Source of the DNA: Archangium sp.
GTDB lineage: Bacteria > Myxococcota > Myxococcia > Myxococcales > Myxococcaceae
NCBI RefSeq assembly: GCF_036277355.1
Contig: NZ_DASUNC010000017.1
Coordinates: 3,873 to 67,872 of the forward strand
Direction: 5' to 3'
DNA: 64,000 nucleotides
This document shows, in pieces, positions 1 through 64,000 of the stretch. The position numbers were made by a program, and so were the translations under genes. The notes beneath the pieces are model-generated. The model had not been told where the DNA came from. It searched no databases and worked only from the letters and a program-made list of their open reading frames with translations. The number at the start of each line of letters is the position of its first letter. Within the stretch, counting starts at the first letter, position 1.

Positions 1-329
1 GACAAGGTGAAGCGCGTGAAGATCTGGGACAGGAGCTGGCCCCAGTTGAAGCCTCCGTGGCGGAAGAAGACGAGGTCCTCCGACTTGACGATCGCGCAGG
101 CCAGCACCGGGTTGGGGGGAAGCACCTCGGCGGGCTCGAGCCGGAACGTGTCCTCCGCCTTGTTCAGCTCCCCGGCCCTCACCCGCATGTAGCTCGTCCG
201 CTCCGGCGTCTGCGCCACCAGGGGCGAGACGTCCGGGACCGTCCGCGAGAGGATGAAGACGTAGACGGCGAAGCCCCCCAGGACGCAGAGGCTCGCGGTG
301 GAGAAGGGACGGCGGATTCGAGCGGACAT
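1..329 (-). CDS. Peptidoglycan glycosyltransferase (GT51 transglycosylase domain; monofunctional MtgA-like or N-terminus of a class A PBP), 5'-partial: the gene runs off the window edge
   Basis: Minus-strand translation from ATG at ~329: MSARIRRPFSTASLCVLGGFAVYVFILSR...LPPNPVLACAIVKSEDLVFFRHGGFNWGQL. It has an N-terminal TM anchor followed by the GT51 motif (IP..L..A.IA.ED..F..H.G.D). Not in the ORF track because it has no stop in the window. Confidence 0.6.
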   Translation of the reverse strand, partial: MSARIRRPFSTASLCVLGGFAVYVFILSRTVPDVSPLVAQTPERTSYMRVRAGELNKAEDTFRLEPAEVLPPNPVLACAIVKSEDLVFFRHGGFNWGQLLSQIFTRFTL

Positions 330-390
330 GGGCACCCAGGATAGCGCGGCCCTGGTGTCTCGTGGCCCGGCGATTGGGGCCGGCCCGGGC

Positions 391-2208
391 TCAGCGGTAG
401 CGCGAGGCCTGGAGCTCGTACATCGTCGCGTAGCGCCCCCCGCGCGCGAGGAGCGCCTCGTGAGCCCCCTCCTCGACGATCTTCCCGCCCGTCAGCACAA
501 GGATGCGATCCGCCATCCTCACCGTCGAGAAACGATGGGAGATGAGGACGGCCATCTTGCCCGTGGCCAGCTCCCCGAAGCGCTCGAACACCTCGAGCTC
601 GGCCTGGGCGTCGAGCGCCGCGGTCGGCTCGTCCAGGATGAGCAGCTGCGCATCCCGCATGTAGGCGCGCGCCAGGGCGATCTTCTGCCACTCCCCACCC
701 GACAGCTCCACGCCCCCGTCGAAGCGCCGGCCGAGCACCTGGTCATACCCTCGCGGCAGACGATCAATCACCGGATGGGCGAGGCTCTTGCGCGCCGCCT
801 CCGTGATGAGCGCCCGATCCTCGAGCTGTTCAATCTGGCCGATGGCGATGTTGGTCGACGCCGACATGTCGTAGCGGCCGAAGTCCTGGAAGACGACGCC
901 CATCTGACGGGCCAGGTCCTCGATGTCGTACTCCCGCAGGTCCACGCCATCGAGCAGGATCTGCCCGGACGTCGGATCATAGAGCCGCATCATCAGCTTC
1001 ACGATGGTGGTCTTGCCCTGCCCGTTCTCGCCGATGAGGGCGAGCCGCTCGCCCGGGGCCAGCCGGAAGCTCACCCCCTGGAGCACGGGCTCGGAGCGCC
1101 CCGGGTAGCAGAAGGTGACGTCGCGGAACTCGAAGCCCTGGCGGATCGGACGGGGGACCTCGAGGGCCTTCGTGCCCGAGCGGACGGTGGGCTCCATGGC
1201 GAAGAAGGCGAGCACATCGCTGATGTAGAGCGACTGCTCGGCCACGCTCACCGCGGTCCCGAGGAGATCCTGGAACGTGCGGTTCGCGCTGGCGATCGCG
1301 CCGGCCAGGAACGTGAGCCCGCCCACGCTCACCTCGCCGCGCGTGGCCTTGTACACGACGAACGCGTACGCGCCGTAGTAGCCGAGCGCGCCCACCACCG
1401 ACAGCAGCGACAGGCCGGGGAACGAGCGGCGCCACAGCCGCACCACGTCGTCGAGGATCTCCCCGGAGACCAGCTCGTAGCGGCGCATGAGGAAGGGGCT
1501 CAGGCCGAACATCTTGAGCTCCTTCGCGCTCTCCTTGCTGGCCCCCAGTTGGCGCAGGTAGTCCAGCTCGCGCCGCCTGGGCGTGTTGCGGAAGTTCAAG
1601 GCATACAGCCTGGCGCCGAAGCGCGCCTGGGCCACCGCCGCCGGCACCAGGCAGAGGATGATGTTCAGGAGGATCCACGGGGAGAACACGAGGATTCCAG
1701 CGCACAGGCCCAGCGCCGTGACGAGCTGCTGCAGGAAGCGGGCAATGCCCTCGATCATGGCGAGCCGATCGGTGGCCTGCACGCGCGCCCGCTCCAGGCG
1801 ATCATGGAAGGCGGGATCCTCGTACGTTCCGAGGTCGAGCCGCGAGGCATGCTTCATCAGCCGGAGGCTGATGTGGCGGGTGTACTTCTCGGCGAGCACG
1901 GCGTTGAAGTACTGGAGGGCGCGGGTGAGGATGCCGCCCGCCGCGGCGAGCGAGAACTCCAGCCCGACGAGCATCCAGAGCCGCCGGGACATGCCCTGCT
2001 GGATCGCCGATTCGGTCACCACGCAGTCGATGATCCGGCCCGCGACGCCCAGCAGGAGCACGGGGATCAGCGCCGCGATGATCCGCAGCGTGAGATTGGC
2101 CAGCACCGCCGAGGGCGAGGCCTCCCAGACGATGCGCAGCAGGGGCGGGATGTTCTTGAGTGCCGCGCTCCTGCGTTGCGGCTTCGGCTTGTTGTCGGAC
2201 GCTTCCAT
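391..2208 (-). CDS. ABC transporter, fused permease/ATP-binding subunit (MsbA/lipid-exporter type)
   Basis: Six-TM N-terminal half plus an NBD with Walker A GENGQGKTT, signature LSGGEWQKIALARA and Walker B LLILDEPTAALD. Start moved from track 2406 to the ATG at 2208 (MEASDNKPKPQRR...); the upstream extension is Arg/Gly-rich junk. Confidence 0.85.
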   Translation of the reverse strand: MEASDNKPKPQRRSAALKNIPPLLRIVWEASPSAVLANLTLRIIAALIPVLLLGVAGRIIDCVVTESAIQQGMSRRLWMLVGLEFSLAAAGGILTRALQYFNAVLAEKYTRHISLRLMKHASRLDLGTYEDPAFHDRLERARVQATDRLAMIEGIARFLQQLVTALGLCAGILVFSPWILLNIILCLVPAAVAQARFGARLYALNFRNTPRRRELDYLRQLGASKESAKELKMFGLSPFLMRRYELVSGEILDDVVRLWRRSFPGLSLLSVVGALGYYGAYAFVVYKATRGEVSVGGLTFLAGAIASANRTFQDLLGTAVSVAEQSLYISDVLAFFAMEPTVRSGTKALEVPRPIRQGFEFRDVTFCYPGRSEPVLQGVSFRLAPGERLALIGENGQGKTTIVKLMMRLYDPTSGQILLDGVDLREYDIEDLARQMGVVFQDFGRYDMSASTNIAIGQIEQLEDRALITEAARKSLAHPVIDRLPRGYDQVLGRRFDGGVELSGGEWQKIALARAYMRDAQLLILDEPTAALDAQAELEVFERFGELATGKMAVLISHRFSTVRMADRILVLTGGKIVEEGAHEALLARGGRYATMYELQASRYR

Positions 2209-2396
2209 CACGCTCCCTCGCGCCATGAGTATCAGATCAGCCCGCGGCCTCCCATCCCGGTCATGGCGCCAGCATGACGCGCCGCGGCCGGCCGGGCGCC
2301 AGAAGCGCGACGGGCCCTCTCGCCAGATGGCGCGGGCTCTGGCACATTTCCCGCCTCCCTGTTGCAACAGCAACCCCGATTCCGCGAGCCGAACCC

Positions 2397-4001
2397 ATGA
2401 CGTCACAGCCCCTGTACCGACTGGCCGACCCGGCCTTCGCCGAACCCCTCGTGAATGGCTGGGCGGCGTGGTGGCTGAACGTGGCCCCCGTTCCCGCCTG
2501 CCTCCATGTCCACGGGTACCAGATTCCCCTCCTCCGGGCGTATCTGCAGAGCCCCGACTTCCACTTCAAGGCGGCGAGGGATCGCGCCCTGAGCGGCAGC
2601 TCCTTCGTGGACGTGCCGCCCGCTCGCGCCGGTGAGGTGAAGGCGCTGCTGCAGAAGATGCAGGCGGATCAGGCGGACTGCATCAAGCTGGCCGAGGCCC
2701 ATGAGGAGTTCCAGGGCTGGTTGCTGACGGAGGCCCGGGGCCAGTCGCTGGAGCCGTTGTACGAAAAGCTGCCCGAGCCGCTCAAGGGACGGGTGGAGCT
2801 GCTCTACGACTACAACAACCGGCCCTTCGTGCGCTTCATGGAGGGGATGTTCTACCGGAGCCGCTACTACAAGCGGGAGCTCCAATCGCTGCGCCTGGGC
2901 CTGCTGCCCTCGGACTCGGCGCGCTCCACCTTCCTCACCACGCCGCGGCTGCCGGAGCCGGGGCAGCTCGACTGGCAGGTGCCCTTCGACGACGAGCGTC
3001 TGGACAAGCTCTTCCAGATGGACCTGGAGCCCCGGCCGCTGGGCTACGTGCGCGATCTGCTCGGCCCCGCGGCGAAGAGCGACGAGGAGGTGCTGCCATT
3101 GCTCTCCGGCGCGCCGCTTCCGCCTCCCGCCGCCCCGTGGGAGGGCCCCAAGCCCCGCGTGCGCTACCTGGGCCATGCCAGCGTGCTCATCGAGTGGAAG
3201 GGCGTCTCCATCCTGGTGGATCCGGTGATCAGCTCCCGCCCCATCGCCGAGGGCCCGCCGCGCGTCACCTTCCAGCAGTTGCCGCCGCGCATCGACTACG
3301 TGCTCATCACCCACAACCACCCGGATCACCTGGACTTCGAGACGCTGCTGCGGTTGCGGCACCGGATCGGCCATCTGGTGATGCCGCGCGCCAGCGGCCT
3401 GCTGGTGGGCGACTTCAACCCCCGCTTCCTGGGCCTCGCGCTCGGCATCCGGAGCGTGCACGCGCTCGACACCTATGAGTCGCTGCCCCTGCCGGACGGG
3501 GAGATCCTCGCCACGCCCTTCCTCGGCGAGCACGGAGACCTGGGCCACTCCAAGTCCAGCTGGCTCATCCGGGCGGGCCAGGAGAAGCTCCTCCTCGTCG
3601 CCGACTCCATGTGCGTGGATGACACCCTCTACCGTCACCTGCGCCAGGACCTTGGAGACATCCAGACGGTCTTCATGAACACGGAGATCGAGGGGGCTCC
3701 GCACACCTGGACGATGGAGGCGCTCTTCCCGAAGAAGCGGGACCGCAAGATGGAGAAGAACCGGCGCTGCCGTGGCAGTACGCGCGCCGAGGGGCTGCGG
3801 TTGCTGGAGCTGGTGGGCGCCCGGAGGCTCTACAACTACGCCATGGGCCTGGAGCCCTGGATGGAGCGCATCATCGGCCCCGCCGCCACGGCGGAGACGC
3901 CCCGCATGAAGGAGTCCGACCTGTTGCTGGCCGAGTTCCGCTCACGCGGGGGGACCGCCGAGCGGCTGTACGGTGCCACCGAGCTCCAGCTCGGCGGCTG
4001 A
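2397..4001 (+). CDS. Two-domain protein: unknown N-terminal domain + C-terminal MBL-fold metallo-hydrolase
   Basis: ITHNHPDHLD (HxHxDH zinc motif) and RYLGHASVLIEWKG..ILVDPV are typical of the metallo-beta-lactamase fold. Start chosen at MTSQPLYRLADP (2397) rather than the track's 2274, whose extension is Arg/Pro-rich. Confidence 0.6.
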   Translation: MTSQPLYRLADPAFAEPLVNGWAAWWLNVAPVPACLHVHGYQIPLLRAYLQSPDFHFKAARDRALSGSSFVDVPPARAGEVKALLQKMQADQADCIKLAEAHEEFQGWLLTEARGQSLEPLYEKLPEPLKGRVELLYDYNNRPFVRFMEGMFYRSRYYKRELQSLRLGLLPSDSARSTFLTTPRLPEPGQLDWQVPFDDERLDKLFQMDLEPRPLGYVRDLLGPAAKSDEEVLPLLSGAPLPPPAAPWEGPKPRVRYLGHASVLIEWKGVSILVDPVISSRPIAEGPPRVTFQQLPPRIDYVLITHNHPDHLDFETLLRLRHRIGHLVMPRASGLLVGDFNPRFLGLALGIRSVHALDTYESLPLPDGEILATPFLGEHGDLGHSKSSWLIRAGQEKLLLVADSMCVDDTLYRHLRQDLGDIQTVFMNTEIEGAPHTWTMEALFPKKRDRKMEKNRRCRGSTRAEGLRLLELVGARRLYNYAMGLEPWMERIIGPAATAETPRMKESDLLLAEFRSRGGTAERLYGATELQLGG

Positions 4002-4236
4002 GTCAGACCATCCTTCCCCGGTAACGCCGGGCCGCTCCCCGGGATGCCTCGGGCTCCAGGGAGCGGTCACCAGGCAGCCGTCCGAGCCCTGGCCACTGCC
4101 CGTGTGTCTGGCATCCACTCCAGGGTCGTACGTAGGGCCCCAGGCGCGTTCCGGCCAGGTGGGGACTACTTTGCCATTCCGCTGATGTCTCAGTGGAACG
4201 GGGCTTGTGGCCCAGGCCCGGGGGAGGAAATACGGA

Positions 4237-7200
4237 GTGAACCTCGAGACACATCGGTCCACGAGCCCACCTGCCTCCCTGGCGGACCTGTTGGATTCCC
4301 GGCGGGAGGAGATCACCCGCCAGTGGCTCGAGCGGCTGCACGCCGGCCCGTCCCCCGGGCTCCCGAGCCGGGCCGCCCTGGAGGACCACATCGGGGACTA
4401 CCTCCGGCAGTTGGCCACGGTGTTGCGCCGCACCGGAGGCAGTGAAGCCGCCGCCGTACCGGACCAGAGCGCCGAGGCCCGGGTCCACGGTGGCCAGCGC
4501 CTGAGTCAGGGGTTCGAGCTCCCCGCGGTGGTGCGGGAGTATGGCGTCCTGCAGGACTGCATCCTCGAGCAGGCGAGACAGGCGGGCGTCCCCTTCTCCT
4601 TCACCGAAGTGCAGCACCTGGTCTCCTTCATCGTCACCGGCATCGCCGAGGCGGTGGACGCGTACACCGTCCAGCGCGACGAGCTGCAGCGGCAGAACGA
4701 GCGCACCGCGCAAAAGGAGGAGGAGGCCACGCGCGCCCGGCTGCTGAGGGAGTCCGAGGCGCAGCGCGAGCGCCTGGCGGCCCTCTTCCAGGAAGCGCCC
4801 GCGCTCATCTTCGTGCTGGAGGGCCCCGAGCACATCCTCACCCTGGCCAATCCGCGCCTCCAGCAGGCCATCGGCGTGCGGGAGATATTGGGCAAGCCCC
4901 TGCGCGAGGCCCTGCCGGAGCTGGAGGATCAGGGCTTCCGCGTGCTGCTCGACAACGTCTACCGCACGGGCGAGCCGGCCGTGGGCCACGAGGTGCGTGT
5001 CTGGGTCTACCGCAACGGCGGCCCCCCGGTGGAGTGCTTCTTCAACTTCGTCTACGCGCCCAACCGGGGCGCGGATGGGCGGGTGGAAGGCGTCTTCGTG
5101 CACGCGGTGGAGGTGACGGAGCTGGTGCGCGAGCGCCAGAAGACGGAGGAGGCCCTGGCGCTGCTGGACACCCTGCTCACCACCGCGCCGGTGGGGCTGT
5201 CCTTCATGGATCGCGATCTGCGCTACGTGCGCGTCAACCAGATGCTGGCGGACATCATCGGCGCTCCCATCGAGAACGTCCTGGGCCACGGGGTGAAGGA
5301 GGTCGTCCCCGGACTGGCCACCCAGCTCGGGCCCATGCGCCGCCAGGTGCTGGAGACGGGACAGGCGGTGCTCGGCCAGGAGGTGACGGGCACCACCCCC
5401 GCGACGGGCGGGGAGATCCACCACTGGCTCATCAACCACGCCCCGGTGCGCAACCGCGCCGGCGAGGTCTTCCTCGTGGCCAGCGCGGTGCTGGACATCA
5501 CCGAGCGCAAGCGCGCCGAGAGCGCCACCGAGGAGCGCTTCCGCCTGCTGGTGGAGGGCGTGGAGGACTACGCCATCTTCATGTTGGATCCCGAGGGCCG
5601 GGTGGCCAGCTGGAATCCGGGCGCCGAGCGCATCAAGGGCTGGAAGGCGGAGGAGGTGATCGGCCATCCCATCTCCCTCTTCTACCTGCCCGGGGACGTC
5701 ATGGCCGGGGTGCCCGAGGAGTCGCTGCGCATCGCCGCCTCCGAGGGGCAGTACCGCACGGAGGCCGTGCTCGTGCGCAAGGACGGCACCCGCTTCTGGG
5801 CGGACGTGCTCATCAGCGCCCTGCGGGACGAGCGCGGCGGCCTGCGCGGGTTCGCGAAGATCACCCGCGACATCTCGCCGCGGCGGCAGGCCGAGGAGGT
5901 GCTGCGCGCGACGACGCGGCGGCTCGAGGCGATCCTCGAGACGGCGGTGGACGGCATCCTCACCATCGACGAGCAGGGCGCCATCCAGAGCGTCAACCCG
6001 GCCACGGTGCGCATCTTCGGCTACGCGCCCGAGGAGCTGATCGGCCGGGACATGCGCCACCTGGTGCCCGAGCCCCAGCAGCGCAGGAACCTCGGCACGG
6101 GGGTGCGCAAGCTCATCGGCATCGGGCGCGAGGTGTACGGCCGGCGCAAGGACGGGCTCGTCTTCCCGCTGGAGCTCTCCGTCAGCGAGACGCTGCTGCC
6201 CCAGGGGCGCTTCTTCACCTGCATCGTGCGCGACATCACCGCCCGCAAGCGCGCCGAGGAGGCCCAGGCCCTGTTCGTCGAGATGGGCACCCTGCTGTCC
6301 CAGTCCCTCGACGTGCACACCACCCTGAAGAGCCTCGCCTCGCTGGTGGTGTCACACCTGGCGGACTACTGCATGGTGGATCTGCTGAGCGAGGACGGAC
6401 AGCTGCTCCGGTTGGAGCTGACGGCCCGGGACGCGGATCGTCAGGCCCTGCTGCACCACACGATGATGTACCCGCCCCACCTGGGACATGGGGGCGTCAT
6501 GCAGCAGCTGCTCAACACCGGCGTGCCCCTGGCCGAGCCGGACGTCACCCCCGAGTGGTTGGACTCCGTCGCCCGCAGCGAGGAGCACCGGGCCCTGCTG
6601 GAGGCGCTCTCGCTCAAGTCGGTGATCCTCGTGCCCCTGGTGGCGAGGGACCGGAAGCTCGGCATCATCTCCTTCGCGTGGAACCGGTTCCGCCCCACGT
6701 GCACCTCGACGGACCTGGAGGTGGCCCGGGGCGTGGCCGATCGCGCGGCCATGGCGCTCGACAACGCGCGGCTCTACCAGCAGGCGCAGGCGGCCATCCA
6801 GGAGCGCGAGGATCTGGTGGCCATCGTCAGTCACGATCTGCGCACGCCGCTCAACGCCATCGCCCTGTCCGCCACCACGCTGCTCAAACGCGAGGACGTG
6901 GACGAGCGCACCTCGAAGGCGGCGCAGCGCATCCACAGCTCGGCGGACCGGGCCAGCCGGATGATCCGGGATCTGCTCGACTTCAACCAGGCGCGGATGC
7001 GGGGCATCCCCGTGCACCGCGAGCCGCTGAACCTCCACGAGCACGTCCGGCGGGTGGTGACGGAGGTGCGGCTGGCCTGGCCCAACCGGCGCATCTCCTT
7101 CCAGGCCAGTGGAGACGGCTGGGGTGAGTGGGATGGGGATCGGCTGGCCCAGGTGGTCACCAACCTGGTGGGCAACGCGCTCCAGCACAGCCCCCGGGAC

Positions 7201-7491
7201 ACGCCCGTGCGGGTGTCCACCCGGAGCGAGGGCGAGGACGTGCTGCTCGAGGTCCACAACGAGGGGAATCCGATCTCCCCCGAGGTGCTCCCGGGACTCT
7301 TCGAGCCCTACCAGCGGGGACCGGAGGCGGGGGCGCGCCAGGGGAGCCTGGGACTGGGCCTCTTCATCACCCGGCAGATCGTCCTGGGCCACGGAGGCAC
7401 CATCGACGTGAGCTCCACGGACGAGGAAGGCACCACCTTCACCGTGCGCCTGCCGAGGCGCCTGGCGGTTCAGGACCAGTTGATGTCGTAG
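4237..7491 (+). CDS. Cytoplasmic multi-sensor histidine kinase (RsbRD-N-like domain, several PAS/PAC, GAF, HisKA, HATPase_c)
   Basis: N-terminus LADLLDSRREEITRQWLERL; repeated PAS/PAC-like blocks (e.g. FRLLVEGVEDYAIFMLDPEGRV..WNPGAERIKGW); H-box SHDLRTPLNAI; N/G boxes GNALQHS, GLGLGLFI. GTG start at 4237 follows the GGAGG RBS; the track starts at the upstream GTG 4207. Confidence 0.85.
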   Translation: MNLETHRSTSPPASLADLLDSRREEITRQWLERLHAGPSPGLPSRAALEDHIGDYLRQLATVLRRTGGSEAAAVPDQSAEARVHGGQRLSQGFELPAVVREYGVLQDCILEQARQAGVPFSFTEVQHLVSFIVTGIAEAVDAYTVQRDELQRQNERTAQKEEEATRARLLRESEAQRERLAALFQEAPALIFVLEGPEHILTLANPRLQQAIGVREILGKPLREALPELEDQGFRVLLDNVYRTGEPAVGHEVRVWVYRNGGPPVECFFNFVYAPNRGADGRVEGVFVHAVEVTELVRERQKTEEALALLDTLLTTAPVGLSFMDRDLRYVRVNQMLADIIGAPIENVLGHGVKEVVPGLATQLGPMRRQVLETGQAVLGQEVTGTTPATGGEIHHWLINHAPVRNRAGEVFLVASAVLDITERKRAESATEERFRLLVEGVEDYAIFMLDPEGRVASWNPGAERIKGWKAEEVIGHPISLFYLPGDVMAGVPEESLRIAASEGQYRTEAVLVRKDGTRFWADVLISALRDERGGLRGFAKITRDISPRRQAEEVLRATTRRLEAILETAVDGILTIDEQGAIQSVNPATVRIFGYAPEELIGRDMRHLVPEPQQRRNLGTGVRKLIGIGREVYGRRKDGLVFPLELSVSETLLPQGRFFTCIVRDITARKRAEEAQALFVEMGTLLSQSLDVHTTLKSLASLVVSHLADYCMVDLLSEDGQLLRLELTARDADRQALLHHTMMYPPHLGHGGVMQQLLNTGVPLAEPDVTPEWLDSVARSEEHRALLEALSLKSVILVPLVARDRKLGIISFAWNRFRPTCTSTDLEVARGVADRAAMALDNARLYQQAQAAIQEREDLVAIVSHDLRTPLNAIALSATTLLKREDVDERTSKAAQRIHSSADRASRMIRDLLDFNQARMRGIPVHREPLNLHEHVRRVVTEVRLAWPNRRISFQASGDGWGEWDGDRLAQVVTNLVGNALQHSPRDTPVRVSTRSEGEDVLLEVHNEGNPISPEVLPGLFEPYQRGPEAGARQGSLGLGLFITRQIVLGHGGTIDVSSTDEEGTTFTVRLPRRLAVQDQLMS

Positions 7492-8069
7492 TCCACGTCG
7501 AGCGGGGAGATGCGGTGGCCGCGCACCTGGACACCGGAGACGCCGGAGCGCTCCACGACGGCGGTGAGGGTGCCCTCGATGTAGTTCATGGGCAGGAAGT
7601 CACGGCGCGCGAGCATGCGCGCCTGCTTGTCGCCGAGCCGCTCGACGGTGCGCTCGCCATAGCTCAGCGCGGCGCGGCAGGCGTTGGGGAAGGCGGAGAG
7701 GAGCCGGTGCGGATCATTGCCGGCGAGGGCCACCATGGTCTTGCCCACGGTGGAGTTGAGGAAGTCCTCGGTGGCGCGGCGGCCGAGCCGGCGGAGGACG
7801 GCATCCCTGCCGCCCAGCCTGGGGCCGAGCACGTCCGCGGCGGTGTAGATGGCCTTGAGCAGATCGCCGACCGGGTAGCTGCGGAAGTCGACGTACTTCT
7901 TCTCGCCGGCGGCCGTGATGCACTTCGCGCGGGCCTCCTCGCCGCCCAGAGCGCGCGCCGCATCGAACAGGCCGTTGAAGAACATGCCGCGGGCGGTATC
8001 CGCGGGGGTGGCCAGCGAGAGCAGATGTTCCAGTCCGGGGGCGGGAATGGAGGTAGTAGGCAGGGGCAC
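7470..8069 (-). CDS. DUF2378 / TIGR02265 family protein (Myxococcus paralogous family)
   Basis: DTARGMFFNGLFDAARALG..KKYVDFRSYPVGDLL matches the N-terminal signature of the myxobacterial TIGR02265 family. GTG start at 8069 (the track's 8117 extension is Arg/Ser-rich). It converges on and overlaps the HK stop by 22 nt. Confidence 0.6.
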   Translation of the reverse strand: MPLPTTSIPAPGLEHLLSLATPADTARGMFFNGLFDAARALGGEEARAKCITAAGEKKYVDFRSYPVGDLLKAIYTAADVLGPRLGGRDAVLRRLGRRATEDFLNSTVGKTMVALAGNDPHRLLSAFPNACRAALSYGERTVERLGDKQARMLARRDFLPMNYIEGTLTAVVERSGVSGVQVRGHRISPLDVDYDINWS

Positions 8070-8287
8070 GGTGGGGGGACTCCAGGAACTTGTCCGGCGG
8101 CGCCCATTAGAGCGCAAAACGCGGCGCTGACCACCTATCGCGTCGTCAGACCCGCTCAGGACCCATCACTCCACCTTCACGCCGCCTGAATTCCGGGATT
8201 TCGCGGCGGCGCTACAGCGCTGTAGCGCGCCCACCGGGCCGATGGGGGCACCGGTGGGCGCGGATCAGGCGCGAGTGGGAGGAGCGC

Positions 8288-10477
8288 TTACGGCAGTTCC
8301 TCGGCCAGCAGGAGGTTCTGCCCGCGGTTCCAGCCGAAGTAGTTCGAGCCGCAGGTGCTTCCGTCCCCATGCAGTGTGGTCGACCAGATGGAGAACGTGT
8401 GGAAGCCGGGCGTCAGATTCGGAATGATGCACGTCAGGTTCGCCGGATGGTGATGGTCCTGCACGGCACCCGCATTCCACACGTACTGGCCGTTGATGCA
8501 CCCGGTGGGCTGGTAATCGACGTACAGCTGGAATTGGCCCATGCGCCCATTACAGCCGGCGACCGCGCGGAACGTGTCCGAGTACGTGACCTTCACCGTC
8601 TTTCCGGGAGCGCTGACGTAATGAACGATCTGTCGCGCACCGACGCCGGCCCATACACCAGAGATTTCGCCACTGGCGAAGCCCATGTTCGAGTAGGTGA
8701 GCCCCGTGTTCGGGAGTTCCTCGACGAGGAGGAGCGGACTGCTCCGCTCCCAGCCAAGGGACGCTTGACCGCCCGAGTTCGCTGAAAGGGCAACATCCAA
8801 CGTGTGCTGAGCAGCGGAGACGTTCGGCAGGATGCAGGTCATCACGAATGGATTGTGAAGATCACCGCCTGTTCCTTGGGCGTCATACTTACCCGTGTAG
8901 CAGTTGGTGTTGACCCCATCGAGCCGCACCATCACCGTGCCGTGCCCGCCGTTCTGGTTGTAGCCCACACGTAGAGTATCCGCGAGCGTCACCTTGAGCA
9001 GCGTGGACGCGGACTGCTTGAGGAACGTGACTTCACGCCCGCTCATCTTTGAGTATGACGGGACGGCCGTACCGCTCCACCCCCCCGCCTTGGAAAAGGC
9101 GTAGGGCTTTGAGCCATCGAGTTCTTCGGCGAGAAGCAACGCACTGCCGGACGTTACATGACCGATGTAGCTGGTTCCTCCGCTCGCCATCGTCCACACG
9201 TCGAATTCGTACAGCCCCTTCGGGAGCTGATCGGTGAGGCAGACGTTGGCGAAAGGCAGGTGATAGTTCTGGTTCCAGCCAGCCGTGTTCGCGTTGTACT
9301 GCCGGGCGTCGCAGTTGATCGAACTGCCGTTCATGCGCACCGAGTAATAACCACTCCCTCCGTTGAGGTTGAAACCAACCCGGAAATTGTCGGAGACAGT
9401 GAGCTTGATACGCGACGTATCGCTGCTCTTGTAGATCCAGACCCGGCGCGACACGGGGACCCACAGGTTGGTGATCTCACCGGATTCGTAGCTTCCCGGC
9501 TGGTTGTTCGCCCACTTCGTCCGGAAGAAATTGGCCGCGCTGCACACGAGCTGGGTCGTCGTGACCTCGGAATCGCTCAGCGTTCCGTCGCCATTCGAGT
9601 CGAAACCCGTCTTCACGGCCGTGCCGCCGTACGCGCAGTTGGCGCCCGCGGGCTCGGAATCGAGCCGTACGAGGGCCTCGCCCCGGTTCGGGTCCAGCGT
9701 CGCGGTGAGCCCGTTGCACACGAACGTGGTGTTCGTCACCTCACCGGTGCCGAGCGTTCCGTCACCATTCGCATCGAAGCCGCTCTTCACGGCAGTGCCA
9801 CCCTGGCCGCAGTTCGCACTGGCCGGCGCGGCATCGAGCCTGACGAGCGCCTCGGTACCACTCACGCCCGCCGATCCGGTGCAGACGTACTGCGTCGTCG
9901 TCACCTCGGTGCTCTCGAGCTGCCCGTTGACGTTCACGTCGATACCACCGAGGACGGCCGTTCCGCCCTGGGGGCAGTTCGAGCCGGCGGCCTCGGACAG
10001 CATCTTCATCAGGTACGCATTGCCCTTCTTCTCGCCCTGCCCATTGCAGAGGAACTGCGTGTGGGTGACCTCGGAGTCCCCCTGCAGCCCGTCGGCGTTC
10101 GTGTCGCGCCCGGACAGGACGGCGGTGCCACCGGAGGCACACCGCGCACCCGGCGCCTCGGGCATCAGCTTCACGAGCGACATGCCGCCAGCCTGGGGGC
10201 CGCTGCCGTTGCACACGTACGAGGTCTGCTCCACCTCGTCGTCGCTCAGCGAGCCATCCCCGTTGTGATCGAGGCCCGTCTGGAGCGCGGTGCCACCCTG
10301 GGGGCAGCGGGCGCCCGGTGCCTCCGGAATCAGCCGGACGGCCGCGTTCTTGCCGTTGCTGCTGGAAGTACCGCCCTGCCCGTCCGCGCCCGGAACCTCC
10401 GAGGGCGAAGAACACGCGGTGATCGCGAAGACGAAACCGGCCACGACAGACGGACGCCAACTCCACTGCTGGGACAT
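8288..10477 (-). CDS. Repeat-rich lipoprotein of unknown function
   Basis: Signal peptide plus lipobox (FAITAC|SS). Six ~45-aa Cys-containing repeats (LVRLD.EPAGANC..GGTAVK.GFD.NGDGTL.D.EVT.T.FVCNG), then three ~125-aa repeats each ending LLLAEELP/D. Confidence 0.7.
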   Translation of the reverse strand: MSQQWSWRPSVVAGFVFAITACSSPSEVPGADGQGGTSSSNGKNAAVRLIPEAPGARCPQGGTALQTGLDHNGDGSLSDDEVEQTSYVCNGSGPQAGGMSLVKLMPEAPGARCASGGTAVLSGRDTNADGLQGDSEVTHTQFLCNGQGEKKGNAYLMKMLSEAAGSNCPQGGTAVLGGIDVNVNGQLESTEVTTTQYVCTGSAGVSGTEALVRLDAAPASANCGQGGTAVKSGFDANGDGTLGTGEVTNTTFVCNGLTATLDPNRGEALVRLDSEPAGANCAYGGTAVKTGFDSNGDGTLSDSEVTTTQLVCSAANFFRTKWANNQPGSYESGEITNLWVPVSRRVWIYKSSDTSRIKLTVSDNFRVGFNLNGGSGYYSVRMNGSSINCDARQYNANTAGWNQNYHLPFANVCLTDQLPKGLYEFDVWTMASGGTSYIGHVTSGSALLLAEELDGSKPYAFSKAGGWSGTAVPSYSKMSGREVTFLKQSASTLLKVTLADTLRVGYNQNGGHGTVMVRLDGVNTNCYTGKYDAQGTGGDLHNPFVMTCILPNVSAAQHTLDVALSANSGGQASLGWERSSPLLLVEELPNTGLTYSNMGFASGEISGVWAGVGARQIVHYVSAPGKTVKVTYSDTFRAVAGCNGRMGQFQLYVDYQPTGCINGQYVWNAGAVQDHHHPANLTCIIPNLTPGFHTFSIWSTTLHGDGSTCGSNYFGWNRGQNLLLAEELP

Positions 10478-10788
10478 TCAACCTCTCCTGGATTGCAGAA
10501 GCGTGGGACACGCCGCATCGCGGTCCGTTCACGCATCAGTGCGCGGAAGAGAACTGTGTTTGCCCTATCACCGTCAAGACACCGGACCCGCACCAGCGAG
10601 GCGCCAGGAATAACGGCCGATCAGCAGGCAAACATGCTTGATTCATATCATGTAAGAAATTGGTTCAAGCTCGCCATGGGCAGGCTGCTCGGACAGTGCG
10701 GCATGCGGCAGACCCGTCTGAGGAGCAGGCAGGCCCGAGTCCTCCCATTTCCCACTTTGTTGATTTGAGGACAAAATTTTCTTCACCC

Positions 10789-13032
10789 ATGCTCATCAGT
10801 CCCGCTCCCGCCCCGCGCACAGAGCCCCTCCTCTCCTCGCCCGCGCTGGAACAACTGCTGACCTGTTACCCGAGGACCCCCGAGGCGGAGGAGCGGCTGC
10901 GCGAGCTGCATGCGCTGCTGACATCGGCCCGGCCCCAGGAGCCGCTCGCGGCCCGCCTGACGTGGCTGGAGGAGCTGGTCCGCTGGCTCCAGGCTCGTGG
11001 TGCCACGCCCTCGCGGCGCGGACGGCTGGCGCCGGTGGAGTCCCCGGGCTCGGCGCGCCTGCGGCTGCTGGTGGAGGTCCTCGGCGAGGCACCCGCGTGG
11101 TGCGAGTCCCTGCGCGATGTCCTCGCGTCGGTGCTCGCCGAGACGTCCGCGCTGAGGTTGTTCACCGAGCCGGGCCTGTCCGCCGCACGAGGCCTCCTGG
11201 GGGATGCCGTGGCGCGGCTCGGACAGCGGCTGGTGCCCCCGGCGCCGGACGAACGGGACCTCTCTCCATTCGTATGGCGCCTGTTCCCCGGGAAGGAGGG
11301 ACAGGCCTGGCTGGATGAGTTGTCCGAGGAGCTGGTGGTGGCCTTCTGTGCCCTGCTGCGAGCGCCCTCCTTCGCCCCGTTGACGGAGGCGGTGGAGGAC
11401 GCGGTGCTCGTACTCGCCGCGCGCGCGAGTGCCCTCGGTCTGGCGAGTGACGTGCTGGCGCGGCTGCCTCCGGGGCCACTCGAGCACTCCCCGTTCGTCC
11501 GCCTGCCGCGCGCGTGCGAGGCATTGCGATGGGAGGTGCGAACGGGCGCGCAGGGCTCCACCGTGGAGCGGCGGCGAAAGGTCTGCGCCGAGGCCATCGC
11601 CGGTTGCCGCGCCGCCACGCAGCGCGTGCTGCGCCACATGGATGCACACGCCGTGGGGACGGATCTCGTCTACCGGCTCGAGCAGCTCGGCCACGCCCTG
11701 GATCGGCTGGAGTCACTGCTGTGGTTGCTCGCCCCGGACCGCGTCCACGCCACCCCTGGCGCCGCCCTCCGGCTGTTGTCCTCGCTGGTGGATGCGCACG
11801 CGCGGGAGCGCAGCGTGGCCGCGCTCTTCCGCAGCAGCGTGCGGTGCATCTCGCGGCGCATCTTCGAGCACACCGGCGAGGTGGGCCGCCACTACATCGC
11901 CACCACCCAGGACGAGTACCACCGGATGGTGAGCGCGGCGGCCGGCGGCGGGCTGCTCACCGCGGGCACCGCGGCGCTCAAGCTGGCCATCACCTTCGCG
12001 GCGCTCCCCCTCTTCTTCGAGGGGCTCGCGGCCGCCACCAACTATGCCCTCGGCTTCCTGCTCATCCAGCTGCTCGGCTTCACCCTTGCCACCAAGCAGC
12101 CCTCCATGACGGGCGCGGCCCTGGCGGCCTCGATGGACGTGAAGGCCGGTGACAAGGGGATGCACAGCCTGGTGCGACAACTGGCCTGCATCACCCGCTC
12201 GCAGCTGGCCTCGGTCTTCGGCAACCTCGGAGCGGTGGTGGCCACCGTCACCGTCGTGGGACTCGTCCTCCAGGCGCTCCGGGGCCAGCCACTGCTGGAG
12301 CCGAGCGAGGCGGAGTACGTGGTGCGCTCGCTCCACCCACTGAAGAGCGGCACCCTGCTCTTCGCAGCCCTCACCGGCGTGCTGCTGTGGTGCTCGAGCG
12401 TCTTCGGCGGCTGGCTGGAGAACTGGGTGCACTACCAGCGCCTGCCCGAGGCGCTCGCGCGTCACCCCGGCCTGCGCTGTCTGCTCGGTGAGGCCCGGGC
12501 GAAGTGGCTGGGCGAGGCCCTCGCGCGTCATGCGTGCGGCCTGGGCGCCAATGTCAGCCTCGGATTGCTGCTGGGCATGACGCCCGCGGTGTGCCGCTTC
12601 TTCGGTCTGCCCATGGACGTGCGGCACGTCACCCTCAGTGCCGGCACCCTCGCCTTCGCCGGCACGGCGCTGGGGCCCGAGCGGCTCGTGGAGCCGGCCT
12701 TCCTCTGGGCCGTGGTGGGTATCCTCTGCGTGGGGGTGATCAACCTGGCCGTGAGCTTCTCGCTGGGGCTCTCCGCGGCGGTGCGGGCCCGGGGCCTGGA
12801 GCCGGTGGGCTTCCTGCGCCTGGCGGGCGCGGTGCTCGCGGGCGGCCTGCGCTCCCTGTCCGAGTTCGTCCTTCCCCCCGTGACCCTGCTGCCAGCGCCC
12901 CCACCCTCGTCGCGCTACGGCGTGCGATCGGCGGCGCGCCCGCGCGCTTCCACCCGAGGTGGAGAGGGCTTCCACGGAATGCCTCTCGCTCCGAGTAGAA
13001 CCCCTCCCAGTACTCCACATCAGAGCAGGTGA
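10789..13032 (+). CDS. Large polytopic membrane protein, possibly Gcr-type 'site-specific recombinase' family (PF10136-like); function unknown
   Basis: ~400-aa soluble N-terminal region, then a multi-TM C-terminal half (LAITFAALPLFFEGLAAATNYALGFLLIQLLGFTL...). The family assignment is from memory of its architecture and is weak. ATG start at 10789 (MLISPAPAP); the track starts at 10660. Confidence 0.55.
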   Translation: MLISPAPAPRTEPLLSSPALEQLLTCYPRTPEAEERLRELHALLTSARPQEPLAARLTWLEELVRWLQARGATPSRRGRLAPVESPGSARLRLLVEVLGEAPAWCESLRDVLASVLAETSALRLFTEPGLSAARGLLGDAVARLGQRLVPPAPDERDLSPFVWRLFPGKEGQAWLDELSEELVVAFCALLRAPSFAPLTEAVEDAVLVLAARASALGLASDVLARLPPGPLEHSPFVRLPRACEALRWEVRTGAQGSTVERRRKVCAEAIAGCRAATQRVLRHMDAHAVGTDLVYRLEQLGHALDRLESLLWLLAPDRVHATPGAALRLLSSLVDAHARERSVAALFRSSVRCISRRIFEHTGEVGRHYIATTQDEYHRMVSAAAGGGLLTAGTAALKLAITFAALPLFFEGLAAATNYALGFLLIQLLGFTLATKQPSMTGAALAASMDVKAGDKGMHSLVRQLACITRSQLASVFGNLGAVVATVTVVGLVLQALRGQPLLEPSEAEYVVRSLHPLKSGTLLFAALTGVLLWCSSVFGGWLENWVHYQRLPEALARHPGLRCLLGEARAKWLGEALARHACGLGANVSLGLLLGMTPAVCRFFGLPMDVRHVTLSAGTLAFAGTALGPERLVEPAFLWAVVGILCVGVINLAVSFSLGLSAAVRARGLEPVGFLRLAGAVLAGGLRSLSEFVLPPVTLLPAPPPSSRYGVRSAARPRASTRGGEGFHGMPLAPSRTPPSTPHQSR

Positions 13033-13092
13033 AGCGCCCGGGCTCGGCCCGGTAGACTGCGTCTCCGTCGCCACTCCCTCCCGAGCACGACC

Positions 13093-13731
13093 ATGACCGC
13101 CGCCCAGACCGCCAAGACCCTCCTCACCCGCCTCCACGAGGCCCACCCGGGTGCCCGCTACGAGCTCAACTGGAGCACCCCCTTCGAGCTGCTCGTCGCC
13201 ACCATCCTGGCCGCGCAGTGCACGGACGAGCGCGTCAACCGCGTGACCGCCACCCTCTTCAAGAAGTACCCCGGCCCCCAGGCCTTCGCCGAGGCCGACA
13301 CCGCCGCGCTCGAGGAGGACCTCAAGCCCACCGGCTTCTTCAAGCAGAAGACGAAGTCCGTGCAGGCCATGAGCCGCGAGCTGCTCGCGAGCTTCGGCGG
13401 CACGGTGCCCCAGACGATCGACGAGCTCATCACCCTGCCCGGCGTGGCCCGCAAGACGGCCAACGTCGTGCTCAACACCGCCTTCAACCTCCCCTCGGGC
13501 GTCATCGTCGACACCCACGTGGCCCGCGTCAGCCAGCGAATGGGCCTCTCCAAGAAGGAGAAGCCCGAGGAGATCGAGAAGGATCTGATGAAGCTCGTCC
13601 CCCAGGACCAGTGGACCTTCTTCGGGCCCGCGACCGTGCTGCACGGCCGCTACACCTGCACGGCTCGCAAGCCCAGGTGCGAGGCCTGCCCCATGAGCGA
13701 CATCTGCCCGAAGATCGGCATCGAGGAGTAG
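13093..13731 (+). CDS. nth: Endonuclease III (DNA glycosylase/AP lyase)
   Basis: HhH-GPD motif LPGVARKTANVVL, catalytic Lys/Asp, and C-terminal 4Fe-4S cluster CTARKPRCEACPMSDIC (C-x6-C-x2-C-x5-C). Confidence 0.9.
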   Translation: MTAAQTAKTLLTRLHEAHPGARYELNWSTPFELLVATILAAQCTDERVNRVTATLFKKYPGPQAFAEADTAALEEDLKPTGFFKQKTKSVQAMSRELLASFGGTVPQTIDELITLPGVARKTANVVLNTAFNLPSGVIVDTHVARVSQRMGLSKKEKPEEIEKDLMKLVPQDQWTFFGPATVLHGRYTCTARKPRCEACPMSDICPKIGIEE

Positions 13732-13753
13732 GACGCCCCGCCCCACCCGGTGC

Positions 13754-14461
13754 TCACCGGGCGGCGCGAGCCACCCGCGCGAAGTGGTGGGCGAGCCGCT
13801 CGAGCAGCTCCCGGTTCTCGGCCTCGGCCGTGCGGAGCTTGGGGAGCTGGGAGCGCAGCTCGTCCACGTCCTTCTCGTACAGCTCGACGAGCTCCTCGGC
13901 ACCCTGGGTGAACCAGCGGTCGAGCTCGTCCGCGGTGAGCTCCAGGTGGAACTGGAAGCCATACGAGTCGCCGAGCCGGAAGGCCTGCTGGGTGTAGCGA
14001 TCCGTGGAGGCCAGGAGCGTGGCGCCGGGCACGGCCTTGAAGGTGTCCTGGTGCCAGTGGGCCACCGGGGTGCGCGGGCGCACGCCGGCAATGACGGGAT
14101 CGGCGAGTGCCTCCTTCGTCCAGCGCACGGGGGCCACGCCCACCTCGAGGCCGTTCTTCCCGACGAAGACCTCGGAGCCGGCCGCGGCCGCCAGCAGCTG
14201 CGCGCCCAGGCACAGGCCCAGCACCGGGAGCCCCAGGGCGAGCCGCTCGGTCACCAGGGCCAGCTCCTCGCCGAGGAAGGGATGGCGATCCGCCTCGTAG
14301 ACGCCCATGGGGCCGCCGAGCACCACCACCAGCTCCGCGTTCAGGTCCTCGCGCTTGACGGTGCGGAAGCGCTTCACCAGCGTGAAGCCCGCCGCCTCCA
14401 GCGCCGGACCGAGCAACCCTGGCCCCTCGTGCTCCTCGTGCTGCATCACCACCGCGCGCAT
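13754..14461 (-). CDS. Class I (type 1) glutamine amidotransferase-like protein
   Basis: GATase1 fold with nucleophile elbow LGLCLGAQLLA and a downstream His (HWHQDTF). ATG start at 14461 (MRAVVMQHEEHEGPG). Confidence 0.75.
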   Translation of the reverse strand: MRAVVMQHEEHEGPGLLGPALEAAGFTLVKRFRTVKREDLNAELVVVLGGPMGVYEADRHPFLGEELALVTERLALGLPVLGLCLGAQLLAAAAGSEVFVGKNGLEVGVAPVRWTKEALADPVIAGVRPRTPVAHWHQDTFKAVPGATLLASTDRYTQQAFRLGDSYGFQFHLELTADELDRWFTQGAEELVELYEKDVDELRSQLPKLRTAEAENRELLERLAHHFARVARAAR

Positions 14462-14561
14462 GGCGCCTCCTGGATGGGAGTCCGGGCACCGTAACGGCAA
14501 AGGCCCCACCCGGGAAGCCCGGATGAGGCCTTCATCGCCGCGGAGCCGGAGCTCCGAGCCC

Positions 14562-14711
14562 TTACGGGCAGGGAGAGGTGCAGACCAGCTCGCCCGTGAT
14601 CGGGTGCTTGTAGCAATACGGCGCGCAGGTATCGGCCGCCTGCACGGGGGCGGAAGCGAGGCCCAGGCCCAGGGCGATGGCGGCGACGGCGACGAAGAGA
14701 ACGCGCTTCAT
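14562..14711 (-). CDS. Small secreted cysteine-rich peptide (49 aa precursor; predicted ~25-aa mature peptide with 4 Cys)
   Basis: Not in the ORF track (<60 aa). MKRVLFVAVAAIALGLGLASAPVQA|ADTCAPYCYKHPITGELVCTSPCP. Strong SD (AAGGAG) 7 nt upstream of the ATG; canonical signal peptide with an AxA cleavage site. Divergent from the TetR gene. Confidence 0.45.
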   Translation of the reverse strand: MKRVLFVAVAAIALGLGLASAPVQAADTCAPYCYKHPITGELVCTSPCP

Positions 14712-14988
14712 GGGGTGCTCCTTGGGGGGTTTGAAGTGCAGCGCGGTGACGATAGGGGATTGCCTCAGAGCCGGATAGCTTTTCCTGTTCTCCCGGATAT
14801 TTCCCGTTTCGGCGCACGAGGGCTCCTGGGGAGTGTGCGCGCCATGCGCCGCACCGCCTCGGCGAGCTCGGACTCATCGGCAATGCGAGCGAAGCCCAGC
14901 CGCACCGCGGGTACGGGGCGGCCATCCCCGAGGCCGATAAATCTCCCCACCGAGGAAGGATATAAACCCACACGATCGGCTTGATTCG

Positions 14989-15008
14989 GGAATATTCGCC
15001 GAATATCC
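14989..15008. promoter_or_regulatory. Near-perfect inverted repeat GGAATATTCG-C-CGAATATCC, candidate TetR operator
   Basis: Palindrome 10-30 nt upstream of the TetR start codon, inside the 306-bp divergent intergenic region shared with the small peptide gene. Confidence 0.35.
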
Positions 15009-15017
15009 ATCTCGATC

Positions 15018-15641
15018 ATGGGAAGGATATCGGGAGCCCGGAACCGCAATCATGACGAGACGCGCTCGCGGCTCCTGGCGAGCGTAGCGCAGCAGATGCT
15101 GATGTCGGGCGGCTCGCACCCGAGCATGCGCGTGCTCGCGGAGGGCGCCGGGGTGGATCCCGGGACGCTGAGGCACTACTTCGGTGATCGCCACGGCGTG
15201 GTGCAGGCCGCCTTCGATTACCTGTTGAAGTTCGGACAGGAGCGCCAGGCCTGGGCGAAGTCCCTGGCGGAGCTGCCCGCGAGAGAGGCCTTCACCCAGC
15301 TGCTGGGGCAGATCGCCGCCGCGTGGTCGGGAGCCCTGGGCGGCATGCACGCCGCGGGCTTCGCCGAGGGCATGGCGGACTCGGAGCTCGGGCAGATCTA
15401 CGTCTCGTCGATCCTCGAGCCCACGCTGGTTTCCGTCGAGGAGCTGCTGATTGTCTTCCACACGCGAGGAGAGCTGTCCGTGCCGGATGCGCGGGTGGCC
15501 GCGCTCGCGTTGATGTCACCGCTGCTGCTGGGGCTCTTCCACCAGCATCAGTTGCAGGGCCGCCGTTGCCGTCCGCTCGTCCTGGAGCGCTTCATCGAGC
15601 AGCACCTGGACGGCTTCTTGAAGGGTTACGCGAAGAGCTAG
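15018..15641 (+). CDS. TetR/AcrR family transcriptional regulator
   Basis: N-terminal HTH (TRSRLLASVAQQMLMSGGSHPSMRVLAEGAGVDPGTLRHYF) and an ~150-aa C-terminal ligand-binding domain. Confidence 0.8.
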   Translation: MGRISGARNRNHDETRSRLLASVAQQMLMSGGSHPSMRVLAEGAGVDPGTLRHYFGDRHGVVQAAFDYLLKFGQERQAWAKSLAELPAREAFTQLLGQIAAAWSGALGGMHAAGFAEGMADSELGQIYVSSILEPTLVSVEELLIVFHTRGELSVPDARVAALALMSPLLLGLFHQHQLQGRRCRPLVLERFIEQHLDGFLKGYAKS

Positions 15642-15674
15642 TTCCACGCTTCATTCCAACAGGGGAGTTGTCCA

Positions 15675-17068
15675 TGCTTTCACCGCGTCTATCGACGGTG
15701 CTGGTCGTGTTGTTGCTCGTGGCGGGCTGTCAGTGTGGCGGAGGGGGTGAAGTCCCCACCGTCCCGGAGAAGGTGGTGGGCCACTGCGTCTACACGAACC
15801 GGTTCAGCAGCATGGAGGAGTGCCGCGACTACGTCGGTGAGTGGACCGACGAGGCCGCGGTGGAGGACTGCAAGGATCAGGGCTCGACGGCGGTGCTGGG
15901 CTCGGCGTGCAACCTGCCGGAGCGGCTGGGCTACTGCTTCCTGGGGGGCGAGAACGAGCGGTGGACGCGCATCAGCTTCCCCGGAGTGGACGCGCAGCAG
16001 TGTGGCTCCATGCAGCGCGGGTGCGAGCTGTTCGGCGGTGGCGTGTTCGACCCGGCGCCCGTGTGCGGCGGGCAGGTGGAGGACAGCGGTGGAGGGACGG
16101 GGCTGCCCACGTTCCAGCAGCCGGTGCTCAACTGTGTGGATCCCAAGCCGGGCGAGCCCGCCGGGATGTCGCCGGGCGGAAAGGTCTGCACGTGGGAGAT
16201 GATCTCCGGAGCCACCGAGCCGGGCCGCAGCTTCATGGACTACGCGAGCTGCGATCGCGTGCGCACGCAGCGTCCGTACTACCCGGTGCCGCCGGCGGAG
16301 AACGCGGAGCGCGAGGACGCGCGCATGCAGGATCCGGCGTACGTGGCGGAGGCCAACTGGGTGAGGTCGCAGATCGAGTCGACGGCGTGTGTCTGCTGCC
16401 ACTCGACGCGTGCGCCGAAGGGCCCGTCGAACTGGTACGTCGAGTCGCCGGGCAACTTCCTCAACTCCTTCCATCCGCGAGGCCTGGCCATGGGCGCCGG
16501 GTGGATCAACACGGTGGGCTTCGGCGCGTACCCGCGTGAGCAGAACAACGGCTTCTCGCGAGCGGGCCCCGAGAACCCGCACGACTCCATCTTCGTGACG
16601 ACGGATCCGGTGCGGATGATGAGCTTCTTCGAGGCCGAGCTCTTCCACCGGGGCTACAAGCGCGAGGACTTCGCGGGCCAGACGTACGGCGCGGGTCCGC
16701 TGGACGATCAGCGCTTCTTCCGGCCCTCGCTCTGTGAGAACGGAGAGGGTGTCGCCGCGGACGGGACGCTCACCTGGAGGGGCGGCAAGGCGCGGTATGT
16801 GTACGTGCTCGAGGCCAGCGCCACGTCGCCGACGGTGCCGCCGAACCTGGATCTGCCCACGGGCACGCTCTGGCGCATCGACGTGCCGGTGGATGGAACC
16901 CCCGTGTCGAGCGGGACGGTGCGGTACGGCGTGGTCCCCACGGGCCTGTCGCAGCGCTTCCCGGCGTCCGGCCAGCCCGACGCGCTGGTGAGTGGCAGGA
17001 CGTACTACCTGTACGTGCTGGCGGACATCATCATCCCCGTCACCCGCTGCCTGTTCACCATGCCGTAG
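15675..17068 (+). CDS. Lipoprotein of unknown function (Cys-rich)
   Basis: RBS GGGGAG, then MLSPRLSTVLVVLLLVAGC|QCGG lipobox. No recognisable domain. 33 nt downstream of tetR on the same strand. Confidence 0.65.
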
Positions 17069-17153
17069 TCCTCCACGATTTCTGCACGAACATTCCTCGG
17101 GGGGTGCACGGGGCGTCCATTCCCGTTGCACCCCCCTGTCCCACTCTGGGCCC

Positions 17154-18455
17154 ATGAGCCCAGACACCCTTCCTCCCACGCCCTCACCGCGTCCACCGGA
17201 CTCGCCGGTCCGGCGCGCGTTCAGGTGGCTCGTCCGCCACCACGTCTTCGGCAGCCTCCTCATCGTCGTCTTCGCCACGGCGGTCATCGCCGGCCAGGTG
17301 GCGGATCGGACGGACTTCGCCAGCTCGGAGCTGGCCCGGGACGTGGAGGAGCGCTGGGGCGCCCCCGTCGTCCAGCCCGCGCCCTCGCTGCGCTACGTGC
17401 AGAGCGGCACCATCTTCACCGAGCTCAAGCCCCTGCCCTTCGACAAGCAGCACGTGCAGGTGCAGTCCCGGATGAACTACCGCAAGCGGGGCCTGCGCTA
17501 CTTCTCCGGCTTCGACTTCACGATCTCCGCCGACTACGCCGTCCTCAACCGCGAGGGCCACGACATCGACGTGGCCTTCATCTTCCCCATCGAGGTGGAC
17601 AAGTCCCAGGTGCTCCTCTCGGAGCTGCAGTTCCTCGTCAACGGCGCCGAGTCGGACCTGGACCTCGGCGAGTCCGGCAACCGGCTCGTCTGGACGGGCC
17701 GCATCTCCCAGGGCGCCACCAACACCTTCTCCATCCGCTACCGCGCCCGGGGGCTCGACTCGTTCATCTACAAGCTGGATCCCGCCCTGCCGGCCCGTGA
17801 CGTGCGGCTGCACATGGCCGTCGAGGGGGGCGAGAACTTCGACTATCCGCCCCAGGTGCTCTCGGCCAGCCGGGTGGAGACCGGGCGCGGCACGGTGGCG
17901 CTCGACTGGGCCTTCCAGTCGCTCGAGTCGGGCGTGAGCCTCGGTGTCATCCTCCCCTCGGTGGAGGCGTATGATCTCGTCATCTCCACCATGGCGGGCC
18001 GCGCCTGGGTGCCCTTCCTCGCCCTGCTGGCCCTGATGGCCGCCTTCAGCATCCGCCACCGCCGGCCGCTCGCCTTCTACGAGTCCTACCTGCTGGCCTC
18101 CGCGTACGGCTTCTTCTTCGTGCTGCTGGCCTACCTCGCGGCCTTCATGAACTTCTACGTGGCCTATGCGGTGGCCACGCTCGGCCTCGGCGCGGCGGTG
18201 GTCGTCTACGCGAAGCGCCTCTATCCCCAGGAGAAGAGCGCGCACCTGGCGGGCGTCTGGGCGGCCACGCTCGTGGTGCCCACCACCGCCGTCATCCTCC
18301 AGGGCTACACCGGCCTCATCTACACGCTGGAGATCCTCGCGGCGCTGCTCGGCCTGATGGCCCTCTCCACCCGCGCGAGTGTGCGGGCCCTGCTCTCGGA
18401 TCTCCCCCCCGGCGGTGAACCGCCGCACGCCCCCATCGCCCAGGAAGCGAGGTGA
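17154..18455 (+). CDS. Inner membrane protein, CreD-like architecture (cell envelope integrity family), tentative
   Basis: N-terminal TM, ~280-aa periplasmic beta-rich domain, five C-terminal TMs. The TM block after IRHRRPLAFYESYLLASAYGFFFVLLAYLAAF resembles CreD (RLHPMQYLLVGLSLVMFYLLLLALSEH). ATG at 17154. Confidence 0.55.
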   Translation: MSPDTLPPTPSPRPPDSPVRRAFRWLVRHHVFGSLLIVVFATAVIAGQVADRTDFASSELARDVEERWGAPVVQPAPSLRYVQSGTIFTELKPLPFDKQHVQVQSRMNYRKRGLRYFSGFDFTISADYAVLNREGHDIDVAFIFPIEVDKSQVLLSELQFLVNGAESDLDLGESGNRLVWTGRISQGATNTFSIRYRARGLDSFIYKLDPALPARDVRLHMAVEGGENFDYPPQVLSASRVETGRGTVALDWAFQSLESGVSLGVILPSVEAYDLVISTMAGRAWVPFLALLALMAAFSIRHRRPLAFYESYLLASAYGFFFVLLAYLAAFMNFYVAYAVATLGLGAAVVVYAKRLYPQEKSAHLAGVWAATLVVPTTAVILQGYTGLIYTLEILAALLGLMALSTRASVRALLSDLPPGGEPPHAPIAQEAR

Positions 18456-18458
18456 ACC

Positions 18459-19643
18459 ATGTGGACTTCTTCTCTCGTACTCGGATTGCTGCTGACCGCT
18501 TCGGCCAGCTCCCCTTTTGCCCCGGCCACCGTCTCGGGCTCCGCGACCATTCCCCTCGAGGAGCTGCTCCCGTTGTACGCGAAGCGCCCGGAGCAGGCCC
18601 CGCCCGCCCCGCCCACGGATGCGCTGGTGGTGAAGAGCCAGCTCGAGGGACGCCTCACCGCGGACGCCCTGCTGGTGGACGCGCACTTCGAGGTGGAGGT
18701 GCTCGCCAGCGAGCGCTGGACCCAGGTGCGGCTGCTGCGGCTCGACGCGGACACGTACCTGACGGCGCTCCCCACGTTGGACAAGGCCACCGTGGGCGCG
18801 CTGGAGGACCAGCTCACCCTGGTGACGCGCGAGCCCGGCCGCTACAGCTTCGACGTCAGCCTCGTGCTGCGGCCCACGGGCAGCGGCTCCGATCGCCAGG
18901 TGCAGCTGCGCTTCGGCTCCCACGTCACGCCGGTGCCGCTGCGGCTGAAGGCGGATGCCACGGCCTTCACCGTGACCGAGCCCGCCACCTCCTGGGGTGA
19001 GGACTCCGAGGTGTACCCGCGACAGGGGGTGCTGCGGCTCGGCTGGCGCACGGCGGTGGCGCCGAAGGTGGCCCGCCAGGTGGTGCGTCCGCCGCTGGAG
19101 CCGAGCATCCCCGAGGCCCACGCCTCCTGGGTGTCCACGCTGGAGGGCAAGGCCGCGGTGCGCGTGCGTTACGCGCTGCGGTTGGATCGCGAGCAGGAAC
19201 TGGAGCTGGAGCTGCCCGAGGGCCACCGGCTCGAGCGGGTGCTGCTCGACTCGGTGCCGCTGGTGCCCGCCGAGAAGGACGGCAAGCTGAAGCTGAAGGT
19301 GGCTCCGGCGCGGTTCGGGGAGACGGAGGCCTCGCTGGAGGTGGTGCTGGCGAGGGACCTGGGCGTCTTCCACCTGTCCGGCCGGCTGAAGCTGGCGCTG
19401 CCCCGGGTGTCCTGGCCGGTGGCCACGGTGCGGGCCCGGGCGCACTTCCCGGCCGTCTTCAACTACCGGCGCGACGGCGGCAGCATGGAGCAGTACGAGG
19501 AGACGGAGGCGAGCAACGGACTGGAGACGCAGACGCCGCTGCCCGGCAAGGTGCTCCACTTCCGCCAGTACCTCGTGGCGGCCTCCGCGCCCACGCTGGA
19601 GCTGGGCTACTCGGTGGACATCTCCCAGAGCTACTTCCGGTGA
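18459..19643 (+). CDS. Secreted hypothetical protein
   Basis: Signal peptide MWTSSLVLGLLLTASASSPFAPA. Starts 4 nt after the CreD-like stop (coupled). No known domain recognised. Confidence 0.6.
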   Translation: MWTSSLVLGLLLTASASSPFAPATVSGSATIPLEELLPLYAKRPEQAPPAPPTDALVVKSQLEGRLTADALLVDAHFEVEVLASERWTQVRLLRLDADTYLTALPTLDKATVGALEDQLTLVTREPGRYSFDVSLVLRPTGSGSDRQVQLRFGSHVTPVPLRLKADATAFTVTEPATSWGEDSEVYPRQGVLRLGWRTAVAPKVARQVVRPPLEPSIPEAHASWVSTLEGKAAVRVRYALRLDREQELELELPEGHRLERVLLDSVPLVPAEKDGKLKLKVAPARFGETEASLEVVLARDLGVFHLSGRLKLALPRVSWPVATVRARAHFPAVFNYRRDGGSMEQYEETEASNGLETQTPLPGKVLHFRQYLVAASAPTLELGYSVDISQSYFR

Positions 19644-19652
19644 GGTGCTGAC

Positions 19653-21032
19653 TCAGCGCCGTGAGAAGCGCACGAGGAGGCCATCGCGCGGGAGCGGGAT
19701 GGGGAAGGGAATGGGGCTCAGATCCTGGCCGGGGACGAGCTCCCACTGGTAGCCGCGCACCAGCAGGGCGGCGACCACGGCCATCTCCACCATGGCGAAG
19801 TGCTGCCCGACGCACACCCGCGGGCCACCGCCGAAGGGAATGTAGGTCCCCGGTGGCTTCTGCTCGTTGCGCTCGGGGCCCATGCGATCCGGATCGAACC
19901 GCTCGGGGGAGGTCCACGTGGCGCCGTGGTGCGTGCCGCGGATGCCCAGCGAGACCTGCCACCCCTTGGGGATGCGATAGCCACCGTAGGCCACGTCCTG
20001 CGTCGTCACCCGGAAGGCGCCCGCGACGGGCGGGATGAGGCGCATCACCTCCTGGATGACCTGGTGCAGGTAGGGCATGGCCCGGAGCGACTCCAGCGTC
20101 AGCGGCCCCTTCTCCGCCACCTGCTGCTGCTCCTGGCGGCACCGCTCCAGTACCTCCGGGTGCCGGCCCAGCAGCATCATCAGGTTGGAGGTGGCCGTCA
20201 CCGTGGTGTCATGACCGGCGAAGAGCAGGAGCTGGAGCTCGTCGAGCACGGTCTCGCGAGGCAGCGGCCGGCCCTGCTCGTCCCGCGCCGAGAGCAGGGA
20301 GCCGAGGGTGTCGGGGGGCTGCTCGGCCAGCTTCTCGCGCTCGGCCACCAGCGGGGTGAGGTACGCGCGCATCTCCTTCTCGGCGGCGACTCCCCGGCCG
20401 AAGGTGGTGAAGGGGATGTCCAGCGACACGGCGGCGAAGAGCCCCGCCGCCCATCGCTTGAACAAGCGGCTCATGTAGGCCGCGTCCACCCGGCTCTCGC
20501 CCACCAGGAGAACGATGGCCACCTCGAACACGAGCGCGCGCACGGCGTCCACGGCCCTGAAGGGCTGCGGCGCCGAGAGCCACTGCTCGCAGTGCTGGTG
20601 GACGAGCGCCTCGATGCGCGGCACGAAGTGGCGCATGGCGGCGTAGGTGAAGTGGGGAGCGAGCAGGCGGCGGCGCTCCAGGTGGGCGCCGCCGTTGATC
20701 ATGGCGACGGACTGCTGGCCCAGCAGCTTCCGGGCGCTCAGGTGCCAGCGGTTGCGCAGGTACTTGTTCTCCCCGGCGAAGATCCACCGGTTGGCCTCGG
20801 GGCCGAGCATGAAGACGATGGGATCTCCCAGCACATGGGAGCGGAAGACATCCCCGTGGAGGCGGCGGCGCTCCTCGAGGAACTTCCCACCGTCCCGCAC
20901 GAAGGCGAGCGTCTCGCCCAGGAGGGGAAGCCCCGAGCTGCCAGGCGGCAACGGCAGGCGGGAGACATCCACGGAGGAGCCAGGCGAGTTCTCGGGAGAG
21001 GCCAGTGTTTCCATGGTCAGTCCGTATGCCAT
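19653..21032 (-). CDS. Cytochrome P450
   Basis: Heme-binding loop FGGGPRVCVGQHFA, EXXR (ETLR) and an AGHDTT I-helix. An alternative ATG at 21014 is possible. Confidence 0.85.
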   Translation of the reverse strand: MAYGLTMETLASPENSPGSSVDVSRLPLPPGSSGLPLLGETLAFVRDGGKFLEERRRLHGDVFRSHVLGDPIVFMLGPEANRWIFAGENKYLRNRWHLSARKLLGQQSVAMINGGAHLERRRLLAPHFTYAAMRHFVPRIEALVHQHCEQWLSAPQPFRAVDAVRALVFEVAIVLLVGESRVDAAYMSRLFKRWAAGLFAAVSLDIPFTTFGRGVAAEKEMRAYLTPLVAEREKLAEQPPDTLGSLLSARDEQGRPLPRETVLDELQLLLFAGHDTTVTATSNLMMLLGRHPEVLERCRQEQQQVAEKGPLTLESLRAMPYLHQVIQEVMRLIPPVAGAFRVTTQDVAYGGYRIPKGWQVSLGIRGTHHGATWTSPERFDPDRMGPERNEQKPPGTYIPFGGGPRVCVGQHFAMVEMAVVAALLVRGYQWELVPGQDLSPIPFPIPLPRDGLLVRFSRR

Positions 21033-21126
21033 GGGCGCCGCGCTGTGTTAAAGTCCCGACGCTTCTGGAGCCCCGACATCCACCCACACACTCCCATGGG
21101 AGAGGCGGCTCCACAGGGGGGTAGAC

Positions 21127-23418
21127 ATGACCGAGACGTACGATGCCCTGGTCATTGGAACCGGCTTCGGTGGCGCGGTGGCGGCCTGCCGGCTGGCGCA
21201 GGCGGGCCTGTCCGTGCGTGTGCTGGAGCGTGGCCGGCGCTACCCCAAGGGGGGCTTCCCCCGGGACTGGGACAATCCGCTCAACGGCTGGCTGTGGAAG
21301 TACAACCAGGGCCTGCTCGACGTGAAGCTGCTGTCGGGCATGAGCGTGGTGCAGTCGGCCGGCTACGGGGGTGGCTCGCTCATCTACGCCAACGTGCACC
21401 TGCGCCCGCCCGAGGAGACCTTCGCCAACGGCTGGCCCGCGGGCTACGGCCGGGCGATGTTGGATCCGTACTACGACCTGGTCGCGTACATGCTGGACGT
21501 GCAGCCCATCACCACGTCCGCGCGGGGGCTGCCCACCAAGACGAAGCGCATGCGCGAGGTGGCGCGGAAGCTCGGGCGCGAGGCGCAGTTCTTCCACCCG
21601 GATCTGGCCGTGCGCTTCACCCCCGCCGGCGAGGCGCTGCCCAACAAGTTCGGCGTGCCGCAGGAGGGCTGCAACTACTGCGGCGAGTGCGACATCGGCT
21701 GCAACGTCCGGGCGAAGAACACGCTGGATCTCAACTACCTGGCCGTCGCCGAGCAGCGCGGCGCGCAGGTGACCACCCAGGCCGAGGCCATCAACATCGA
21801 GCCGCTCTCGCCGGGCTACCGCGTCACCTACAAGGATCACGCGGCGGACGGAGTGGAGCGCAAGGTGGACGCGCGGCGCGTCTTCCTGTGCGCGGGCGCG
21901 GTGAACACCACGGAGCTGCTGCTGCGCTGCCGGGACGACTCGGGCACGCTGCACGAGCTCAGTGACACGCTCGGCTACCGCTACTCGGCGAACGGGGATC
22001 TGCTCGCCTTCGCCTTCGACACGCGCGAGCCGTGGGATCCGGCGGTGGGCCCCACCATCACCACCAGCATCGTGGTGGACGAGGGCCAGGGTCCGGACAA
22101 GCGGTGGTTCCTCTTCCAGGAGGGCGGTCACCCGGCCCAGGTGGCGGCGGCCCTCCAGGTGCTCAACCCGGCCCAGAGCCTGGCGCGGATCCCCACGGAC
22201 CTGATGCAGCGCGAGCTGGTGAAGGTGTTCCGCCAGCGTGCGAAGGAGATGTCCTCCATCGACGGCGAGCGCGGGCGCTTCCAGTCGGTGTTCCTGGCCA
22301 TGGGCCGGGACAAGGCGAACGGGAAGCTGGCGCTGGTGCCCCTCACGCGCGAGCTGCAGGCGAAGTGGGACGTGCCCTCGAACCTGCCGCTGTACCGCAC
22401 GCAGGAGCAGCTCTGTCAGGACATCGCGAAGGCGCTGGGCGCGCAGGTGGCCTACAACCCGCTGTGGGAGCGGCTCCACGTGCCGGTGTCCGTGCACAAC
22501 CTCGGCGGCTGCGTCATGGCCGAGGACGAGGCCTACGGCGTCACCGACCCCAACGGGGAGGTGCACGGCTACCCCGGGCTGTACGTGCTGGACGGCGCCG
22601 CCCTGCCCTCCAGCACCGGCGTCAACCCCGCGTCCACCATCGCCGCCGTGGCCGAGCGCAACGTGGAGAAGGCCATCCGCGGCATCCTCGGCCACCCGGA
22701 CTGGAAGGCGCCGGAGCGGGCCCTGGCGACGCCCCGCGAGGACCTGGTGGGCAAGGTGACCATCCCCGTGGGCGGCACGGTGGCCTCGACCCAGCCGGTG
22801 GTGGGCATGCGCTTCACCGAGCGGATGACGGGCTTCCACTCGCCGGGCCACACGCCCGCCGAGGACTACGCGGGCGCGGAGAAGGCGGGACAGAACGCGA
22901 ACCGCGTGGCGGAGTTCACCGTCACCATCACCCTGGCCAACCTGGATCGCTTCCTGGCCGAGCCGGCCCACGGCGGCATCGCCCAGGGCGTGGTCCACGT
23001 CGCCGGCCTCACCCCGCCCGAGGGCGCCCGGGTGGAGAACGGCGTCTTCAACCTCTTCGTGGACACCGACAGCTTCTACGAGCGGCGGATGATCTACCTG
23101 CTGCCCTTCATCGGCCAGGACGGCCAGCCCTACCTGCTCGACGGGTACAAGGAAGTGAAGGACCAGGGCGACTTCGACGTGTGGGGGGCGACCGCTACGC
23201 TCTACACGGTGATCCGCCAGGGCAAGGACAAGAACGGGCCGGTGGTGTCCAGCGGCATCATCCGTCTGAACAAGAAGGACTTCGCCGAGCAACTCACCAC
23301 CTTCGAGGTGCTCGGCACCACTTCGACGCAGGCGAAGGCGGACGCGTACTGGCGCTTCGGCTCGATGTTCCTGGGCACGCTGTGGGACGTGTTCGTCCGC
23401 CCGCGACTGGAAAAATAG
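21127..23418 (+). CDS. GMC-family FAD oxidoreductase (cholesterol-oxidase-like) with ~240-aa C-terminal extension
   Basis: N-terminal FAD fold YDALVIGTGFGGAVAACRLAQAG; GMC C-terminal signature (GLYVLDGAALPSSTGVNP). Internal CNYCGECDIGC (C-x2-C-x2-C-x3-C). Unassigned C-terminal domain of ~240 aa. Confidence 0.85.
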   Translation: MTETYDALVIGTGFGGAVAACRLAQAGLSVRVLERGRRYPKGGFPRDWDNPLNGWLWKYNQGLLDVKLLSGMSVVQSAGYGGGSLIYANVHLRPPEETFANGWPAGYGRAMLDPYYDLVAYMLDVQPITTSARGLPTKTKRMREVARKLGREAQFFHPDLAVRFTPAGEALPNKFGVPQEGCNYCGECDIGCNVRAKNTLDLNYLAVAEQRGAQVTTQAEAINIEPLSPGYRVTYKDHAADGVERKVDARRVFLCAGAVNTTELLLRCRDDSGTLHELSDTLGYRYSANGDLLAFAFDTREPWDPAVGPTITTSIVVDEGQGPDKRWFLFQEGGHPAQVAAALQVLNPAQSLARIPTDLMQRELVKVFRQRAKEMSSIDGERGRFQSVFLAMGRDKANGKLALVPLTRELQAKWDVPSNLPLYRTQEQLCQDIAKALGAQVAYNPLWERLHVPVSVHNLGGCVMAEDEAYGVTDPNGEVHGYPGLYVLDGAALPSSTGVNPASTIAAVAERNVEKAIRGILGHPDWKAPERALATPREDLVGKVTIPVGGTVASTQPVVGMRFTERMTGFHSPGHTPAEDYAGAEKAGQNANRVAEFTVTITLANLDRFLAEPAHGGIAQGVVHVAGLTPPEGARVENGVFNLFVDTDSFYERRMIYLLPFIGQDGQPYLLDGYKEVKDQGDFDVWGATATLYTVIRQGKDKNGPVVSSGIIRLNKKDFAEQLTTFEVLGTTSTQAKADAYWRFGSMFLGTLWDVFVRPRLEK

Positions 23419-23427
23419 GAGAGACAC

Positions 23428-24984
23428 ATGGCTGCGATGGCGAACCGGTATGACGTGGTGGTGGTGGGCTCCGGCTTTGGAGGCTCCATCTCCGCCTTGA
23501 GGCTGGCGCAGGCCGGCAAGTCGGTGGCGGTGCTCGAGCGCGGCCGGCGCTACACCCCCGGGCAGTTCCCCCGGGACGTGACGCGCACGAACGAGCTGCT
23601 CTGGCGCCACGCCTCCCGCGAGCAGGCCCAGGGTCTGTACGATCTGCGTTTCCTCTCCGGCATCGGCACGGCGGTGGCCAGCGGTGTGGGAGGTGGCTCG
23701 CTCGTCTACGCCAACATCCACGTGCGGCCGGACGCCGTCGTCTTCGAGGATCCGCGCTGGCCCAGGAGCTACACGCGCGCCGCGCTGGAGCCCTACTACG
23801 ACAAGGTGGCCAGCGAGCTGAAGCTGACGCCGATGCCCGAGTCGATCAACCTGCGCAAGCGCAACGTGCTGCGCGCCGCCGCCCAGCGCATGGGCCGGGA
23901 GGTGTTCGATCCGCCCGAGGCCGTGGCGTGGACGGAGTCTCCCGGTCCGGGCCGCAAGCCGTGCCAGCTGTGCGCCGAGTGCGAGTTCGGCTGTCAGTAC
24001 GGCGCCAAGCAGACGATGGATCAGACGTACCTGGCCCGGGCCGAGGCGCTCGGGGCCACGGTGTGGCCGCGCATGCAGGTGTCCCACGTGGAGCCGGCGC
24101 CGGGCGGCGGCTACCGGGTGCACTTCCAGGACCTGGCCACCGGGGAGAAGCGCTTCGTGGAGGGCGCCCGCGTGGTGCTCTCCGCCGGAACGCTGGGCAC
24201 GGTGGAGATCCTCCTGCGCAGCCGCGACCAGACGCGCACCCTGCCCAGGCTCAGCGCGCGGCTGGGCCATGGCTACTCGGGCAACGGTGACTTCCTCGGC
24301 TCGGTGTTCAACAGCCGGGAGGACCTGGAGCCCTGGAAGGGCCCGGACGTCTCCACGGTGATGCGCTTCTTCGACGCCGAGCCCTCCTTCACCATGGCGG
24401 CCCCCACCTTCAACAAGCCCGTCATGGAGGTGCTGACGGGCCTGGGGCAGCCGAACATCGGCGCTCCCTTCCAGGGCCTCGGCGCGCCGCTGTGGCCCCT
24501 GCTGGGTCCGGCGCTCGACCTGGCCTTCCGCAAGGGGCTGCTCAGCAAGCCGGCCCGCACCTCGGCGGACCCGGCGCGGACGACGAACCTCTTCGGCATC
24601 GGACGGGACAACGCCAACGGGCGCATGCTGATGAAGGGCGGCAAGCTGGACATCGAATGGGACTTCGCCGGGGAGAACAAGGCGCTCATCGATCGGATGG
24701 GGAAGGCCATGCAGGAGCTGGCCTCCCAGTACGGCGGCACCTACGCGCCGCTCGTCACCTGGCAGCTCTTCAAGAAGGTGATCACCGTACACTCCCTGGG
24801 CGGGGCGCACCTGTCCGAGTCCCCCGAGCGCGGCGTGGTGTCCACCGAGGGCGAGGTGTTCAACTACCCCGGCCTCTACGTGGCGGACGGCTCGGTGATT
24901 CCCACCTCCATCGGCTTCCACCCGGTGATGACGATCAGCGCGGTGTCCGAGCGCATCGCCGAGGCCGCGGCGCGCGGCTTCTGA
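23428..24984 (+). CDS. GMC-family FAD oxidoreductase (paralog of the upstream gene)
   Basis: YDVVVVGSGFGGSISALRLAQAG; CQLCAECEFGC motif at the equivalent position; GLYVADGSVIPTSIGFHP. 9-nt gap to the upstream paralog. Confidence 0.85.
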   Translation: MAAMANRYDVVVVGSGFGGSISALRLAQAGKSVAVLERGRRYTPGQFPRDVTRTNELLWRHASREQAQGLYDLRFLSGIGTAVASGVGGGSLVYANIHVRPDAVVFEDPRWPRSYTRAALEPYYDKVASELKLTPMPESINLRKRNVLRAAAQRMGREVFDPPEAVAWTESPGPGRKPCQLCAECEFGCQYGAKQTMDQTYLARAEALGATVWPRMQVSHVEPAPGGGYRVHFQDLATGEKRFVEGARVVLSAGTLGTVEILLRSRDQTRTLPRLSARLGHGYSGNGDFLGSVFNSREDLEPWKGPDVSTVMRFFDAEPSFTMAAPTFNKPVMEVLTGLGQPNIGAPFQGLGAPLWPLLGPALDLAFRKGLLSKPARTSADPARTTNLFGIGRDNANGRMLMKGGKLDIEWDFAGENKALIDRMGKAMQELASQYGGTYAPLVTWQLFKKVITVHSLGGAHLSESPERGVVSTEGEVFNYPGLYVADGSVIPTSIGFHPVMTISAVSERIAEAAARGF

Positions 24985-25034
24985 CAACCCGGGCGGCCCG
25001 CGCGGGGCCGCCCCCCGTGAACGAGGAGGACTCC

Positions 25035-26087
25035 ATGAGGCTCATGGACACGCTACCGGCCGCCGAGCGGCACGAGGTGATCGCGGGAGACGGCGTCCCG
25101 CTGCGGCTCACCCGCTACCCGGGCGGCACGAAGGGCCCGGTGTTGCTGGTGCACGGGGCCGGGGTGTGGAGCGGCATGTTCAAGCTGCCCACCATCTCGG
25201 AGAACTTCGTGCAGTACCTGGTGCGCCACGGCTACGACACGTGGCTGCTGGACTGGCGCGCCAGCACGCAGCTGCCGCTGCGTCAGTTCTCCCTGGACGA
25301 GGCCGCCGAGTACGACATGCCCGCCGCCGTGCGCAAGGTGCGCGAGGTGACGAAGGCGGACAGCGTGCAGGCGGTGGTGCACTGCGCCGGCTCGGTGACG
25401 TTCTTCATGTCGCTGGCGGCGGGGTACCTGCCGGACGTGCGCGGCGTGGTGGCCTCGCAGGTGGCGCTGCACCACCGCGTGCCGCGCTCCACGCTGCTCA
25501 AGTCCCGCATGCGGCTGCCGGACATCCTGGACGTGGCCGTCAACTACATGTCCCCGGGCGAGGGCACGCAGAACCCGAGGCTCCAGGCCGCCTTCGGCAA
25601 GATGGTGGACCTGGTGTACCGGGAGTGCGACAGCACGGTGTGCCACCGGCTCTCCTTCCTGTACGGGCGGCTGTACCGGCACGCGCGGCTCAACACGCAG
25701 ACGCACGAGCGGCTGCACGAGCAGTTCGGCCGCTGCAACATGCAGACGTTCCGCCACCTGGCGCAGATGGCCCGGGCGGGACACGCGGTGCGCTACGACT
25801 ACGGCAAGGAGGAGAACCTCCGGCGCTACGGCACCGTGAAGCCGCCCGACTACCTGGACCCCAAGCACCTCGAGCTCCCCATCACCTTCGTGGTGGGCGA
25901 TCACAACCAGACGTACCTGCCCGCCTCCTCGGAGCAGACGTACGAGTGGTTGCGGGAGGCTCACGGCGCCGCGCTCTACGAGCGCAAGGTGCTCCCGGGG
26001 TACGGGCACCTGGACACCTTCATGGGCAGCACCGCCTCGCGCGACACCTACCCGGTGATCCTCCAGGCGCTGGACGCCCGGGCCTGA
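25035..26087 (+). CDS. Alpha/beta-hydrolase fold protein
   Basis: RBS GAGGAGGA. VLLVHGAGVWSGMF then a nucleophile-elbow-like HCAGS; C-terminal His (GYGHLD). Confidence 0.7.
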   Translation: MRLMDTLPAAERHEVIAGDGVPLRLTRYPGGTKGPVLLVHGAGVWSGMFKLPTISENFVQYLVRHGYDTWLLDWRASTQLPLRQFSLDEAAEYDMPAAVRKVREVTKADSVQAVVHCAGSVTFFMSLAAGYLPDVRGVVASQVALHHRVPRSTLLKSRMRLPDILDVAVNYMSPGEGTQNPRLQAAFGKMVDLVYRECDSTVCHRLSFLYGRLYRHARLNTQTHERLHEQFGRCNMQTFRHLAQMARAGHAVRYDYGKEENLRRYGTVKPPDYLDPKHLELPITFVVGDHNQTYLPASSEQTYEWLREAHGAALYERKVLPGYGHLDTFMGSTASRDTYPVILQALDARA

Positions 26088-26100
26088 CTCACCCGGGGAC

Positions 26101-26976
26101 TCAACCGGTGAGGGTGATGCGGCGGCGGCCCAGCACCCCGCCGTCCATCTCCACCACGTCCCCGGCCTTCAGGATGCGCGGGTTGGAGGCGTGGGTGCGC
26201 AGCGCGGCGGACAGCCTCGTGGTGGAACCCGGCAGCAGCGCCGCCAGCTTGCGCTTCCACGCGGGCACCGTGAAGGCCACACCCGAGGGCGTCCCGGTGA
26301 GCACGGCGTCGCCCTTCTCCAGCAGCCCCGAGGGCACCGCGCGCGCCGCCAGCCGCAGCAGCTCGCGCGGCGAGGCGATGAGCTCCATCGTCCGGCCCCG
26401 CTGCCGCACCTCCCCATTCACCGTGAGGGTGAGCGTCACGTCGAGGCACACGTCGGCCCGGGGCGCGTCCGGCACCCACAGGACGGGCCCGGGCACGAGG
26501 AAGCCCGGGAAGCTCTTGGCGGCGCCCCAGAAGGCCATCCGGTCCGGCCGGCCCTCGCCGAGCACCTGCACCGTGCGCGCCGTCACGTCATTGGCGAGGA
26601 AGTAGCCCACCGGCGGCGCGAAGTCCGGGCGCTCCAGCGCGTCCGCGCGCACGTCCTCCAGCAGCACCAGGCCCAGCTCCACCTCGTAGTCCAGCAGGGG
26701 CGGCAGCTCCGGGAAGCGCGAGGCCACCCGCGAGGACAGCGCCGCGTCCAGCTTCGCCACCGCCGCCAGCATCGCGTCGCGCGAGGGGCTCGTCACCGCG
26801 TCCCCCTGCCCCAACAGCGACGCGGCGTCCTTGGCGAAGACGGCCGGGCCGCCCGCGTCGCTGCCCGTCTCGTTGATGTGGGCCGCGTAGGTGAGGCCGA
26901 GCGCGTGCACCCGCTTCGGCGACAGCACCAGCGGCTGCGTACGCCCGGGGGTCCGGTCCGGATCCAACGCGGTCAT
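26101..26976 (-). CDS. Fumarylacetoacetate hydrolase (FAH) family protein
   Basis: FAH-family motifs (DYEVELGLVL, PKSFPGF-type beta-sandwich). ATG at 26976 (MTALDPDRTPG...); the track's 27273 start adds a 99-aa Arg/Gly-rich extension that overlaps the upstream gene. Confidence 0.75.
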   Translation of the reverse strand: MTALDPDRTPGRTQPLVLSPKRVHALGLTYAAHINETGSDAGGPAVFAKDAASLLGQGDAVTSPSRDAMLAAVAKLDAALSSRVASRFPELPPLLDYEVELGLVLLEDVRADALERPDFAPPVGYFLANDVTARTVQVLGEGRPDRMAFWGAAKSFPGFLVPGPVLWVPDAPRADVCLDVTLTLTVNGEVRQRGRTMELIASPRELLRLAARAVPSGLLEKGDAVLTGTPSGVAFTVPAWKRKLAALLPGSTTRLSAALRTHASNPRILKAGDVVEMDGGVLGRRRITLTG

Positions 26977-26996
26977 CGAGGCCGGGACGGCGCGCG

Positions 26997-28070
26997 TCAC
27001 GTGCCCTCCGCCGCCTTGAGGGGCGCCTCCGGGTCCGGCAGCACGGTGTCGTCCCACCCGACGTAGCGCACGCCGGGGATCCGCTCGTGCCCGTGGAACT
27101 CCAGGGCGCCCACGGCGGAGGTGAGCTTCCTCCCGTCCGGCTTCCAGGCCGCGTACGGGTGGGAGCGCGTGAAGAACTCCAGCTCGCAGTTGGCCACGTC
27201 GCTCTGGGCCACGTGCACGTCCCAGCCCTGCGGATCCCTGTACGCGTAGCCCACCAGCGTCCGCGGATCGCACCAGGCGCGCCCCTTCACGGACACGGTG
27301 GCCGAGGTCGCCTGGAAGAGCAGCTCGCCGTGGCGCGGCGTCTCCATCTTCGTGAACAGCAGGCCGGGCACCTCGTGGAAGGCGTGCTTCTCCTTCGAGG
27401 TGCGCAGGTAGATGGGCGTGAGGCGCGGGCCCCGATCACGCCGTTGGCGGACGGTGAGGGCCTCCAGGCGGGCCTCCGGATCCTCGCGGAAGGTCGGGCA
27501 GTACAGCCACGTCAGCTCCTCGATGCGCCGGTGCCCCCACAGGTGCTTCTGCATCCCCGGAGCCCCGCGCACCTCGAACTGCTTGCCATCCACCGTGACG
27601 GTGCCGCTGAAGGTGATCTCGTCGTGCGCGTGGTTGACGTGCGTGACCAGCGGCAGCATCCCCACGCCCCGCGGCGTCCGCCGGACGGCCTCGCCGGACT
27701 CGGGGGTGTAGCGCAGATCCCACGCGATGGAATGCCCGCCCGAGGCGACACGGCCATGGCACTTGCCCGGCGCCAGCTCCGCGTCCCCGATGCGGATGCC
27801 GAAACGGCCCGGCGTCCCTGGATCGAAGGCGGAGATGGGATGGATGGCCTTCACCGCCACCGCGGGCGCGTCGGGCGACGCGCAGTCGAAGGCCGCGGCC
27901 CACAGCGTGGCCCGGGGCTCACCTGGAGCGCCCGGAGCCGGGGTGAAGAGCGTGTACCGCAACCACCAGGCGCGCTCGCCACCCGGGTCGAGCACACACA
28001 GGAACCAGATCTCGAAGAACCCCGCCTGCTTCTTCCAGCGTGGCAGGTTGGCTTGCTCGCTCGTCGGCAT
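26997..28070 (-). CDS. Hypothetical protein (possibly CrtC/AttH lipocalin-like fold; unassigned)
   Basis: 357-aa ORF with a coherent sequence and no low complexity. Positioned between DUF2378 and FAH genes on the same strand (20-nt and 74-nt gaps). Confidence 0.5.
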   Translation of the reverse strand: MPTSEQANLPRWKKQAGFFEIWFLCVLDPGGERAWWLRYTLFTPAPGAPGEPRATLWAAAFDCASPDAPAVAVKAIHPISAFDPGTPGRFGIRIGDAELAPGKCHGRVASGGHSIAWDLRYTPESGEAVRRTPRGVGMLPLVTHVNHAHDEITFSGTVTVDGKQFEVRGAPGMQKHLWGHRRIEELTWLYCPTFREDPEARLEALTVRQRRDRGPRLTPIYLRTSKEKHAFHEVPGLLFTKMETPRHGELLFQATSATVSVKGRAWCDPRTLVGYAYRDPQGWDVHVAQSDVANCELEFFTRSHPYAAWKPDGRKLTSAVGALEFHGHERIPGVRYVGWDDTVLPDPEAPLKAAEGT

Positions 28071-28144
28071 ACCGGCACCCCCCTATAACCTGAACCCTCG
28101 CAGAGGCGGCGTGGCCCGGCAAGAACCGGTCGCGTCACGCGGCG

Positions 28145-28705
28145 TCAGGGCTTTGTTTCCGTCCAGGTGATGCGGAAGGTTACGCCCTCATCGTCAAAGT
28201 GGCGCAGCACCGCCCGCATGTTCAGATCGCCCGCGCCGCGCGCCGAGCCCTGGACGATTCCATGCTTGAAGTGGCGCAGCAGACCGCGCTCGTTCAACCA
28301 CAGGTCCACCTCGGTGGGCCCCAGATCCGTGATGAGGGCCTCCTGGTAGTTGTTGCCCGCGCGGAAGTTCTGCCGCACGCGCGACAGTCTGCGCTTGGGA
28401 TTCATCAGCCGCAGCACGCCGAAGATGGCGCGGCCCAGCATCGTCTCGCTGTACCCCTCGATGTGCCGCTCGCCGAGCAGCCGGAAGCCCTCGGCTTCCG
28501 ACTTCTCCGGGTGCAACGTCTTCGCCGCCAGGCCCACGCACCGCTCCCACACCTCGACCGGGTAGGCCGGCAACAGCCGCTTGTCCAGGTCCAGCCCCGC
28601 CTGCTTCAACTGCTGCCGGAGGTTGGGCGAGATCTTCGGGCCGATTCCCCGGACGAAAAGCCCCTCGACGGTCTGATCGAAAACGAGTCTCTCGTTCTTC
28701 AACAT
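28145..28705 (-). CDS. DUF2378 / TIGR02265 family protein (second paralog)
   Basis: ATG 28705 with AAGGAAG RBS. MLKNERLVFDQTVEGLFVRGIG... Lies 116 nt downstream of the HK on the same strand. Confidence 0.65.
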   Translation of the reverse strand: MLKNERLVFDQTVEGLFVRGIGPKISPNLRQQLKQAGLDLDKRLLPAYPVEVWERCVGLAAKTLHPEKSEAEGFRLLGERHIEGYSETMLGRAIFGVLRLMNPKRRLSRVRQNFRAGNNYQEALITDLGPTEVDLWLNERGLLRHFKHGIVQGSARGAGDLNMRAVLRHFDDEGVTFRITWTETKP

Positions 28706-28821
28706 GGCGTTACTTCCTTGCTGTGCCCAGACCCATGGGTCAGGCCCCCTTGGCACGCAGGCACCCCACTTATGGCGTCGTGACCGCAGCCTACCATGGG
28801 ACTACCTCGCGCGGGGTGGGT

Positions 28822-30480
28822 CTAGCCCGAGGCAGGGCCCGTCCACAAGCGGGGAGCCGCCTCCACCACCGCGAAGGCCGCCCCCCGTTGCTGTTGTAGC
28901 TCCGGTGGCAACAACTCCAGGCTGGCCCCGAAGGCCCGCAGCATGGACTGGGCGATCGTCAGGCCGAGCCCCGTGCCTCCCCGCTCGCGGGCCGTGGTGA
29001 AGAAGGCGTCGAAGACGCGGGCCCGGTTGGACTCGGAGATGCCCCTGCCATCGTCGCGCACCACCACCCGGGCCCTCCCCTCCCCGGCCACGTCCGCCTC
29101 CAGCCGCACGTGCACCCCCTCGCCCCCATGCTGGGCGGCGTTGGTGATGAGCTGCCAGACGATGTCCTCCAGCACCTCGGCGGGCAGGCCCAGGACGAGC
29201 CCCGCGGGCACCGCCCCCACCTCCACGGCCAGCCCCCGCGCCCGGCCCCGCTCGGCCAGCGCCGCCAGCAGCGGGCCCACCTCCGTCCGCGCGGGCCGGG
29301 CCACCAGCGAGTCCGCCCGGGCCAGCTCCAGCAGCCGCTGCACCAGCCGGGTGAGCCGCCGGGCATCCGCGTCGATGTTGGCGAGGAAGCGCTCGCGCTG
29401 CTCGGGGGACATGGCGCCGGCGCTGTCGCGCAGCAGCTCCACCGCGCCCTGGATGGAGGCCAGCGGCGTCTTGAACTCGTGCGACACGTTGGCCGCGAAG
29501 GAGCGGATGTACTGGTTGCGATCCCTCAGCGCCGTGGCCATGCCGGCCAGGGACTCGGAGAGCTCGGCGAGCTCCTCCACCACCGGGCGCGCCACCGGCT
29601 CGAAGCCCTCGGGCGCGCTGGCGGCGATGGCGCGCGTCTGCCGCACCAGGGCCCTCACCGGGCGGACCACCAGCGCCGCCGCGGCCAGTGACATCAACGC
29701 CACCACGCCCAGCAGCACCAGCCCGGTGGCCGTGAGGTTCCACCGGTCCGCGTAGAGGGCCTTGGCGAACGTCATGGGCGTGCGGGAGAGCAGCACCGCG
29801 CCCCACACCCGCTCGCCCTCGAGCACCGGCAGCACCACCGTGACGCGCACCCCGGTGTCGCGGCTCAGCGAGGCGAGCGGTGCGTCCTCGGGATCGGCGA
29901 GGCGCCGGCGCAGGACGCTGCGAGGCTCGCCGCGCAGGGCACGCTGGACCTCCTGCCGGGCCACCAACGTGGTCCCCAGCCCCATGGAGCTGCTGGCCAC
30001 CACCACGCCCTGGGCATCCATCACGCGGATGCCCGCCAGGGTGGAGCGCCGCACCTGGGCGAGCAGCGGAGAGAGCTGCTTGCCGGCCTCGCGGGCACGA
30101 GGCTCCGCGGGGATGGCGGAGACGGGGGGATCCTCCATCGCGGGCAACGCCTCGTCCGAGGCCCGGAGCGAGGGAAGGATGGGCCGCAGCTCCGAGTCCG
30201 AGGGCGACGCGAAGGGCCAGGACGCGAGCCGGGTCACGCCATAGTCCTCCGTCCCGACCTTCTCGCGCAGCAGCTCGCCGTAGAGCGAGGCGACCACGAC
30301 GCCCTGGGCGATGAGCTCGGACTCCGTCTGGCGGATGAGCTGGTTGTCGTAGACGCGGACGAACGCCAGGCCGAGCAGCGCGATGATCAGCGCTCCCAGC
30401 CCCACCGCGGCGAAGACCATCCACAGGCGCGGGCGGGCGCGCTGGCGGTCAGGGGATCGCGAGCCGGTAGCCAAGGCCAT
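28822..30480 (-). CDS. Sensor histidine kinase (two TM, periplasmic sensor, HAMP, HisKA, HATPase_c)
   Basis: H-box SHEFKTPLASIQGAVELL; G boxes GGTGLGLTIAQ. The ATG at 30480 overlaps the RR stop by 32 nt; the alternative ATG at 30420 gives a 28-nt gap. Confidence 0.8.
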   Translation of the reverse strand: MALATGSRSPDRQRARPRLWMVFAAVGLGALIIALLGLAFVRVYDNQLIRQTESELIAQGVVVASLYGELLREKVGTEDYGVTRLASWPFASPSDSELRPILPSLRASDEALPAMEDPPVSAIPAEPRAREAGKQLSPLLAQVRRSTLAGIRVMDAQGVVVASSSMGLGTTLVARQEVQRALRGEPRSVLRRRLADPEDAPLASLSRDTGVRVTVVLPVLEGERVWGAVLLSRTPMTFAKALYADRWNLTATGLVLLGVVALMSLAAAALVVRPVRALVRQTRAIAASAPEGFEPVARPVVEELAELSESLAGMATALRDRNQYIRSFAANVSHEFKTPLASIQGAVELLRDSAGAMSPEQRERFLANIDADARRLTRLVQRLLELARADSLVARPARTEVGPLLAALAERGRARGLAVEVGAVPAGLVLGLPAEVLEDIVWQLITNAAQHGGEGVHVRLEADVAGEGRARVVVRDDGRGISESNRARVFDAFFTTARERGGTGLGLTIAQSMLRAFGASLELLPPELQQQRGAAFAVVEAAPRLWTGPASG

Positions 30481-31156
30481 GCACCGTCTGGATGACTTCG
30501 CCTCCCGCCGAGGCGAACTTCTGCCGGATGTGCCGCACGTGACTGTCGATGGTGCGATCACTCACCACCACGTCCTCGTAGACGCGCGTCATCAATTCGT
30601 CGCGGGTGAAGGCCTTGCCGGGTGCGCGCAGGAGCGCGGTGAGCAGGTGGAACTCGGTGACGGTGAGCACCACCTCCTGACCGTTCCAGTACGCGCGCCA
30701 CAGGTCCAGGTCCATCCGCAGGGGCCCGCGCAGCAGCACCTGGGCGGGCGAGGGAGCGGGCGCGGAGGGCGCGGGGCTCGCGGTGGCACGGGCCCGCCGC
30801 AGCACGGCCTTGACGCGCGCCACCAGCTCGCGCGGGCTGAAGGGCTTGGCGATGTAGTCATCTCCGCCCAGCTCCAGTCCGAGGATCCGGTCCACCTCGT
30901 CATCGCGCGAGGAGAGGAACACGATGGGGACCTCGTGGGCGCGGCGGACCTCGCGGCACATCTCCAGCCCATCCATCTCGGGCATCATGATGTCCAGGAC
31001 GATGAGCGCGGGCACGGAGCGGCGCACCTGCTCCAGGCCGGCACGTCCGTTGGAGGACTGCTCGACGTGGAAGCCCGCCTGCGAGAGGGCGAAGCCCACC
31101 ACCTCGCGCAGGTGCGGATCATCATCGACCACCAGGATGGAAGGACGTTCGGTCAC
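30449..31156 (-). CDS. OmpR-family response regulator
   Basis: REC domain (ILVVDDD...D..MPEMDG), with a winged-helix ending TVHGLGYRL. Confidence 0.9.
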   Translation of the reverse strand: MTERPSILVVDDDPHLREVVGFALSQAGFHVEQSSNGRAGLEQVRRSVPALIVLDIMMPEMDGLEMCREVRRAHEVPIVFLSSRDDEVDRILGLELGGDDYIAKPFSPRELVARVKAVLRRARATASPAPSAPAPSPAQVLLRGPLRMDLDLWRAYWNGQEVVLTVTEFHLLTALLRAPGKAFTRDELMTRVYEDVVVSDRTIDSHVRHIRQKFASAGGEVIQTVHGLGYRLAIP

Positions 31157-31261
31157 GGCGTCCCGGACGCTAGGCCACCCCCTCCGTTCCCGGCAACAGT
31201 CTGATTAGATGCGCGCGAAGCCTCCGGTATGGCGTGCCGATGATCGGCGCCCCTCCGGAGC

Positions 31262-32728
31262 ATGGGGGCACCGATGTCGATGAACCACGAGCCGGTGAGG
31301 AACGAGTACCTGGATCAGGTCCGCGAGCAGCAGCAGCGCCTCGAGGTGGACCTGAAGGCACGCAAGGCCGTGATGCCCATGGCCCAGGCTCAGATGGCGC
31401 CGAGAGCCGCCCGGAACTTCGTCGCGCCCCCTCGCGAGATTCCAGGCAACGCCGTGGACGTGCGCATCACCGGCTTCTGGAGGTGGAAGACGGTCGTGGT
31501 TCCGCCCAACGCCTATGTCGTGCACACCCGCCGGGGCCATGCCCAGCCGCTGCACATCGGCCTGGGCGTGTCCTTCCGCTTCAACCCGGCGACGGACTCG
31601 TTCCTCGTCGTACCGGGGGCCATGCAGACCATCCTCATCAACGCGCACTGCATCTGCCGCGAGCTGCAGGGGCTGCTGGTGCAGGGCTACGTGCAGTGGA
31701 TCATCGAGGACTTCGCCACCGCGTACAAGAAGCTCGACTTCACGGACGCCGAGGACCCGATGCGGGTGGTGAACGTGCAGCTGCGCGAGCAGGCCGAGGC
31801 CGCCATCAAGGACAAGGTGGCCACCATGAGCATCGACGCGGTGCTCTCGGACAAGCAGCCGATCATCGAGGAGCTCACGGCGCGCCTGCGCCATGTGGCC
31901 GAGGGCGGCGGCGGCGGCGACAAGGGCCTGGGGCTGCGCATCGTCACGGTGCAGATCAAGGAGGCGGTGGTGAGCTCGGGGAGGCTCTGGGAGAGCCTGC
32001 AGAAGCCCTTCCGGGCCGAGCGCGAGCGCGTGGCGCGGCTGGCGACGCTGGAAACGGAGGAGGCCATCAACCACCGGGAGCTGGAGGTGGAGCAGCAGCG
32101 CGAGCGGACACGGCTGGAGACCGACGGAGAGCTGGCGATCCTTCGTGCGCGCAAGGAGGCGGAGGCGTACGACCGCGATCAGGCCGAGCGGCTGCGGCGC
32201 CAGCAGCGCGAGGAGGAGGACGCCCGGAAGCTGGCCGTCGAGCGGCAGCAATCCGCGCTCCAGACGGCCGAGTTGGAGAAGGCGCGCCTGGTGGTGGAGG
32301 CGGAGCTGACGAAGCAGAAGCAGGAGGCCGAGGCCGCCCAGCGCAAGCGCGAGGCCCTGGCGGCCATCGAGCTGCTGGACACGCAGCGGGCGGCGGCCAA
32401 CCGGCAGAAGCGGGTGGAGCTGGAGCTGCTGGAACAGCGCCAGCGCATCCTCAACGGTCTCAGCTCGGCCAACCTCCAGGCGAGGATGGTGGAGCTGCTG
32501 CCGTCCATCGCCGAGAAGATGCCTCGGCCCCAGGAGCTGCGCTCCGTCACCATCGGCGGAGGCGCGGGCGCCCAGGAGGGCCAGGCACTCACCACGCTGG
32601 TGGCGCAGATGATGGCGCTGGTGGGGGCGATGCGGCCCGAGGGCGAACCAGCCACCCCCGAGCAAACAGCCACCGCGTCCATTTCCCCTCGCCCTCCGGG
32701 AGAGGGACGGGGTGAGGGTATCGGGTGA
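31262..32728 (+). CDS. SPFH/band-7 (flotillin-like) domain protein with long coiled-coil and Gly-rich C-terminus
   Basis: SPFH core followed by an E/R/Q-rich coiled coil (ELEVEQQRERTRLE...). Alternative starts at 31274 or 31280 have a better SD spacing. Confidence 0.75.
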   Translation: MGAPMSMNHEPVRNEYLDQVREQQQRLEVDLKARKAVMPMAQAQMAPRAARNFVAPPREIPGNAVDVRITGFWRWKTVVVPPNAYVVHTRRGHAQPLHIGLGVSFRFNPATDSFLVVPGAMQTILINAHCICRELQGLLVQGYVQWIIEDFATAYKKLDFTDAEDPMRVVNVQLREQAEAAIKDKVATMSIDAVLSDKQPIIEELTARLRHVAEGGGGGDKGLGLRIVTVQIKEAVVSSGRLWESLQKPFRAERERVARLATLETEEAINHRELEVEQQRERTRLETDGELAILRARKEAEAYDRDQAERLRRQQREEEDARKLAVERQQSALQTAELEKARLVVEAELTKQKQEAEAAQRKREALAAIELLDTQRAAANRQKRVELELLEQRQRILNGLSSANLQARMVELLPSIAEKMPRPQELRSVTIGGGAGAQEGQALTTLVAQMMALVGAMRPEGEPATPEQTATASISPRPPGEGRGEGIG

Positions 32729-32753
32729 ACCCGGGTTGAATCCCTGGCAGGCG

Positions 32754-33626
32754 TTACCGTGTCGCGTGCGCGAACACCTGCCGGGAGAGGTCCGCGATGA
32801 GCGAGCGGGCCACCTTCTCGTCCGGGATGCCGCTGGTGAGCACCACGAGGACGTAGGGAGGCTTGCCGGACGGATAGACGGTGGCGGCGTCGTGGAGGAC
32901 GCCGGAGATCTGCCCCGTCTTGTGCGCCACGGGCGTGCCCGGCGGCAGGCCCGCGGGGATCTCCAGGTTCAGCTCCTGGGCCAGGAGGATGGTGCGCATG
33001 GCCTGCGTGGAGGCAGGTGACGCCGCCCTCCCCTGCTCGATGGCGGTCATCAGGGTGGCGAGGTCCCGCGCCGTCGCGGTGTTGTTGAGGCCCTTCTGGA
33101 ACGCCTTCCCATCCTCCACGCCGCGCAGCACGGTCATCTGGCGGGCCCCGAGCGAGCGCAGCGTCTTGGTGACGCGCCTGGCGTCCACCAGGGCGATGAC
33201 GGTGTTGGTGGCCAGGTTGCTCGAGCGGGTGATCATCCGCTCGACGAGCTCACGCGCCGGCACCGGCTTGCCGAGCCGCTCATAGAGGGACGCATCCTCG
33301 TCGTCCTTGGAGTCCAGGGCATACGGCGAACCGTCCACGATGGAGGCGAACTGGTTGGAGAGGGTCAACTCCTGGCCCACGGACAGCTTGCCGGCATCCA
33401 CCTGGCGGAAGAACTCGATCATCACCGGCACCTTCATGGTGCTGGCCGCATGGAAGGAGCGATCGGCCTCCAGGAAGAGCGAGTCCCTGGGATTGCCGAG
33501 GTGCTGGTAGGCGACGGCCACGGTGGCCCCCTTCACCTGGGCGATGCGCGCCTGGAGGGAGGCGCGGAGGGTGTCGGTACCAGAGGGCGTCGCGGCGAGG
33601 AGGACGAGGAGCGCGGTGGAGAGCAT
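32754..33626 (-). CDS. Class A beta-lactamase family serine hydrolase
   Basis: Signal peptide; STMK (SxxK), SSN (SDN-like), HKTG (KTG), E..LN omega-loop. ATG at 33626; the track start 33689 is a GTG extension. Confidence 0.65.
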   Translation of the reverse strand: MLSTALLVLLAATPSGTDTLRASLQARIAQVKGATVAVAYQHLGNPRDSLFLEADRSFHAASTMKVPVMIEFFRQVDAGKLSVGQELTLSNQFASIVDGSPYALDSKDDEDASLYERLGKPVPARELVERMITRSSNLATNTVIALVDARRVTKTLRSLGARQMTVLRGVEDGKAFQKGLNNTATARDLATLMTAIEQGRAASPASTQAMRTILLAQELNLEIPAGLPPGTPVAHKTGQISGVLHDAATVYPSGKPPYVLVVLTSGIPDEKVARSLIADLSRQVFAHATR

Positions 33627-33758
33627 GGGTGCAGGGGGAGAATATTTGCCAGAGAAGTATCTGCCCCTTGCGCTACAGCCAACCAACACGCGCTTCCCCG
33701 CCGCGTGCCGCTCCGACTCGTCCCGCGGACTTCAGGGGAGACAGGGGCGCTCCGGCCG

Positions 33759-35264
33759 TCAAAGGCCTATCACCGACACCGGCGTGCTGCGGTTGGTGGT
33801 CGTCCCATCCCCCAGCTGGCCGTAGGCATTGTGGCCGCAGGTCTTGAGGGTGCCGTCCCCCGCCATCGCCAGGAGGTGGCCGGCCACCTCGATGAGCGCG
33901 ATGCCCGTGAGGCCCGGCACCAGGTAGGGGGCCAGCCGGTTGGTGGTCGTCCCGTCACACACCTGACCAAAGGCGTTGTAGCCCCAGGTCCGCACGGTGC
34001 CATCGCTCTTCAGTGCCGCCGAGTGATTGAACGCCGCGATGCGGGTGATGCCGCTGAGGCCCGGCACCGTCACCGGCGTCAACCGGTGGGTGGTGGTTCC
34101 GTCTCCGATGGCACCGTAGCCGTTGTAGCCCCAGGCCCGCACGGTGCCGTCACTCATCACCGCCATCGAGTGGTCGCTCCCCGCGGTGGCCTGGGTGACC
34201 CCCACGAGGCCCGGGACCGTCACCGGCGTCAGGCGGTTGGTGGTGGTTCCATCCCCGATCTGGCCGAAGTTGTTGGCGCCCCAGGTCCGCACGGTGCCGT
34301 CCGTCTTCAGCGCCACCGCGTGGTAGAAGCCCCCGGAGAGGGTGCTCACCCCGGTGAGGCCCGACACCTTCACCGGCGTCAGGCGGTTGGTGGTGGTTCC
34401 GTCCCCCAACTGGCCCGAGCTGTTCAGGCCCCAGGCCCACACGGTGCCGTCGTTCTGCAACGCCAGGGAGAAATAGAGGCCCGCGGAGATGGCGGTGATG
34501 CCGGAGAGGCCCGGCACCCTCACGGGCGTCAGACGGTTGGTGGTGGTGCCGTCCCCCAGCTGGCCCGAGCCGTTCAAGCCCCAGGTCCACACGGTGCCGT
34601 CCGTCTTCAGCGCCATCGAGTGCCCACCATTGGCCGAGAGCGCCATGACGCCGCTCAGGCCCGACACCGACACCGGCGTCGAGCGATGGGTGGTGGTGCC
34701 ATCTCCCACCGCGCCGTTGGTGTTGTAACCCCAGCCCTTGACGGTGCCGTCGCTCTTGAGCGCCAGGGAGTGCGAGCCGCCTCCGGCGACGGCTCGACAG
34801 GTCTGCGTCACCGATTGGGTGAGGACCTTCGACGTGGCGTAGCAGGTGGTGCGGTTGCCCGCGCTGTCGATGACCATGGGCCAGGCCTTCACCTGGAAGG
34901 TCTGCGTCCCACAGCCCATCTCCCCGCTGAAGTACCAGGTGCCCGAGCTCCCCACCCGCTCCTCCACGGCCTGCAGCACCCCTCCCAGCGTGTACTCCAG
35001 CCGCACCGCGTTGGCCCCGGTGGACACCCCGAAGGAGCCGCTCCCCGCCACCACGAACTCGTAGGAGCTGATCCCGGAGATCGTCAGGGTGGAGACGCTC
35101 AGCCCCGCGCACAGCTCCGACTCCCGGGTGCCCAGGGGCTCCTCCGGGAGCGCCCCCATCTCCTCTGGATTGCCACAGGCCACCACCAGCCCCACACACA
35201 ACAAGAACCATGAGCGGAAACGGATGGCCGGTCGCGACACGGGGACTCCTCTTCGAAAATCCAT
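33759..35264 (-). CDS. RCC1-repeat (beta-propeller) lipoprotein
   Basis: Lipobox LLCVGLVVAC|GN. Seven or more repeats of GWG.N..GQLGDGTTTNRLTPV.V.GL. ATG at 35264; the track's 35498 extension was rejected. Confidence 0.75.
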   Translation of the reverse strand: MDFRRGVPVSRPAIRFRSWFLLCVGLVVACGNPEEMGALPEEPLGTRESELCAGLSVSTLTISGISSYEFVVAGSGSFGVSTGANAVRLEYTLGGVLQAVEERVGSSGTWYFSGEMGCGTQTFQVKAWPMVIDSAGNRTTCYATSKVLTQSVTQTCRAVAGGGSHSLALKSDGTVKGWGYNTNGAVGDGTTTHRSTPVSVSGLSGVMALSANGGHSMALKTDGTVWTWGLNGSGQLGDGTTTNRLTPVRVPGLSGITAISAGLYFSLALQNDGTVWAWGLNSSGQLGDGTTTNRLTPVKVSGLTGVSTLSGGFYHAVALKTDGTVRTWGANNFGQIGDGTTTNRLTPVTVPGLVGVTQATAGSDHSMAVMSDGTVRAWGYNGYGAIGDGTTTHRLTPVTVPGLSGITRIAAFNHSAALKSDGTVRTWGYNAFGQVCDGTTTNRLAPYLVPGLTGIALIEVAGHLLAMAGDGTLKTCGHNAYGQLGDGTTTNRSTPVSVIGL

Positions 35265-35395
35265 GCACGGAGGGCGGAAAACAACACCCACAGTGTATTC
35301 CTGATTTAAAAAGAGAACAAGTTGCTCCGGGAGATGCGGCACAGGCGGAGTTGCTCCCCGTTGGGGCACCGGCGTTCTGCTGACGCCTTGCATCG

Positions 35396-36040
35396 GTGCT
35401 CGCCCTCGCCGAGCATCGGTTCGTGCCTCCACGCCCCTCCGAATCGAGCGCGGACACGGGTTCTCCACCGCCTCGCGTCCTGGCAGACGTCTTCGCACGC
35501 TCGCGCGTCCATGATGGGGCGCTCGTGCTTGGCGCCGCGCTGTTCACCGCGTTGCTCGCGCAGGTGGCCATCGCGGTGCCGGGCTCCCCGGTGCCCATCA
35601 CGGGCCAGACGCTCGCGGTCGTCCTCACGGCCGCCGCGCTCGGTCCCATGCGAGGCATGGCCGGACAGCTCGCCTACGTCCTGCTCGGGGCGGTGGGACT
35701 GCCATTCTATTCCAAGGGAGCCAGCGGCTGGGCACAGGTGCTCGGGCCGACCGGCGGCTACCTGGTGGGCTTCATCCCAGCCGCTTTCCTCATGGGCCTC
35801 GCGGCGCGGCGCGGCTTGGACAGGGTGGCGTGGAAGGCCGTCCCACTCTTCCTCGCGGGCCAGCTCGTCATCCTGGCCATCGGCGTGCCTTGGCTCTGCG
35901 TGGCGGCCCCGCTCGACCTCGCCACGGCCCTGCACAAGGGCTTTTTGCCCTTCCTCCCCGGTGGGTTGCTCAAGGCAACCCTTGCCGGCCTGTGGATGCC
36001 TCTCGCCTGGGGGCTCATACGACGAAGTCGCTCCAAGTGA
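35396..36040 (+). CDS. bioY: BioY-family biotin transporter (ECF S-component)
   Basis: LGPMRGMAGQLAYVLLGAVGLPFYSKGASG...LGPTGGYLVGFIPAAFLMG matches the BioY signature. The true start may be the internal GTG (VLADVF...), giving ~187 aa. Confidence 0.7.
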   Translation: MLALAEHRFVPPRPSESSADTGSPPPRVLADVFARSRVHDGALVLGAALFTALLAQVAIAVPGSPVPITGQTLAVVLTAAALGPMRGMAGQLAYVLLGAVGLPFYSKGASGWAQVLGPTGGYLVGFIPAAFLMGLAARRGLDRVAWKAVPLFLAGQLVILAIGVPWLCVAAPLDLATALHKGFLPFLPGGLLKATLAGLWMPLAWGLIRRSRSK

Positions 36041-36104
36041 GTGAAGACCCTCACACCTGGGTGCCGCGCTCGATCCGCTGCCGCTGAATGGCGGCTTCAC
36101 CGCT

Positions 36105-38405
36105 TCAGTCTCCAAGCACCGTCGCGACGGCCCGGTACTCCGGCCGCAGGATCCGCTCGGCCTCCGTGCCGGCCACGACCACCGGGAGCATCGCGCCCTC
36201 CAGCCCCGCCTCGGCCGAGAGCTTCACCGCGATGGGCGCCATCACCTTCGCCTCGATGAGCCGCTTCAAGGGCCGGGCGCCCAGCTTCGGGTCGTACCCG
36301 TGACGGGCCAGCCAGGCCCGCGCGTCCGGCTCCACCACCAGCCGCAGTCTGCGCCGCAACAGCCCCGCCCGGGAGGCCGCCTTCTCCAGCTCCAGGTCGA
36401 CGATCCGCAGCACATCCGCCTCCGACAGCCGGCGGAACGGAATGACGTGATCGATGCGGTTGAACAGCTCCGGCCGGAAGGTCTGCCGGATGGCGCGCAT
36501 GAAGTCCTCCGAGCCGCGCTCGGCCCCGAAGCCCGTGGGCTCCGACTGCTCGACGCCGAGGTTGCTCGTCATGCACACCACCGTCATCCGGAAGTCCACC
36601 AGCCTCCCGAGGCTGTCCGTCAGCCTCCCCTCCCCCAGGATGCCGAGCAGCAGATCGAACACCTCGGGGTGCGCCTTCTCGATCTCATCGAAGAGCACGA
36701 GCGACATCGGCTGTTGCCGCACCCGCTCGGCGAGGCTGGTGATTCCCGGGCCCACCTCCATCAACCGCTGGGCCGAGCCGGGCTGCATGTACTCGGACAT
36801 GTCGAGCCGGATCATCCGGTCCTCGTTGCCGAAGAGCGTGCGCGCGAGCTGCTTGGACAGCTCCGTCTTCCCCACGCCCGTGGGCCCGGCGAAGAGCAGC
36901 GTGCCCACCGGCTTCTCCGGATCGTTGAGCCCCGCCTTGAAGCGCGCCAGCACGCCCGCCGCCAGCTCGCAGGCGCGATCCTGCCCGATGACCCCCTGCC
37001 GCAACTGTCCCGCCAGCGAGGCCTGCTCTGCGGGCACCTCGTCACTGATGAGCTGGAGCGGCAGCCCCGTGTAGCGCGCGTAGGCCTCGGAGACATCGCG
37101 CGGATAGAGCGTCCGGGCCTTGCCCGGCTCGCCCTGCTGCTCCAGCCAGTCGAGGAAGCGGAAGGCCTTGCCCGGAAACAGGCTGTCGCGCTGGAACGTC
37201 TCCAGGTGCCCGACGAGCTGTCTCAACCCCAGGGCATGGATGCTCACCCGGCTGCGCTTCGCCGCCTGGTAGCGCAGCATCAGCTCCGGCACCTGCGAGG
37301 CCGGCGGAGGCTCGATGCGGATGATGCGGAAGGGCCGCAGCGACTCCGGGAAGCGCCGCTGGCAGCGCTCCAGCTCGGCCTCGGTGCACTCGGCGATCAG
37401 GGAGATCTCCCCGCTCATCGCCGCGGGCAGCAGCAGATCTCCAATGGACGAGCCGTCCGGCTGGGGCGCGAGGATCGACGTGAGCCGGTCCACGTAGAGG
37501 TAGTCGTTCTCGTTCGAGAGCGCGTCGACGATCTTCAGGCAGCGCTCCTGCCACATGCCCAGGTACACCATGCCGGCGACGATGCGCTCGGCGCTGGTGC
37601 GCCAGATCCTCGGCAGGCTCACCTTCTTGTCCTCACGCCGCTGCTCGGCGATCAGCCGCGCGAGCTTCAGCACCTGGCTCGTCTTGCCGGAGCCCGGGCC
37701 CCCCACGAGCAGCAGGGACTGCGGTGGCTGGCGCTGCGCGTGGGCGAGCCAGGAGCGCATCGACTCGGCGTCGTACACCAGTGCCGGCTGCCTGCCTCCC
37801 AGGGCGCGCGAGGTCAGCTCCTCGCTGATCTGCTCGAGGACTTCAGGAGGCCGCTCCTCGCCCGGGCCGCGCCGGTTGTCCCGCAGCAGCCAGCCGAGGT
37901 CCCAGCTGCTCACGTACTCCGCGCCCTCGTGGCGGAAGTCGTACAGCCCCTTGGGCTTCTCCCCGAGCAGCACGGTGGTGAGCGCGTTCTGCAACACCTC
38001 GCGCGCGATGGAGAGCTCCTCGAGCACGAACGACCAGCCGAAGCGCGGCACCCGCACGCGCCAGGCACCGCTCTCCAGCTTCCCGTAGACGTACGTCAGC
38101 TTGAGCGGGATCAGCGCCTTGGCGATCACCGGCCGCTTCTTGTGCACGGTCTGCGGGTGGATCTCCACGGTGATGGTCCGCGCCTCCAGGCTCTCCTCCC
38201 AGAGGAACCGACCGAGCCCGGCTGGGTTCTCGAGCATCATCAACCGGATGCGCGTCTCGAGCAGCGCGTAGATCTCCGCCTCGCTGTTGCCGTAGGCCGA
38301 GGGCGGAGGATCATCGAAGAAGCTGTCCCAGACCGGCAGGAGCTGCCCGGTGAGCCGGCCATCGTGGTGGGTGGTGAAGTAGACGCGAAGGCTCTTGTCG
38401 CTCAT
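36105..38405 (-). CDS. ClpA/ClpV-like double-AAA+ ATPase, paralog 3 (unrecognised ~190-aa N-domain; no C-terminal extension)
   Basis: D1 Walker A LLLVGGPGSGKTS. D2 LLFAGPTGVGKTELSKQLA, Walker B LVLFDEIEKAHPEVFDLLL, sensor MTSNLG, FRPELFNRID. No ClpB middle domain (Walker A1 to A2 is ~280 aa). The ATG (MSDKSLRVY) overlaps the upstream stop as ATGA. Confidence 0.8.
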   Translation of the reverse strand: MSDKSLRVYFTTHHDGRLTGQLLPVWDSFFDDPPPSAYGNSEAEIYALLETRIRLMMLENPAGLGRFLWEESLEARTITVEIHPQTVHKKRPVIAKALIPLKLTYVYGKLESGAWRVRVPRFGWSFVLEELSIAREVLQNALTTVLLGEKPKGLYDFRHEGAEYVSSWDLGWLLRDNRRGPGEERPPEVLEQISEELTSRALGGRQPALVYDAESMRSWLAHAQRQPPQSLLLVGGPGSGKTSQVLKLARLIAEQRREDKKVSLPRIWRTSAERIVAGMVYLGMWQERCLKIVDALSNENDYLYVDRLTSILAPQPDGSSIGDLLLPAAMSGEISLIAECTEAELERCQRRFPESLRPFRIIRIEPPPASQVPELMLRYQAAKRSRVSIHALGLRQLVGHLETFQRDSLFPGKAFRFLDWLEQQGEPGKARTLYPRDVSEAYARYTGLPLQLISDEVPAEQASLAGQLRQGVIGQDRACELAAGVLARFKAGLNDPEKPVGTLLFAGPTGVGKTELSKQLARTLFGNEDRMIRLDMSEYMQPGSAQRLMEVGPGITSLAERVRQQPMSLVLFDEIEKAHPEVFDLLLGILGEGRLTDSLGRLVDFRMTVVCMTSNLGVEQSEPTGFGAERGSEDFMRAIRQTFRPELFNRIDHVIPFRRLSEADVLRIVDLELEKAASRAGLLRRRLRLVVEPDARAWLARHGYDPKLGARPLKRLIEAKVMAPIAVKLSAEAGLEGAMLPVVVAGTEAERILRPEYRAVATVLGD

Positions 38406-41400
38406 GGGGTCACCCGCTCGCTCATCCGCAGCCGCCACAGGGCCGGCAGGGCCTCGGCGGGATTCCTCACCCGATGGCTGCCGCTGTGGGTCAGCAGGTA
38501 GTCATCCAGCTCCAGCACCGACACCGCTCCCGGACGTGCGGGCGGCTCGAAGCGGTAGGCGCGCACGACGGGAGCCGCCGCCTCCGGATCCTCCGGGAGC
38601 GGGCTCACGCCCTCCTGGCGTGCCTTGTGGAAGGCCTGGAGCTTCACGGCATGCAGCGCGAGCAGCTCCGCGGGCGATGGCGCATTCGCCTCGTGAACGC
38701 GGACCTTGACGATCTCCGGGAGCCGGCCCGAGGACTGCCACACGTGCAGCCCGGCCTCGCCCTCGAAGAAGGGCCGCACGCCCGGGCCCACCAGCTTGAT
38801 CGCGGCATGCACGGGCTCCTGCATGGACAGGTGCAGGAACTCCCGGAGCTGCCGGGGCCCACCGGACACCAGGGCCCCACCGGGCAGGTGCGCGGCGAAG
38901 GACTCGATCTCCCCACGCGAGTGCGCATAGGCCGAGCAGAGCCACCGGGCGAGCAGCGACCCGGAGGACGCGCCCTGACGCCACTGGCCGAGCGGGAGCA
39001 GCTCCAACATGACCACGTGCTGATCCGGGCTGGAAATCCCCCGGAGGATGCGTTGCAGGAAGTAGACCTCCGACAGCGCATCGAGCATCTGCTCGCGGGA
39101 GACGGCCTTCACCGGCTCGAACGCGCGCCGGGCGAAGAGCCGGATGCGTGTCCCCTGGGACCAGCGATCGGCGCCAATCCGCTCCACGCCGAAACGCTCG
39201 GCCTCGATCATCTCCCGCTCCGTCTCCTCGGGAGCGCGGGCGAGAGACTCGAGTTGCGCCGCGAAGGCCTCCAGGTACATCCGCATCGCATCGAGCGTGA
39301 AGAGCGACTCGGCGTGATCGTGCTCGCCCGCCCGCAGACGCTCCAGGTGGAAGCGGACCTGCTCGGACAGGGCACCGAGCGCCTCGCTCTCGCGCAGCTC
39401 CTGCACCACCTCACGCAGCTCGAGCATCTTCTCGCGCAGCCGTGCGATGGGGAGCGACAGGAGTGGCTCCAGCGCGAAGCCCTGGGCCAGCGGCTCCCGG
39501 GGAATGAGCGCATCGGCCTGCGCCTCGAAGCGGCCCTCCCGGGTGTAGAGCTGGAACAGCCGCATGAGCGCCTGGGGTCCCCGGATGATGGCATCGGAGA
39601 GGACCTGCCCGACCTTCTCCTCCAGGTAGCGCTTCAGCGGCCGCGCGCCCAGGTGGGGATCGAAGGCCTCCTCGACGATGCGCCGCTTCACCGCCTCGTC
39701 GGCGGCCACGAAGATGTTGCGGGACACGAGCCCGTGCCGCGACAACAGTCGCGCCAGCTCCTTCTCCACCACCTTCTCGCCCACGTCCCGCGAGAGCGGC
39801 GAGAAGTGCACGATGCGATCGATGCGGTTGAAGAGCTCGGGCGGGAAGAACTCGCGCACGGCCCGGTCCGCATCCAGCTCCAGGGCGCGCGCGTCCGGCG
39901 CACCGAGCCCCACCGCCGGCTTGCGCCGCGCCCCGAGGTTGCTCGTCATCACGATGACGGTATGGGTGAAATCCGCCGTCTCGCCCGAGGCATCCGTCAA
40001 CCGGCCCTCGTCGAACGTCTGCAGCAGCAGGTTGAGCAGCGAGGGATGTGCCTTCTCGATCTCATCGAGCAGCACGAGCGAGAAGGGCTGCTCGCGGATG
40101 AGGCGCGTCAACCGGCCCTCGGGCTGCCAGGCGTCGCCCGTGAGCCGCGCGACGGCATCCGGCGTCTGGAACTCGCCCATGTCGAGCCGCACCAGCCGCG
40201 ACGCATCGCCATACAGGTAGCCGGCCAGCGCGCGGGCGAGCTCCGTCTTTCCCGTGCCCGTGGGGCCGGTGAACAGATAGACGCCGTAGGGCCGCCGGGG
40301 ATCCGTGAGTCCGGCATGGATGCGCGCGACGAGATCGCACGCCACGCGCACCGCCTCCGGCTGTCCCATCACCTTGCGCGACAGGGCCTCGTGGACCTCC
40401 TCGGGCACCAGCCGCTCCTGGGGGCGCAGGAGGAAGTCCGGCAGGCCCGTCCTGCGCGACAGGTGCGCGAAGAGCTCGCCGACGCCGAGCTCCCGGCCCG
40501 GGGCTCCCTGGTCCGTGGCCAGCTCGCGCAGCAGATCGAGCGCCTTGCCCGGAAGCGCGGACCCGGAGAAGAGCGTCCCCGCCTGCTCCAGCAGCACCGG
40601 GAAGAGCGGAGGGGACCAGGCGATGTGGTGCTTGGACTCCAGCTCGCGCGCCTCGTGCAGCAGCATGCGCAGTGTCTCGTCGGTGCGGGTGGAGCGCACG
40701 TGCACCTGGGTGAAGAGCGCGGCGAAGGACGGGGCGTCCGTCTCCAGCCGCTGGAGCTGCTCGGGCGTCACCGTGCCGGCGAGCGTGAGCTCTCCACGTG
40801 CCAGGGCTCCCTGGAAGAAGAGCGCGAGATTGGTGTCACTCTCCCGCGAGCGGCCGATGCGGCCGAAGGCATGCAGGTCCTCGATGAAGAGGATGCGCCG
40901 CCCTCCCCTCGTGTCCTCGAGCACCTTGAGGCAGCGCTGCTCCCAGTCGCCCACGTAGCTCATGCCGGCGATGATCCGCTTGCCGGCGATCGACCAGACC
41001 TCGGTCACCTTGTCCAGGTTGCGGTGGGTCTGGAAACCATCGGCCTCGAGCTGCTCGGCCACGAAGCGCTTGAGCAGGGTCCGCTTGCCGCAGCCGGGAG
41101 GACCCACGAGCAGCACCGGCGTGCGCCGCTCGCCTCCGAGCAGGAGCTGGAGTTGCTCCCGGTAGGGGCCGCGCGGCATGCCGGTATCGAGCGTGCCCTC
41201 CGCGGCCTGGAGGGTGAGGTTCGTCCCCAGCTTGTGCAGCACCTGGGTGCCGCCACCGGACTTCTTCTGCTTCTTCTTGCCGCCGGCCCGTTCCCGCCGG
41301 TCCTCGGCCTCCAGGTCGTCCCAGGGCCCCTTCTTCTTGCCGAGCTCGTCGAGCAGCGACTTCGGCTGGGCCATGAACGCGAGCGCCTTGAGGGTGTCCT

Positions 41401-41875
41401 TGCGGTTGGAGCGCAGGTCATCGTGCTCGTACGGCTCCAGCTGGGCCCAGGCACGGGTGAAGAAGACCTTCGCCTGCTCCTCGAGACTGGCGCCGGTATC
41501 GACCGGGAACCACTCGTGCTGGCGCGCGGGGTGGTAGGCGATGGTCATGAGCTCGTCGCGCGTGCGCCAGCGCGGCTCGAGGATGAGCGGGAAGAGACCG
41601 GACAGCCGCGGCGTCTCGGTTCCGGTGCGCACGCGCTTGAAATCCAGCTCGAGCTGTACCCGCTCCAGGCGGATGCCTCGGGGGAGCTGGAAGTACGACA
41701 GCTCCCGGACGGGCAGCTCGCCGATGATGCTCCGGAGATCCTCCACGAGCTTCTGCTGGAGCTTGACGGTGCTCCGTCCCTCTCGGCTGCGGGTATGGGG
41801 GCCGAGCGCGAGCGTGGTCCACCGGTAGCCACTGGAGGCATCGCGGCTCTGGTACACGCCAAGAGTGAGGTTCAT
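38402..41875 (-). CDS. ClpA/ClpV-like double-AAA+ ATPase, paralog 2 (unrecognised ~250-aa N-domain with Lys-rich linker; ~380-aa C-terminal extension)
   Basis: D1 VLLVGPPGCGKRT and ILFIEDLH. D2 YLFTGPTGTGKTELARALA, LVLLDEIEKAHPSLLNLLL, FFPPELFNRID. ATG (MNLTLGV) in an ATGA overlap with the upstream stop. Confidence 0.8.
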   Translation of the reverse strand: MNLTLGVYQSRDASSGYRWTTLALGPHTRSREGRSTVKLQQKLVEDLRSIIGELPVRELSYFQLPRGIRLERVQLELDFKRVRTGTETPRLSGLFPLILEPRWRTRDELMTIAYHPARQHEWFPVDTGASLEEQAKVFFTRAWAQLEPYEHDDLRSNRKDTLKALAFMAQPKSLLDELGKKKGPWDDLEAEDRRERAGGKKKQKKSGGGTQVLHKLGTNLTLQAAEGTLDTGMPRGPYREQLQLLLGGERRTPVLLVGPPGCGKRTLLKRFVAEQLEADGFQTHRNLDKVTEVWSIAGKRIIAGMSYVGDWEQRCLKVLEDTRGGRRILFIEDLHAFGRIGRSRESDTNLALFFQGALARGELTLAGTVTPEQLQRLETDAPSFAALFTQVHVRSTRTDETLRMLLHEARELESKHHIAWSPPLFPVLLEQAGTLFSGSALPGKALDLLRELATDQGAPGRELGVGELFAHLSRRTGLPDFLLRPQERLVPEEVHEALSRKVMGQPEAVRVACDLVARIHAGLTDPRRPYGVYLFTGPTGTGKTELARALAGYLYGDASRLVRLDMGEFQTPDAVARLTGDAWQPEGRLTRLIREQPFSLVLLDEIEKAHPSLLNLLLQTFDEGRLTDASGETADFTHTVIVMTSNLGARRKPAVGLGAPDARALELDADRAVREFFPPELFNRIDRIVHFSPLSRDVGEKVVEKELARLLSRHGLVSRNIFVAADEAVKRRIVEEAFDPHLGARPLKRYLEEKVGQVLSDAIIRGPQALMRLFQLYTREGRFEAQADALIPREPLAQGFALEPLLSLPIARLREKMLELREVVQELRESEALGALSEQVRFHLERLRAGEHDHAESLFTLDAMRMYLEAFAAQLESLARAPEETEREMIEAERFGVERIGADRWSQGTRIRLFARRAFEPVKAVSREQMLDALSEVYFLQRILRGISSPDQHVVMLELLPLGQWRQGASSGSLLARWLCSAYAHSRGEIESFAAHLPGGALVSGGPRQLREFLHLSMQEPVHAAIKLVGPGVRPFFEGEAGLHVWQSSGRLPEIVKVRVHEANAPSPAELLALHAVKLQAFHKARQEGVSPLPEDPEAAAPVVRAYRFEPPARPGAVSVLELDDYLLTHSGSHRVRNPAEALPALWRLRMSERVTP

Positions 41876-44800
41876 CGCGAGGCCCCCCGGATCACGTCGA
41901 GCGCGAAGGAGAATCCACTCTCGGCATCGAAGTTCCCGGAGCTTTCGAGCAGCAGGATGTGTTCGAGCAGGATCCGTTCGAGCGCCTGGAAGTGCTCCCA
42001 GGAATCCAGCTGAAGCTTGCGTGCGCCATCGCACAGCAGGAGCTCGCCGCCGGGAACGTACTCACGGATGGCTGGCATCAACCGCAGCTCCCGGAGATCC
42101 TTGCCGGCCCGTTGTGCCGGAGGGGCGATGGCGGGCAGCTCGAGCTCCTTCTGGAACAGCTGGGTGGACATGGCAACGGGCCTGACCTCGACCTGGACCA
42201 GCTCGTCCTTCTCGGTGGGGGGATAACGATGAACCCCGGCCTCGAGCGCCAGGAAGGCCCCCGCGTTCGTGCCGTTGACCAGGAGCAGTACCTCCCGGAA
42301 GGCCCGCGAGGGCGCGGCCAGCTCCTTCCGAAGCTGCTCCGCACCCAGCAGCTTGTCATCCCACTTGCGCTTGCGCTCGCTGCTCTTGTGGGTGACCGAG
42401 ACGCGGCCCTCGACCGTCCAGCCGCGCCGGGGCGCATCCTCGATCAGCGGCAGGATCCAGCGCTCGAGGCCGCGTGTCTCCCCCGCCTCCTGGAGGATGA
42501 GCGTGATCTGATCCCTCCGGGGCTGGAGCGCGAGCAGCACGGACGGCATCAGCTGGCGGATGGCCTTCATCTGCGCGTGGGCCTCGTCCACGAAGGGGGC
42601 GGCATCCTGCTGCTCGAAGAGCGCCATCAGCGCCAGCTCCTCGGCGGCCAGGAGCGATGCGCGCAACCGCCGGGCCTCGCTCCAGAGCGCCTCGAGCCGG
42701 CTGTGCTCGTACTGGAGTTGTCCCAGCGAGGACGCCTCGGGCCCTCGCATCTTCTTCTGATCTCCCTGGGCGAGCTGGGCCACCAGGAAGTGGATCCGCT
42801 CCCCCACGTTCTCCACGGCATCCATCCGGAAGAGCCTGTCGATGACCCGCCGCTGCTCCTGCAGGTCGCGCACGAGCTCGAGCTGGTTGCGCGCCGTCTT
42901 CGGGCTGCCCTTGGTCAGCTCCACGGCAATGCCCCCGGGACGGGAGGCGATCACCACACGGCCGCCCTGGGCCTCGGGCCCGGCCTCGGAGAGCATGCGG
43001 GCGATGGGGACGACGAGCTGCTGGTCCAGGTGCCTGCGCATGGCCCGGGCGCCATAGGCCTCCTGGTAGCCGGAGGTGGCGAGCGCGGTGGTGATCTCCG
43101 GAGGCACCTCGAGCGAGACCCCGCGCTGCATCAACCCGCGCCGCTGCCGCAGCTTGTCCACGCCGAGCCGGGCCACCTCCGCCGCCTGCTCGGGGGTGAG
43201 CGGGTGGAAGGGAATGAGCTGGTCGATGCGGTTGACGAACTCGGGGCGGAAGTGACGGTGCACCTCGCGCAGGTAGTACGAGGCGTCATCCACCGAGGTA
43301 GCGCCGATGCCCAGCGGGGAGCGGCGGTGCGCCACGCCGAGGTTGCTCGTCATGATGATGATGGCGTTGTGGAACCACGCCGTCTGCCCCCGGGCATCGG
43401 TGAGCCGCCCTTCCCCGCACACCTGCAGGAGCAGATCGAAGACGGCCGGGTGGGCCTTCTCGATCTCGTCGAGCAGGAGCACGCAGAAGGGCTGCTGGCG
43501 GACGCGGCGCGTGAGCAGCCCCTCGCCCTGGGTGTTGCCCCGGATGAGCCGTTCGGCGGCCCAGCCGTCCATGAACTCGCTCATGTCGAAGCGGAACATC
43601 CGCTCCGGCGAGCCGAAGAGGAACGTGGCGAGCAGCCGCGCGAGCTCGGTCTTCCCGACGCCGGTGGGGCCCACGAAGAGGAAGGTGGCCAGCGGCTTGC
43701 CCTGGGGCTGGAGGCCCGCCTTCACCATGCACAGCGTCTCCACGACGCGGCGCACCGCCGTCTCCTGGCCCACGAGCTGGCGGCGGAAGTGCGCCTCGAC
43801 CTCCCCGGCGAGCAGCGCGCGGTCCTCGCGCAACAGGAACTCGGGGACGCCCGTCTTGAGGCTGAAGAGCGAGTACACGCGCTCGCGGGTGAGCAGGGGC
43901 ACCTCGCCCGTGCCCGTGCGCTCCTGTTGCAGTCCCGCGCGCATCTCCTCGTACAACCGGATCGCCTTGCCGGGCAGCGCGCGGCTCGGCAGGTAGCGCT
44001 CGGCCAGGTCCACGAGCGGATCCACCGCGTCGTCGGCCAGCGAGTACCGCGAGGGCTCGGCCTTGCGTTGCCAGACCGTCCGGCTCCGGAGCGCCTCACG
44101 GGTCTGCCGCGTCCCCAGGGGCTCCAGGCGCACGCGGCCGAGCACCGCGAAGAGGCCCGGGTGCCGGTTCTCGAGCAGATCCAACGACTCGGGGGTGAGC
44201 TCTCCGAGGAACCGCACCCGGCCCTCCTCCAGGAAGGGCTTCATCGCGCCGGGGATGTCCACGTGCTCCGAGGACTGCTGCGCGAGCAGCTCCCCGAGGT
44301 TCTCGAAGTACAGGACGGCGTCGAGCTCCTGTGCCGCACGCATGACCCGCAGCACGCGCTCCTGCCACTGGCCGAAGCCGGACATGCCGGCGATCAACCG
44401 CGAGCCGCTCGTGGCGTACACGCGCCGCTCGCGGCCGGCCTTGCGCTCGGCGCGGAGCCACGCGAGGAGCAGCTCCGTCTTGCCCACGAGCTCCGGGCCC
44501 ACGAGCAGCACGCCCTGCCGCTTCTCGCCGCCGAGCAGGCCGGACAGCAGCGCGAGCTCGGTGTCCCGGGCGATGAGGGGCGGTCCGTGCCGGGCCTCGT
44601 CGCGATCATGCAGCACCGTGGAGACGGAGAGGAGCACCTGGTGCGCCTGCTCCCGCTTGAGCTTCTCCTCCAGCTTCTTCTTCGCCTGCCGGGCCTTGTC
44701 GCTCGCGTCCTGACGCCGGAGCGCGAGCTGGACGGTCTCGAGCGTCACGAACTTCGGAGGCAGCAGCCGCAGGTACTCATGGGCGGCCGGCTCGCGCGCG

Positions 44801-45234
44801 GCGAGCAACCGCTCCACGTCCGCGCGCACCGTCTCGCGCACGTCCTGGTTCCTGCCCACGTAGACCGTGTGATCGATCGCCGGCACGAAGACCCACGTCT
44901 CCTCCGCGAGCGGCACGACGATGGTGGCCAGCTCGACGGTGACGGGCTTGACGAGCTTCTTGGGGAGATCGGCGCGGGGGGCGAGGATCTCCAGCATCTC
45001 GAGCCGCACCTGCTCGGGGAAGGAGAAGCGGGCCAGCTCCTCGGGCTCCACCCTGGACAGGTGCTCCTCGAGGAACAGGCGCTGCTCGCCCAGACAGGCC
45101 TCGAGCGTGGGCGCGTGGCTCGTCAGGGTGGGCGCGGCCACGGGGAACACCTGGTGGTCCCCGTTCCACAGCTGCTGGCAGACGAGCGGCGTGGAGAACT
45201 CGAGCGTCCCGGGGACGGCATTGGAAGAAGCCAT
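41872..45234 (-). CDS. ClpA/ClpV-like double-AAA+ ATPase, paralog 1 (unrecognised ~240-aa N-domain; ~350-aa C-terminal extension)
   Basis: D1 VLLVGPELVGKTELL. D2 FLFVGPTGVGKTELARLLA, VLLLDEIEKAHPAVFDLLL, MTSNLG, FRPEFVNRID. It is the first gene of the three-gene unit. Confidence 0.8.
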   Translation of the reverse strand: MASSNAVPGTLEFSTPLVCQQLWNGDHQVFPVAAPTLTSHAPTLEACLGEQRLFLEEHLSRVEPEELARFSFPEQVRLEMLEILAPRADLPKKLVKPVTVELATIVVPLAEETWVFVPAIDHTVYVGRNQDVRETVRADVERLLAAREPAAHEYLRLLPPKFVTLETVQLALRRQDASDKARQAKKKLEEKLKREQAHQVLLSVSTVLHDRDEARHGPPLIARDTELALLSGLLGGEKRQGVLLVGPELVGKTELLLAWLRAERKAGRERRVYATSGSRLIAGMSGFGQWQERVLRVMRAAQELDAVLYFENLGELLAQQSSEHVDIPGAMKPFLEEGRVRFLGELTPESLDLLENRHPGLFAVLGRVRLEPLGTRQTREALRSRTVWQRKAEPSRYSLADDAVDPLVDLAERYLPSRALPGKAIRLYEEMRAGLQQERTGTGEVPLLTRERVYSLFSLKTGVPEFLLREDRALLAGEVEAHFRRQLVGQETAVRRVVETLCMVKAGLQPQGKPLATFLFVGPTGVGKTELARLLATFLFGSPERMFRFDMSEFMDGWAAERLIRGNTQGEGLLTRRVRQQPFCVLLLDEIEKAHPAVFDLLLQVCGEGRLTDARGQTAWFHNAIIIMTSNLGVAHRRSPLGIGATSVDDASYYLREVHRHFRPEFVNRIDQLIPFHPLTPEQAAEVARLGVDKLRQRRGLMQRGVSLEVPPEITTALATSGYQEAYGARAMRRHLDQQLVVPIARMLSEAGPEAQGGRVVIASRPGGIAVELTKGSPKTARNQLELVRDLQEQRRVIDRLFRMDAVENVGERIHFLVAQLAQGDQKKMRGPEASSLGQLQYEHSRLEALWSEARRLRASLLAAEELALMALFEQQDAAPFVDEAHAQMKAIRQLMPSVLLALQPRRDQITLILQEAGETRGLERWILPLIEDAPRRGWTVEGRVSVTHKSSERKRKWDDKLLGAEQLRKELAAPSRAFREVLLLVNGTNAGAFLALEAGVHRYPPTEKDELVQVEVRPVAMSTQLFQKELELPAIAPPAQRAGKDLRELRLMPAIREYVPGGELLLCDGARKLQLDSWEHFQALERILLEHILLLESSGNFDAESGFSFALDVIRGASR

Positions 45235-45289
45235 GGGCCCGCCATCCTATCCTGATGAGGTACGCTGGCGGCAGGAGGCATTCCCCACG

Positions 45290-46435
45290 ATGGCGCATGT
45301 GAATCCAAGCATCTTCCAGTCCGCGCTCGAGCGGCGGTTGCGCGACGAGCTCCTCGCGGGCGAGGACACCCAGCGGGCGCTGCGGCATGTGGACGCGGTG
45401 CCGGGCAGGTTCGGCGGCGTCGCGAGGCAGAGGCAGCTGCTCTCGAACGCCTTCAAGCTGACGCGCCCGGTGGCCCCGCGGGTCCTGGATGCGCTGGCCG
45501 CCTGCAAGGAGGTCCTGGGCCACGAGGGACCCGTGGATGTGTTCGTCAACCCGGAGCCCATGATCCGGGCCGCGGCGGTGCAGGCCCCGCCGGACACTCC
45601 CGCCATCGTTCTGTCCTCCCGGCTCCTGGAGGTGTTCCAGGAGGCCGAGCTGCGCTTCATCCTCGGGCACGAGCTCGGGCACCTCGCCTTCGAGCACTTC
45701 ACCCTGCCCCTGCCGGCCACGGCCCTGGCCTGGGACGGAGAGGATGGACGATTCGTCTCCCCCGCCACGGCGCTCGGGCTGTACCGGTGGAACCGGGCGG
45801 CCGAGGCCAGCGCCGACCGGGCGGGACTGCTGTGCTCCCGGGAGCTGGAGGCCTCCGCGGGCGTCCTGCTCGCACGGGTGAGCGGATGGACCGCAGGCTC
45901 GGTGAAGTCCGAGCTGCAGGCGGCGGCGCGCCATGTGGACGCGCTCCTGTCCGATCCATCGGCCCGTGAGCGGCCCAGTGAGGACGATGAGGTACTCGGC
46001 GGTTTCCGCGCCCATGCCTTCAGCCCATGGCGGGTGCGTGCCCTCGCGGCGTTCTCCAAGACGAGGACCTTCCTGAAGAGCGCGGGCCGCTATGCGAGCG
46101 AGGAGGGACTGTCGGACGAGGAGGCCGACACCCTGCTGGCGTGGGAGCTGCGGGAGCTGGATCCCTCCTACCTGGAGAAGTCCGAGCATCCCGAGCTGCT
46201 GAACCTGGCCCTGACGACGGGGAAGCTCCTGCCCGTGCTGGAGCAGCTGTACCAGGAGCGGGCGACCCTGTCCGAGCGGGCCCGGCTGGCGCAGCACTTC
46301 GCCTTGATGAAGGCCCCGGACGGCGTCGTGGACAACCTGGGTTACCTGGAGCTGAGGAAGGTGGCCGGAGCGCTGGCGGTGCCCACGTGGCTCGTGGACG
46401 AGGCCCTGCGCGGCGCCAGCAATCCCTTGGATTGA
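45290..46435 (+). CDS. Soluble M48-family zinc metallopeptidase-like protein
   Basis: HEXXH plus a downstream Glu: FILGHELGHLAFEH. ATG at 45290 with GGAGG 14 nt upstream (the track's 44921 start was rejected). No obvious TM. Transcribed divergently from the AAA+ triad, 55 bp away. Confidence 0.7.
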   Translation: MAHVNPSIFQSALERRLRDELLAGEDTQRALRHVDAVPGRFGGVARQRQLLSNAFKLTRPVAPRVLDALAACKEVLGHEGPVDVFVNPEPMIRAAAVQAPPDTPAIVLSSRLLEVFQEAELRFILGHELGHLAFEHFTLPLPATALAWDGEDGRFVSPATALGLYRWNRAAEASADRAGLLCSRELEASAGVLLARVSGWTAGSVKSELQAAARHVDALLSDPSARERPSEDDEVLGGFRAHAFSPWRVRALAAFSKTRTFLKSAGRYASEEGLSDEEADTLLAWELRELDPSYLEKSEHPELLNLALTTGKLLPVLEQLYQERATLSERARLAQHFALMKAPDGVVDNLGYLELRKVAGALAVPTWLVDEALRGASNPLD

Positions 46436-46639
46436 ATCCTCTCAATCCCGTGGTGGGGACACGAGGATGTGGAGGTCGGGCCACCGCTCGCGCAGGAGCC
46501 GCTCCAGCAGCCCGAGTCCCCACCGCTCCGAGCGCCAGCCCCATGCGGCACACGGGCTGTTCTCGCGCGACGACGATCCGGGTGCGCTCACCCGTCTCGG
46601 CGGAAGCACCCAGCAACTGGTCGATGTGCCCAGCGATCT

Positions 46640-46930
46640 CGTCAAGCCTCATGGTTGCAAGGATATCCACCCAATCCCTACCAATCCAGCAAAACGAATG
46701 TCTGTCTTTATCTAAATACATAAAAAACACATCAAATTATAGTTTGTATTTACTTAAAAAAGAAAAACATATCGTCACAATCACAAAAGACAAACATAGA
46801 CAAAAACAAATACAGACTTCCACTCCACAATCCCTGACAGGAAATCAAGACTATGGAATTAATTTCTGTATTTGATTGCTCCATTCTGACACACAAAAGA
46901 CGCCAATGTAAGTGCGACACACACCAGTTC
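46640..46930. other. AT-rich island (~35% GC, A/C-rich on the plus strand) within a ~70% GC context; non-coding
   Basis: Abrupt base-composition shift. No plausible ORF by codon usage. Lies between the M48 gene and the ceramidase-like gene. Confidence 0.5.
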
Positions 46931-46942
46931 TTGGGCATGAAG

Positions 46943-47058
46943 ATGTCGTGAGATGTAGGCATGATGGGGCTCAACAAAGAGGTCCCCCAGGTATGCTGAT
47001 GTAGGCACGATATCCGGACGGAGAGGGCCTGTCCGGGACGAGCCCATCGAGATGTAGG
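46943..47058. repeat. Three direct repeats of GATGTAGG(CA[CT]GAT), spaced 46 and 53 bp, immediately upstream of the ceramidase-like gene
   Basis: GAGATGTAGGCATGAT at 46950; CTGATGTAGGCACGAT at 46996; GAGATGTAGGTTCGAG at 47049. There is also a degenerate GATGTCGT at 46943. Confidence 0.4.
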
Positions 47059-47066
47059 TTCGAGCC

Positions 47067-47807
47067 ATGAACGGCATGGCAGCGCCCGAGAAGCTCCTCC
47101 AGCCCGGTTGCCCCTGGTGGGACATGCGGGTCGCCTGGGGCGAGCCGAACGTGAAGTGGTGCGAGGCCACGGTCTGCGCCTGGGTGAACGAGCCCGCGAA
47201 CGCCTGGTCCAACCTCGCCTACCTGGCGGTGGCGTGCTGGTGTGCGTGGCGGTGGCGGCTCACGGGCAGCCGCGCCATGGGGCGCTTCGCTTGGACGACG
47301 GGGCTCGTGGGGGCGTTCTCCTTCGCCTTCCACGCGACGAACACCTTCGCCACCCAGCTCCTGGACTTCGTGGGGATGTACGTGCTCGCCTTCCTGCTGG
47401 TGGCGCTGAACCTACACCGCCTGGGTTGGCTGCCTCGCGAGCGGGTGGGCACGGTCCACGCCGGGCTGACGGTGGGGTGCACCCTGCTCGTGCCGGTGCT
47501 GAGGCTCGCCGGGTTCCCCTACCAGCTCGTGGTGCTGGGGGCGGTGCTGGTGATCGTGGGAACCGAGATCCGCCTGTCCCGGCGGAAGGACCCGCGAGAG
47601 TCGTACCGGGACTTCTGGCTCGCGGTGGGGCTGATGGCCGCGGCGGCGGCGTGCTCGGTGGCGGACGTGACGCGGGCGTGGTGCGACCCGGACAATCACT
47701 GGGTGCAGGGACATGCGGCCTGGCATGTCCTGAGTGCGCTCGCGCTGCTGTTCACCGCGCGGCACCACGCCGGGCTGGAGCTCAGGCGTCAGCGCCCTCG
47801 TAGCTGA
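47067..47807 (+). CDS. Alkaline ceramidase family (PF05875) 7-TM hydrolase
   Basis: WGEPNVKWCEATVCAWVNEPANAWSNLAY (W..WCE...NxxSN), FSFAFHATNTFATQLLD (His + Q.LD), and C-terminal HWVQGHAAWH (H..WH). Confidence 0.7.
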   Translation: MNGMAAPEKLLQPGCPWWDMRVAWGEPNVKWCEATVCAWVNEPANAWSNLAYLAVACWCAWRWRLTGSRAMGRFAWTTGLVGAFSFAFHATNTFATQLLDFVGMYVLAFLLVALNLHRLGWLPRERVGTVHAGLTVGCTLLVPVLRLAGFPYQLVVLGAVLVIVGTEIRLSRRKDPRESYRDFWLAVGLMAAAAACSVADVTRAWCDPDNHWVQGHAAWHVLSALALLFTARHHAGLELRRQRPRS

Positions 47808-47985
47808 TGCGCAGCCCCTGGTGGGTCACCGTGAGGAGGGGGCGGCCAAACCAGCCGCAGTGCTTGCAGACGCCGTGGGTACCGGCTGCCGAGACGCGCA
47901 CCGGCAGATCCGCGCCGCACGAGGGGCAACCCTCGGGCAGCGTGTAATCGCGCGTCGGCACCTGGACATGGGAGACGTCGGTCAT
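47782..47985 (-). CDS. Small zinc-ribbon protein (67 aa)
   Basis: CPSCGADLPVRVSAAGTHGVCKHCGW has two CxxC pairs. It converges on and overlaps the ceramidase-like 3' end by 26 nt. Weak RBS. Confidence 0.35.
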   Translation of the reverse strand: MTDVSHVQVPTRDYTLPEGCPSCGADLPVRVSAAGTHGVCKHCGWFGRPLLTVTHQGLRISYEGADA

Positions 47986-48398
47986 TGATCAGGAGTAACG
48001 CAGGCACCGGGCCATGCAAGCCGCGCCCCGGTGCCCCCCCGCGTGCCTGAGCCGGCGCGTCGGCCTGACCGTCAGACAGGCAGGCAGACAGCCATTCGAG
48101 CGCCGTGTGGCCTCACTCCTCGGTGGAGCGGGTGAAATGAATTGAATCGACACACATCCAGCGAGCAGCCAGGCGTCGAGACACATACGGCCAGGAGAGT
48201 TGATTTCACTCCCCGGGGACAAGCCTCTTGGAAACTTTCGTCAGGGCAGGACTTTCTCGTATTTCCGCGAAAACTTCTATCAGCATTGCAATCACTCTCA
48301 TCCAATACATGAAGAAGAGGGATTGATGGTGGCCGCCGCGTTGGATCGCGAGTCTGGTTTTATGTCAAAGAATTGGACCCGAAGTCGCGAGGTACCTC

Positions 48399-49835
48399 AT
48401 GTCCTCCAGCGCGCGTTGGTTGTTGCTCCTGGTCCCCGGGATGTTGTTCTTCTACACCCTCAGCGGAGCACCCCGTGAAGCCGAGGCCGCCCCACGCGGT
48501 GGAGGGGTGTGCAAGAAGTGTCCGCCAGACGCGGGCACGGGCGGCTCCGATGCGGGCACTCCGGACGCGGGCACGGGTGGCTCGGACGCGGGCACGGGCT
48601 CGGATGCGGGTACTCCGGACGCGGGCACGGGCGGCTCGGACGGTGGCACGGTTCCGCCCACGGACTGCCTCGGCCAGCCGCTGCTCGATTCACTCGGGAA
48701 GGATCACGTGCTCGTCGGAGGACAGACGGACAGCTCCGTGGCCGGGCTGGCTCCGTTCGACATCCGATACATCTACCTCGCGGGTGGCCTGTTCGACAGC
48801 GCGGAGCCGTGCAACTCGTGCAGCACGAGCTGCTCCTCCGCCGGACAGTCCTGCTCCAACTGGAATCCCAATGGCTGCGGCTGGTGGGGGTGCTGGCAGT
48901 GGGACCAGATTCCTCCGGGGCAGTACCTGCGTGACTACTTCCAGCAGACGATCAATCTGGGACAGGTCCCGATGATCACCTATTACCAGATGCTCCACGC
49001 CAGCCGTGTCTCCGAGGGCTCGCCGGAGGTGGCCGCGGCGCAGACCGTCTCCTTGATGCAACGTTATTACAATGACTGGCGTTTCGTGTTGCAGCAGATT
49101 GGTACTTCCACCGCATTGCTTCACATCGAGCCGGACTTCTGGGCGTACGCGCAGCAGGTGAACACCAATCCTCACATGATTCCGGCGGCGGTCGCCTCGG
49201 CCAATCCCACGGATTGCGCGAACGTGGAGAACACCATCGCCGGCATGGGCCGCTGCATGATCGCCATGGTCCGCAAGTACGCCCCCAACGCCAAGGTGGG
49301 CCTGCATGCCTCGGCGTGGGCCACGAAGATCGACGCCATGATGAACACCAACCCCGCGCTCGACGTGGAGGGCGAGGCCCGCAAGGTGGCGGACTTCCTC
49401 AGGGAGTGCGGTGGCGCCAACGGGGACTTCGTCGTGGTGGAGACGAGCGACCGCGACGCCCAGTACTACCAGGTGCGTCTGGGCCGGAACAGCTGGTGGG
49501 ATACGGCCAACACCACGCTCCCACACTTCCGTCAGGCCTTCCGGTTCGCCAAGGCGCTCTCGGAGCGGATGGGCCGGCCCAACATCTGGTGGCAGATCCC
49601 CGTGGGCAACATGTCCATGCCCGGTTACGACCAGCACTGGAAGGACAACCGTCTGGACTACTTCTTCGATCACCCGCAGGAGGTGGCCGCCGCCCACGGT
49701 ATCGGCATGATCTTCGGCGCGGGCGAGCAGGCCCAGACGAACCCCTCCACCGACAGCGGGCACCTGGTGCTGCGGACGAACAACTACTTCCTCACTGGTG
49801 GGCAGCCCGCCTGCCTCAACGCCAGCATGCCCTGA
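48399..49835 (+). CDS. Secreted protein with Gly/Asp/Ala/Thr-rich repeat linker and Cys-rich segment; possible TIM-barrel glycosidase-like domain
   Basis: Signal peptide MSSSARWLLLLVPGMLFFYTLSG; (DAGTGGS/DAGTP)x4 linker; CNSCSTSCSSAGQSCSNWNPNGCGWWGCWQW; ~330-aa C-terminal domain (HIEPDFWAYAQQ, VVETSDRDAQYY). Confidence 0.7.
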   Translation: MSSSARWLLLLVPGMLFFYTLSGAPREAEAAPRGGGVCKKCPPDAGTGGSDAGTPDAGTGGSDAGTGSDAGTPDAGTGGSDGGTVPPTDCLGQPLLDSLGKDHVLVGGQTDSSVAGLAPFDIRYIYLAGGLFDSAEPCNSCSTSCSSAGQSCSNWNPNGCGWWGCWQWDQIPPGQYLRDYFQQTINLGQVPMITYYQMLHASRVSEGSPEVAAAQTVSLMQRYYNDWRFVLQQIGTSTALLHIEPDFWAYAQQVNTNPHMIPAAVASANPTDCANVENTIAGMGRCMIAMVRKYAPNAKVGLHASAWATKIDAMMNTNPALDVEGEARKVADFLRECGGANGDFVVVETSDRDAQYYQVRLGRNSWWDTANTTLPHFRQAFRFAKALSERMGRPNIWWQIPVGNMSMPGYDQHWKDNRLDYFFDHPQEVAAAHGIGMIFGAGEQAQTNPSTDSGHLVLRTNNYFLTGGQPACLNASMP

Positions 49836-49925
49836 GCGAGGCCGCGGGCCCGGCGGGCGTCAGGGGTGCGCTCCTGACGCTCGCGCTTGACATCGGCTCG
49901 CCGTCCGGGCCTGGGTAGGGGCCGC

Positions 49926-50120
49926 ATGGATGAGACTCCGCCCTCCCCGCTGCCCTTCCCGACGAGCCTCTGTCACCGCTGCGCGGCGCCGCCGAAGTAC
50001 GTGAGGACGAAGACGTCCACGTTCATCCTCTGCCCGCTGTTGCCGCAGAAATACGCGCCCCAGCCGGTGCTCCGGTGTCCCCTCTTCCGGCCGAAGTCCC
50101 CGGAGCCGGAAGCGAAGTAG
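49926..50120 (+). CDS. Small Cys-containing hypothetical protein (64 aa)
   Basis: MDETPPSPLPFPTSLCHRCAAPPKYVRTKTSTFILCPLLPQKYAPQPVLRCPLFRP has four Cys in two pairs. The track ORF starts at 49887. Confidence 0.35.
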   Translation: MDETPPSPLPFPTSLCHRCAAPPKYVRTKTSTFILCPLLPQKYAPQPVLRCPLFRPKSPEPEAK

Positions 50121-50135
50121 GGGCACCCGGCGTGC

Positions 50136-51131
50136 TCAGCCCAGGTGCTGCAGCTCGCGCGAGAGCTGGGTCTCCAGGTCCCGGATGTTGCGGTACACGA
50201 GGCAGCGGTAGGCCGCGACGTCGAACTTGAGTTCCTTGAGATCGCGGACGAGCAGGATGGTGGGCCGTCCCCTGCCCCACGCGTAGCCGACCTCCAGGTA
50301 CACGTTGGGGTTGGCCATGGACAGGTCCGCGATGACGACCTTCGCGGTGTCGATGCGCTCCTTGATCCGCTGGATGATGGCGCCCTCGAACACGGCTTGA
50401 TCCACGCGCTCGCACAGGAGCCCCGCGCCCTTCACGGGGCCCAGGATGCCGTAGTGGTAGACGTCCTCCATCTCGGAGGCGAAGGGCATGGCGACGAAGG
50501 CGTGGGGCTTGGCCAGCGACTGCGCCCCGGCCGTGGCCATGGGCGGCGCCTGGACGTGCTGGCTCGTGCGCTTGACGCGGAAGCCCCAGCCGCTCGTCAG
50601 GGGCTCCACCCCCGGGCTCTTCCCGAGTCCCCGCTCCAGCGCCGTGCGAAGCCGGTCCGCCCGCTTCTGCTGCAGCTCCACCACGGTGATGCGCTCCAGC
50701 CCCTGGGGCCCGGCACCCCGCATGAAGGCCTCGACGAGGCCTCCGACGAGCGCGAGCGCCGCCTCGTCCTCGTCCAGGCCGTAGTTGGGGCCGTGCACCG
50801 TGCAGGCGACGTGGCGGATGTCCGGGCGCGACTCGAGCGCCTTGAGCGCCCGGGCCGCGAACTGGCGAATCTCGTGGTAGCCGAACTTCCCCAGCTTCAC
50901 GGTGCCGAGGAAGAGGGCCAGGGGCGCGCCGATGGCGCCTCGCGTCTCGATGAAGACATGCTCCCCGATGGGCACCGAGAAGCTCGCCATCGGGATGCCC
51001 GCCTGGACGAGCCGCGAGGCCACGGCCTGATCCGCGCCGTAGAAGCTCTGGGCGTGCTTGAGCAGCACCACGTCCGCGCGCGTATCGGTGATGTTTCCGG
51101 CTTCCAGAACGAGATCGAGGGCAGCGCTCAT
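50136..51131 (-). CDS. Two-domain protein: unknown N-domain + C-terminal nucleoside 2-deoxyribosyltransferase-like/TIR-like domain
   Basis: C-terminus HAFVAMPFASEMEDVYHYGILGPV...AKVVIADLSMANPNVYLEVGYAWGRGRPTILL matches the NDT/Rcl-like signature (FxAxPF; D-x-N; E-x-G-Y-A; GKP-x-I). Lies 16-34 nt downstream of rtcA on the same strand. Start is ATG 51131 or GTG 51149. Confidence 0.65.
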   Translation of the reverse strand: MSAALDLVLEAGNITDTRADVVLLKHAQSFYGADQAVASRLVQAGIPMASFSVPIGEHVFIETRGAIGAPLALFLGTVKLGKFGYHEIRQFAARALKALESRPDIRHVACTVHGPNYGLDEDEAALALVGGLVEAFMRGAGPQGLERITVVELQQKRADRLRTALERGLGKSPGVEPLTSGWGFRVKRTSQHVQAPPMATAGAQSLAKPHAFVAMPFASEMEDVYHYGILGPVKGAGLLCERVDQAVFEGAIIQRIKERIDTAKVVIADLSMANPNVYLEVGYAWGRGRPTILLVRDLKELKFDVAAYRCLVYRNIRDLETQLSRELQHLG

Positions 51132-51165
51132 CGGGAGGGACTGTCTCACGGAGGGGGCGGGCCCG

Positions 51166-52239
51166 TCACCGGGGCGCGACCTCGACCGCGCCTCCCGGCT
51201 CCACCGTCACGCGCACGGGCAGGAAGCGCTCGATGAGCCACGCGTGCGTGGTGAGGTGCTCCGTCACCCGCGCCGTCGTGTAGCGCGTCGTCCCCGGAGA
51301 CGAGGGGCCCAACAGGCCCGCCGCCAGCAGCGCCGCGGGCAGGAGGATCTGATCCCCGAGGTGCTCGTCCAGCGCGCCCCCGCTCTCCATGAAGCGCGCC
51401 ACCTCCTCCGCCGCCTCGCGCCCCACGTCCTCCGCGGGAAGTCCCCGCTTCCCCAGGGCCGTGAAGCCGGCGAGGGTGTTCTCGAACTGCGCCAGGATGA
51501 ACGTCACCGTGCCCACCGAGTGCGTCACCGGCAGCGGCCGGTTCTCCGCGTGGCTGTAGATGCCCCGCTCGCGCAGCGCCGCCACCGCCGCCTTGGACTG
51601 ACGCTCCGCGATGCCAAAGGGCAACCCGCCCACGAACGAGCCCACCGCGATGTCCCGCAGCGTCCCGCGGGAGGGCAGCTCCACCCGGTTCGGTGGATCC
51701 CTCACCGGCTCCACCTCGGCGATGAACTCTCCCGCCCCCTGCGGGTAGAAGCCCGCGTGCACCAGGCGCAACGAGGCGTTCAGCCCGTAGGCCTTCGCCA
51801 CCGGCAGCCACACCCCCACCACGTAGTGGTAGCTGGGGCTGTGCGGCAGGTGCGTCCCCCCGCGCAGGGTGAGCGAGCCGCCCCCCGCCAGCGCCAGCGG
51901 GTAGAAGAGGCACTGGAAGAGCAGCGGCGTGCTGCCCGCCGTCCCCACCTCCAGCACGTAGTTGCCCGGGTGCACCGGCCCCGGCTCGAAGCGCAGCTCC
52001 GAGGCGCCCACCGCCGCGCCCTCGCTCTGGCCCCCGCTGATGGCCTCCGCGCCCCGCACGCAGGCGAGGTGCTGCGGCCTCAACCCCGGCGGCTGGCGGT
52101 GGGCCCGCACGTTCTTCATGTGGAAGGGCCTCCCGGTGATGAGCGACAGCGAGAGCGCCGAGCGGAGGATCTGCCCTCCTCCCTCCCCCTCGCTTCCGTC
52201 GAGCTCCACCGGTCCGTCGTGGCGGTCCGTGCCTGCCAT
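51166..52239 (-). CDS. rtcA: RNA 3'-terminal phosphate cyclase
   Basis: [32 protein letters not shown] is colinear with E. coli RtcA ([27 protein letters not shown]). ATG at 52239 with a GGAGGGGAAGGGG SD; the track's 52476 extension is a Gly/Asp/Glu-rich artefact. Confidence 0.85.
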   Translation of the reverse strand: [357 protein letters not shown]

Positions 52240-52305
52240 GCCCCTTCCCCTCCGAGAAAGTCCCGCGCAGCCTAGCAGAAGGCTTTCGGGTACTGTCCGC
52301 CCGCC

Positions 52306-53556
52306 GTGGCCCTCGCCATCTTCCTGTTCACCTACGTCTTCATCGCCGGTATCCGCCTCCCCTTCCCCCGGCTGGATCGCCCCGGAGGCGCGCTCGTGGG
52401 CGCCGTCCTCATGGTGGTGGCCGGTATCGTCGCCCCCTCCGAGGTCTTCAACTACAGCGCCGATCCCTCCCGGCACGCCGTGGACATGGACACGCTCGTG
52501 CTCCTGCTGGGGATGATGTTACTCGCGGACTACCTCTCGCAGGCCTCCTTCTTCCGAGCGGCCGGTGCCTGGGCGCTGCGCAAGGCCCATACGCCCCGGC
52601 TGCTGCTCGTGGCCGTGGCCTGCACCAGCGCCTTCCTGTCCGCCTTCCTCGTCAACGACACCCTCTGTCTCATGCTCACCCCGCTGGTGCTGGTGGTCGT
52701 CGAGGACGCGCGGCTGCCTCCCATCCCGTACCTGCTGGCCGTGTGCATGGCCTCCAACTCGGGCTCGGTGGCCACCTTCACCGGCAACCCCCAGAACATG
52801 CTCATCCAGGGCGCCTCCGGGCTGCCCTATGCGCAGTTCGTGGCCTACATGGCGCTGCCGGCCGTGCTCTCCACCGGCGTGGTCATCGCGGGGCTCCTCT
52901 TCGTCTTCCGCAAGCAGCTCTCCCACGAGCGCTTCGACACGCACCCGCCTCCGCCTCCCGTGGATCGGCCGCTGCTCGGGCTCACGCTCGCCACGCTCGT
53001 GGGCGTGGTCGCCGCCTTCTTCATCGGCCTGCCCATGAGCTGGAGCGCCCTGGCCGGCGCCGCGGTGGTGATGACGCTCTCCCGCCGCGCCCCGCCCCGT
53101 CAGGCCATCGAGCGCGTGGACTACGTCCTGCTGCTCTTCTTCGCCTGCCTCTTCGTGGTCGTCTACGGCGTCAACAAGGCCGGCTGGGCGGATGACATCT
53201 ACCGCGTCTTCTCGCCCTTCATGTCCGGGCCGCCCTGGCGCGAGACGCTCGGCTTCGCCGGGCTGACGCTCGTGGCCTCCAACCTCTTCAGCAACGTGCC
53301 CTTCGTCATGCTGGCGCGCGCCTGGGTGCCCACGCTGCATGATCCCGTGCTGGGCTGGCACGTGCTGGCGCTCGGCTCCACCCTGGCCGGCAACCTCACC
53401 CTGGTGGGCAGCGTGGCCAACCTCATCGTCTTCGAGGCCGCGCGCGGCAAGGCCGAACTCAGCTTCCTCGGCTACCTGCGGGTGGGTTTGCCCATCACGC
53501 TCGTCAGCTTCGTGCTGGGGCTCGCGGTGCTCCTCGCGGAGCACGCGCTCTTCTGA
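52306..53556 (+). CDS. ArsB/NhaD-superfamily anion permease
   Basis: ~12 TM. CMASNSGSVATFTGNPQNMLI and LGSTLAGNLTLVGSVANLIV are repeat motifs typical of the family. GTG start. Confidence 0.75.
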   Translation: MALAIFLFTYVFIAGIRLPFPRLDRPGGALVGAVLMVVAGIVAPSEVFNYSADPSRHAVDMDTLVLLLGMMLLADYLSQASFFRAAGAWALRKAHTPRLLLVAVACTSAFLSAFLVNDTLCLMLTPLVLVVVEDARLPPIPYLLAVCMASNSGSVATFTGNPQNMLIQGASGLPYAQFVAYMALPAVLSTGVVIAGLLFVFRKQLSHERFDTHPPPPPVDRPLLGLTLATLVGVVAAFFIGLPMSWSALAGAAVVMTLSRRAPPRQAIERVDYVLLLFFACLFVVVYGVNKAGWADDIYRVFSPFMSGPPWRETLGFAGLTLVASNLFSNVPFVMLARAWVPTLHDPVLGWHVLALGSTLAGNLTLVGSVANLIVFEAARGKAELSFLGYLRVGLPITLVSFVLGLAVLLAEHALF

Positions 53557-53559
53557 GCA

Positions 53560-54378
53560 CTACGGATCCGGATCCGGCAGCTCGCCCGGCCCCAGCTCGG
53601 GCTCGGCGGGCTTCGGCGGCGCCGGCAGCTCACGGCCCGTGGAGTGGACGCTGTCGCCCTCTTGCGGCGGCGGCGCGCCCGGCTTGCGATCCGGCGGACG
53701 CAGCTCCTCGGCGAACTGCGCGGCGACCACGTCCAGCATCGACGTCAGCTCCTGGCGGAACAGCGACGGATCCTTCCCCACCTTGAAGGGATCCAGGTGC
53801 TCGGCGCCCTCGGCCACGCGGTCCACCTGGAAGGGACGGCGCCAGAGCTCCGTACGCCCGTTGATCTTGAACATGCGCGCATAGCCCCGCATGTACGCCC
53901 CCGCGTGCCCCTTCACGCTGCGCATGCCGTAATCCTGGATGACGAACTCCACCACCGAGTCCGCTCCCAGCCGCGTCAGCAAGTCGTAGTCCGGGGCGTT
54001 CGCTGGCACCTCCTCCACCAGGAAGCTCTCCAGCATCGTCGCCACCCGCGCCGGATCCAACGTGTCCACCCACGGCCGCTCCTCGGGGAGCTGCCGGAAC
54101 GTATTCACCCGCAGGCGCTCGGAGACCTCGAAGCGCGTCACCGCCGCGGTCAGCTTCGCCTGCAGCCGGCGATCCGCCTCCTTCGGCTCCAGCTTCTTGA
54201 GCTTGTCCTTGTAGGCGCTGTCGTCCCGGAACACGAGGCTGTGCGGGCCCGCCTCCAGCTCGATCCGGGAGATGAACGCGGGCCGCGACACGCGATCCAG
54301 ATCCGCGCCCGCGAGCCGCTGCGAAGCACAACCCCCAGTGAGAAGCACCACCCATACGAGGAATGAGATTCGCCCCAT
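53560..54378 (-). CDS. Lipoprotein of unknown function
   Basis: MGRISFLVWVVLLTGGC|AS lipobox; Pro/Glu-rich C-terminal tail. Confidence 0.6.
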   Translation of the reverse strand: MGRISFLVWVVLLTGGCASQRLAGADLDRVSRPAFISRIELEAGPHSLVFRDDSAYKDKLKKLEPKEADRRLQAKLTAAVTRFEVSERLRVNTFRQLPEERPWVDTLDPARVATMLESFLVEEVPANAPDYDLLTRLGADSVVEFVIQDYGMRSVKGHAGAYMRGYARMFKINGRTELWRRPFQVDRVAEGAEHLDPFKVGKDPSLFRQELTSMLDVVAAQFAEELRPPDRKPGAPPPQEGDSVHSTGRELPAPPKPAEPELGPGELPDPDP

Positions 54379-54460
54379 TCCTCACACATACAGCATTTTT
54401 CCGCTTCTACCCAACGCACGGCGTCAAGGGACGGACACTCTCTCCCAGGGGGAGCAGGCT

Positions 54461-56323
54461 TCAGAACAGCACCAGCTCCTCGTGAGGCTCCAACGTCTCC
54501 CCGTGGACGTGGGGATGCCCTCCGAGGAGGGCCTCGTTGCTGCGCTGGCGGGCCTCGGAGAGCTCGGAAACGAGCTCGAGGATCTGCGGGTGGGTGAGGA
54601 TGAGGGTGTCGAAGTCCTCGCGGGGCAGCCGCAGCAGCGAGGTGTTGCGGGCGGCCGTCACGGTGGCGTTGGCGGGCGTCTTCTGCAGCAGGGACATCTC
54701 GCCGAACAGCTCGCCCTCGTGCAGCCGGGCCAGGGACTGCTCGCCCTTGGTGACGGCCACCTCGCCGGAGAGCACCACGTAGAGGCCGTCCACCTGGTGG
54801 CCCTCGTGGATGATGGTGTCGCCCCGGCGCACCTCGCGGGCCCGGAAGCGCTCCACCAGCTCGCGCCGATCCTTGCGGCCGAAGGGCTGGAAGATCGCCG
54901 AGGTGTTCACCACGTCCGACAGCAGCCGCTGCCGGCAGAAGCGCCTCAGCGCCCGGGCCACCTGCGGGTAGCTGCGCGAGAGGCCCGCGAGCACCGGCGC
55001 GGAGATCTCCAGCACCTGCGTCTCCTCGGAGGCGCTCACCACCGAGGCCGAGCGCGGCGCGCCCGACAGCAGCGCCATCTCACCGAAGAAGGCGCCCTCG
55101 CCCAGCTGGGCCAGCTCGCGCTGCTCGCCGCCGGCCTGGCGCACGATGCGCACCCGGCCCGCGCAGATGACGTAGAAGGCATCGCCCTTGGTGCCCTGCT
55201 CGATGATGCGTCCGCCCTCGGGGAAGCGGCGCAGCGGGCAGCGCTCGAACAGCGCGATGAAGGCGTCGCGCGGCAGGTCCGAGAAGAGCGGAATCTTCGG
55301 CAGCGCCTCGTCCTGGGGGGCCGCCTCGGCGATGGGCTCCTCGGCCTCCGGCGTGCCCGGCTCTTCCATCGCGGGGGCGGACGCCACGGGTTCCGCGAGC
55401 TGCCCCGCGCCCGCGAGTGCCGCCAGCTCCACCGCGTGCAGCAGCGAGTCCGCCTGGACGGCCAGCTCCGTGAAGGGCGTGCTGCCCGGCACCGGAGGCT
55501 GGAAGTCCACGCCGTCCTGGGGCGTGAAACGCTCGAGGCGCGGCGAAGCGGGGCCCACCGCCGCCACCCGGAGGGGCTGGGGCGGAGGCTCGGGTGTGGC
55601 GGGCGCGGGGTTCGGCTCCATCTCCGTCACGGCCGGACGGAGGTCGCTCGAACGGCGGCGCAGACCGGGAGGCCCGGACTTCGCCACGGCGGCCTGGGCG
55701 GGCGCGGCCTCCGGGCTCCCCTCCTCCGCGCCGCTGAGATCCAGCTCCACCTCGATGTCCGCCGCGGGCGCGGCGGGAGGCTCGGCCCCCGTCTCCTCGA
55801 TGTCCAGCTCCACCTCGATGCCCGACAGGGACGAGGCGGCCTTGAACCCGGGCGCGGGCGTGGGCGCGGGCTCCCGGGCGGACGCCTCCTCCGAGGCCAG
55901 GGCCTCGTCGACGTCCGGCGGCAGCTCGATGAAGAACGCGGACGGCTTCGCCACCGGAGGCGCTTCCAGGGGCTTGGGCGTCACCGCGCGAGCCGCGCCT
56001 CCCGCTCCACCCCGGCGGGCGTAGAGGTTGGCGAGCATCTGCTGCACGCCCTGGTGCGACGCATCCAGCTCCAGGATGAGCTTGCTGGCGGCGATGGCGC
56101 GCGGGAGGAACCCCTCGCGGGCGAAACCCTCGGCGGCGGCCTGGTAGGCGGAGATGGCGCGGGCGTTCTCGCCCACCTTCACCCAGGCATCTCCCAGCCG
56201 CACGCGCGCCTGGTGGTCCTTCGGGTCCAGCTGACAGTATTCCTCGAAGAGCTCGGCGGCCCGGGCAAAGCGTCCCTTGGTGAGGGCTTCGTTGGCTTTG
56301 TCCCTGAGCTGCCGTGGCTCCAT
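54461..56323 (-). CDS. TPR-repeat protein with two cyclic-nucleotide-binding (cNMP) domains
   Basis: N-terminal TPRs; an acidic Pro/Ala-rich linker; two CAP-family cNMP domains (GEGAFFGEMALLSGAPRSASV and HEGELFGEMSLLQKTPANATV). Confidence 0.8.
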   Translation of the reverse strand: MEPRQLRDKANEALTKGRFARAAELFEEYCQLDPKDHQARVRLGDAWVKVGENARAISAYQAAAEGFAREGFLPRAIAASKLILELDASHQGVQQMLANLYARRGGAGGAARAVTPKPLEAPPVAKPSAFFIELPPDVDEALASEEASAREPAPTPAPGFKAASSLSGIEVELDIEETGAEPPAAPAADIEVELDLSGAEEGSPEAAPAQAAVAKSGPPGLRRRSSDLRPAVTEMEPNPAPATPEPPPQPLRVAAVGPASPRLERFTPQDGVDFQPPVPGSTPFTELAVQADSLLHAVELAALAGAGQLAEPVASAPAMEEPGTPEAEEPIAEAAPQDEALPKIPLFSDLPRDAFIALFERCPLRRFPEGGRIIEQGTKGDAFYVICAGRVRIVRQAGGEQRELAQLGEGAFFGEMALLSGAPRSASVVSASEETQVLEISAPVLAGLSRSYPQVARALRRFCRQRLLSDVVNTSAIFQPFGRKDRRELVERFRAREVRRGDTIIHEGHQVDGLYVVLSGEVAVTKGEQSLARLHEGELFGEMSLLQKTPANATVTAARNTSLLRLPREDFDTLILTHPQILELVSELSEARQRSNEALLGGHPHVHGETLEPHEELVLF

Positions 56324-56324
56324 G

Positions 56325-58430
56325 TCAGTGTGCCCCCTCGGCCGCGGTCGTCGTCTTGGCCAACGCCGTCACCGCGGCCTCTCGGACCCGACGGTAGTAG
56401 TCACTCTTGAGCGCGTCCAGTGCATCGGCCTGGGCGCCGGTGCCCATCTTCGTGAGCGCCCCCGCCGCCGCGGCCCGGATCTCCGGCAGATCATGGTACA
56501 GGTCGCGCGCCACCACCTCGGCCGCCGAGGTGTCGCCGATCTCCCCCAGGGCGGTGAGCAGCTCGCGCCGGCCAACGCCCGAGGGCTCCTCCAGCGCCTT
56601 CACCAGCGTGGGCACCGCCTCCTTCGCCTTCAGCCGGCCCAGCAGCGTGGCGGCCAGCACCACCTCGGGGCCGCCGTCGGAGACGACCTTCTGGAGCTCG
56701 CCCGCCGCGGAGGCCGGCGCGCCCGCCTTCACGAGCGCATCGAGCACCACCAGCTTCTCGCCGTGGATCTGCGGCAGCAGCTCCACCAGCGCGGATCGTC
56801 CGGCCTCGCCCTGCTCGGCGAGCGCCTGGGCCAGGGCCTTCACCAGCTCGCGCTCGGCCTCGAACAGGCCGTTCTTGGCGAGCGCCACGCCCTCGGGCCC
56901 CAGCCGCGTCAGGCCCACCAGGGCGGCGGTGCGCACCGTCACGCTGGAGTCACCGGCGAAGCTCTTGAGCAGCTCCAGCGCCCCGGGCGCCTTCACGGAC
57001 CCGAGCGCGCGCAGCAGCCCGGCCAGCGGCTCGAGCTTGCTCGAGTCCACGTCATCGAACAGCTCGGCGGGCGCGCGCTGCTGCACCACGGGCCGGCCCT
57101 GCTCGCGCGCCTTGGCCGCGTTGAGCGCCTTCACGCGGGCCATGAGGCTGGCGTGCTTCTCGCGCTTCGGATTGTCACCGCTCCCCGGCTGGGAGGGATC
57201 GAACCCCGGCCCGTAGCGCTCGGGCAGCTTCAGGGTGACCCAGTCCTGGCGGAGCGCCTGCGCGGCCGCGAGCTCCTGCTCGAAGGCCTTCTGCAGCACG
57301 GGCGCCGCGGAGGACTCCCCGATGGCCGCGGCCGCGTCCACGGCGAGCGCGCGCAGCGTGGCATCGCCCTGGGTGATGTAGGGCAACACCTTGGGGAGCA
57401 GATCCCTGGCCGCGGGGCCGAGGCCGATCACCACCTGCAGTCCGCCCGCGGCGGTGGAGGGACGCGCCAGGCGCTCGACGATGGGCTCCACGGGGCAGCC
57501 GCCGCGCTCGCGCATGGCCCGGGCGACGGGGATGGCCTCACTGGTCTCGGCGTCGAGCGCGATGGAGCACAGCGCGGCATCCGTCTGGGGCTGGCGCGGC
57601 ATGTCGAGCAGGGCGTCGATGGCCAGGGGGCTCACGGAGCTCTTCTCCACCGCCACGGCCTGGAGCCGGGGAATGGCCTGGGGCTCCTGCAGCCGCGTGA
57701 GGGCGGTGATGGCGGACTCGCGCAGCTCGGGGAAGCTCTCGTCGAGCAGGGGCAGGATGGCCTGCACGGCGCGCTTGTCGCCCAGGTCCCCCAGGCCGCG
57801 CACCGCGGCGGCGGCGAGGACGACCTGGCTGTCGCGCACCAGGGGCACCAGCCGGTTGAAGGCATCCGGACGGCCGCTCTTGCCCAGCTCCTCGGCGGCG
57901 CCCACGCGCTCGGGCAGCGAGCCCTCGTTGAGGGTCAGCAGGTTGCGCTCCCAGATGGCCTTGGACTCGGCGGCGACGACCTCGGCCATGGCGCCCGGCA
58001 CGTTGGCCTGCTTGAGGGCCTGGACGATCACCTGGCGCGTCTGACGGCCGCGGCGGCCGTACTGCAGCGTGAGGTAGGCCTTGGCCTTGTCGTTCTTCAC
58101 CTGCGCCAGGGCCATGGCCGCCTGACCCTGCACGTCCACGTCGGAGTCCTCGAGCAGCTCGCCGAGCAGATCCACCACGCGGGGATCCTGGCTCTTGCCG
58201 AGGGCGGAGGCGGCCTCGCCGCGGACGATGGAGGCCATGTCCTTGGCGGCACGGGTGAAGAGGGCCAGGTCGTCGGGACGGGCGTCCTCGGCGAGCTTCT
58301 TCACGGCGAGAGCCCTCACCTCGGGGCGAGGGCTCTGCAGATCCGCGAGGAGCTGATCCCGGCTCCCACTGCACCCGGCGGTGGCGAGAAGGGACAGGAC
58401 GACAAGGAAGGTGCGCGCGCCGGTTCGCAT
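56325..58430 (-). CDS. HEAT-repeat (PBS-lyase-type) lipoprotein
   Basis: Lipobox LLATAGC|SG, then more than 12 HEAT-like repeats (..VR..A..ALG.IGD..A...L..LL.D.). Its stop abuts the downstream start (TGAcATG). Confidence 0.75.
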   Translation of the reverse strand: MRTGARTFLVVLSLLATAGCSGSRDQLLADLQSPRPEVRALAVKKLAEDARPDDLALFTRAAKDMASIVRGEAASALGKSQDPRVVDLLGELLEDSDVDVQGQAAMALAQVKNDKAKAYLTLQYGRRGRQTRQVIVQALKQANVPGAMAEVVAAESKAIWERNLLTLNEGSLPERVGAAEELGKSGRPDAFNRLVPLVRDSQVVLAAAAVRGLGDLGDKRAVQAILPLLDESFPELRESAITALTRLQEPQAIPRLQAVAVEKSSVSPLAIDALLDMPRQPQTDAALCSIALDAETSEAIPVARAMRERGGCPVEPIVERLARPSTAAGGLQVVIGLGPAARDLLPKVLPYITQGDATLRALAVDAAAAIGESSAAPVLQKAFEQELAAAQALRQDWVTLKLPERYGPGFDPSQPGSGDNPKREKHASLMARVKALNAAKAREQGRPVVQQRAPAELFDDVDSSKLEPLAGLLRALGSVKAPGALELLKSFAGDSSVTVRTAALVGLTRLGPEGVALAKNGLFEAERELVKALAQALAEQGEAGRSALVELLPQIHGEKLVVLDALVKAGAPASAAGELQKVVSDGGPEVVLAATLLGRLKAKEAVPTLVKALEEPSGVGRRELLTALGEIGDTSAAEVVARDLYHDLPEIRAAAAGALTKMGTGAQADALDALKSDYYRRVREAAVTALAKTTTAAEGAH

Positions 58431-58498
58431 CGTTCTCCGAGGAGGGAAAGCGTGAGACGCCGGCGGTTATATCAGCGGTGCGCGCGACCGCCCACGAC

Positions 58499-60661
58499 TC
58501 AGCGGCCCTTGCGAGGGCCCCCTCGGCCCCTGGGCGCCCCAGCGCCGCGAGGACCGCCGGCCCCCCGGGGACCACCAGCGCCTCGGGGACCACCGGCACC
58601 CCGGGGACCACCAGCGCCTCGGGGAGCCCGGGAGTTCCACTCGGAGGAGGGACCCGGCTTCTTCGCGCGCCAGTTCACGAAGGACTTCGAGCCCTCGCCA
58701 GCCTCCTCGCCTCCCGGGCGTGCCGCACCGCGGCGCTCCTCACTACCCCGAGGACCCGCGCCGAACGGCTTGCGCGCGGGACGCTCACCGCGCTCCTCGC
58801 CACCGCGAGGCGACCACTCGCGGCGCTCCGGACGGGGCCCACGCGAGGGAACCCGGCGCTCGGCGCTCGGATTCGACGCGAAGGGGCTGCTGCGTTCCGG
58901 ACGGCCACCGGCATCCTCGCCGAAGGACCTGCGCGCGGGACGAGCACCCCGCTCCTCACCACCGCGAGGCGACCACTCCCGGCGCTCCGGCCGGCCACCC
59001 GCGCTCGCGCCGAACGGCTTGCGAGCAGGACGCTCACCGCGCTCCTCACCACCCCGAGGACCCGCGCCAAACGGCTTGCGAGCAGGACGCTCACCGCGCT
59101 CCTCGCCACCGCGAGGCGACCACTCCCGGCGCTCTGGACGGCCACCCGCGCCCGCGCCGAACGGCTTGCGAGCAGGACGCTCAGCGCGCTCCCCACCACC
59201 CCGAGGACCCGCGCCAAACGGCTTGCGAGCAGGACGCTCTCCGCGCTCCTCACCACCCCGAGGCGACCACTCCCGGCGCTCCGGCCGGCCACCCGCGCCC
59301 GCGCCGAAGGACTTCCGGGCAGGACGCTCTCCGCGCTCCTCACCACCCCGAGGACCCGCGCCAAACGGCTTGCGAGCAGGACGCTCACCCCGCTCCTCAC
59401 CACCCCGAGGACCCGCGCCGAACGGCTTGCGCGCAGGACGCTCACTCCGCTCCCCACCACCCCGAGGCGACCACTCCCGGCGCTCCGGACGGGCACCCGC
59501 CCCCGCACCGAACGACTTACGGGCAGGACGCTCACTCCGCTCGCCACGCTCCTCCCGCTCGGGACGGCTGCTCGGAGTCTCCTCGCTCTCGACCTCGTCC
59601 TCGCCGGGCGTCCACGTCCCACGGCGCTCGGCTCCACGGCCCGCCGCGCCACGGAACGCCGGACGGGAACCGCCCTCGCCACGCGGGGCGAACGTCTTGC
59701 GCGCGGGAGCACCCGCCGCGGCTCGCGCCGGACGCTCCGACTTCACACCCTTGCGCTCGGGACGCTCCGTCCGGGCGGCCTCACGGGGCGCGGGCTTCGC
59801 CGCCGCACGCGACCGGGCCGGCGCGGGAGGCGCCTCGTCACCGAAATCATCGTCATCCAGGTCCGCCTCCGCGAAGCCCGGGGCCGAGCGCCCATGGCGC
59901 CGCGGCGGCAACCGCAGCTCGCGCTCCGGCGGCGAGGCCTTCCCGTCCGCCACCTCCTGCAGCATGCGCACCTGGCTCTCCGACAGCGGCCGCAGCTCGC
60001 CCGGGCGCAGGCCCTCGACGGTGATGCCCGCGTAGGAGGGCCGGAACAGCCGCACCACCGGGGCCCCCACCGCGGCGCACAGCCGCTTGATGAGGTGCGG
60101 GCGGCCCTCGGCCACCACCAGCTTCAGCCACGTGTTGCGCTCGGCCTGCTCGAAGACGTCCACGGACAGCGGCGTGGCCATGCCGTCCTCCAGCCGCACG
60201 CCGCCGCGCAGCTTCTCCAGCGTGGCCGCGTCCGGCGAGCCCTTCACCTTCGCCAGGTACGTGCGCGGCACCTGGAAGCTCGGGTGCGTCAGCTTGTGCG
60301 CCAGCGCCCCGTCGTCCGTGACGAGCAGCGCCCCCTCGGCGTCGTAGTCCAGCCGGCCCACCGGGAAGAGCCGCTTGCCGGTCTCCTCGATGTAGTTGGC
60401 CACCGTGGGCCGCCCCTGGGGATCCGAGAGCGTCGTCACGACGCCCACCGGCTTGTAGAGCACGTAGTAGGTGGACTCCTCCGGCGGCGAGACGAGCTTG
60501 CCGTCCACCGTCACCAGGTCTCCCGGGGACACCTTGGAGCCCAGCTCGGTCACCTTCTCGTTGTTCACCGTGACGCGGCCCTCGGTGATGAGTTCTTCCG
60601 CGTGCCGCCGGGAGGCCACGCCCGCGCGGGCCAGGTACTTCTGCAATCGTTCAGACGCCAT
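58499..60661 (-). CDS. rluB: 23S rRNA pseudouridine synthase RluB-type (S4 + RsuA/RluB catalytic domain) with ~390-aa Arg/Gly/Glu-rich repetitive C-terminal tail
   Basis: S4 domain LQKYLARAGVASRRHAEELI; catalytic VGRLDYDAEGALLVTDDG; then ~10 repeats of ERPARKPFGAGPRGGEERG and a terminal (GPRGAG)n. Confidence 0.8.
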   Translation of the reverse strand: MASERLQKYLARAGVASRRHAEELITEGRVTVNNEKVTELGSKVSPGDLVTVDGKLVSPPEESTYYVLYKPVGVVTTLSDPQGRPTVANYIEETGKRLFPVGRLDYDAEGALLVTDDGALAHKLTHPSFQVPRTYLAKVKGSPDAATLEKLRGGVRLEDGMATPLSVDVFEQAERNTWLKLVVAEGRPHLIKRLCAAVGAPVVRLFRPSYAGITVEGLRPGELRPLSESQVRMLQEVADGKASPPERELRLPPRRHGRSAPGFAEADLDDDDFGDEAPPAPARSRAAAKPAPREAARTERPERKGVKSERPARAAAGAPARKTFAPRGEGGSRPAFRGAAGRGAERRGTWTPGEDEVESEETPSSRPEREERGERSERPARKSFGAGAGARPERREWSPRGGGERSERPARKPFGAGPRGGEERGERPARKPFGAGPRGGEERGERPARKSFGAGAGGRPERREWSPRGGEERGERPARKPFGAGPRGGGERAERPARKPFGAGAGGRPERREWSPRGGEERGERPARKPFGAGPRGGEERGERPARKPFGASAGGRPERREWSPRGGEERGARPARRSFGEDAGGRPERSSPFASNPSAERRVPSRGPRPERREWSPRGGEERGERPARKPFGAGPRGSEERRGAARPGGEEAGEGSKSFVNWRAKKPGPSSEWNSRAPRGAGGPRGAGGPRGAGGPRGAGGPRGAGAPRGRGGPRKGR
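58730..59570 (-). repeat. In-frame ~81-bp tandem repeats (~10 copies) encoding the RluB C-terminal tail
   Basis: Repeated DNA unit ...cgctcctcaccaccccgaggacccgcgccaaacggcttgcgagcaggacgctcacc... with minor variants. Confidence 0.6.
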
Positions 60662-60692
60662 TTCCGCCACCTTCCACTTCTTCGTCGACCCG

Positions 60693-61659
<967 letters not shown>

Positions 61660-61679
<20 letters not shown>

Positions 61680-62526
61680 CCACCTCCGTGGGGACCAGCC
61701 GTTCCAGGGCATCCCCGTTGGGCGTGAGCATGATGTCCGCCAGGGGGGCTTCCTGGCTCACCTTGAGCAGCCGCCGCTTCACCATCTCCAGGATGGCCAG
61801 GAAGGTGATCACCAGCTCCTGACGCGTACGATGCTCATCGAACAGACTCTCGAAGGTACACGCTCCCTGGGCCTTCAGGCGCTCGGCGATGCGCAGGATG
61901 GCCTCGGAGATGCTCACCTTCTCGCGCACCACCTCGTGCTGCAGCTTGGGCGTCAGCCGCTCCAGCACCCGGTCGAGCGACTCAATCAGCTTGAGGACGG
62001 AGAACTCCTGCAGGCCCACCTCCTCCTCGGGGATGGGCACGGCCTCCACGGGCACGCGGCGCGGGAACACGTCGCGATCCAGGAGGTCCTGCTTCGCCAG
62101 CTGCTCGGCGGCGTCCTTGTACTTCTGGTACTCGAGCAGGCGGCGCACCAGCTCGGCGCGAGGGTCGGCGGCCTCCTCCTGCTGCAGCTCCGTCACCGCG
62201 TCCGTCGCCTGCTCGGCGGTGTCCTGGCGCGGCAGGAGCATGCGGCTCTTGAGGTGGGCCAGCGTGGCGGCCATCACCAGGAACTCGCCGGCGATGTCGA
62301 GGTTGATCTCCCGCATCTTCTCCAGGTGCTCGAGGTACTTCTCGGTGATGAGCGCCAGGGGGATGTCGAAGATGTCGAGCCGGTGCTCCTTGATGAGGTG
62401 GAGCAGCAGGTCGAGCGGTCCCTCGAAATTGGGCAAGGCAACGCGGAACGCGTCACCCGGACTGCGGGGCACGTCTGCCTCGAGGGTCTCCTCGGTGGGA
62501 GGGGCGCTGCGACGGCCTGCGCTCAC
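61660..62526 (-). CDS. scpA: Segregation and condensation protein A (kleisin)
   Basis: FEGPLDLLLHLIKEHRLDIFDIPLALITEKYLEHL is the canonical ScpA N-terminus. Confidence 0.85.
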
Positions 62527-62544
62527 CAGACGTCCTTCATGCGC

Positions 62545-63558
62545 TCAGGGAACGCCCACGGCGCGGCGGACCCGCTGCATGAGCTGGGAGGCCTCGGCAC
62601 GGGCGCGCTCGGCGCCATCCTGCAGGATACGCTCGAGCTCGGCCGGATCGCGCTTGAGCTCGTCATAGCGCTTGCGGGCCGGGCCGAAGTTCTCGTGGAA
62701 GGCCTCGAGGAGCAGCTTCTTGTACTCGCCGTAGCCCTTGCCGCCCGCGCGCCAGGACGCATCCACCTCCTGGAAGCGCTGCTCGGGGAGCATCAGCTTG
62801 AGCAGATCGTACAAGGGGGCGTTCTCGGTGGGCTTGGGCGCCTCGACGGCCGTGGAGTCCGTCTTGATGCCCATGATGCGCTTCTTGATCTCCTTCTCTT
62901 CTCCGAAGAGCTCGATGGTGTTGCCGTAGGACTTGGACATCTTCTGTCCGTCCACGCCCGGCACCGTGGCGGTGCTCTCCTGGACGCGGGCCTCGGGCAG
63001 CTTGAGGATGCCGGGGGCATGGCCCTTCTCCTTGCCCTCGGGATCCTGGGGGTCGTAGCCCGGCACGTAGGTGAGGTTGAACTTCACGGCCCAGTCGCGG
63101 GCGAACTCGATGTGCTGGATCTGATCCTTGCCCACCGGCACGTAGTCCGGGCTGTAGAGCAGGATGTCGGCGGCCATCAGCACCGGGTAGGCGAAGAGGC
63201 CGAAGTCCGGGCTGATGCCCTTGGCGATCTTGTCCTTGTAGCTGTGAGCGCGCTCGAGGTGGGCGTGGGGCACCACGGTGCCGAGGATCCAGTACAGCTC
63301 GAGCACCTCGCGCACGTCGCTCTGCCGGAAGAGGACGGCCTTCTTCGGATCCAGGCCGAGCGACACGTAGGCCATGGCGGCGTCACGCGTCAGCTCCTCG
63401 GCGAGCTTGGGCTCGCGCACGGTGGTGAGCGCGTGCAGGTTGGCGATGAAGAAGTAGGCCTGGCCCTCGTCCTGGAGCTGCACGAACTGACGGATGGCGC
63501 CGTAGTAGTTGCCGATGTGCAACCGGCCCGACGACTGGACTCCCGAGAGGATCCGCAT
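62545..63558 (-). CDS. trpS: Tryptophan--tRNA ligase
   Basis: RILSGVQSSGRLHIGNYYGA (HIGH) and KMSKS; class I TrpRS. ATG at 63558 with a GGGAG RBS; the track's upstream extension was rejected. Confidence 0.9.
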   Translation of the reverse strand: MRILSGVQSSGRLHIGNYYGAIRQFVQLQDEGQAYFFIANLHALTTVREPKLAEELTRDAAMAYVSLGLDPKKAVLFRQSDVREVLELYWILGTVVPHAHLERAHSYKDKIAKGISPDFGLFAYPVLMAADILLYSPDYVPVGKDQIQHIEFARDWAVKFNLTYVPGYDPQDPEGKEKGHAPGILKLPEARVQESTATVPGVDGQKMSKSYGNTIELFGEEKEIKKRIMGIKTDSTAVEAPKPTENAPLYDLLKLMLPEQRFQEVDASWRAGGKGYGEYKKLLLEAFHENFGPARKRYDELKRDPAELERILQDGAERARAEASQLMQRVRRAVGVP

Positions 63559-63793
63559 GACTCCCACGCCTATACACGAAAGGGGTGACAGCCCTGGTTC
63601 GCACACCCAGGGCGACCCTGCAACTTTCCTGCAAGCCCGTTGCACGGAATGAACTGGCCCGCCCGCTCCCCGAGCAGACCGACTCCTGGAAACTTCTCGG
63701 GAGGCGAGACAAAAGGCCGTGAAATCAAAGGGTTGCCGGGGCTGGCCACCTTCGTTACCCTGCCGTTCCCCCAGCAGGAAGGAAGTCGTCGAC

Positions 63794-64000
63794 ATGGAGC
63801 GTTTCAAGGGGAATCTGGCCAGCTACCGGCTGCAGCTGTTGATGCCCGCGTTCTTCGAGGCACCCGCGGTGGACGGGATGCTGCGCGTGGAGCGGGGTGC
63901 CGTGCGGCGGCACTTCTTCTTCCAACGCGGCGACCTGGTGGGCGAGAGCTCCAGCGAGGCGACGGAGCACCTGGGACAGATGCTGGCGCGGCTGCGGATT
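63794..64000 (+). CDS. DUF4388 (PATAN)-like N-terminal domain protein, 3'-partial
   Basis: RBS GGAAGGAAG, then MERFKGNLASYRLQLLMPAFFEAPAVDGMLRVERGAVRRHFFFQRGDLVGESS matches the DUF4388 pattern (G.L....L.DLL......G.L.......G.I.F..G.I). It runs off the window. Confidence 0.5.
   Translation, partial: MERFKGNLASYRLQLLMPAFFEAPAVDGMLRVERGAVRRHFFFQRGDLVGESSSEATEHLGQMLARLRI

What the first reader, a model, noticed from the sequence alone, without database searches (positions are those of the whole stretch)
44293..44316. D1 Walker B is degenerate in two of the three paralogs
At the D1 Walker B position, gene 2 keeps an acidic pair (ILFIEDLH). Gene 1 has VLYFENLG (44293-44316) and gene 3 has YLYVDRLT (37479-37502). 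These lack the catalytic Glu, so D1 in those two proteins is predicted to bind but not hydrolyse ATP. All three D2 modules have a canonical LDEIEKAHP. Mixing active and inactive D1 rings is typical of hetero-oligomers or regulatory subunits.
Basis: inference. Interest (0 to 1): 0.55.

Follow-up and report, generated by a model that had tools for sequence, protein, structure and literature searches.

The report
Clp-like ATPase trio, degenerate first ring
Three back-to-back, co-translated ClpA/ClpC-like ATPase genes of a myxobacterium (Archangium) have all lost the standard catalytic residues of their first ATPase ring but keep a fully standard second ring, and two of them carry a release-factor-like tail, so this looks like an undescribed, probably mixed-subunit, unfolding machine.

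Summary
On the minus strand, 44293-44316 encodes VLYFENLG (gene 1), 37479-37502 YLYVDRLT (gene 3) and 40871-40894 ILFIEDLH (gene 2). Alignments to solved ClpB place these exactly on the D1 Walker B motif (ClpB hhhhDELH). The interpretation needs correcting: the D1 of gene 2 is not canonical either. It has E-D instead of D-E; across 58 orthologs only the Asp is invariant, and here its Walker A is GKRT. All three D1 modules lack the ClpB arginine-finger pair. The whole D1 tier therefore lacks the standard hydrolysis apparatus. The Walker A Lys and a D1 pore loop are still conserved, and every D2 catalytic motif is invariant.

The pattern is old: the genes are adjacent in the order 1-2-3 in 40 of 61 informative Myxococcota loci, mostly with 4-nt ATGA/GTGA start/stop overlaps. 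That supports co-assembly without proving it, as in Pex1/Pex6.

Caveat: a family-specific conserved Glu on the D1 sensor-1 strand might act as a replacement catalytic residue.

New findings:
- The N domains are HicB-like.
- The D2 pore-1 loop lacks GYVG.
- D2 has a ClpP-docking-like x-G-[FIL] loop.
- The roughly 350-aa C-terminal extensions of genes 1 and 2 have a class I release factor (RF1/RF2) fold without the GGQ domain.

I found no literature on this family.

The parts
41872..45234 (-). Gene 1 (1120 aa): HicB-like N domain, degenerate D1, canonical D2, RF-like C domain
   Evidence: (100% identical to an Archangium sp. 'AAA family ATPase').
38402..41875 (-). Gene 2 (1157 aa, start MNLTLGV): same architecture as gene 1. 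Its ATG overlaps the gene 1 TGA (ATGA).
36105..38405 (-). Gene 3 (766 aa, start MSDKSL): N domain, degenerate D1, canonical D2, no C-terminal extension. Its ATG overlaps the gene 2 TGA (ATGA).
44293..44316 (-). Gene 1 D1 Walker B, VLYFENLG (E-N in place of D-E)
40871..40894 (-). Gene 2 D1 Walker B, ILFIEDLH (E-D in place of D-E; only the Asp is invariant in orthologs)
37479..37502 (-). Gene 3 D1 Walker B, YLYVDRLT (D-R in place of D-E)
44476..44499 (-). Gene 1 D1 Walker A, GPELVGKT (Lys conserved in all 77 ungapped orthologs)
41078..41104 (-). Gene 2 D1 Walker A, GPPGCGKRT (Arg replaces the Mg-binding Ser/Thr; GK[TS]T in other clades)
37677..37703 (-). Gene 3 D1 Walker A, GGPGSGKTS (canonical)
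44143..44148 (-). Gene 1 residues A363-V364, aligned to the ClpB D1 arginine-finger pair RR
40715..40720 (-). Gene 2 residues A386-L387, aligned to the ClpB D1 arginine-finger pair
37332..37337 (-). Gene 3 residues R357-P358, aligned to the ClpB D1 arginine-finger pair (one Arg kept here; Arg in 22 of 45 orthologs at the first position and 7 of 45 at the second)
44194..44205 (-). Gene 1 D1 sensor-1 strand, GELT, with the family-specific conserved Glu E345 (77 of 79)
37383..37394 (-). Gene 3 D1 sensor-1 strand, AECT, with the invariant Glu E339 (45 of 45)
44356..44391 (-). Gene 1 D1 pore loop, AGMSGFGQWQER. The pattern AGMxxxGxWxxR is shared by all three paralogs (gene 2 at 40934-40969, gene 3 at 37542-37577).
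43447..43479 (-). Gene 1 D2 Walker B, LLLDEIEKAHP (canonical). Gene 2 equivalent at 40043-40075, gene 3 at 36666-36698.
43519..43551 (-). Gene 1 D2 pore-1 loop, RLIRGNTQGEG: 5 residues shorter than ClpB GAPPGYVGYEEGG and with no aromatic residue. Gene 2 (40115-40147) has a Trp; gene 3 (36735-36767) has none.
43300..43314 (-). Gene 1 D2 loop LGIGA, at the position of the ClpA IGL / ClpC VGF ClpP-docking tripeptide. Gene 2 AVGLGA at 39899-39916, gene 3 PTGFGA at 36522-36539.
44590..45234 (-). Gene 1 N-terminal domain (residues 1-215), HicB-antitoxin-like fold
41875..42942 (-). Gene 1 C-terminal domain (residues 765-1120), class I release-factor-like fold without GGQ
38405..39553 (-). Gene 2 C-terminal domain (residues 775-1157), homologous to the gene 1 C domain
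   Evidence: hhalign probability 94%, E 1.5e-7. The E-x-G-x-H motif is invariant.

Best explanation
The window carries a three-gene, translationally coupled operon of paralogous double-ring AAA+ proteins of the ClpA/ClpC type, with no ClpB-like middle domain.

D1 tier. In all three proteins D1 has lost the standard hydrolysis apparatus, namely the Walker B catalytic Glu and the trans-acting Arg fingers. It keeps the Walker A Lys, a conserved pore loop and overall sequence constraint. D1 is therefore most likely a nucleotide-binding, hydrolysis-poor assembly and substrate-contact ring. This step is inferred.

D2 tier. D2 keeps every catalytic motif and is the motor. The motifs are shown; the activity is inferred.

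Assembly. The three genes stay together in the same order with overlapping stop/start codons across the phylum, and each paralog has its own fixed set of substitutions. The products therefore most likely co-assemble into mixed hexamers, comparable to Pex1/Pex6. This step is also inferred.

Targeting. It probably comes from the unusual end domains: HicB-like N domains, and release-factor-like C domains lacking GGQ on genes 1 and 2.
For: - Motif placement.
- Conservation across orthologs (79, 59 and 45 alignment rows, each counting the window's own protein). In D1, gene 1 has [E/D][N/D/S], gene 2 has x-D, gene 3 is mostly D-R. Arg-finger positions are non-Arg in genes 1 and 2 and only partly Arg in gene 3. 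The Walker A Lys is kept.
- D2 Walker A, Walker B DE, sensor-1 Asn, NRID Arg and GAR are essentially invariant.
- D1 is not decaying: 20-24% of its columns are at least 90% conserved, against 39-41% for D2 and 4-15% for the end domains.
- Gene order 1-2-3 holds in 40 of 61 informative loci spanning Archangiaceae, Polyangiales, Nannocystaceae and Labilithrix.
- ATGA/GTGA 4-nt overlaps occur at both junctions in most loci and in the window.
- In a MAG with a split operon, genes 2 and 3 stay adjacent about 16 kb from gene 1.
- No other neighbour is conserved.
- Precedents: the Pex1/Pex6 D1 ring lacks Walker B and Arg-finger motifs but keeps the Walker A Lys and serves assembly (PMC9265785). [quoted passage not shown]
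Against: - There is no biochemical or structural evidence of co-assembly; operon linkage also fits three co-regulated homohexamers.
- Sorangium loci have genes 1 and 2 but no adjacent gene 3, so a fixed 1:1:1 complex cannot be universal.
- A Glu two residues before the D1 sensor-1 position is nearly invariant in gene 1 (77 of 79) and gene 3 (45 of 45), and present in 36 of 58 gene 2 orthologs. It could be a relocated catalytic residue, in which case D1 may still hydrolyse ATP.
- The invariant Asp of gene 2 at the catalytic position might support slow hydrolysis.
- The D2 pore-1 loop lacks the canonical GYVG aromatic residue in genes 1 and 3, which is unexpected for a D2-driven threading motor.
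Confidence: 0.55

Rival explanations
1. One reading: gene 2 keeps a working D1, while genes 1 and 3 have dead D1 modules. A mixed hexamer would then alternate active and inactive D1 sites.
For: Gene 2 is the only paralog with an invariant acidic residue at the catalytic position (Asp in 58 of 58). Outside the Archangium clade its Walker A is canonical GK[TS]T. Its sensor-1 Thr/Ser is conserved. Gene 3 often keeps one Arg of the finger pair (about 29 of 45), which could complete a neighbouring gene 2 site.
Against: The residue is Asp, not Glu. The preceding Mg-binding acidic position varies (E29, D16, P9, V2 and others). In this genome and its clade the Walker A is GKRT. Genes 1 and 2 supply no Arg finger at all.
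Confidence: 0.2
2. D1 is catalytically active in all three proteins through a non-canonical residue: the conserved Glu on the sensor-1 strand replaces the lost Walker B Glu.
For: The Glu at sensor-1 minus 2 is 77 of 79 in gene 1, 45 of 45 in gene 3 and 36 of 58 in gene 2. Canonical ClpB has Ala at this position, in GATT. It stays invariant in gene 3 even where the Walker B Asp is lost.
Against: I found no precedent among AAA+ proteins; I did not search specifically for one, and this rests on my own knowledge. The Arg fingers are also missing. I could not inspect model coordinates to test the geometry. A structural role is equally possible.
Confidence: 0.15
3. The three paralogs form separate homohexamers with distinct substrates. 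The operon only co-regulates them, and D1 degeneracy reflects the ClpA-like division of labour rather than hetero-oligomerisation.
For: ClpA-type enzymes work largely through D2. Gene 3 is absent next to genes 1 and 2 in 15 loci. The N domains of the three are only weakly similar, which would fit different clients.
Against: Gene order and 4-nt overlaps are conserved over deep divergence. Pore-loop features are paralog-specific and complementary: only gene 2 has a D2 aromatic residue, and gene 1 lacks the D1 Tyr. All three are retained together even when the operon is split.
Confidence: 0.3
4. Artefact: the Walker B strand was misplaced, or the genes are decaying pseudogenes or sequencing errors.
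For: None found.
Against: Three independent HMMER alignments place the motif. The ORFs are intact with GC3 of 0.88-0.93. The substitutions are conserved in dozens of genomes. D1 is under clear constraint.
Confidence: 0.01

Closest known systems
ClpA / ClpC (class I Hsp100/Clp unfoldases, partners of ClpP)
   Same: Two AAA+ modules plus a ClpB_D2-small domain. NCBIfam ClpA aligns end to end over D1-D2 with no M-domain insertion. All D2 catalytic motifs are canonical. There is a Gly-hydrophobic loop at the position of the ClpP-docking IGL/VGF tripeptide.
   Different: Scores are far below the equivalog cut-offs (about 300-330 bits against 993-1350). D1 lacks the catalytic Glu and the Arg fingers. 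There is no Clp_N domain; the N domain is HicB-like instead. The D2 pore-1 loop is 5-6 residues shorter and lacks GYVG. Two paralogs carry a 350-380 aa RF-like C-terminal domain. The genes come as three linked paralogs rather than one gene.
Pex1/Pex6 (eukaryotic heterohexameric type II AAA+ protein)
   Same: Paralogous double-ring subunits. The D1 ring lacks Walker B and Arg-finger motifs but keeps the Walker A Lys, while D2 is the active ring (PMC9265785).
   Different: It belongs to a different AAA+ clade (classic/Cdc48-like rather than Clp/HCLR; this is from my own knowledge). Pex1/Pex6 D1 lacks aromatic pore loops and D2 has them; here the D1 pore loop is the conserved one and the D2 loop is non-canonical. 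Hetero-assembly is proven for Pex1/Pex6 and only inferred here. There are three paralogs rather than two.
NSF D2 / p97 D1 type 'structural' AAA+ rings
   Same: One of two stacked rings binds nucleotide mainly for assembly, with little or no hydrolysis. This is established knowledge, not tested here.
   Different: Those are homohexamers of another clade, and which ring is inactive differs between them.
Class I peptide chain release factors RF1/RF2 (Pfam PCRF; also PrfH)
   Different: There is no GGQ peptidyl-tRNA hydrolase domain. There is no conserved PxT/SPF tripeptide (seen by reading the ortholog sequences). Pfam PCRF matches stay below the gathering score. The domain is fused to an AAA+ motor, and the family has only 253 representatives among 1.84 billion proteins.
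Cdc48-Vms1 (eukaryotic ribosome quality control)
   Same: A double-ring AAA+ unfoldase works together with a release-factor-fold protein (PMC6514570). This is a functional analogy only.
   Different: Vms1 has the archaeo-eukaryotic RF fold, is a separate protein and is catalytically active. Here a bacterial-type RF fold without a catalytic domain is fused to the ATPase. No ribosome link has been shown.

Membership tests
Class I Hsp100/Clp (ClpA/ClpB/ClpC) | Two tandem AAA+ modules with a ClpB_D2-small domain | tested here: met
   Pfam AAA_2 with E 1e-39 to 1e-43 and ClpB_D2-small in all three. NCBIfam ClpA aligns over D1-D2. PDB ClpB/ClpA/ClpC hits have E down to 1e-76.
Class I Hsp100/Clp (ClpA/ClpB/ClpC) | Score above the NCBIfam equivalog cut-off for ClpA, ClpB, ClpV, ClpK or ClpG | tested here: not met
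   The best scores are 313-329 bits, against cut-offs of 885-1900.
Class I Hsp100/Clp (ClpA/ClpB/ClpC) | D1 Walker B hhhhDE with a catalytic Glu | tested here: not met
   E-N, E-D and D-R in the window. The catalytic position is never Glu in any ortholog of the three families.
Class I Hsp100/Clp (ClpA/ClpB/ClpC) | D1 arginine fingers (ClpB R331/R332 equivalents) | tested here: not met
   A-V, A-L and R-P in the window. Not conserved as Arg in orthologs.
Class I Hsp100/Clp (ClpA/ClpB/ClpC) | Clp_N repeat N-terminal domain | tested here: not met
   No Clp_N hit in Pfam. The predicted fold matches the HicB N domain.
Class I Hsp100/Clp (ClpA/ClpB/ClpC) | D2 pore-1 loop GYVG | tested here: not met
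   The loop is 5-6 residues shorter. Only gene 2 has an aromatic residue.
ClpP-partner unfoldases (ClpA/ClpC/ClpX/ClpE) | [LIV]-G-[FL] docking tripeptide on a flexible D2 loop | tested here: inconclusive
   L-G-I, V-G-L and T-G-F at the right position. The ortholog consensus is [AVLT]-G-[FILY]. The alignment register is ambiguous and there are no binding data.
ClpB/Hsp104 disaggregases | Coiled-coil middle domain inserted in D1 | tested here: not met
   NCBIfam ClpB matches in two separate stretches, whereas ClpA matches as one continuous stretch. The D1-D2 linker is only about 25 residues.
Hetero-oligomeric type II AAA+ with a dead D1 ring (Pex1/Pex6-like organisation) | D1 without Walker B Glu and Arg finger, Walker A Lys retained, D2 canonical | tested here: met
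   The comparison rests on PMC9265785.
Hetero-oligomeric type II AAA+ with a dead D1 ring (Pex1/Pex6-like organisation) | Physical co-assembly of the paralogs in one hexamer | not testable with these tools
   Support is indirect only: conserved order, overlapping stop/start codons and co-retention.
Class I release factors (PCRF + RF-1 domains) | RF domain 1 plus 2/4 fold | tested here: met
   [not shown]
Class I release factors (PCRF + RF-1 domains) | GGQ peptidyl-tRNA hydrolase domain | tested here: not met
   GGQ is absent in 75 of 76 gene 1 and 57 of 58 gene 2 C domains; the two occurrences are at non-homologous positions. About 33 residues stand where RF domain 3 (about 110 residues, from my own knowledge of RF structure) would be.
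Class I release factors (PCRF + RF-1 domains) | Pfam PCRF gathering score | tested here: not met
   19.6 bits against a cut-off of 24. Sub-threshold hits occur in 10 of 18 members. The family profile against PDB RF1 gives E 0.0044.
HicB antitoxin N-domain fold | Fold similarity to the HicB N-terminal domain | tested here: met
   [not shown]
HicB antitoxin N-domain fold | Partner HicA toxin gene nearby | not tested
   Pfam scans of ten neighbouring ORFs and a clustering of ORFs of at least 120 aa in the loci showed no HicA. A protein as small as HicA would have been missed, and no specific search was made.

The most novel reading that the evidence does not exclude
The three proteins form a mixed Clp-type unfoldase with a hydrolysis-dead D1 ring. 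It is recruited to ribosomes, or to a release-factor-binding site, through the GGQ-less RF1/RF2-like domains of two of its subunits. It would then extract or hand over stalled nascent chains or stuck factors, possibly to ClpP through its IGF-like loops. That would make it a bacterial, covalently fused counterpart of the eukaryotic Cdc48-Vms1 ribosome quality-control module. The ribosomal L7/L12 C-terminal domain appended to some distant gene 1 orthologs fits a link to translation.
Probability: 0.15. Interest if true: 0.85.

Novelty: new variant of a known kind. Interest (0 to 1): 0.6.

Why it matters
Hsp100/Clp unfoldases are textbook homohexamers with two active ATPase rings. A phylum-wide, conserved trio of linked paralogs would show that bacteria also evolved the 'dead scaffold ring plus active motor ring' heteromer design known from Pex1/Pex6. 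These paralogs have a first ring without the catalytic Glu and Arg fingers, a non-canonical D2 pore loop, and release-factor-like tails. The trio offers a tractable system for three questions: what an ATP-binding but non-hydrolysing Clp ring contributes, whether a catalytic Glu can relocate within an AAA+ fold, and what a release-factor fold without its catalytic domain does when tethered to an unfoldase. In public databases the proteins are named only 'AAA family ATPase' or 'ClpC'.

Tried and rejected
- PADLOC defence models gave only generic AAA+ matches (DolB, PDC-M37B, mad8) to the D2 module and no defence-system assignment.
- Conserved neighbours: the divergently oriented M48-like peptidase, the ceramidase-like gene and the others are shared only within Archangiaceae. 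Clustering all ORFs of 80 loci found no gene family co-occurring across the phylum except the three ATPases.
- Gene fusion as evidence of interaction: the one 1741-aa hit (P0286) is a frameshifted, low-complexity read-through, not a real gene 1 + gene 2 fusion.
- A nearby alternative DE/ED pair for Walker B: none. Three HMMER alignments agree on placement.
- Literature: six full-text searches found no description of this family, of an Hsp100 with a degenerate D1, or of RF-like domains fused to Clp ATPases. The release-factor evolution survey PMC6514570 mentions AAA+ only in connection with Cdc48. One search failed on a term that was too short.
- The afdb50 fold library was not available, so AlphaFold-database relatives of the C domain were not examined.
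No Sorangium entry appears among the best 120 gene 3 homologs.
- Active-site geometry in D1 could not be examined.
Full report
**1. What is in the window**

The window has 70% G+C. It matches Archangium: gene 1 is 100% identical to an 'AAA family ATPase' of Archangium sp..

Three long ORFs with GC3 of 0.88-0.93 lie head to tail on the minus strand:
- gene 1, 45234..41872, 1120 aa
- gene 2, 41875..38402, 1157 aa, starting at MNLTLGV
- gene 3, 38405..36105, 766 aa, starting at MSDKSL

Each downstream ATG overlaps the upstream TGA, giving ATGA at 41872-41875 and 38402-38405. The proteins are 30-36% identical to one another across D1 and D2.

Pfam finds AAA_2 and ClpB_D2-small in all three. NCBIfam aligns ClpA continuously over both ATPase modules, at about 300-330 bits against cut-offs of 885-1900. 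They are therefore divergent ClpA/ClpC-type double-ring proteins without a ClpB middle domain. They belong to no named equivalog.

**2. The observation**

VLYFENLG is at 44293-44316, YLYVDRLT at 37479-37502 and ILFIEDLH at 40871-40894.

phmmer against PDB sequences aligns them to the ClpB D1 Walker B strand:
- gene 1 'avlyfenlgell' to 'vilfidelhtvvg'
- gene 2 'rilfiedlhafg' to 'vilfidelhtvvg'
- gene 3 'ylyvdrl' to 'ilfidel'

No alternative acidic pair lies nearby. One small correction: the D2 motif is LDEIEKAHP in genes 1 and 2 and FDEIEKAHP in gene 3.

**3. Is it conserved?**

All of the best 120 homologs of gene 1 are gene 1 orthologs from Myxococcota. A genome scan with a gene 1 N-terminal profile returned 80 loci; another 139 confirmed matches were not kept. 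The loci come from Archangiaceae, Polyangiales (Sorangium, Byssovorax, Labilithrix) and Nannocystaceae. From these I extracted 78, 58 and 44 orthologs of genes 1, 2 and 3.

At D1 Walker B:
- Gene 1 is [E40/D37]-[N51/D21/S5], and the catalytic position is never Glu.
- Gene 3 is mostly D-R (D36, then G/S/A; R35, then A/S/T), and the catalytic position is never Glu.
- Gene 2 is [E29/D16/P9/V2...]-D58. The Asp at the Glu position is invariant, but the canonical Mg-binding acidic position is not.

The degeneracy is old and maintained by selection. It is not noise.

**4. The rest of D1**

The ClpB arginine-finger pair (ERRFQ) aligns to F-A-V-L-G in gene 1, A-A-L-F-T in gene 2 and L-R-P-F-R in gene 3. 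In orthologs these two positions are never conserved as Arg in genes 1 and 2. Gene 3 keeps an Arg at the first position in 22 of 45 and at the second in 7 of 45.

The Walker A Lys is retained (77 of 77, 55 of 58, 45 of 45; gapped rows excluded). The gene 2 Walker A is GKRT here and throughout its clade, but GK[TS]T elsewhere.

A D1 pore-loop motif, AGMxxxGxWxxR, is shared by all three paralogs and strongly conserved. D1 as a whole has 20-24% of columns at least 90% conserved. That lies between D2 (39-41%) and the end domains (4-15%).

D1 is therefore a constrained, probably nucleotide-binding module. It lacks the standard catalytic Glu and the trans Arg in all three proteins, not just in two.

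**5. A caveat inside D1**

Two residues before the sensor-1 Thr, ClpB has Ala (GATT). The family instead has a Glu: gene 1 GELT (77 of 79), gene 3 AECT (45 of 45) and most gene 2 orthologs, GEC[TS] (36 of 58). In the Archangium clade gene 2 has T/A/S at this position. The Glu stays invariant in gene 3 even where the Walker B Asp is lost.

It may be structural, or it may be a relocated acidic or catalytic residue. I could not test the geometry. 'D1 cannot hydrolyse ATP' therefore remains a prediction.

**6. D2**

Walker A, Walker B DE, sensor-1 Asn, the NRID arginine and the GAR sensor-2 are essentially invariant in all three families. Two features depart from ClpB:
- The pore-1 loop is 5-6 residues shorter than GAPPGYVGYEEGG and lacks GYVG. 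Gene 2 has W/Y/F, gene 1 has no aromatic residue, and gene 3 has G-P-G-[IVT].
- Between TSNLG and FRPEFxNRID lies a Gly-flanked x-G-[FILY] loop: LGI, VGL and TGF here, and AGF/VGF in distant orthologs. ClpA has its ClpP-docking IGL at this position. From my own knowledge, ClpC has VGF and ClpC1 has LGF there.

The second feature suggests a ClpP partner but does not prove one.

**7. Linkage**

Sixty-one loci have at least 6.5 kb downstream of gene 1. Of these, 40 have genes 1-2-3 in order, 15 have 1-2 only (mostly Sorangium), and 6 have gene 1 alone. In one of those six, genes 2 and 3 sit together about 16 kb away on the same contig.

Both junctions carry a 4-nt ATGA/GTGA overlap in most loci across all lineages. 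No other neighbour is conserved beyond Archangiaceae. The trio is a self-contained module whose products are made together. This is the main, indirect, argument for co-assembly.

**8. End domains**

*C-terminal domain.* A model of gene 1 residues 765-1120 (pLDDT 88, pTM 0.86) matches class I release factors:
- In Foldseek the best 35 hits are all RF1, RF2 or mtRF1, with E down to 1.4e-8.
- At sequence level, the family profile hits RF1 1rq0 at E 0.0044 over FREVLLxVxGxxAGxxLALEAGLHR, which aligns to [27 protein letters not shown].
- Pfam PCRF matches 10 of 18 members below threshold.
- E-x-G-x-H is invariant.

There is no GGQ, and only about 33 residues stand where RF domain 3 would be. The gene 2 C domain is homologous to that of gene 1 (hhalign 94%, E 1.5e-7). 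Gene 3 has no such domain.

An exhaustive HMM search of 1.84 billion representatives found only 253 proteins with this domain. The full-length ones have gene 1 length and position, and the shorter ones are probably metagenomic fragments. Two distant gene 1 orthologs add a ribosomal L7/L12 C-terminal domain after it.

**9. Most likely mechanism**

Shown:
- There are three co-translated ClpA/C-like paralogs.
- D1 lacks the catalytic Glu and the Arg fingers in all three but is conserved and keeps the P-loop Lys.
- D2 is catalytically canonical.

Inferred:
- D1 binds nucleotide and serves assembly and substrate contact.
- D2 drives the work.
- The three proteins form mixed hexamers.

Precedents are the Pex1/Pex6 D1 ring (PMC9265785) and ClpA, where D2 is the stronger motor (PMC7568338).

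It cannot be excluded, because gene 2 keeps an invariant Asp and gene 3 often keeps one Arg.

**10. Novelty and score**

A dead scaffold ring in a type II AAA+ protein is a known design. Within the Hsp100/Clp family, though, I found no description of this combination:
- a conserved trio of linked paralogs
- a D1 with no Walker B Glu and no Arg finger
- a truncated D2 pore loop
- HicB-like N domains
- GGQ-less release-factor C domains

I rate it a new variant of a known kind, with interest 0.6. The boldest reading not excluded is a ribosome-directed mixed Clp machine, analogous to Cdc48-Vms1. I give that about 0.15 probability.

Noticed in passing
41875-42942 (-) in gene 1; 38405-39553 (-) in gene 2: The 350-380 aa C-terminal extensions of genes 1 and 2 have the fold and the E-x-G-x-H-R signature of class I release factors RF1/RF2 (domains 1 and 2/4). 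They lack the GGQ hydrolase domain. The domain family has only 253 representatives in 1.84 billion proteins, and the full-length hits all sit at the C-terminus of proteins of gene 1 size.
   Followed up: yes
[not shown]
   Followed up: partly
43519-43551, 40115-40147, 36735-36767 (-): The D2 pore-1 loop is 5-6 residues shorter than in ClpB and lacks GYVG. Only gene 2 keeps an aromatic residue (Trp). By contrast, the D1 pore loop AGMxxxGxWxxR is strongly conserved in all three.
   Followed up: partly
43300-43314, 39899-39916, 36522-36539 (-): A Gly-flanked loop in D2 (LGIGA, AVGLGA, PTGFGA; ortholog consensus x-G-[FILY]) sits where ClpA and ClpC carry the ClpP-docking IGL/VGF tripeptide. This hints at a peptidase partner.
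   Followed up: partly
44194-44205 (gene 1 GELT), 37383-37394 (gene 3 AECT), 40766-40777 (gene 2 GTVT) (-): A family-specific Glu lies two residues before the D1 sensor-1 position. It is near-invariant in genes 1 and 3 and in most gene 2 orthologs, where canonical ClpB has Ala. It could be a relocated acidic or catalytic residue.
   Followed up: partly
41078-41104 (-): The gene 2 D1 Walker A is GPPGCGKRT, with Arg at the Mg-coordinating Ser/Thr position. This is specific to the Archangium/Cystobacter clade; other clades have GK[TS]T.
   Followed up: partly
41872-41875 and 38402-38405 (-): ATGA stop/start overlaps join genes 1/2 and 2/3. The same 4-nt ATGA/GTGA overlaps recur at both junctions in most related loci across Myxococcota.
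   Followed up: yes
Two distant gene 1 orthologs (rows 15 and 16 of alignment A2); P0079: Two of the 18 gene 1 C-terminal regions scanned carry an extra ribosomal L7/L12 C-terminal-domain-like segment (Pfam PF00542, E 1.8e-5) after the RF-like domain. P0079 has a precomputed PF00542 hit. This is a second hint of a link to translation.
   Followed up: partly
44921-46435 (+): An M48-family peptidase-like ORF lies divergently upstream of gene 1. As listed, its ORF overlaps the 5' end of gene 1, so its true start is probably further downstream. It is conserved next to the trio only within Archangiaceae.
   Followed up: partly
L037-L047, L050, L067 (Sorangium); L022 with L081: Sorangium genomes have genes 1 and 2, often 0.7-2.7 kb apart, but no adjacent gene 3. 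In one MAG, gene 1 is separated by about 16 kb from a still-adjacent gene 2-gene 3 pair.
   Followed up: partly
L029 5031-7946 (+); L032 4499-7930 (+): Two Polyangiales loci have a further Clp-like ORF just upstream of gene 1, about 35% identical to gene 1. It may be a fourth paralog or an ordinary Clp ATPase.
   Followed up: no
33759-35498 (-), 35396-36040 (+): Downstream of gene 3 are a BioY-family transporter gene and a protein with six RCC1 repeats. Neither is conserved next to the trio in other genomes.
   Followed up: partly

What the first reader, a model, noticed from the sequence alone, without database searches (positions are those of the whole stretch)
50136..52239. rtcA followed by a nucleoside-2-deoxyribosyltransferase/TIR-like two-domain protein instead of rtcB
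RNA 3'-phosphate cyclase normally pairs with the RtcB ligase. Here rtcA is followed, after a 16-34 nt gap, by a 330-aa protein. Its C-terminal ~130 aa carry the NDT/Rcl/TIR-like signature (FVAMPF...DLSMANPNVYLEVGYAWGRGRPTILL). Its N-terminal ~180 aa are unassigned. NDT-like and TIR-like domains process nucleotides or NAD, and they recur in RNA-repair and conflict systems. This may be a non-canonical RNA-end healing or nucleotide-signalling module.
Basis: partly seen in the sequence, partly recalled or inferred. Interest (0 to 1): 0.6.

Follow-up and report, generated by a model that had tools for sequence, protein, structure and literature searches.

The report
Macro plus NDT-like protein beside rtcA
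The gene after rtcA encodes a two-domain protein, a divergent Macro fold plus an NDT/TIR-like N-glycosidase domain. It belongs to a large uncharacterised family that other bacteria fuse to immune-type domains, and its position next to rtcA is a local accident, not an RNA-repair partnership.

Summary
A bona fide rtcA (51166-52239, minus strand) is followed after 34 nt by a 331-aa gene (50136-51131) whose C-terminal domain is NDT/MilB/TIR-like with the conserved Glu.

The proposed link to RNA-end healing does not hold:
- rtcA lies within 6 kb in only 7 of 80 loci that encode the protein, all Archangium or Vitiosangium.
- It is directly adjacent in only one of those. The other six have 0.75-3.2 kb between the two genes, and four of them carry opposite-strand ORFs there.
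- M. xanthus, Stigmatella and Melittangium have a solitary rtcA with no rtcB beside it.

The protein belongs to a large family: 1040 clusters at 50% identity match the Macro-like profile. Wherever the representative is long enough to judge, the two domains occur together. About a third of representatives carry extra N-terminal domains: TIR, EAD1, bacterial Death-like or CHAT. EAD7 is an insert within the NDT-like domain.

The most likely function is a ligand-sensing Macro-like domain joined to a nucleotide or NAD+ N-glycosidase, that is, an NAD/ADP-ribose conflict or signalling module. This is inferred, not shown. The family is uncharacterised. I rate interest as moderate.

The parts
51166..52239 (-). 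rtcA, RNA 3'-terminal phosphate cyclase (357 aa). The histidine equivalent to E. coli His309 is residue 328 (nt 51256-51258).
   Evidence: Pfam RTC 3.4e-68 plus RTC_insert. TIGR03399 scores above its cutoff. Alignment to E. coli RtcA 3kgd/1qmh. Translation check.
51132..51165 (-). 34-nt spacer between the rtcA stop codon and the ATG of the downstream gene. In sister genomes this same point holds 0.75-3.2 kb of variable DNA.
   Evidence: Sequence. blastn breakpoints fall at window 51168-51175 in L003, L004 and L006-L009. ORF content of the inserts. No promoter-like or terminator-like site in the spacer.
50136..51131 (-). Gene for the 331-aa two-domain protein (Macro-like plus NDT/DrHyd-like). 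It is the orthologue of M. xanthus MXAN_3123.
   Evidence: ORF. 2403 homologues, with start codon and length conserved. AlphaFold2 model with mean pLDDT 84.5.
50562..51131 (-). N-terminal divergent Macro-fold domain, residues 1-190. Conserved motifs are D20-x4-K25-x-A27-Q-x3-G32-x-D34 (nt 51030-51074) and T111-x-H113-G-x3-G118-L-D120-E-x-E123 (through E121 = nt 50769-50801; E123 lies at 50763-50765).
50514..50561 (-). Low-confidence linker, residues about 191-206.
   Evidence: pLDDT below 50 for residues 191-206. This stretch varies in length and sequence in the alignments.
50139..50513 (-). C-terminal NDT/MilB/DrHyd-like (TIR-related) domain, residues 207-331. It carries PHAFVAMPF (nt 50481-50507) and NPNVYLEVGYAWG (nt 50274-50312). 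The candidate catalytic Glu280 is at nt 50292-50294.

Best explanation
Two functionally unrelated genes lie next to each other here.

(1) rtcA is an ordinary RNA 3'-phosphate cyclase. In the three relatives checked outside this clade (M. xanthus, Stigmatella, Melittangium) it is a solitary gene.

(2) The downstream gene encodes the minimal form of a widespread, uncharacterised two-domain module. The module is a divergent Macro-fold domain followed by an NDT/DrHyd-type (TIR-related) domain that keeps the family's conserved Glu.

Proposed mechanism (inferred):
- The Macro-like domain binds an adenine- or ADP-ribose-containing ligand. It acts either as a sensor or as a substrate anchor.
- The C-terminal domain cleaves an N-glycosidic bond of NAD+ or another nucleotide through Glu280, probably as an oligomer.
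- The protein would then be a ligand-controlled NADase or nucleotide N-glycosidase of the NAD/ADP-ribose conflict and signalling world. It is not an RNA-end-healing enzyme.

Shown: domain folds, motif conservation, family size, alternative architectures, and lack of conserved linkage to rtcA.
Inferred: the ligand, the substrate and the biological role.
For: Folds:

Sequence:
- PF05014 is hit by 23 of 23 diverse members, and PADLOC 'Effector/TIR' by 23 of 23 at down to 3e-16.
- NPNVYLEVGYAWG, including the Glu, is invariant from Myxococcota to Chloroflexota, Acidobacteriota, Bacteroidota, Leptonemataceae and a Methanosarcina MAG.

Family and architectures:
- 1040 clusters at 50% identity match the Macro-like profile.
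- The two domains are coupled wherever the representative is long enough to judge.
- 48 of 150 top representatives have N-terminal extensions: TIR_2 in 35, EAD1 in 3, CHAT in 2, bDLD1 in 1 and HSP70 in 1. EAD7, also seen in 3, is an insert within the NDT-like domain.
- One CHAT-fused member lies beside an nSTAND1-WD40 gene.
- The Glu is kept in 47 of 51 two-domain forms but in only 21 of 38 N-extended forms, mostly changed to Gln (hand tally of the motif table). This fits the NDT-like domain being the catalytic effector when no TIR is fused.

Published views: DrHyd, TIR and Macro domains are treated as NAD+/ADPr-processing effectors and sensors in conflict systems (PMC9503650, PMC7159879). A Macro domain acts as the sensor of TIR-made ADPr signals in Thoeris (PMC11204291).

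Against an rtcA link.
Against: - No biochemical data exist for any member. No paper mentions MXAN_3123.
- The two-domain form looks like a vertically inherited single-copy chromosomal gene in Myxococcaceae. Its synteny is conserved (up to 26 loci share neighbours). Its neighbours elsewhere are ordinary metabolic genes. No full-length copy was found on plasmids or phages. All of this is atypical for mobile defence genes.
- The Macro-like domain lacks the MacroD Asn and has a shortened Gly loop. ADP-ribose binding is therefore not assured.
- It also shows faint sequence similarity to the non-ADPr-binding N-terminal domain of M17 aminopeptidases.
- PF05014 scores fall below the gathering cutoff.
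- In this strain the 34-nt gap makes co-transcription with rtcA likely. A strain-specific functional coupling cannot be excluded.
Confidence: 0.55

Rival explanations
1. One reading: rtcA and the NDT/TIR-like protein form a non-canonical RNA-end-healing or RNA-linked nucleotide-signalling operon, with the downstream protein replacing RtcB.
For: The two genes are on the same strand with a 34-nt gap and no terminator-like or promoter-like site between them. The same adjacency occurs in A. lansingense (L005). Macro domains are known to process ADPr-1''-phosphate, a by-product of Tpt1/KptA RNA 2'-phosphate removal (background in PMC9503650).
Against: - rtcA is within 6 kb in only 7 of 80 loci, all in one genus-level clade. 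Six of those seven have 0.75-3.2 kb between the genes, and four carry opposite-strand ORFs there.
- rtcA is absent within 6 kb in the closest relative, L002.
- M. xanthus MXAN_3123 is nowhere near rtcA.
- rtcA in M. xanthus, Stigmatella and Melittangium is solitary.
- No neighbour is shared across phyla.
- The module's recurrent fusion partners are TIR, EAD, Death-like and CHAT domains, not RNA-repair domains.
Confidence: 0.05
2. The protein is a housekeeping nucleotide-metabolism enzyme. It would be a (d)NMP or nucleoside N-glycosidase or transferase like Rcl, MilB or NDT, or an ADP-ribose catabolic enzyme. The Macro-like domain would be a second catalytic or substrate-binding domain with no role in conflict or signalling.
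For: - The C-terminal domain is closest in fold to MilB and the NDTs, and the only Pfam hit is PF05014.
- In Myxococcaceae the gene appears single-copy and vertically inherited with conserved synteny.
- Neighbours in distant genomes are amidases, SDRs, cyclases and similar, with no defence hallmark enriched.
- It was not found full-length on plasmids or phages.
- The protein is about 67% identical between Archangium and Myxococcus, which looks like steady purifying selection.
Against: - The same two-domain module is fused to TIR, EAD1, EAD7, bDLD1 and CHAT in about a third of representatives. That is typical of conflict-system effectors, not of salvage enzymes.
The family looks patchy rather than universal.
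- The best sequence profile match is a defence-system effector model.
Confidence: 0.25
3. The Macro-like domain is the enzyme, for example a de-ADP-ribosylase or ADPr-derivative hydrolase. The NDT-like domain is a non-catalytic nucleotide-binding or oligomerisation domain.
For: - The Macro-like domain is the most invariant part in all architectures. K25, A27, Y85, H113, G114 and D120 are invariant, and D20, D34, E121 and E123 nearly so.
- The NDT-like Glu is lost in 17 of 38 N-extended forms.
- The G-x-G-L-D motif in loop 2 recalls the catalytic loop of TARG1-type macro domains. This is recalled from memory and was not tested.
Against: - The Glu and its surrounding 13-residue motif are essentially invariant in the two-domain form (47 of 51). 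This argues for catalysis in the NDT-like domain there.
- The MacroD catalytic Asn is replaced by Ala, and the Gly-rich loop 1 is shortened.
Confidence: 0.15

Closest known systems
E. coli/Salmonella rtcBA (RtcR-regulated) RNA repair operon
   Same: The upstream gene is a true RtcA orthologue. It has the RTC and insert domains, scores above the TIGR03399 cutoff, and keeps the histidine equivalent to His309.
   Different: No rtcB motif was found in the 64-kb window. There is no RtcR beside rtcA; the divergent neighbour is a CitMHS/ArsB permease. rtcA is solitary in M. xanthus, Stigmatella and Melittangium. The downstream gene is not an RNA ligase.
NDT / Rcl (DNPH1) / MilB-BcmB nucleotide N-glycosidases (PF05014; the 'DrHyd' superfamily of Aravind and co-workers)
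   Different: It scores just under the Pfam gathering cutoff (25-27 bits against 28.8). It is fused to a Macro-like domain. The Asp that precedes the Glu in NDTs appears to be replaced by Asn-Pro-Asn (from memory of the NDT motif). The substrate is unknown.
TIR-domain NADase effectors of bacterial immunity (CBASS/Pycsar TIR effectors, ThsB)
   Different: There is no hit to the Pfam TIR, TIR_2 or ThsB_TIR models for the window protein. The fold is closer to NDT/MilB than to TIR. No cyclase, SAVED or other partner gene lies nearby.
Macro-domain Thoeris (ThsB TIR plus ThsA Macro effector; PMC11204291)
   Same: It combines a Macro-fold domain with a TIR-class N-glycosidase fold. 35 of the 48 N-terminally extended representatives (of 150 listed) add a bona fide TIR_2 or ThsB-like TIR in front of the module. 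The logic of a Macro sensor for an ADPr-derived signal is a plausible analogy.
   Different: It is one polypeptide, not two genes. It has no transmembrane effector part. No PADLOC Thoeris model matched. The Macro-like domain is a sequence orphan with an altered loop 1. The gene shows vertically inherited synteny in Myxococcaceae.
EAD/Death-like-adaptor and STAND-NTPase conflict systems of multicellular bacteria (Kaur et al. 2020, PMC7159879; Kaur et al. 2021, PMC8195603)
   Same: Family members are fused to EAD1, EAD7, bDLD1, CHAT and TIR. One lies next to an nSTAND1-WD40 gene. These papers list DrHyd and Macro among the effector domains of such systems. The taxa overlap: Myxococcota and Chloroflexota.
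   Different: The window protein has no EAD or Death-like adaptor and no STAND neighbour. The fixed Macro-like plus DrHyd pair was not described in the passages I could read.

Membership tests
RtcA, RNA 3'-terminal phosphate cyclase | RTC domain with inserted RTC_insert domain | tested here: met
   PF01137 3.4e-68 over profile positions 2-221 of 221. PF05189 2.2e-16.
RtcA, RNA 3'-terminal phosphate cyclase | Score above the curated equivalog cutoff | tested here: met
   TIGR03399 scores 317.8 bits against a cutoff of 250.05. NF003246 scores 330 against 352, just below.
RtcA, RNA 3'-terminal phosphate cyclase | Adenylylated histidine (E. coli His309; its role is recalled from the literature) | tested here: met
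   His328 of the window protein aligns with His328 of chain 3kgd, which is native His309 by the 19-residue offset relative to 1qmh.
rtcBA-type RNA repair operon | rtcB (and often rtcR) encoded next to rtcA | tested here: not met
   No RtcB signature motif occurs in the six-frame translation of the window (motifs from memory). The flanking genes are a CitMHS permease and the Macro/NDT-like gene. rtcA is also solitary in three other myxobacterial genomes.
Hypothetical 'rtcA plus NDT-like' functional module | Conserved linkage of the two genes across genomes | tested here: not met
   rtcA is within 6 kb in 7 of 80 loci, all in one clade, and adjacent in 1. No neighbour is shared across phyla.
Nucleoside 2-deoxyribosyltransferase family (PF05014) / DrHyd superfamily | Match to the Pfam model at the gathering score | tested here: not met
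   25.2 bits for the full protein and 27.0 bits for the domain alone, against 28.8. All 23 diverse members hit at about 1e-6.
Nucleoside 2-deoxyribosyltransferase family (PF05014) / DrHyd superfamily | NDT-type Rossmannoid fold | tested here: met
Nucleoside 2-deoxyribosyltransferase family (PF05014) / DrHyd superfamily | Conserved Glu in the strand-4/helix motif (nucleophile or general base) | tested here: met
   Glu280 aligns with the Glu of MilB 'HVEIGWA'. It is invariant in 23 diverse sequences and kept in 47 of 51 two-domain representatives.
Nucleoside 2-deoxyribosyltransferase family (PF05014) / DrHyd superfamily | N-glycosidase or transglycosylase activity | not testable with these tools
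   This needs enzyme assays.
TIR domain NADases | Match to the TIR Pfam models (PF01582, PF13676, PF08937) | tested here: not met
   No hit at E<=1 for the window protein. Only weak PF10137 hits (best 0.012) in 8 of 23 members.
TIR domain NADases | Match to a defence-effector TIR profile | tested here: inconclusive
   PADLOC PDLC00733 'Effector/TIR' at 3.4e-14, but over only 79 residues (profile positions 285-363 of 388).
Macro domain (ADP-ribose binding or hydrolysing) | Macro fold | tested here: met
Macro domain (ADP-ribose binding or hydrolysing) | Match to the Pfam Macro models | tested here: not met
   No Macro family hit for 27 diverse N-terminal domains at E<=10. There are only faint Peptidase_M17_N hits in 2 of 27. 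The profile against PDB gave LAP at 0.07 and the PARP15 macro domain at 1.2.
Macro domain (ADP-ribose binding or hydrolysing) | MacroD catalytic and binding motifs (NAAN Asn, GGG loop 1, G-x-Y/F-G loop 2, adenine-contact Asp) | tested here: inconclusive
   hhalign to E. coli YmdB gave E 1.5e-3 and probability 17%. The Asp of 'VDVIV' is kept (D20), Asp35 is kept (D34) and the Tyr-Gly of loop 2 is kept. Asn25 is replaced by Ala27, and the Gly loop is three residues shorter.
Macro domain (ADP-ribose binding or hydrolysing) | Binding of ADP-ribose or a derivative | not testable with these tools
   This needs ITC, DSF or co-crystal experiments.
Thoeris (type II, Macro-ThsA plus TIR-ThsB) | Separate adjacent thsA and thsB genes; match to Thoeris models | tested here: not met
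   No Thoeris model was hit in PADLOC. There is no TIR gene among the window neighbours or among the top 25 families of 111 neighbours in 31 distant loci.

The most novel reading that the evidence does not exclude
The Macro-like plus NDT/DrHyd-like pair is a previously undescribed, self-contained sensor-effector module, in effect a 'single-chain Thoeris-like' unit. A new class of Macro-fold sensor would bind an ADP-ribose-derived signal and switch on a Glu-dependent NADase or nucleotide N-glycosidase. Myxococcaceae would have fixed the minimal form as a core chromosomal gene, possibly for phage defence or developmental or kin-related cell death. Other bacteria would plug the same module onto TIR, CHAT, EAD and Death-like domains.
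Probability: 0.25. Interest if true: 0.65.

Novelty: new variant of a known kind. Interest (0 to 1): 0.38.

Why it matters
The rtcA angle does not matter: it is a lineage-specific juxtaposition.

The downstream protein is more useful. It is the minimal form of a large family (about 1000 clusters at 50% identity) that has no Pfam or NCBIfam model for its N-terminal domain and no experimental work. The family has an almost invariant catalytic-type motif across many phyla. It combines two folds that are central to NAD+/ADP-ribose immune signalling.

If the Macro-like domain is a sensor for an ADPr-derived messenger and the NDT-like domain is an NADase, this would add a new effector architecture to bacterial TIR/Thoeris-type immunity. 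It would also give a tractable test case in M. xanthus (MXAN_3123). If it is instead a salvage enzyme, it would define a new substrate class for the NDT/Rcl/MilB family.

Tried and rejected
I repeated it with A5, built from the window and listed proteins.
- Genomic context of the TIR-, EAD1- and EAD7-fused members: the contigs were 1.4-2.6 kb and gave nothing. Only the CHAT-fused member had usable context.
- Literature: no paper mentions MXAN_3123. One search failed on term length. Papers on RtcA neighbourhoods and on NAD/ADPr systems gave background, but no description of this two-domain pair in the passages read.
- Rfam and tRNA scans of the whole window found nothing.
- The promoter and terminator scan of the locus found nothing relevant.
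- Mobile defence island: rejected for the two-domain form. There is no conserved or defence-enriched neighbourhood, and no full-length copy on plasmids or phages.
Full report
**1. The observation**

The window is about 70% G+C. The flagged region holds two minus-strand ORFs.

The upstream one, 51166-52239 (357 aa), is RtcA:
- Pfam RTC 3.4e-68 with the RTC_insert domain.
- NCBIfam equivalog TIGR03399 at 317.8 bits against a cutoff of 250.
- 1.5e-55 to E. coli RtcA structures. His328 (nt 51256-51258) aligns with the histidine that is His309 in native E. coli numbering.

The rtcA stop codon is at 51166-51168. The next ORF can begin at GTG 51149 or ATG 51131. Homologues all begin at the equivalent of the ATG. 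The product is therefore 331 aa and the spacer is 34 nt.

The quoted motifs are present: PHAFVAMPF and NPNVYLEVGYAWG.

**2. What the downstream protein is**

An AlphaFold2 model built on 32 homologues has mean pLDDT 84.5. It shows two domains joined by a disordered linker at residues 191-206.

*N-terminal domain (residues 1-190).*
- By sequence it is an orphan. No Pfam or NCBIfam family matches it, even when 27 cross-phylum members are scanned at E<=10.
- A profile search of PDB finds only an M17 aminopeptidase N-domain (E 0.07) and a PARP15 macro domain (E 1.2).
A profile-sequence alignment to it runs over 152 columns with E 1.5e-3 but only 17% probability.
- That alignment suggests the following. 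The Asp of 'VDVIV' is kept as the near-invariant D20. Asp35 is kept as D34. The Tyr-Gly of loop 2 is kept as Y117-G118. The MacroD Asn25 is replaced by the invariant Ala27. The Gly-rich loop 1 is three residues shorter.
- Across phyla and architectures K25, A27, Y85, H113, G114 and D120 are invariant, and D20, D34, E121 and E123 nearly so.

*C-terminal domain (residues 207-331).*
- It matches PF05014 just below the gathering score, and all 23 diverse members do the same.
- It matches a PADLOC 'Effector/TIR' profile at 3e-14 to 3e-16.
- Glu280 aligns with the conserved Glu of MilB.
- The motif A-N-P-N-V-Y-L-E-V-G-Y-A-W-G is invariant from Myxococcota to Chloroflexota, Acidobacteriota, Bacteroidota, Leptonemataceae, Gallionellales and a Methanosarcina MAG.

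**3. Is the rtcA pairing real?**

A scan of one genome per species recovered relatives of the protein in 535 of 599 matching stretches. The best 80 were kept with 6-kb flanks.

- tblastn with the window RtcA finds rtcA in only seven of these loci (L003-L009), all Archangium or Vitiosangium.
- Only A. lansingense (L005) is collinear with the window.
- In the others, nucleotide homology breaks exactly between the rtcA stop and the start of the downstream gene. There 0.75-3.2 kb is inserted.
- The inserted content differs by genome (the calls rest on a crude GC3 heuristic). L004 and L009 have a same-strand lipoprotein gene. L003 and L008 have an opposite-strand ORF; the L003 call may be a remnant. 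L006 has an opposite-strand cupin plus a 589-aa protein. L007 has several genes on both strands.
- A. violaceum Cb vi76 (L002), whose protein is the closest match of the loci (98% identical), has no rtcA within 6 kb.
- M. xanthus MXAN_3123 sits between unrelated genes.
- Clustering all flanking ORFs shows synteny only within genera. No neighbour family is shared with non-Myxococcaceae loci.
- A Pfam scan of 111 neighbours from 31 distant loci hit 123 different families, none in more than four proteins.
- From the rtcA side, rtcA in M. xanthus, Stigmatella and Melittangium is a solitary gene. It has no rtcB and no Macro/NDT-like gene beside it. Stigmatella and Melittangium share the upstream CitMHS/ArsB permease seen in the window.
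- No RtcB signature was found in the window.

The juxtaposition is therefore confined to one lineage and is not conserved even there. It lies at a junction that gains and loses genes. In this strain the 34-nt gap probably allows read-through transcription. Nothing indicates a shared function.

**4. The family and its architectures**

A profile of the Macro-like domain was run against 1.84 billion cluster representatives. It gave 1040 hits at E<=1e-3 and 266 at E<=1e-30.

Among the best 150:
- The Macro-like domain is followed by the NDT-like domain wherever the representative is long enough to judge.
- About two thirds are two-domain proteins of roughly 330 aa, like the window's, or fragments of them.
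- 48 have N-terminal extensions. These are TIR_2 in 35 (13 of which also match ThsB_TIR), EAD1 in 3, CHAT in 2, bDLD1 in 1 and HSP70 in 1.
- EAD7, also seen in 3, sits as an insert within the NDT-like domain in the two examples inspected.
- The one fused member with usable context (CHAT-fused, L086) lies 0.5 kb downstream of an nSTAND1-WD40 gene.

The Glu of the NDT-like motif is kept in 47 of 51 two-domain representatives. It is kept in only 21 of 38 extended ones, where it is most often Gln (my hand tally of the motif table).

Full-length copies are absent from the phage and plasmid collections. Only the C-terminal domain has relatives there, at 30-38% identity, in Staphylococcus and Streptococcus phages and on diverse plasmids.

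**5. Most likely mechanism**

*Established background.* TIR, DrHyd (NDT-like) and SLOG form one clade of N-glycosidic-bond-cleaving or nucleotide-binding Rossmannoid domains. In conflict systems DrHyd and TIR act as NADases or signal generators, and Macro domains process or sense ADPr derivatives (PMC9503650; PMC7159879). In Macro-type Thoeris a Macro domain senses a TIR-made ADPr conjugate (PMC11204291).

*Inference for this protein.* The Macro-like domain binds an adenine- or ADPr-type ligand. The NDT-like domain uses Glu280 to cleave an N-glycosidic bond of NAD+ or another nucleotide. The relaxation of the Glu when a TIR is fused fits the two catalytic domains being functionally interchangeable effectors, with the Macro-like domain as the constant part.

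*Counter-evidence.* The two-domain form looks like a vertically inherited gene with ordinary neighbours. A housekeeping nucleotide or ADPr-metabolic role therefore remains a serious rival (confidence 0.25). The Macro-like domain's altered loop 1 means the ligand may not be plain ADP-ribose.

**6. Comparison, novelty and score**

- rtcA is a known gene.
- The downstream protein is not a member of PF05014 by the curated cutoff. It is not a Pfam TIR and not a Pfam Macro. It shares the folds and the key Glu.
- I found no description of the fixed Macro-like plus DrHyd pair in the papers I could search.
- I file it as a new variant of a known kind, namely NAD/ADPr-centred N-glycosidase effector modules.
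- Interest is moderate (0.38). The flagged RNA-repair idea is not supported. The protein family is large, uncharacterised and experimentally approachable.

Noticed in passing
window 51132-51165; L003 5202-5957, L004 2527-3862, L006 3682-5997, L007 2775-5990, L008 4962-5982, L009 4700-6000: The point between the rtcA stop and the downstream gene is an indel hotspot within Archangium and Vitiosangium. The window and A. lansingense have nothing there. Other genomes have a roughly 400-aa lipoprotein gene, a cupin plus a 589-aa protein, or several genes on both strands. The 394-aa and 589-aa products have no Pfam match.
   Followed up: partly
window 48399-49835 (+), repeat at 48528-48651: A 478-aa secreted-looking protein with no Pfam family and an N-terminal 'DAGTGGS/DAGTP' tandem repeat (period 54 nt). 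The gene is present in L003-L006 and L008 but missing from L002 and L009, so it is a second presence/absence polymorphism right next to the Macro/NDT-like gene.
   Followed up: partly
window 58930-59533 (also 58539-58625): A long, very GC-rich (about 75%) tandem array with nested periods of 57, 90, 147 and 204 nt, upstream of the HEAT-repeat gene. The strand and frame of the coding sequence it belongs to were not resolved.
   Followed up: no
window about 46450-47050: A locally AT-richer, apparently non-coding stretch between the M48 peptidase gene and the ceramidase-family gene. The 46-48 kb bin is 64% G+C against about 70% elsewhere. It has no Rfam or tRNA hit.
   Followed up: partly
L026 (BNCN01000010.1 'Comamonas sp. 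KCTC 72670'); L050, L051, L055 ('uncultured Enterobacterales' MAGs): Records labelled Comamonas and Enterobacterales carry relatives of the protein. L026 is 69% identical, in the same band as the Myxococcus and Corallococcus loci. L050, L051 and L055 are 50-51% identical. L050 and L051 also gave identical match coordinates and neighbour calls. These look like mislabelled or contaminated assemblies and a duplicated contig.
   Followed up: no
phage hits H1-H10 (for example OM439673.1 8387-8734; NC_048635.1 33264-33611): Temperate Staphylococcus and Streptococcus phages encode an unannotated protein about 30% identical to the NDT/TIR-like C-terminal domain (residues 202-313). This is probably the 'distinct TIR version of small Firmicutes phages' mentioned in PMC9503650.
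   Followed up: no
P0165 (719 aa); L086 1360-5688: An HSP70 fused to the Macro-like domain; the protein ends at the end of that domain and may be truncated. Separately, a CHAT, Macro-like and NDT-like protein lies just downstream of an nSTAND1-WD40 gene, which may be a complete STAND-type conflict locus.
   Followed up: partly
window 41872-45234 (-) and 54461-58430 (-): The neighbourhood also holds a 1120-aa ClpB-like AAA+ protein with a long non-Clp C-terminal half, a TPR protein with two cNMP-binding domains, and a 701-aa HEAT-repeat protein. None is linked to RNA repair.
   Followed up: no
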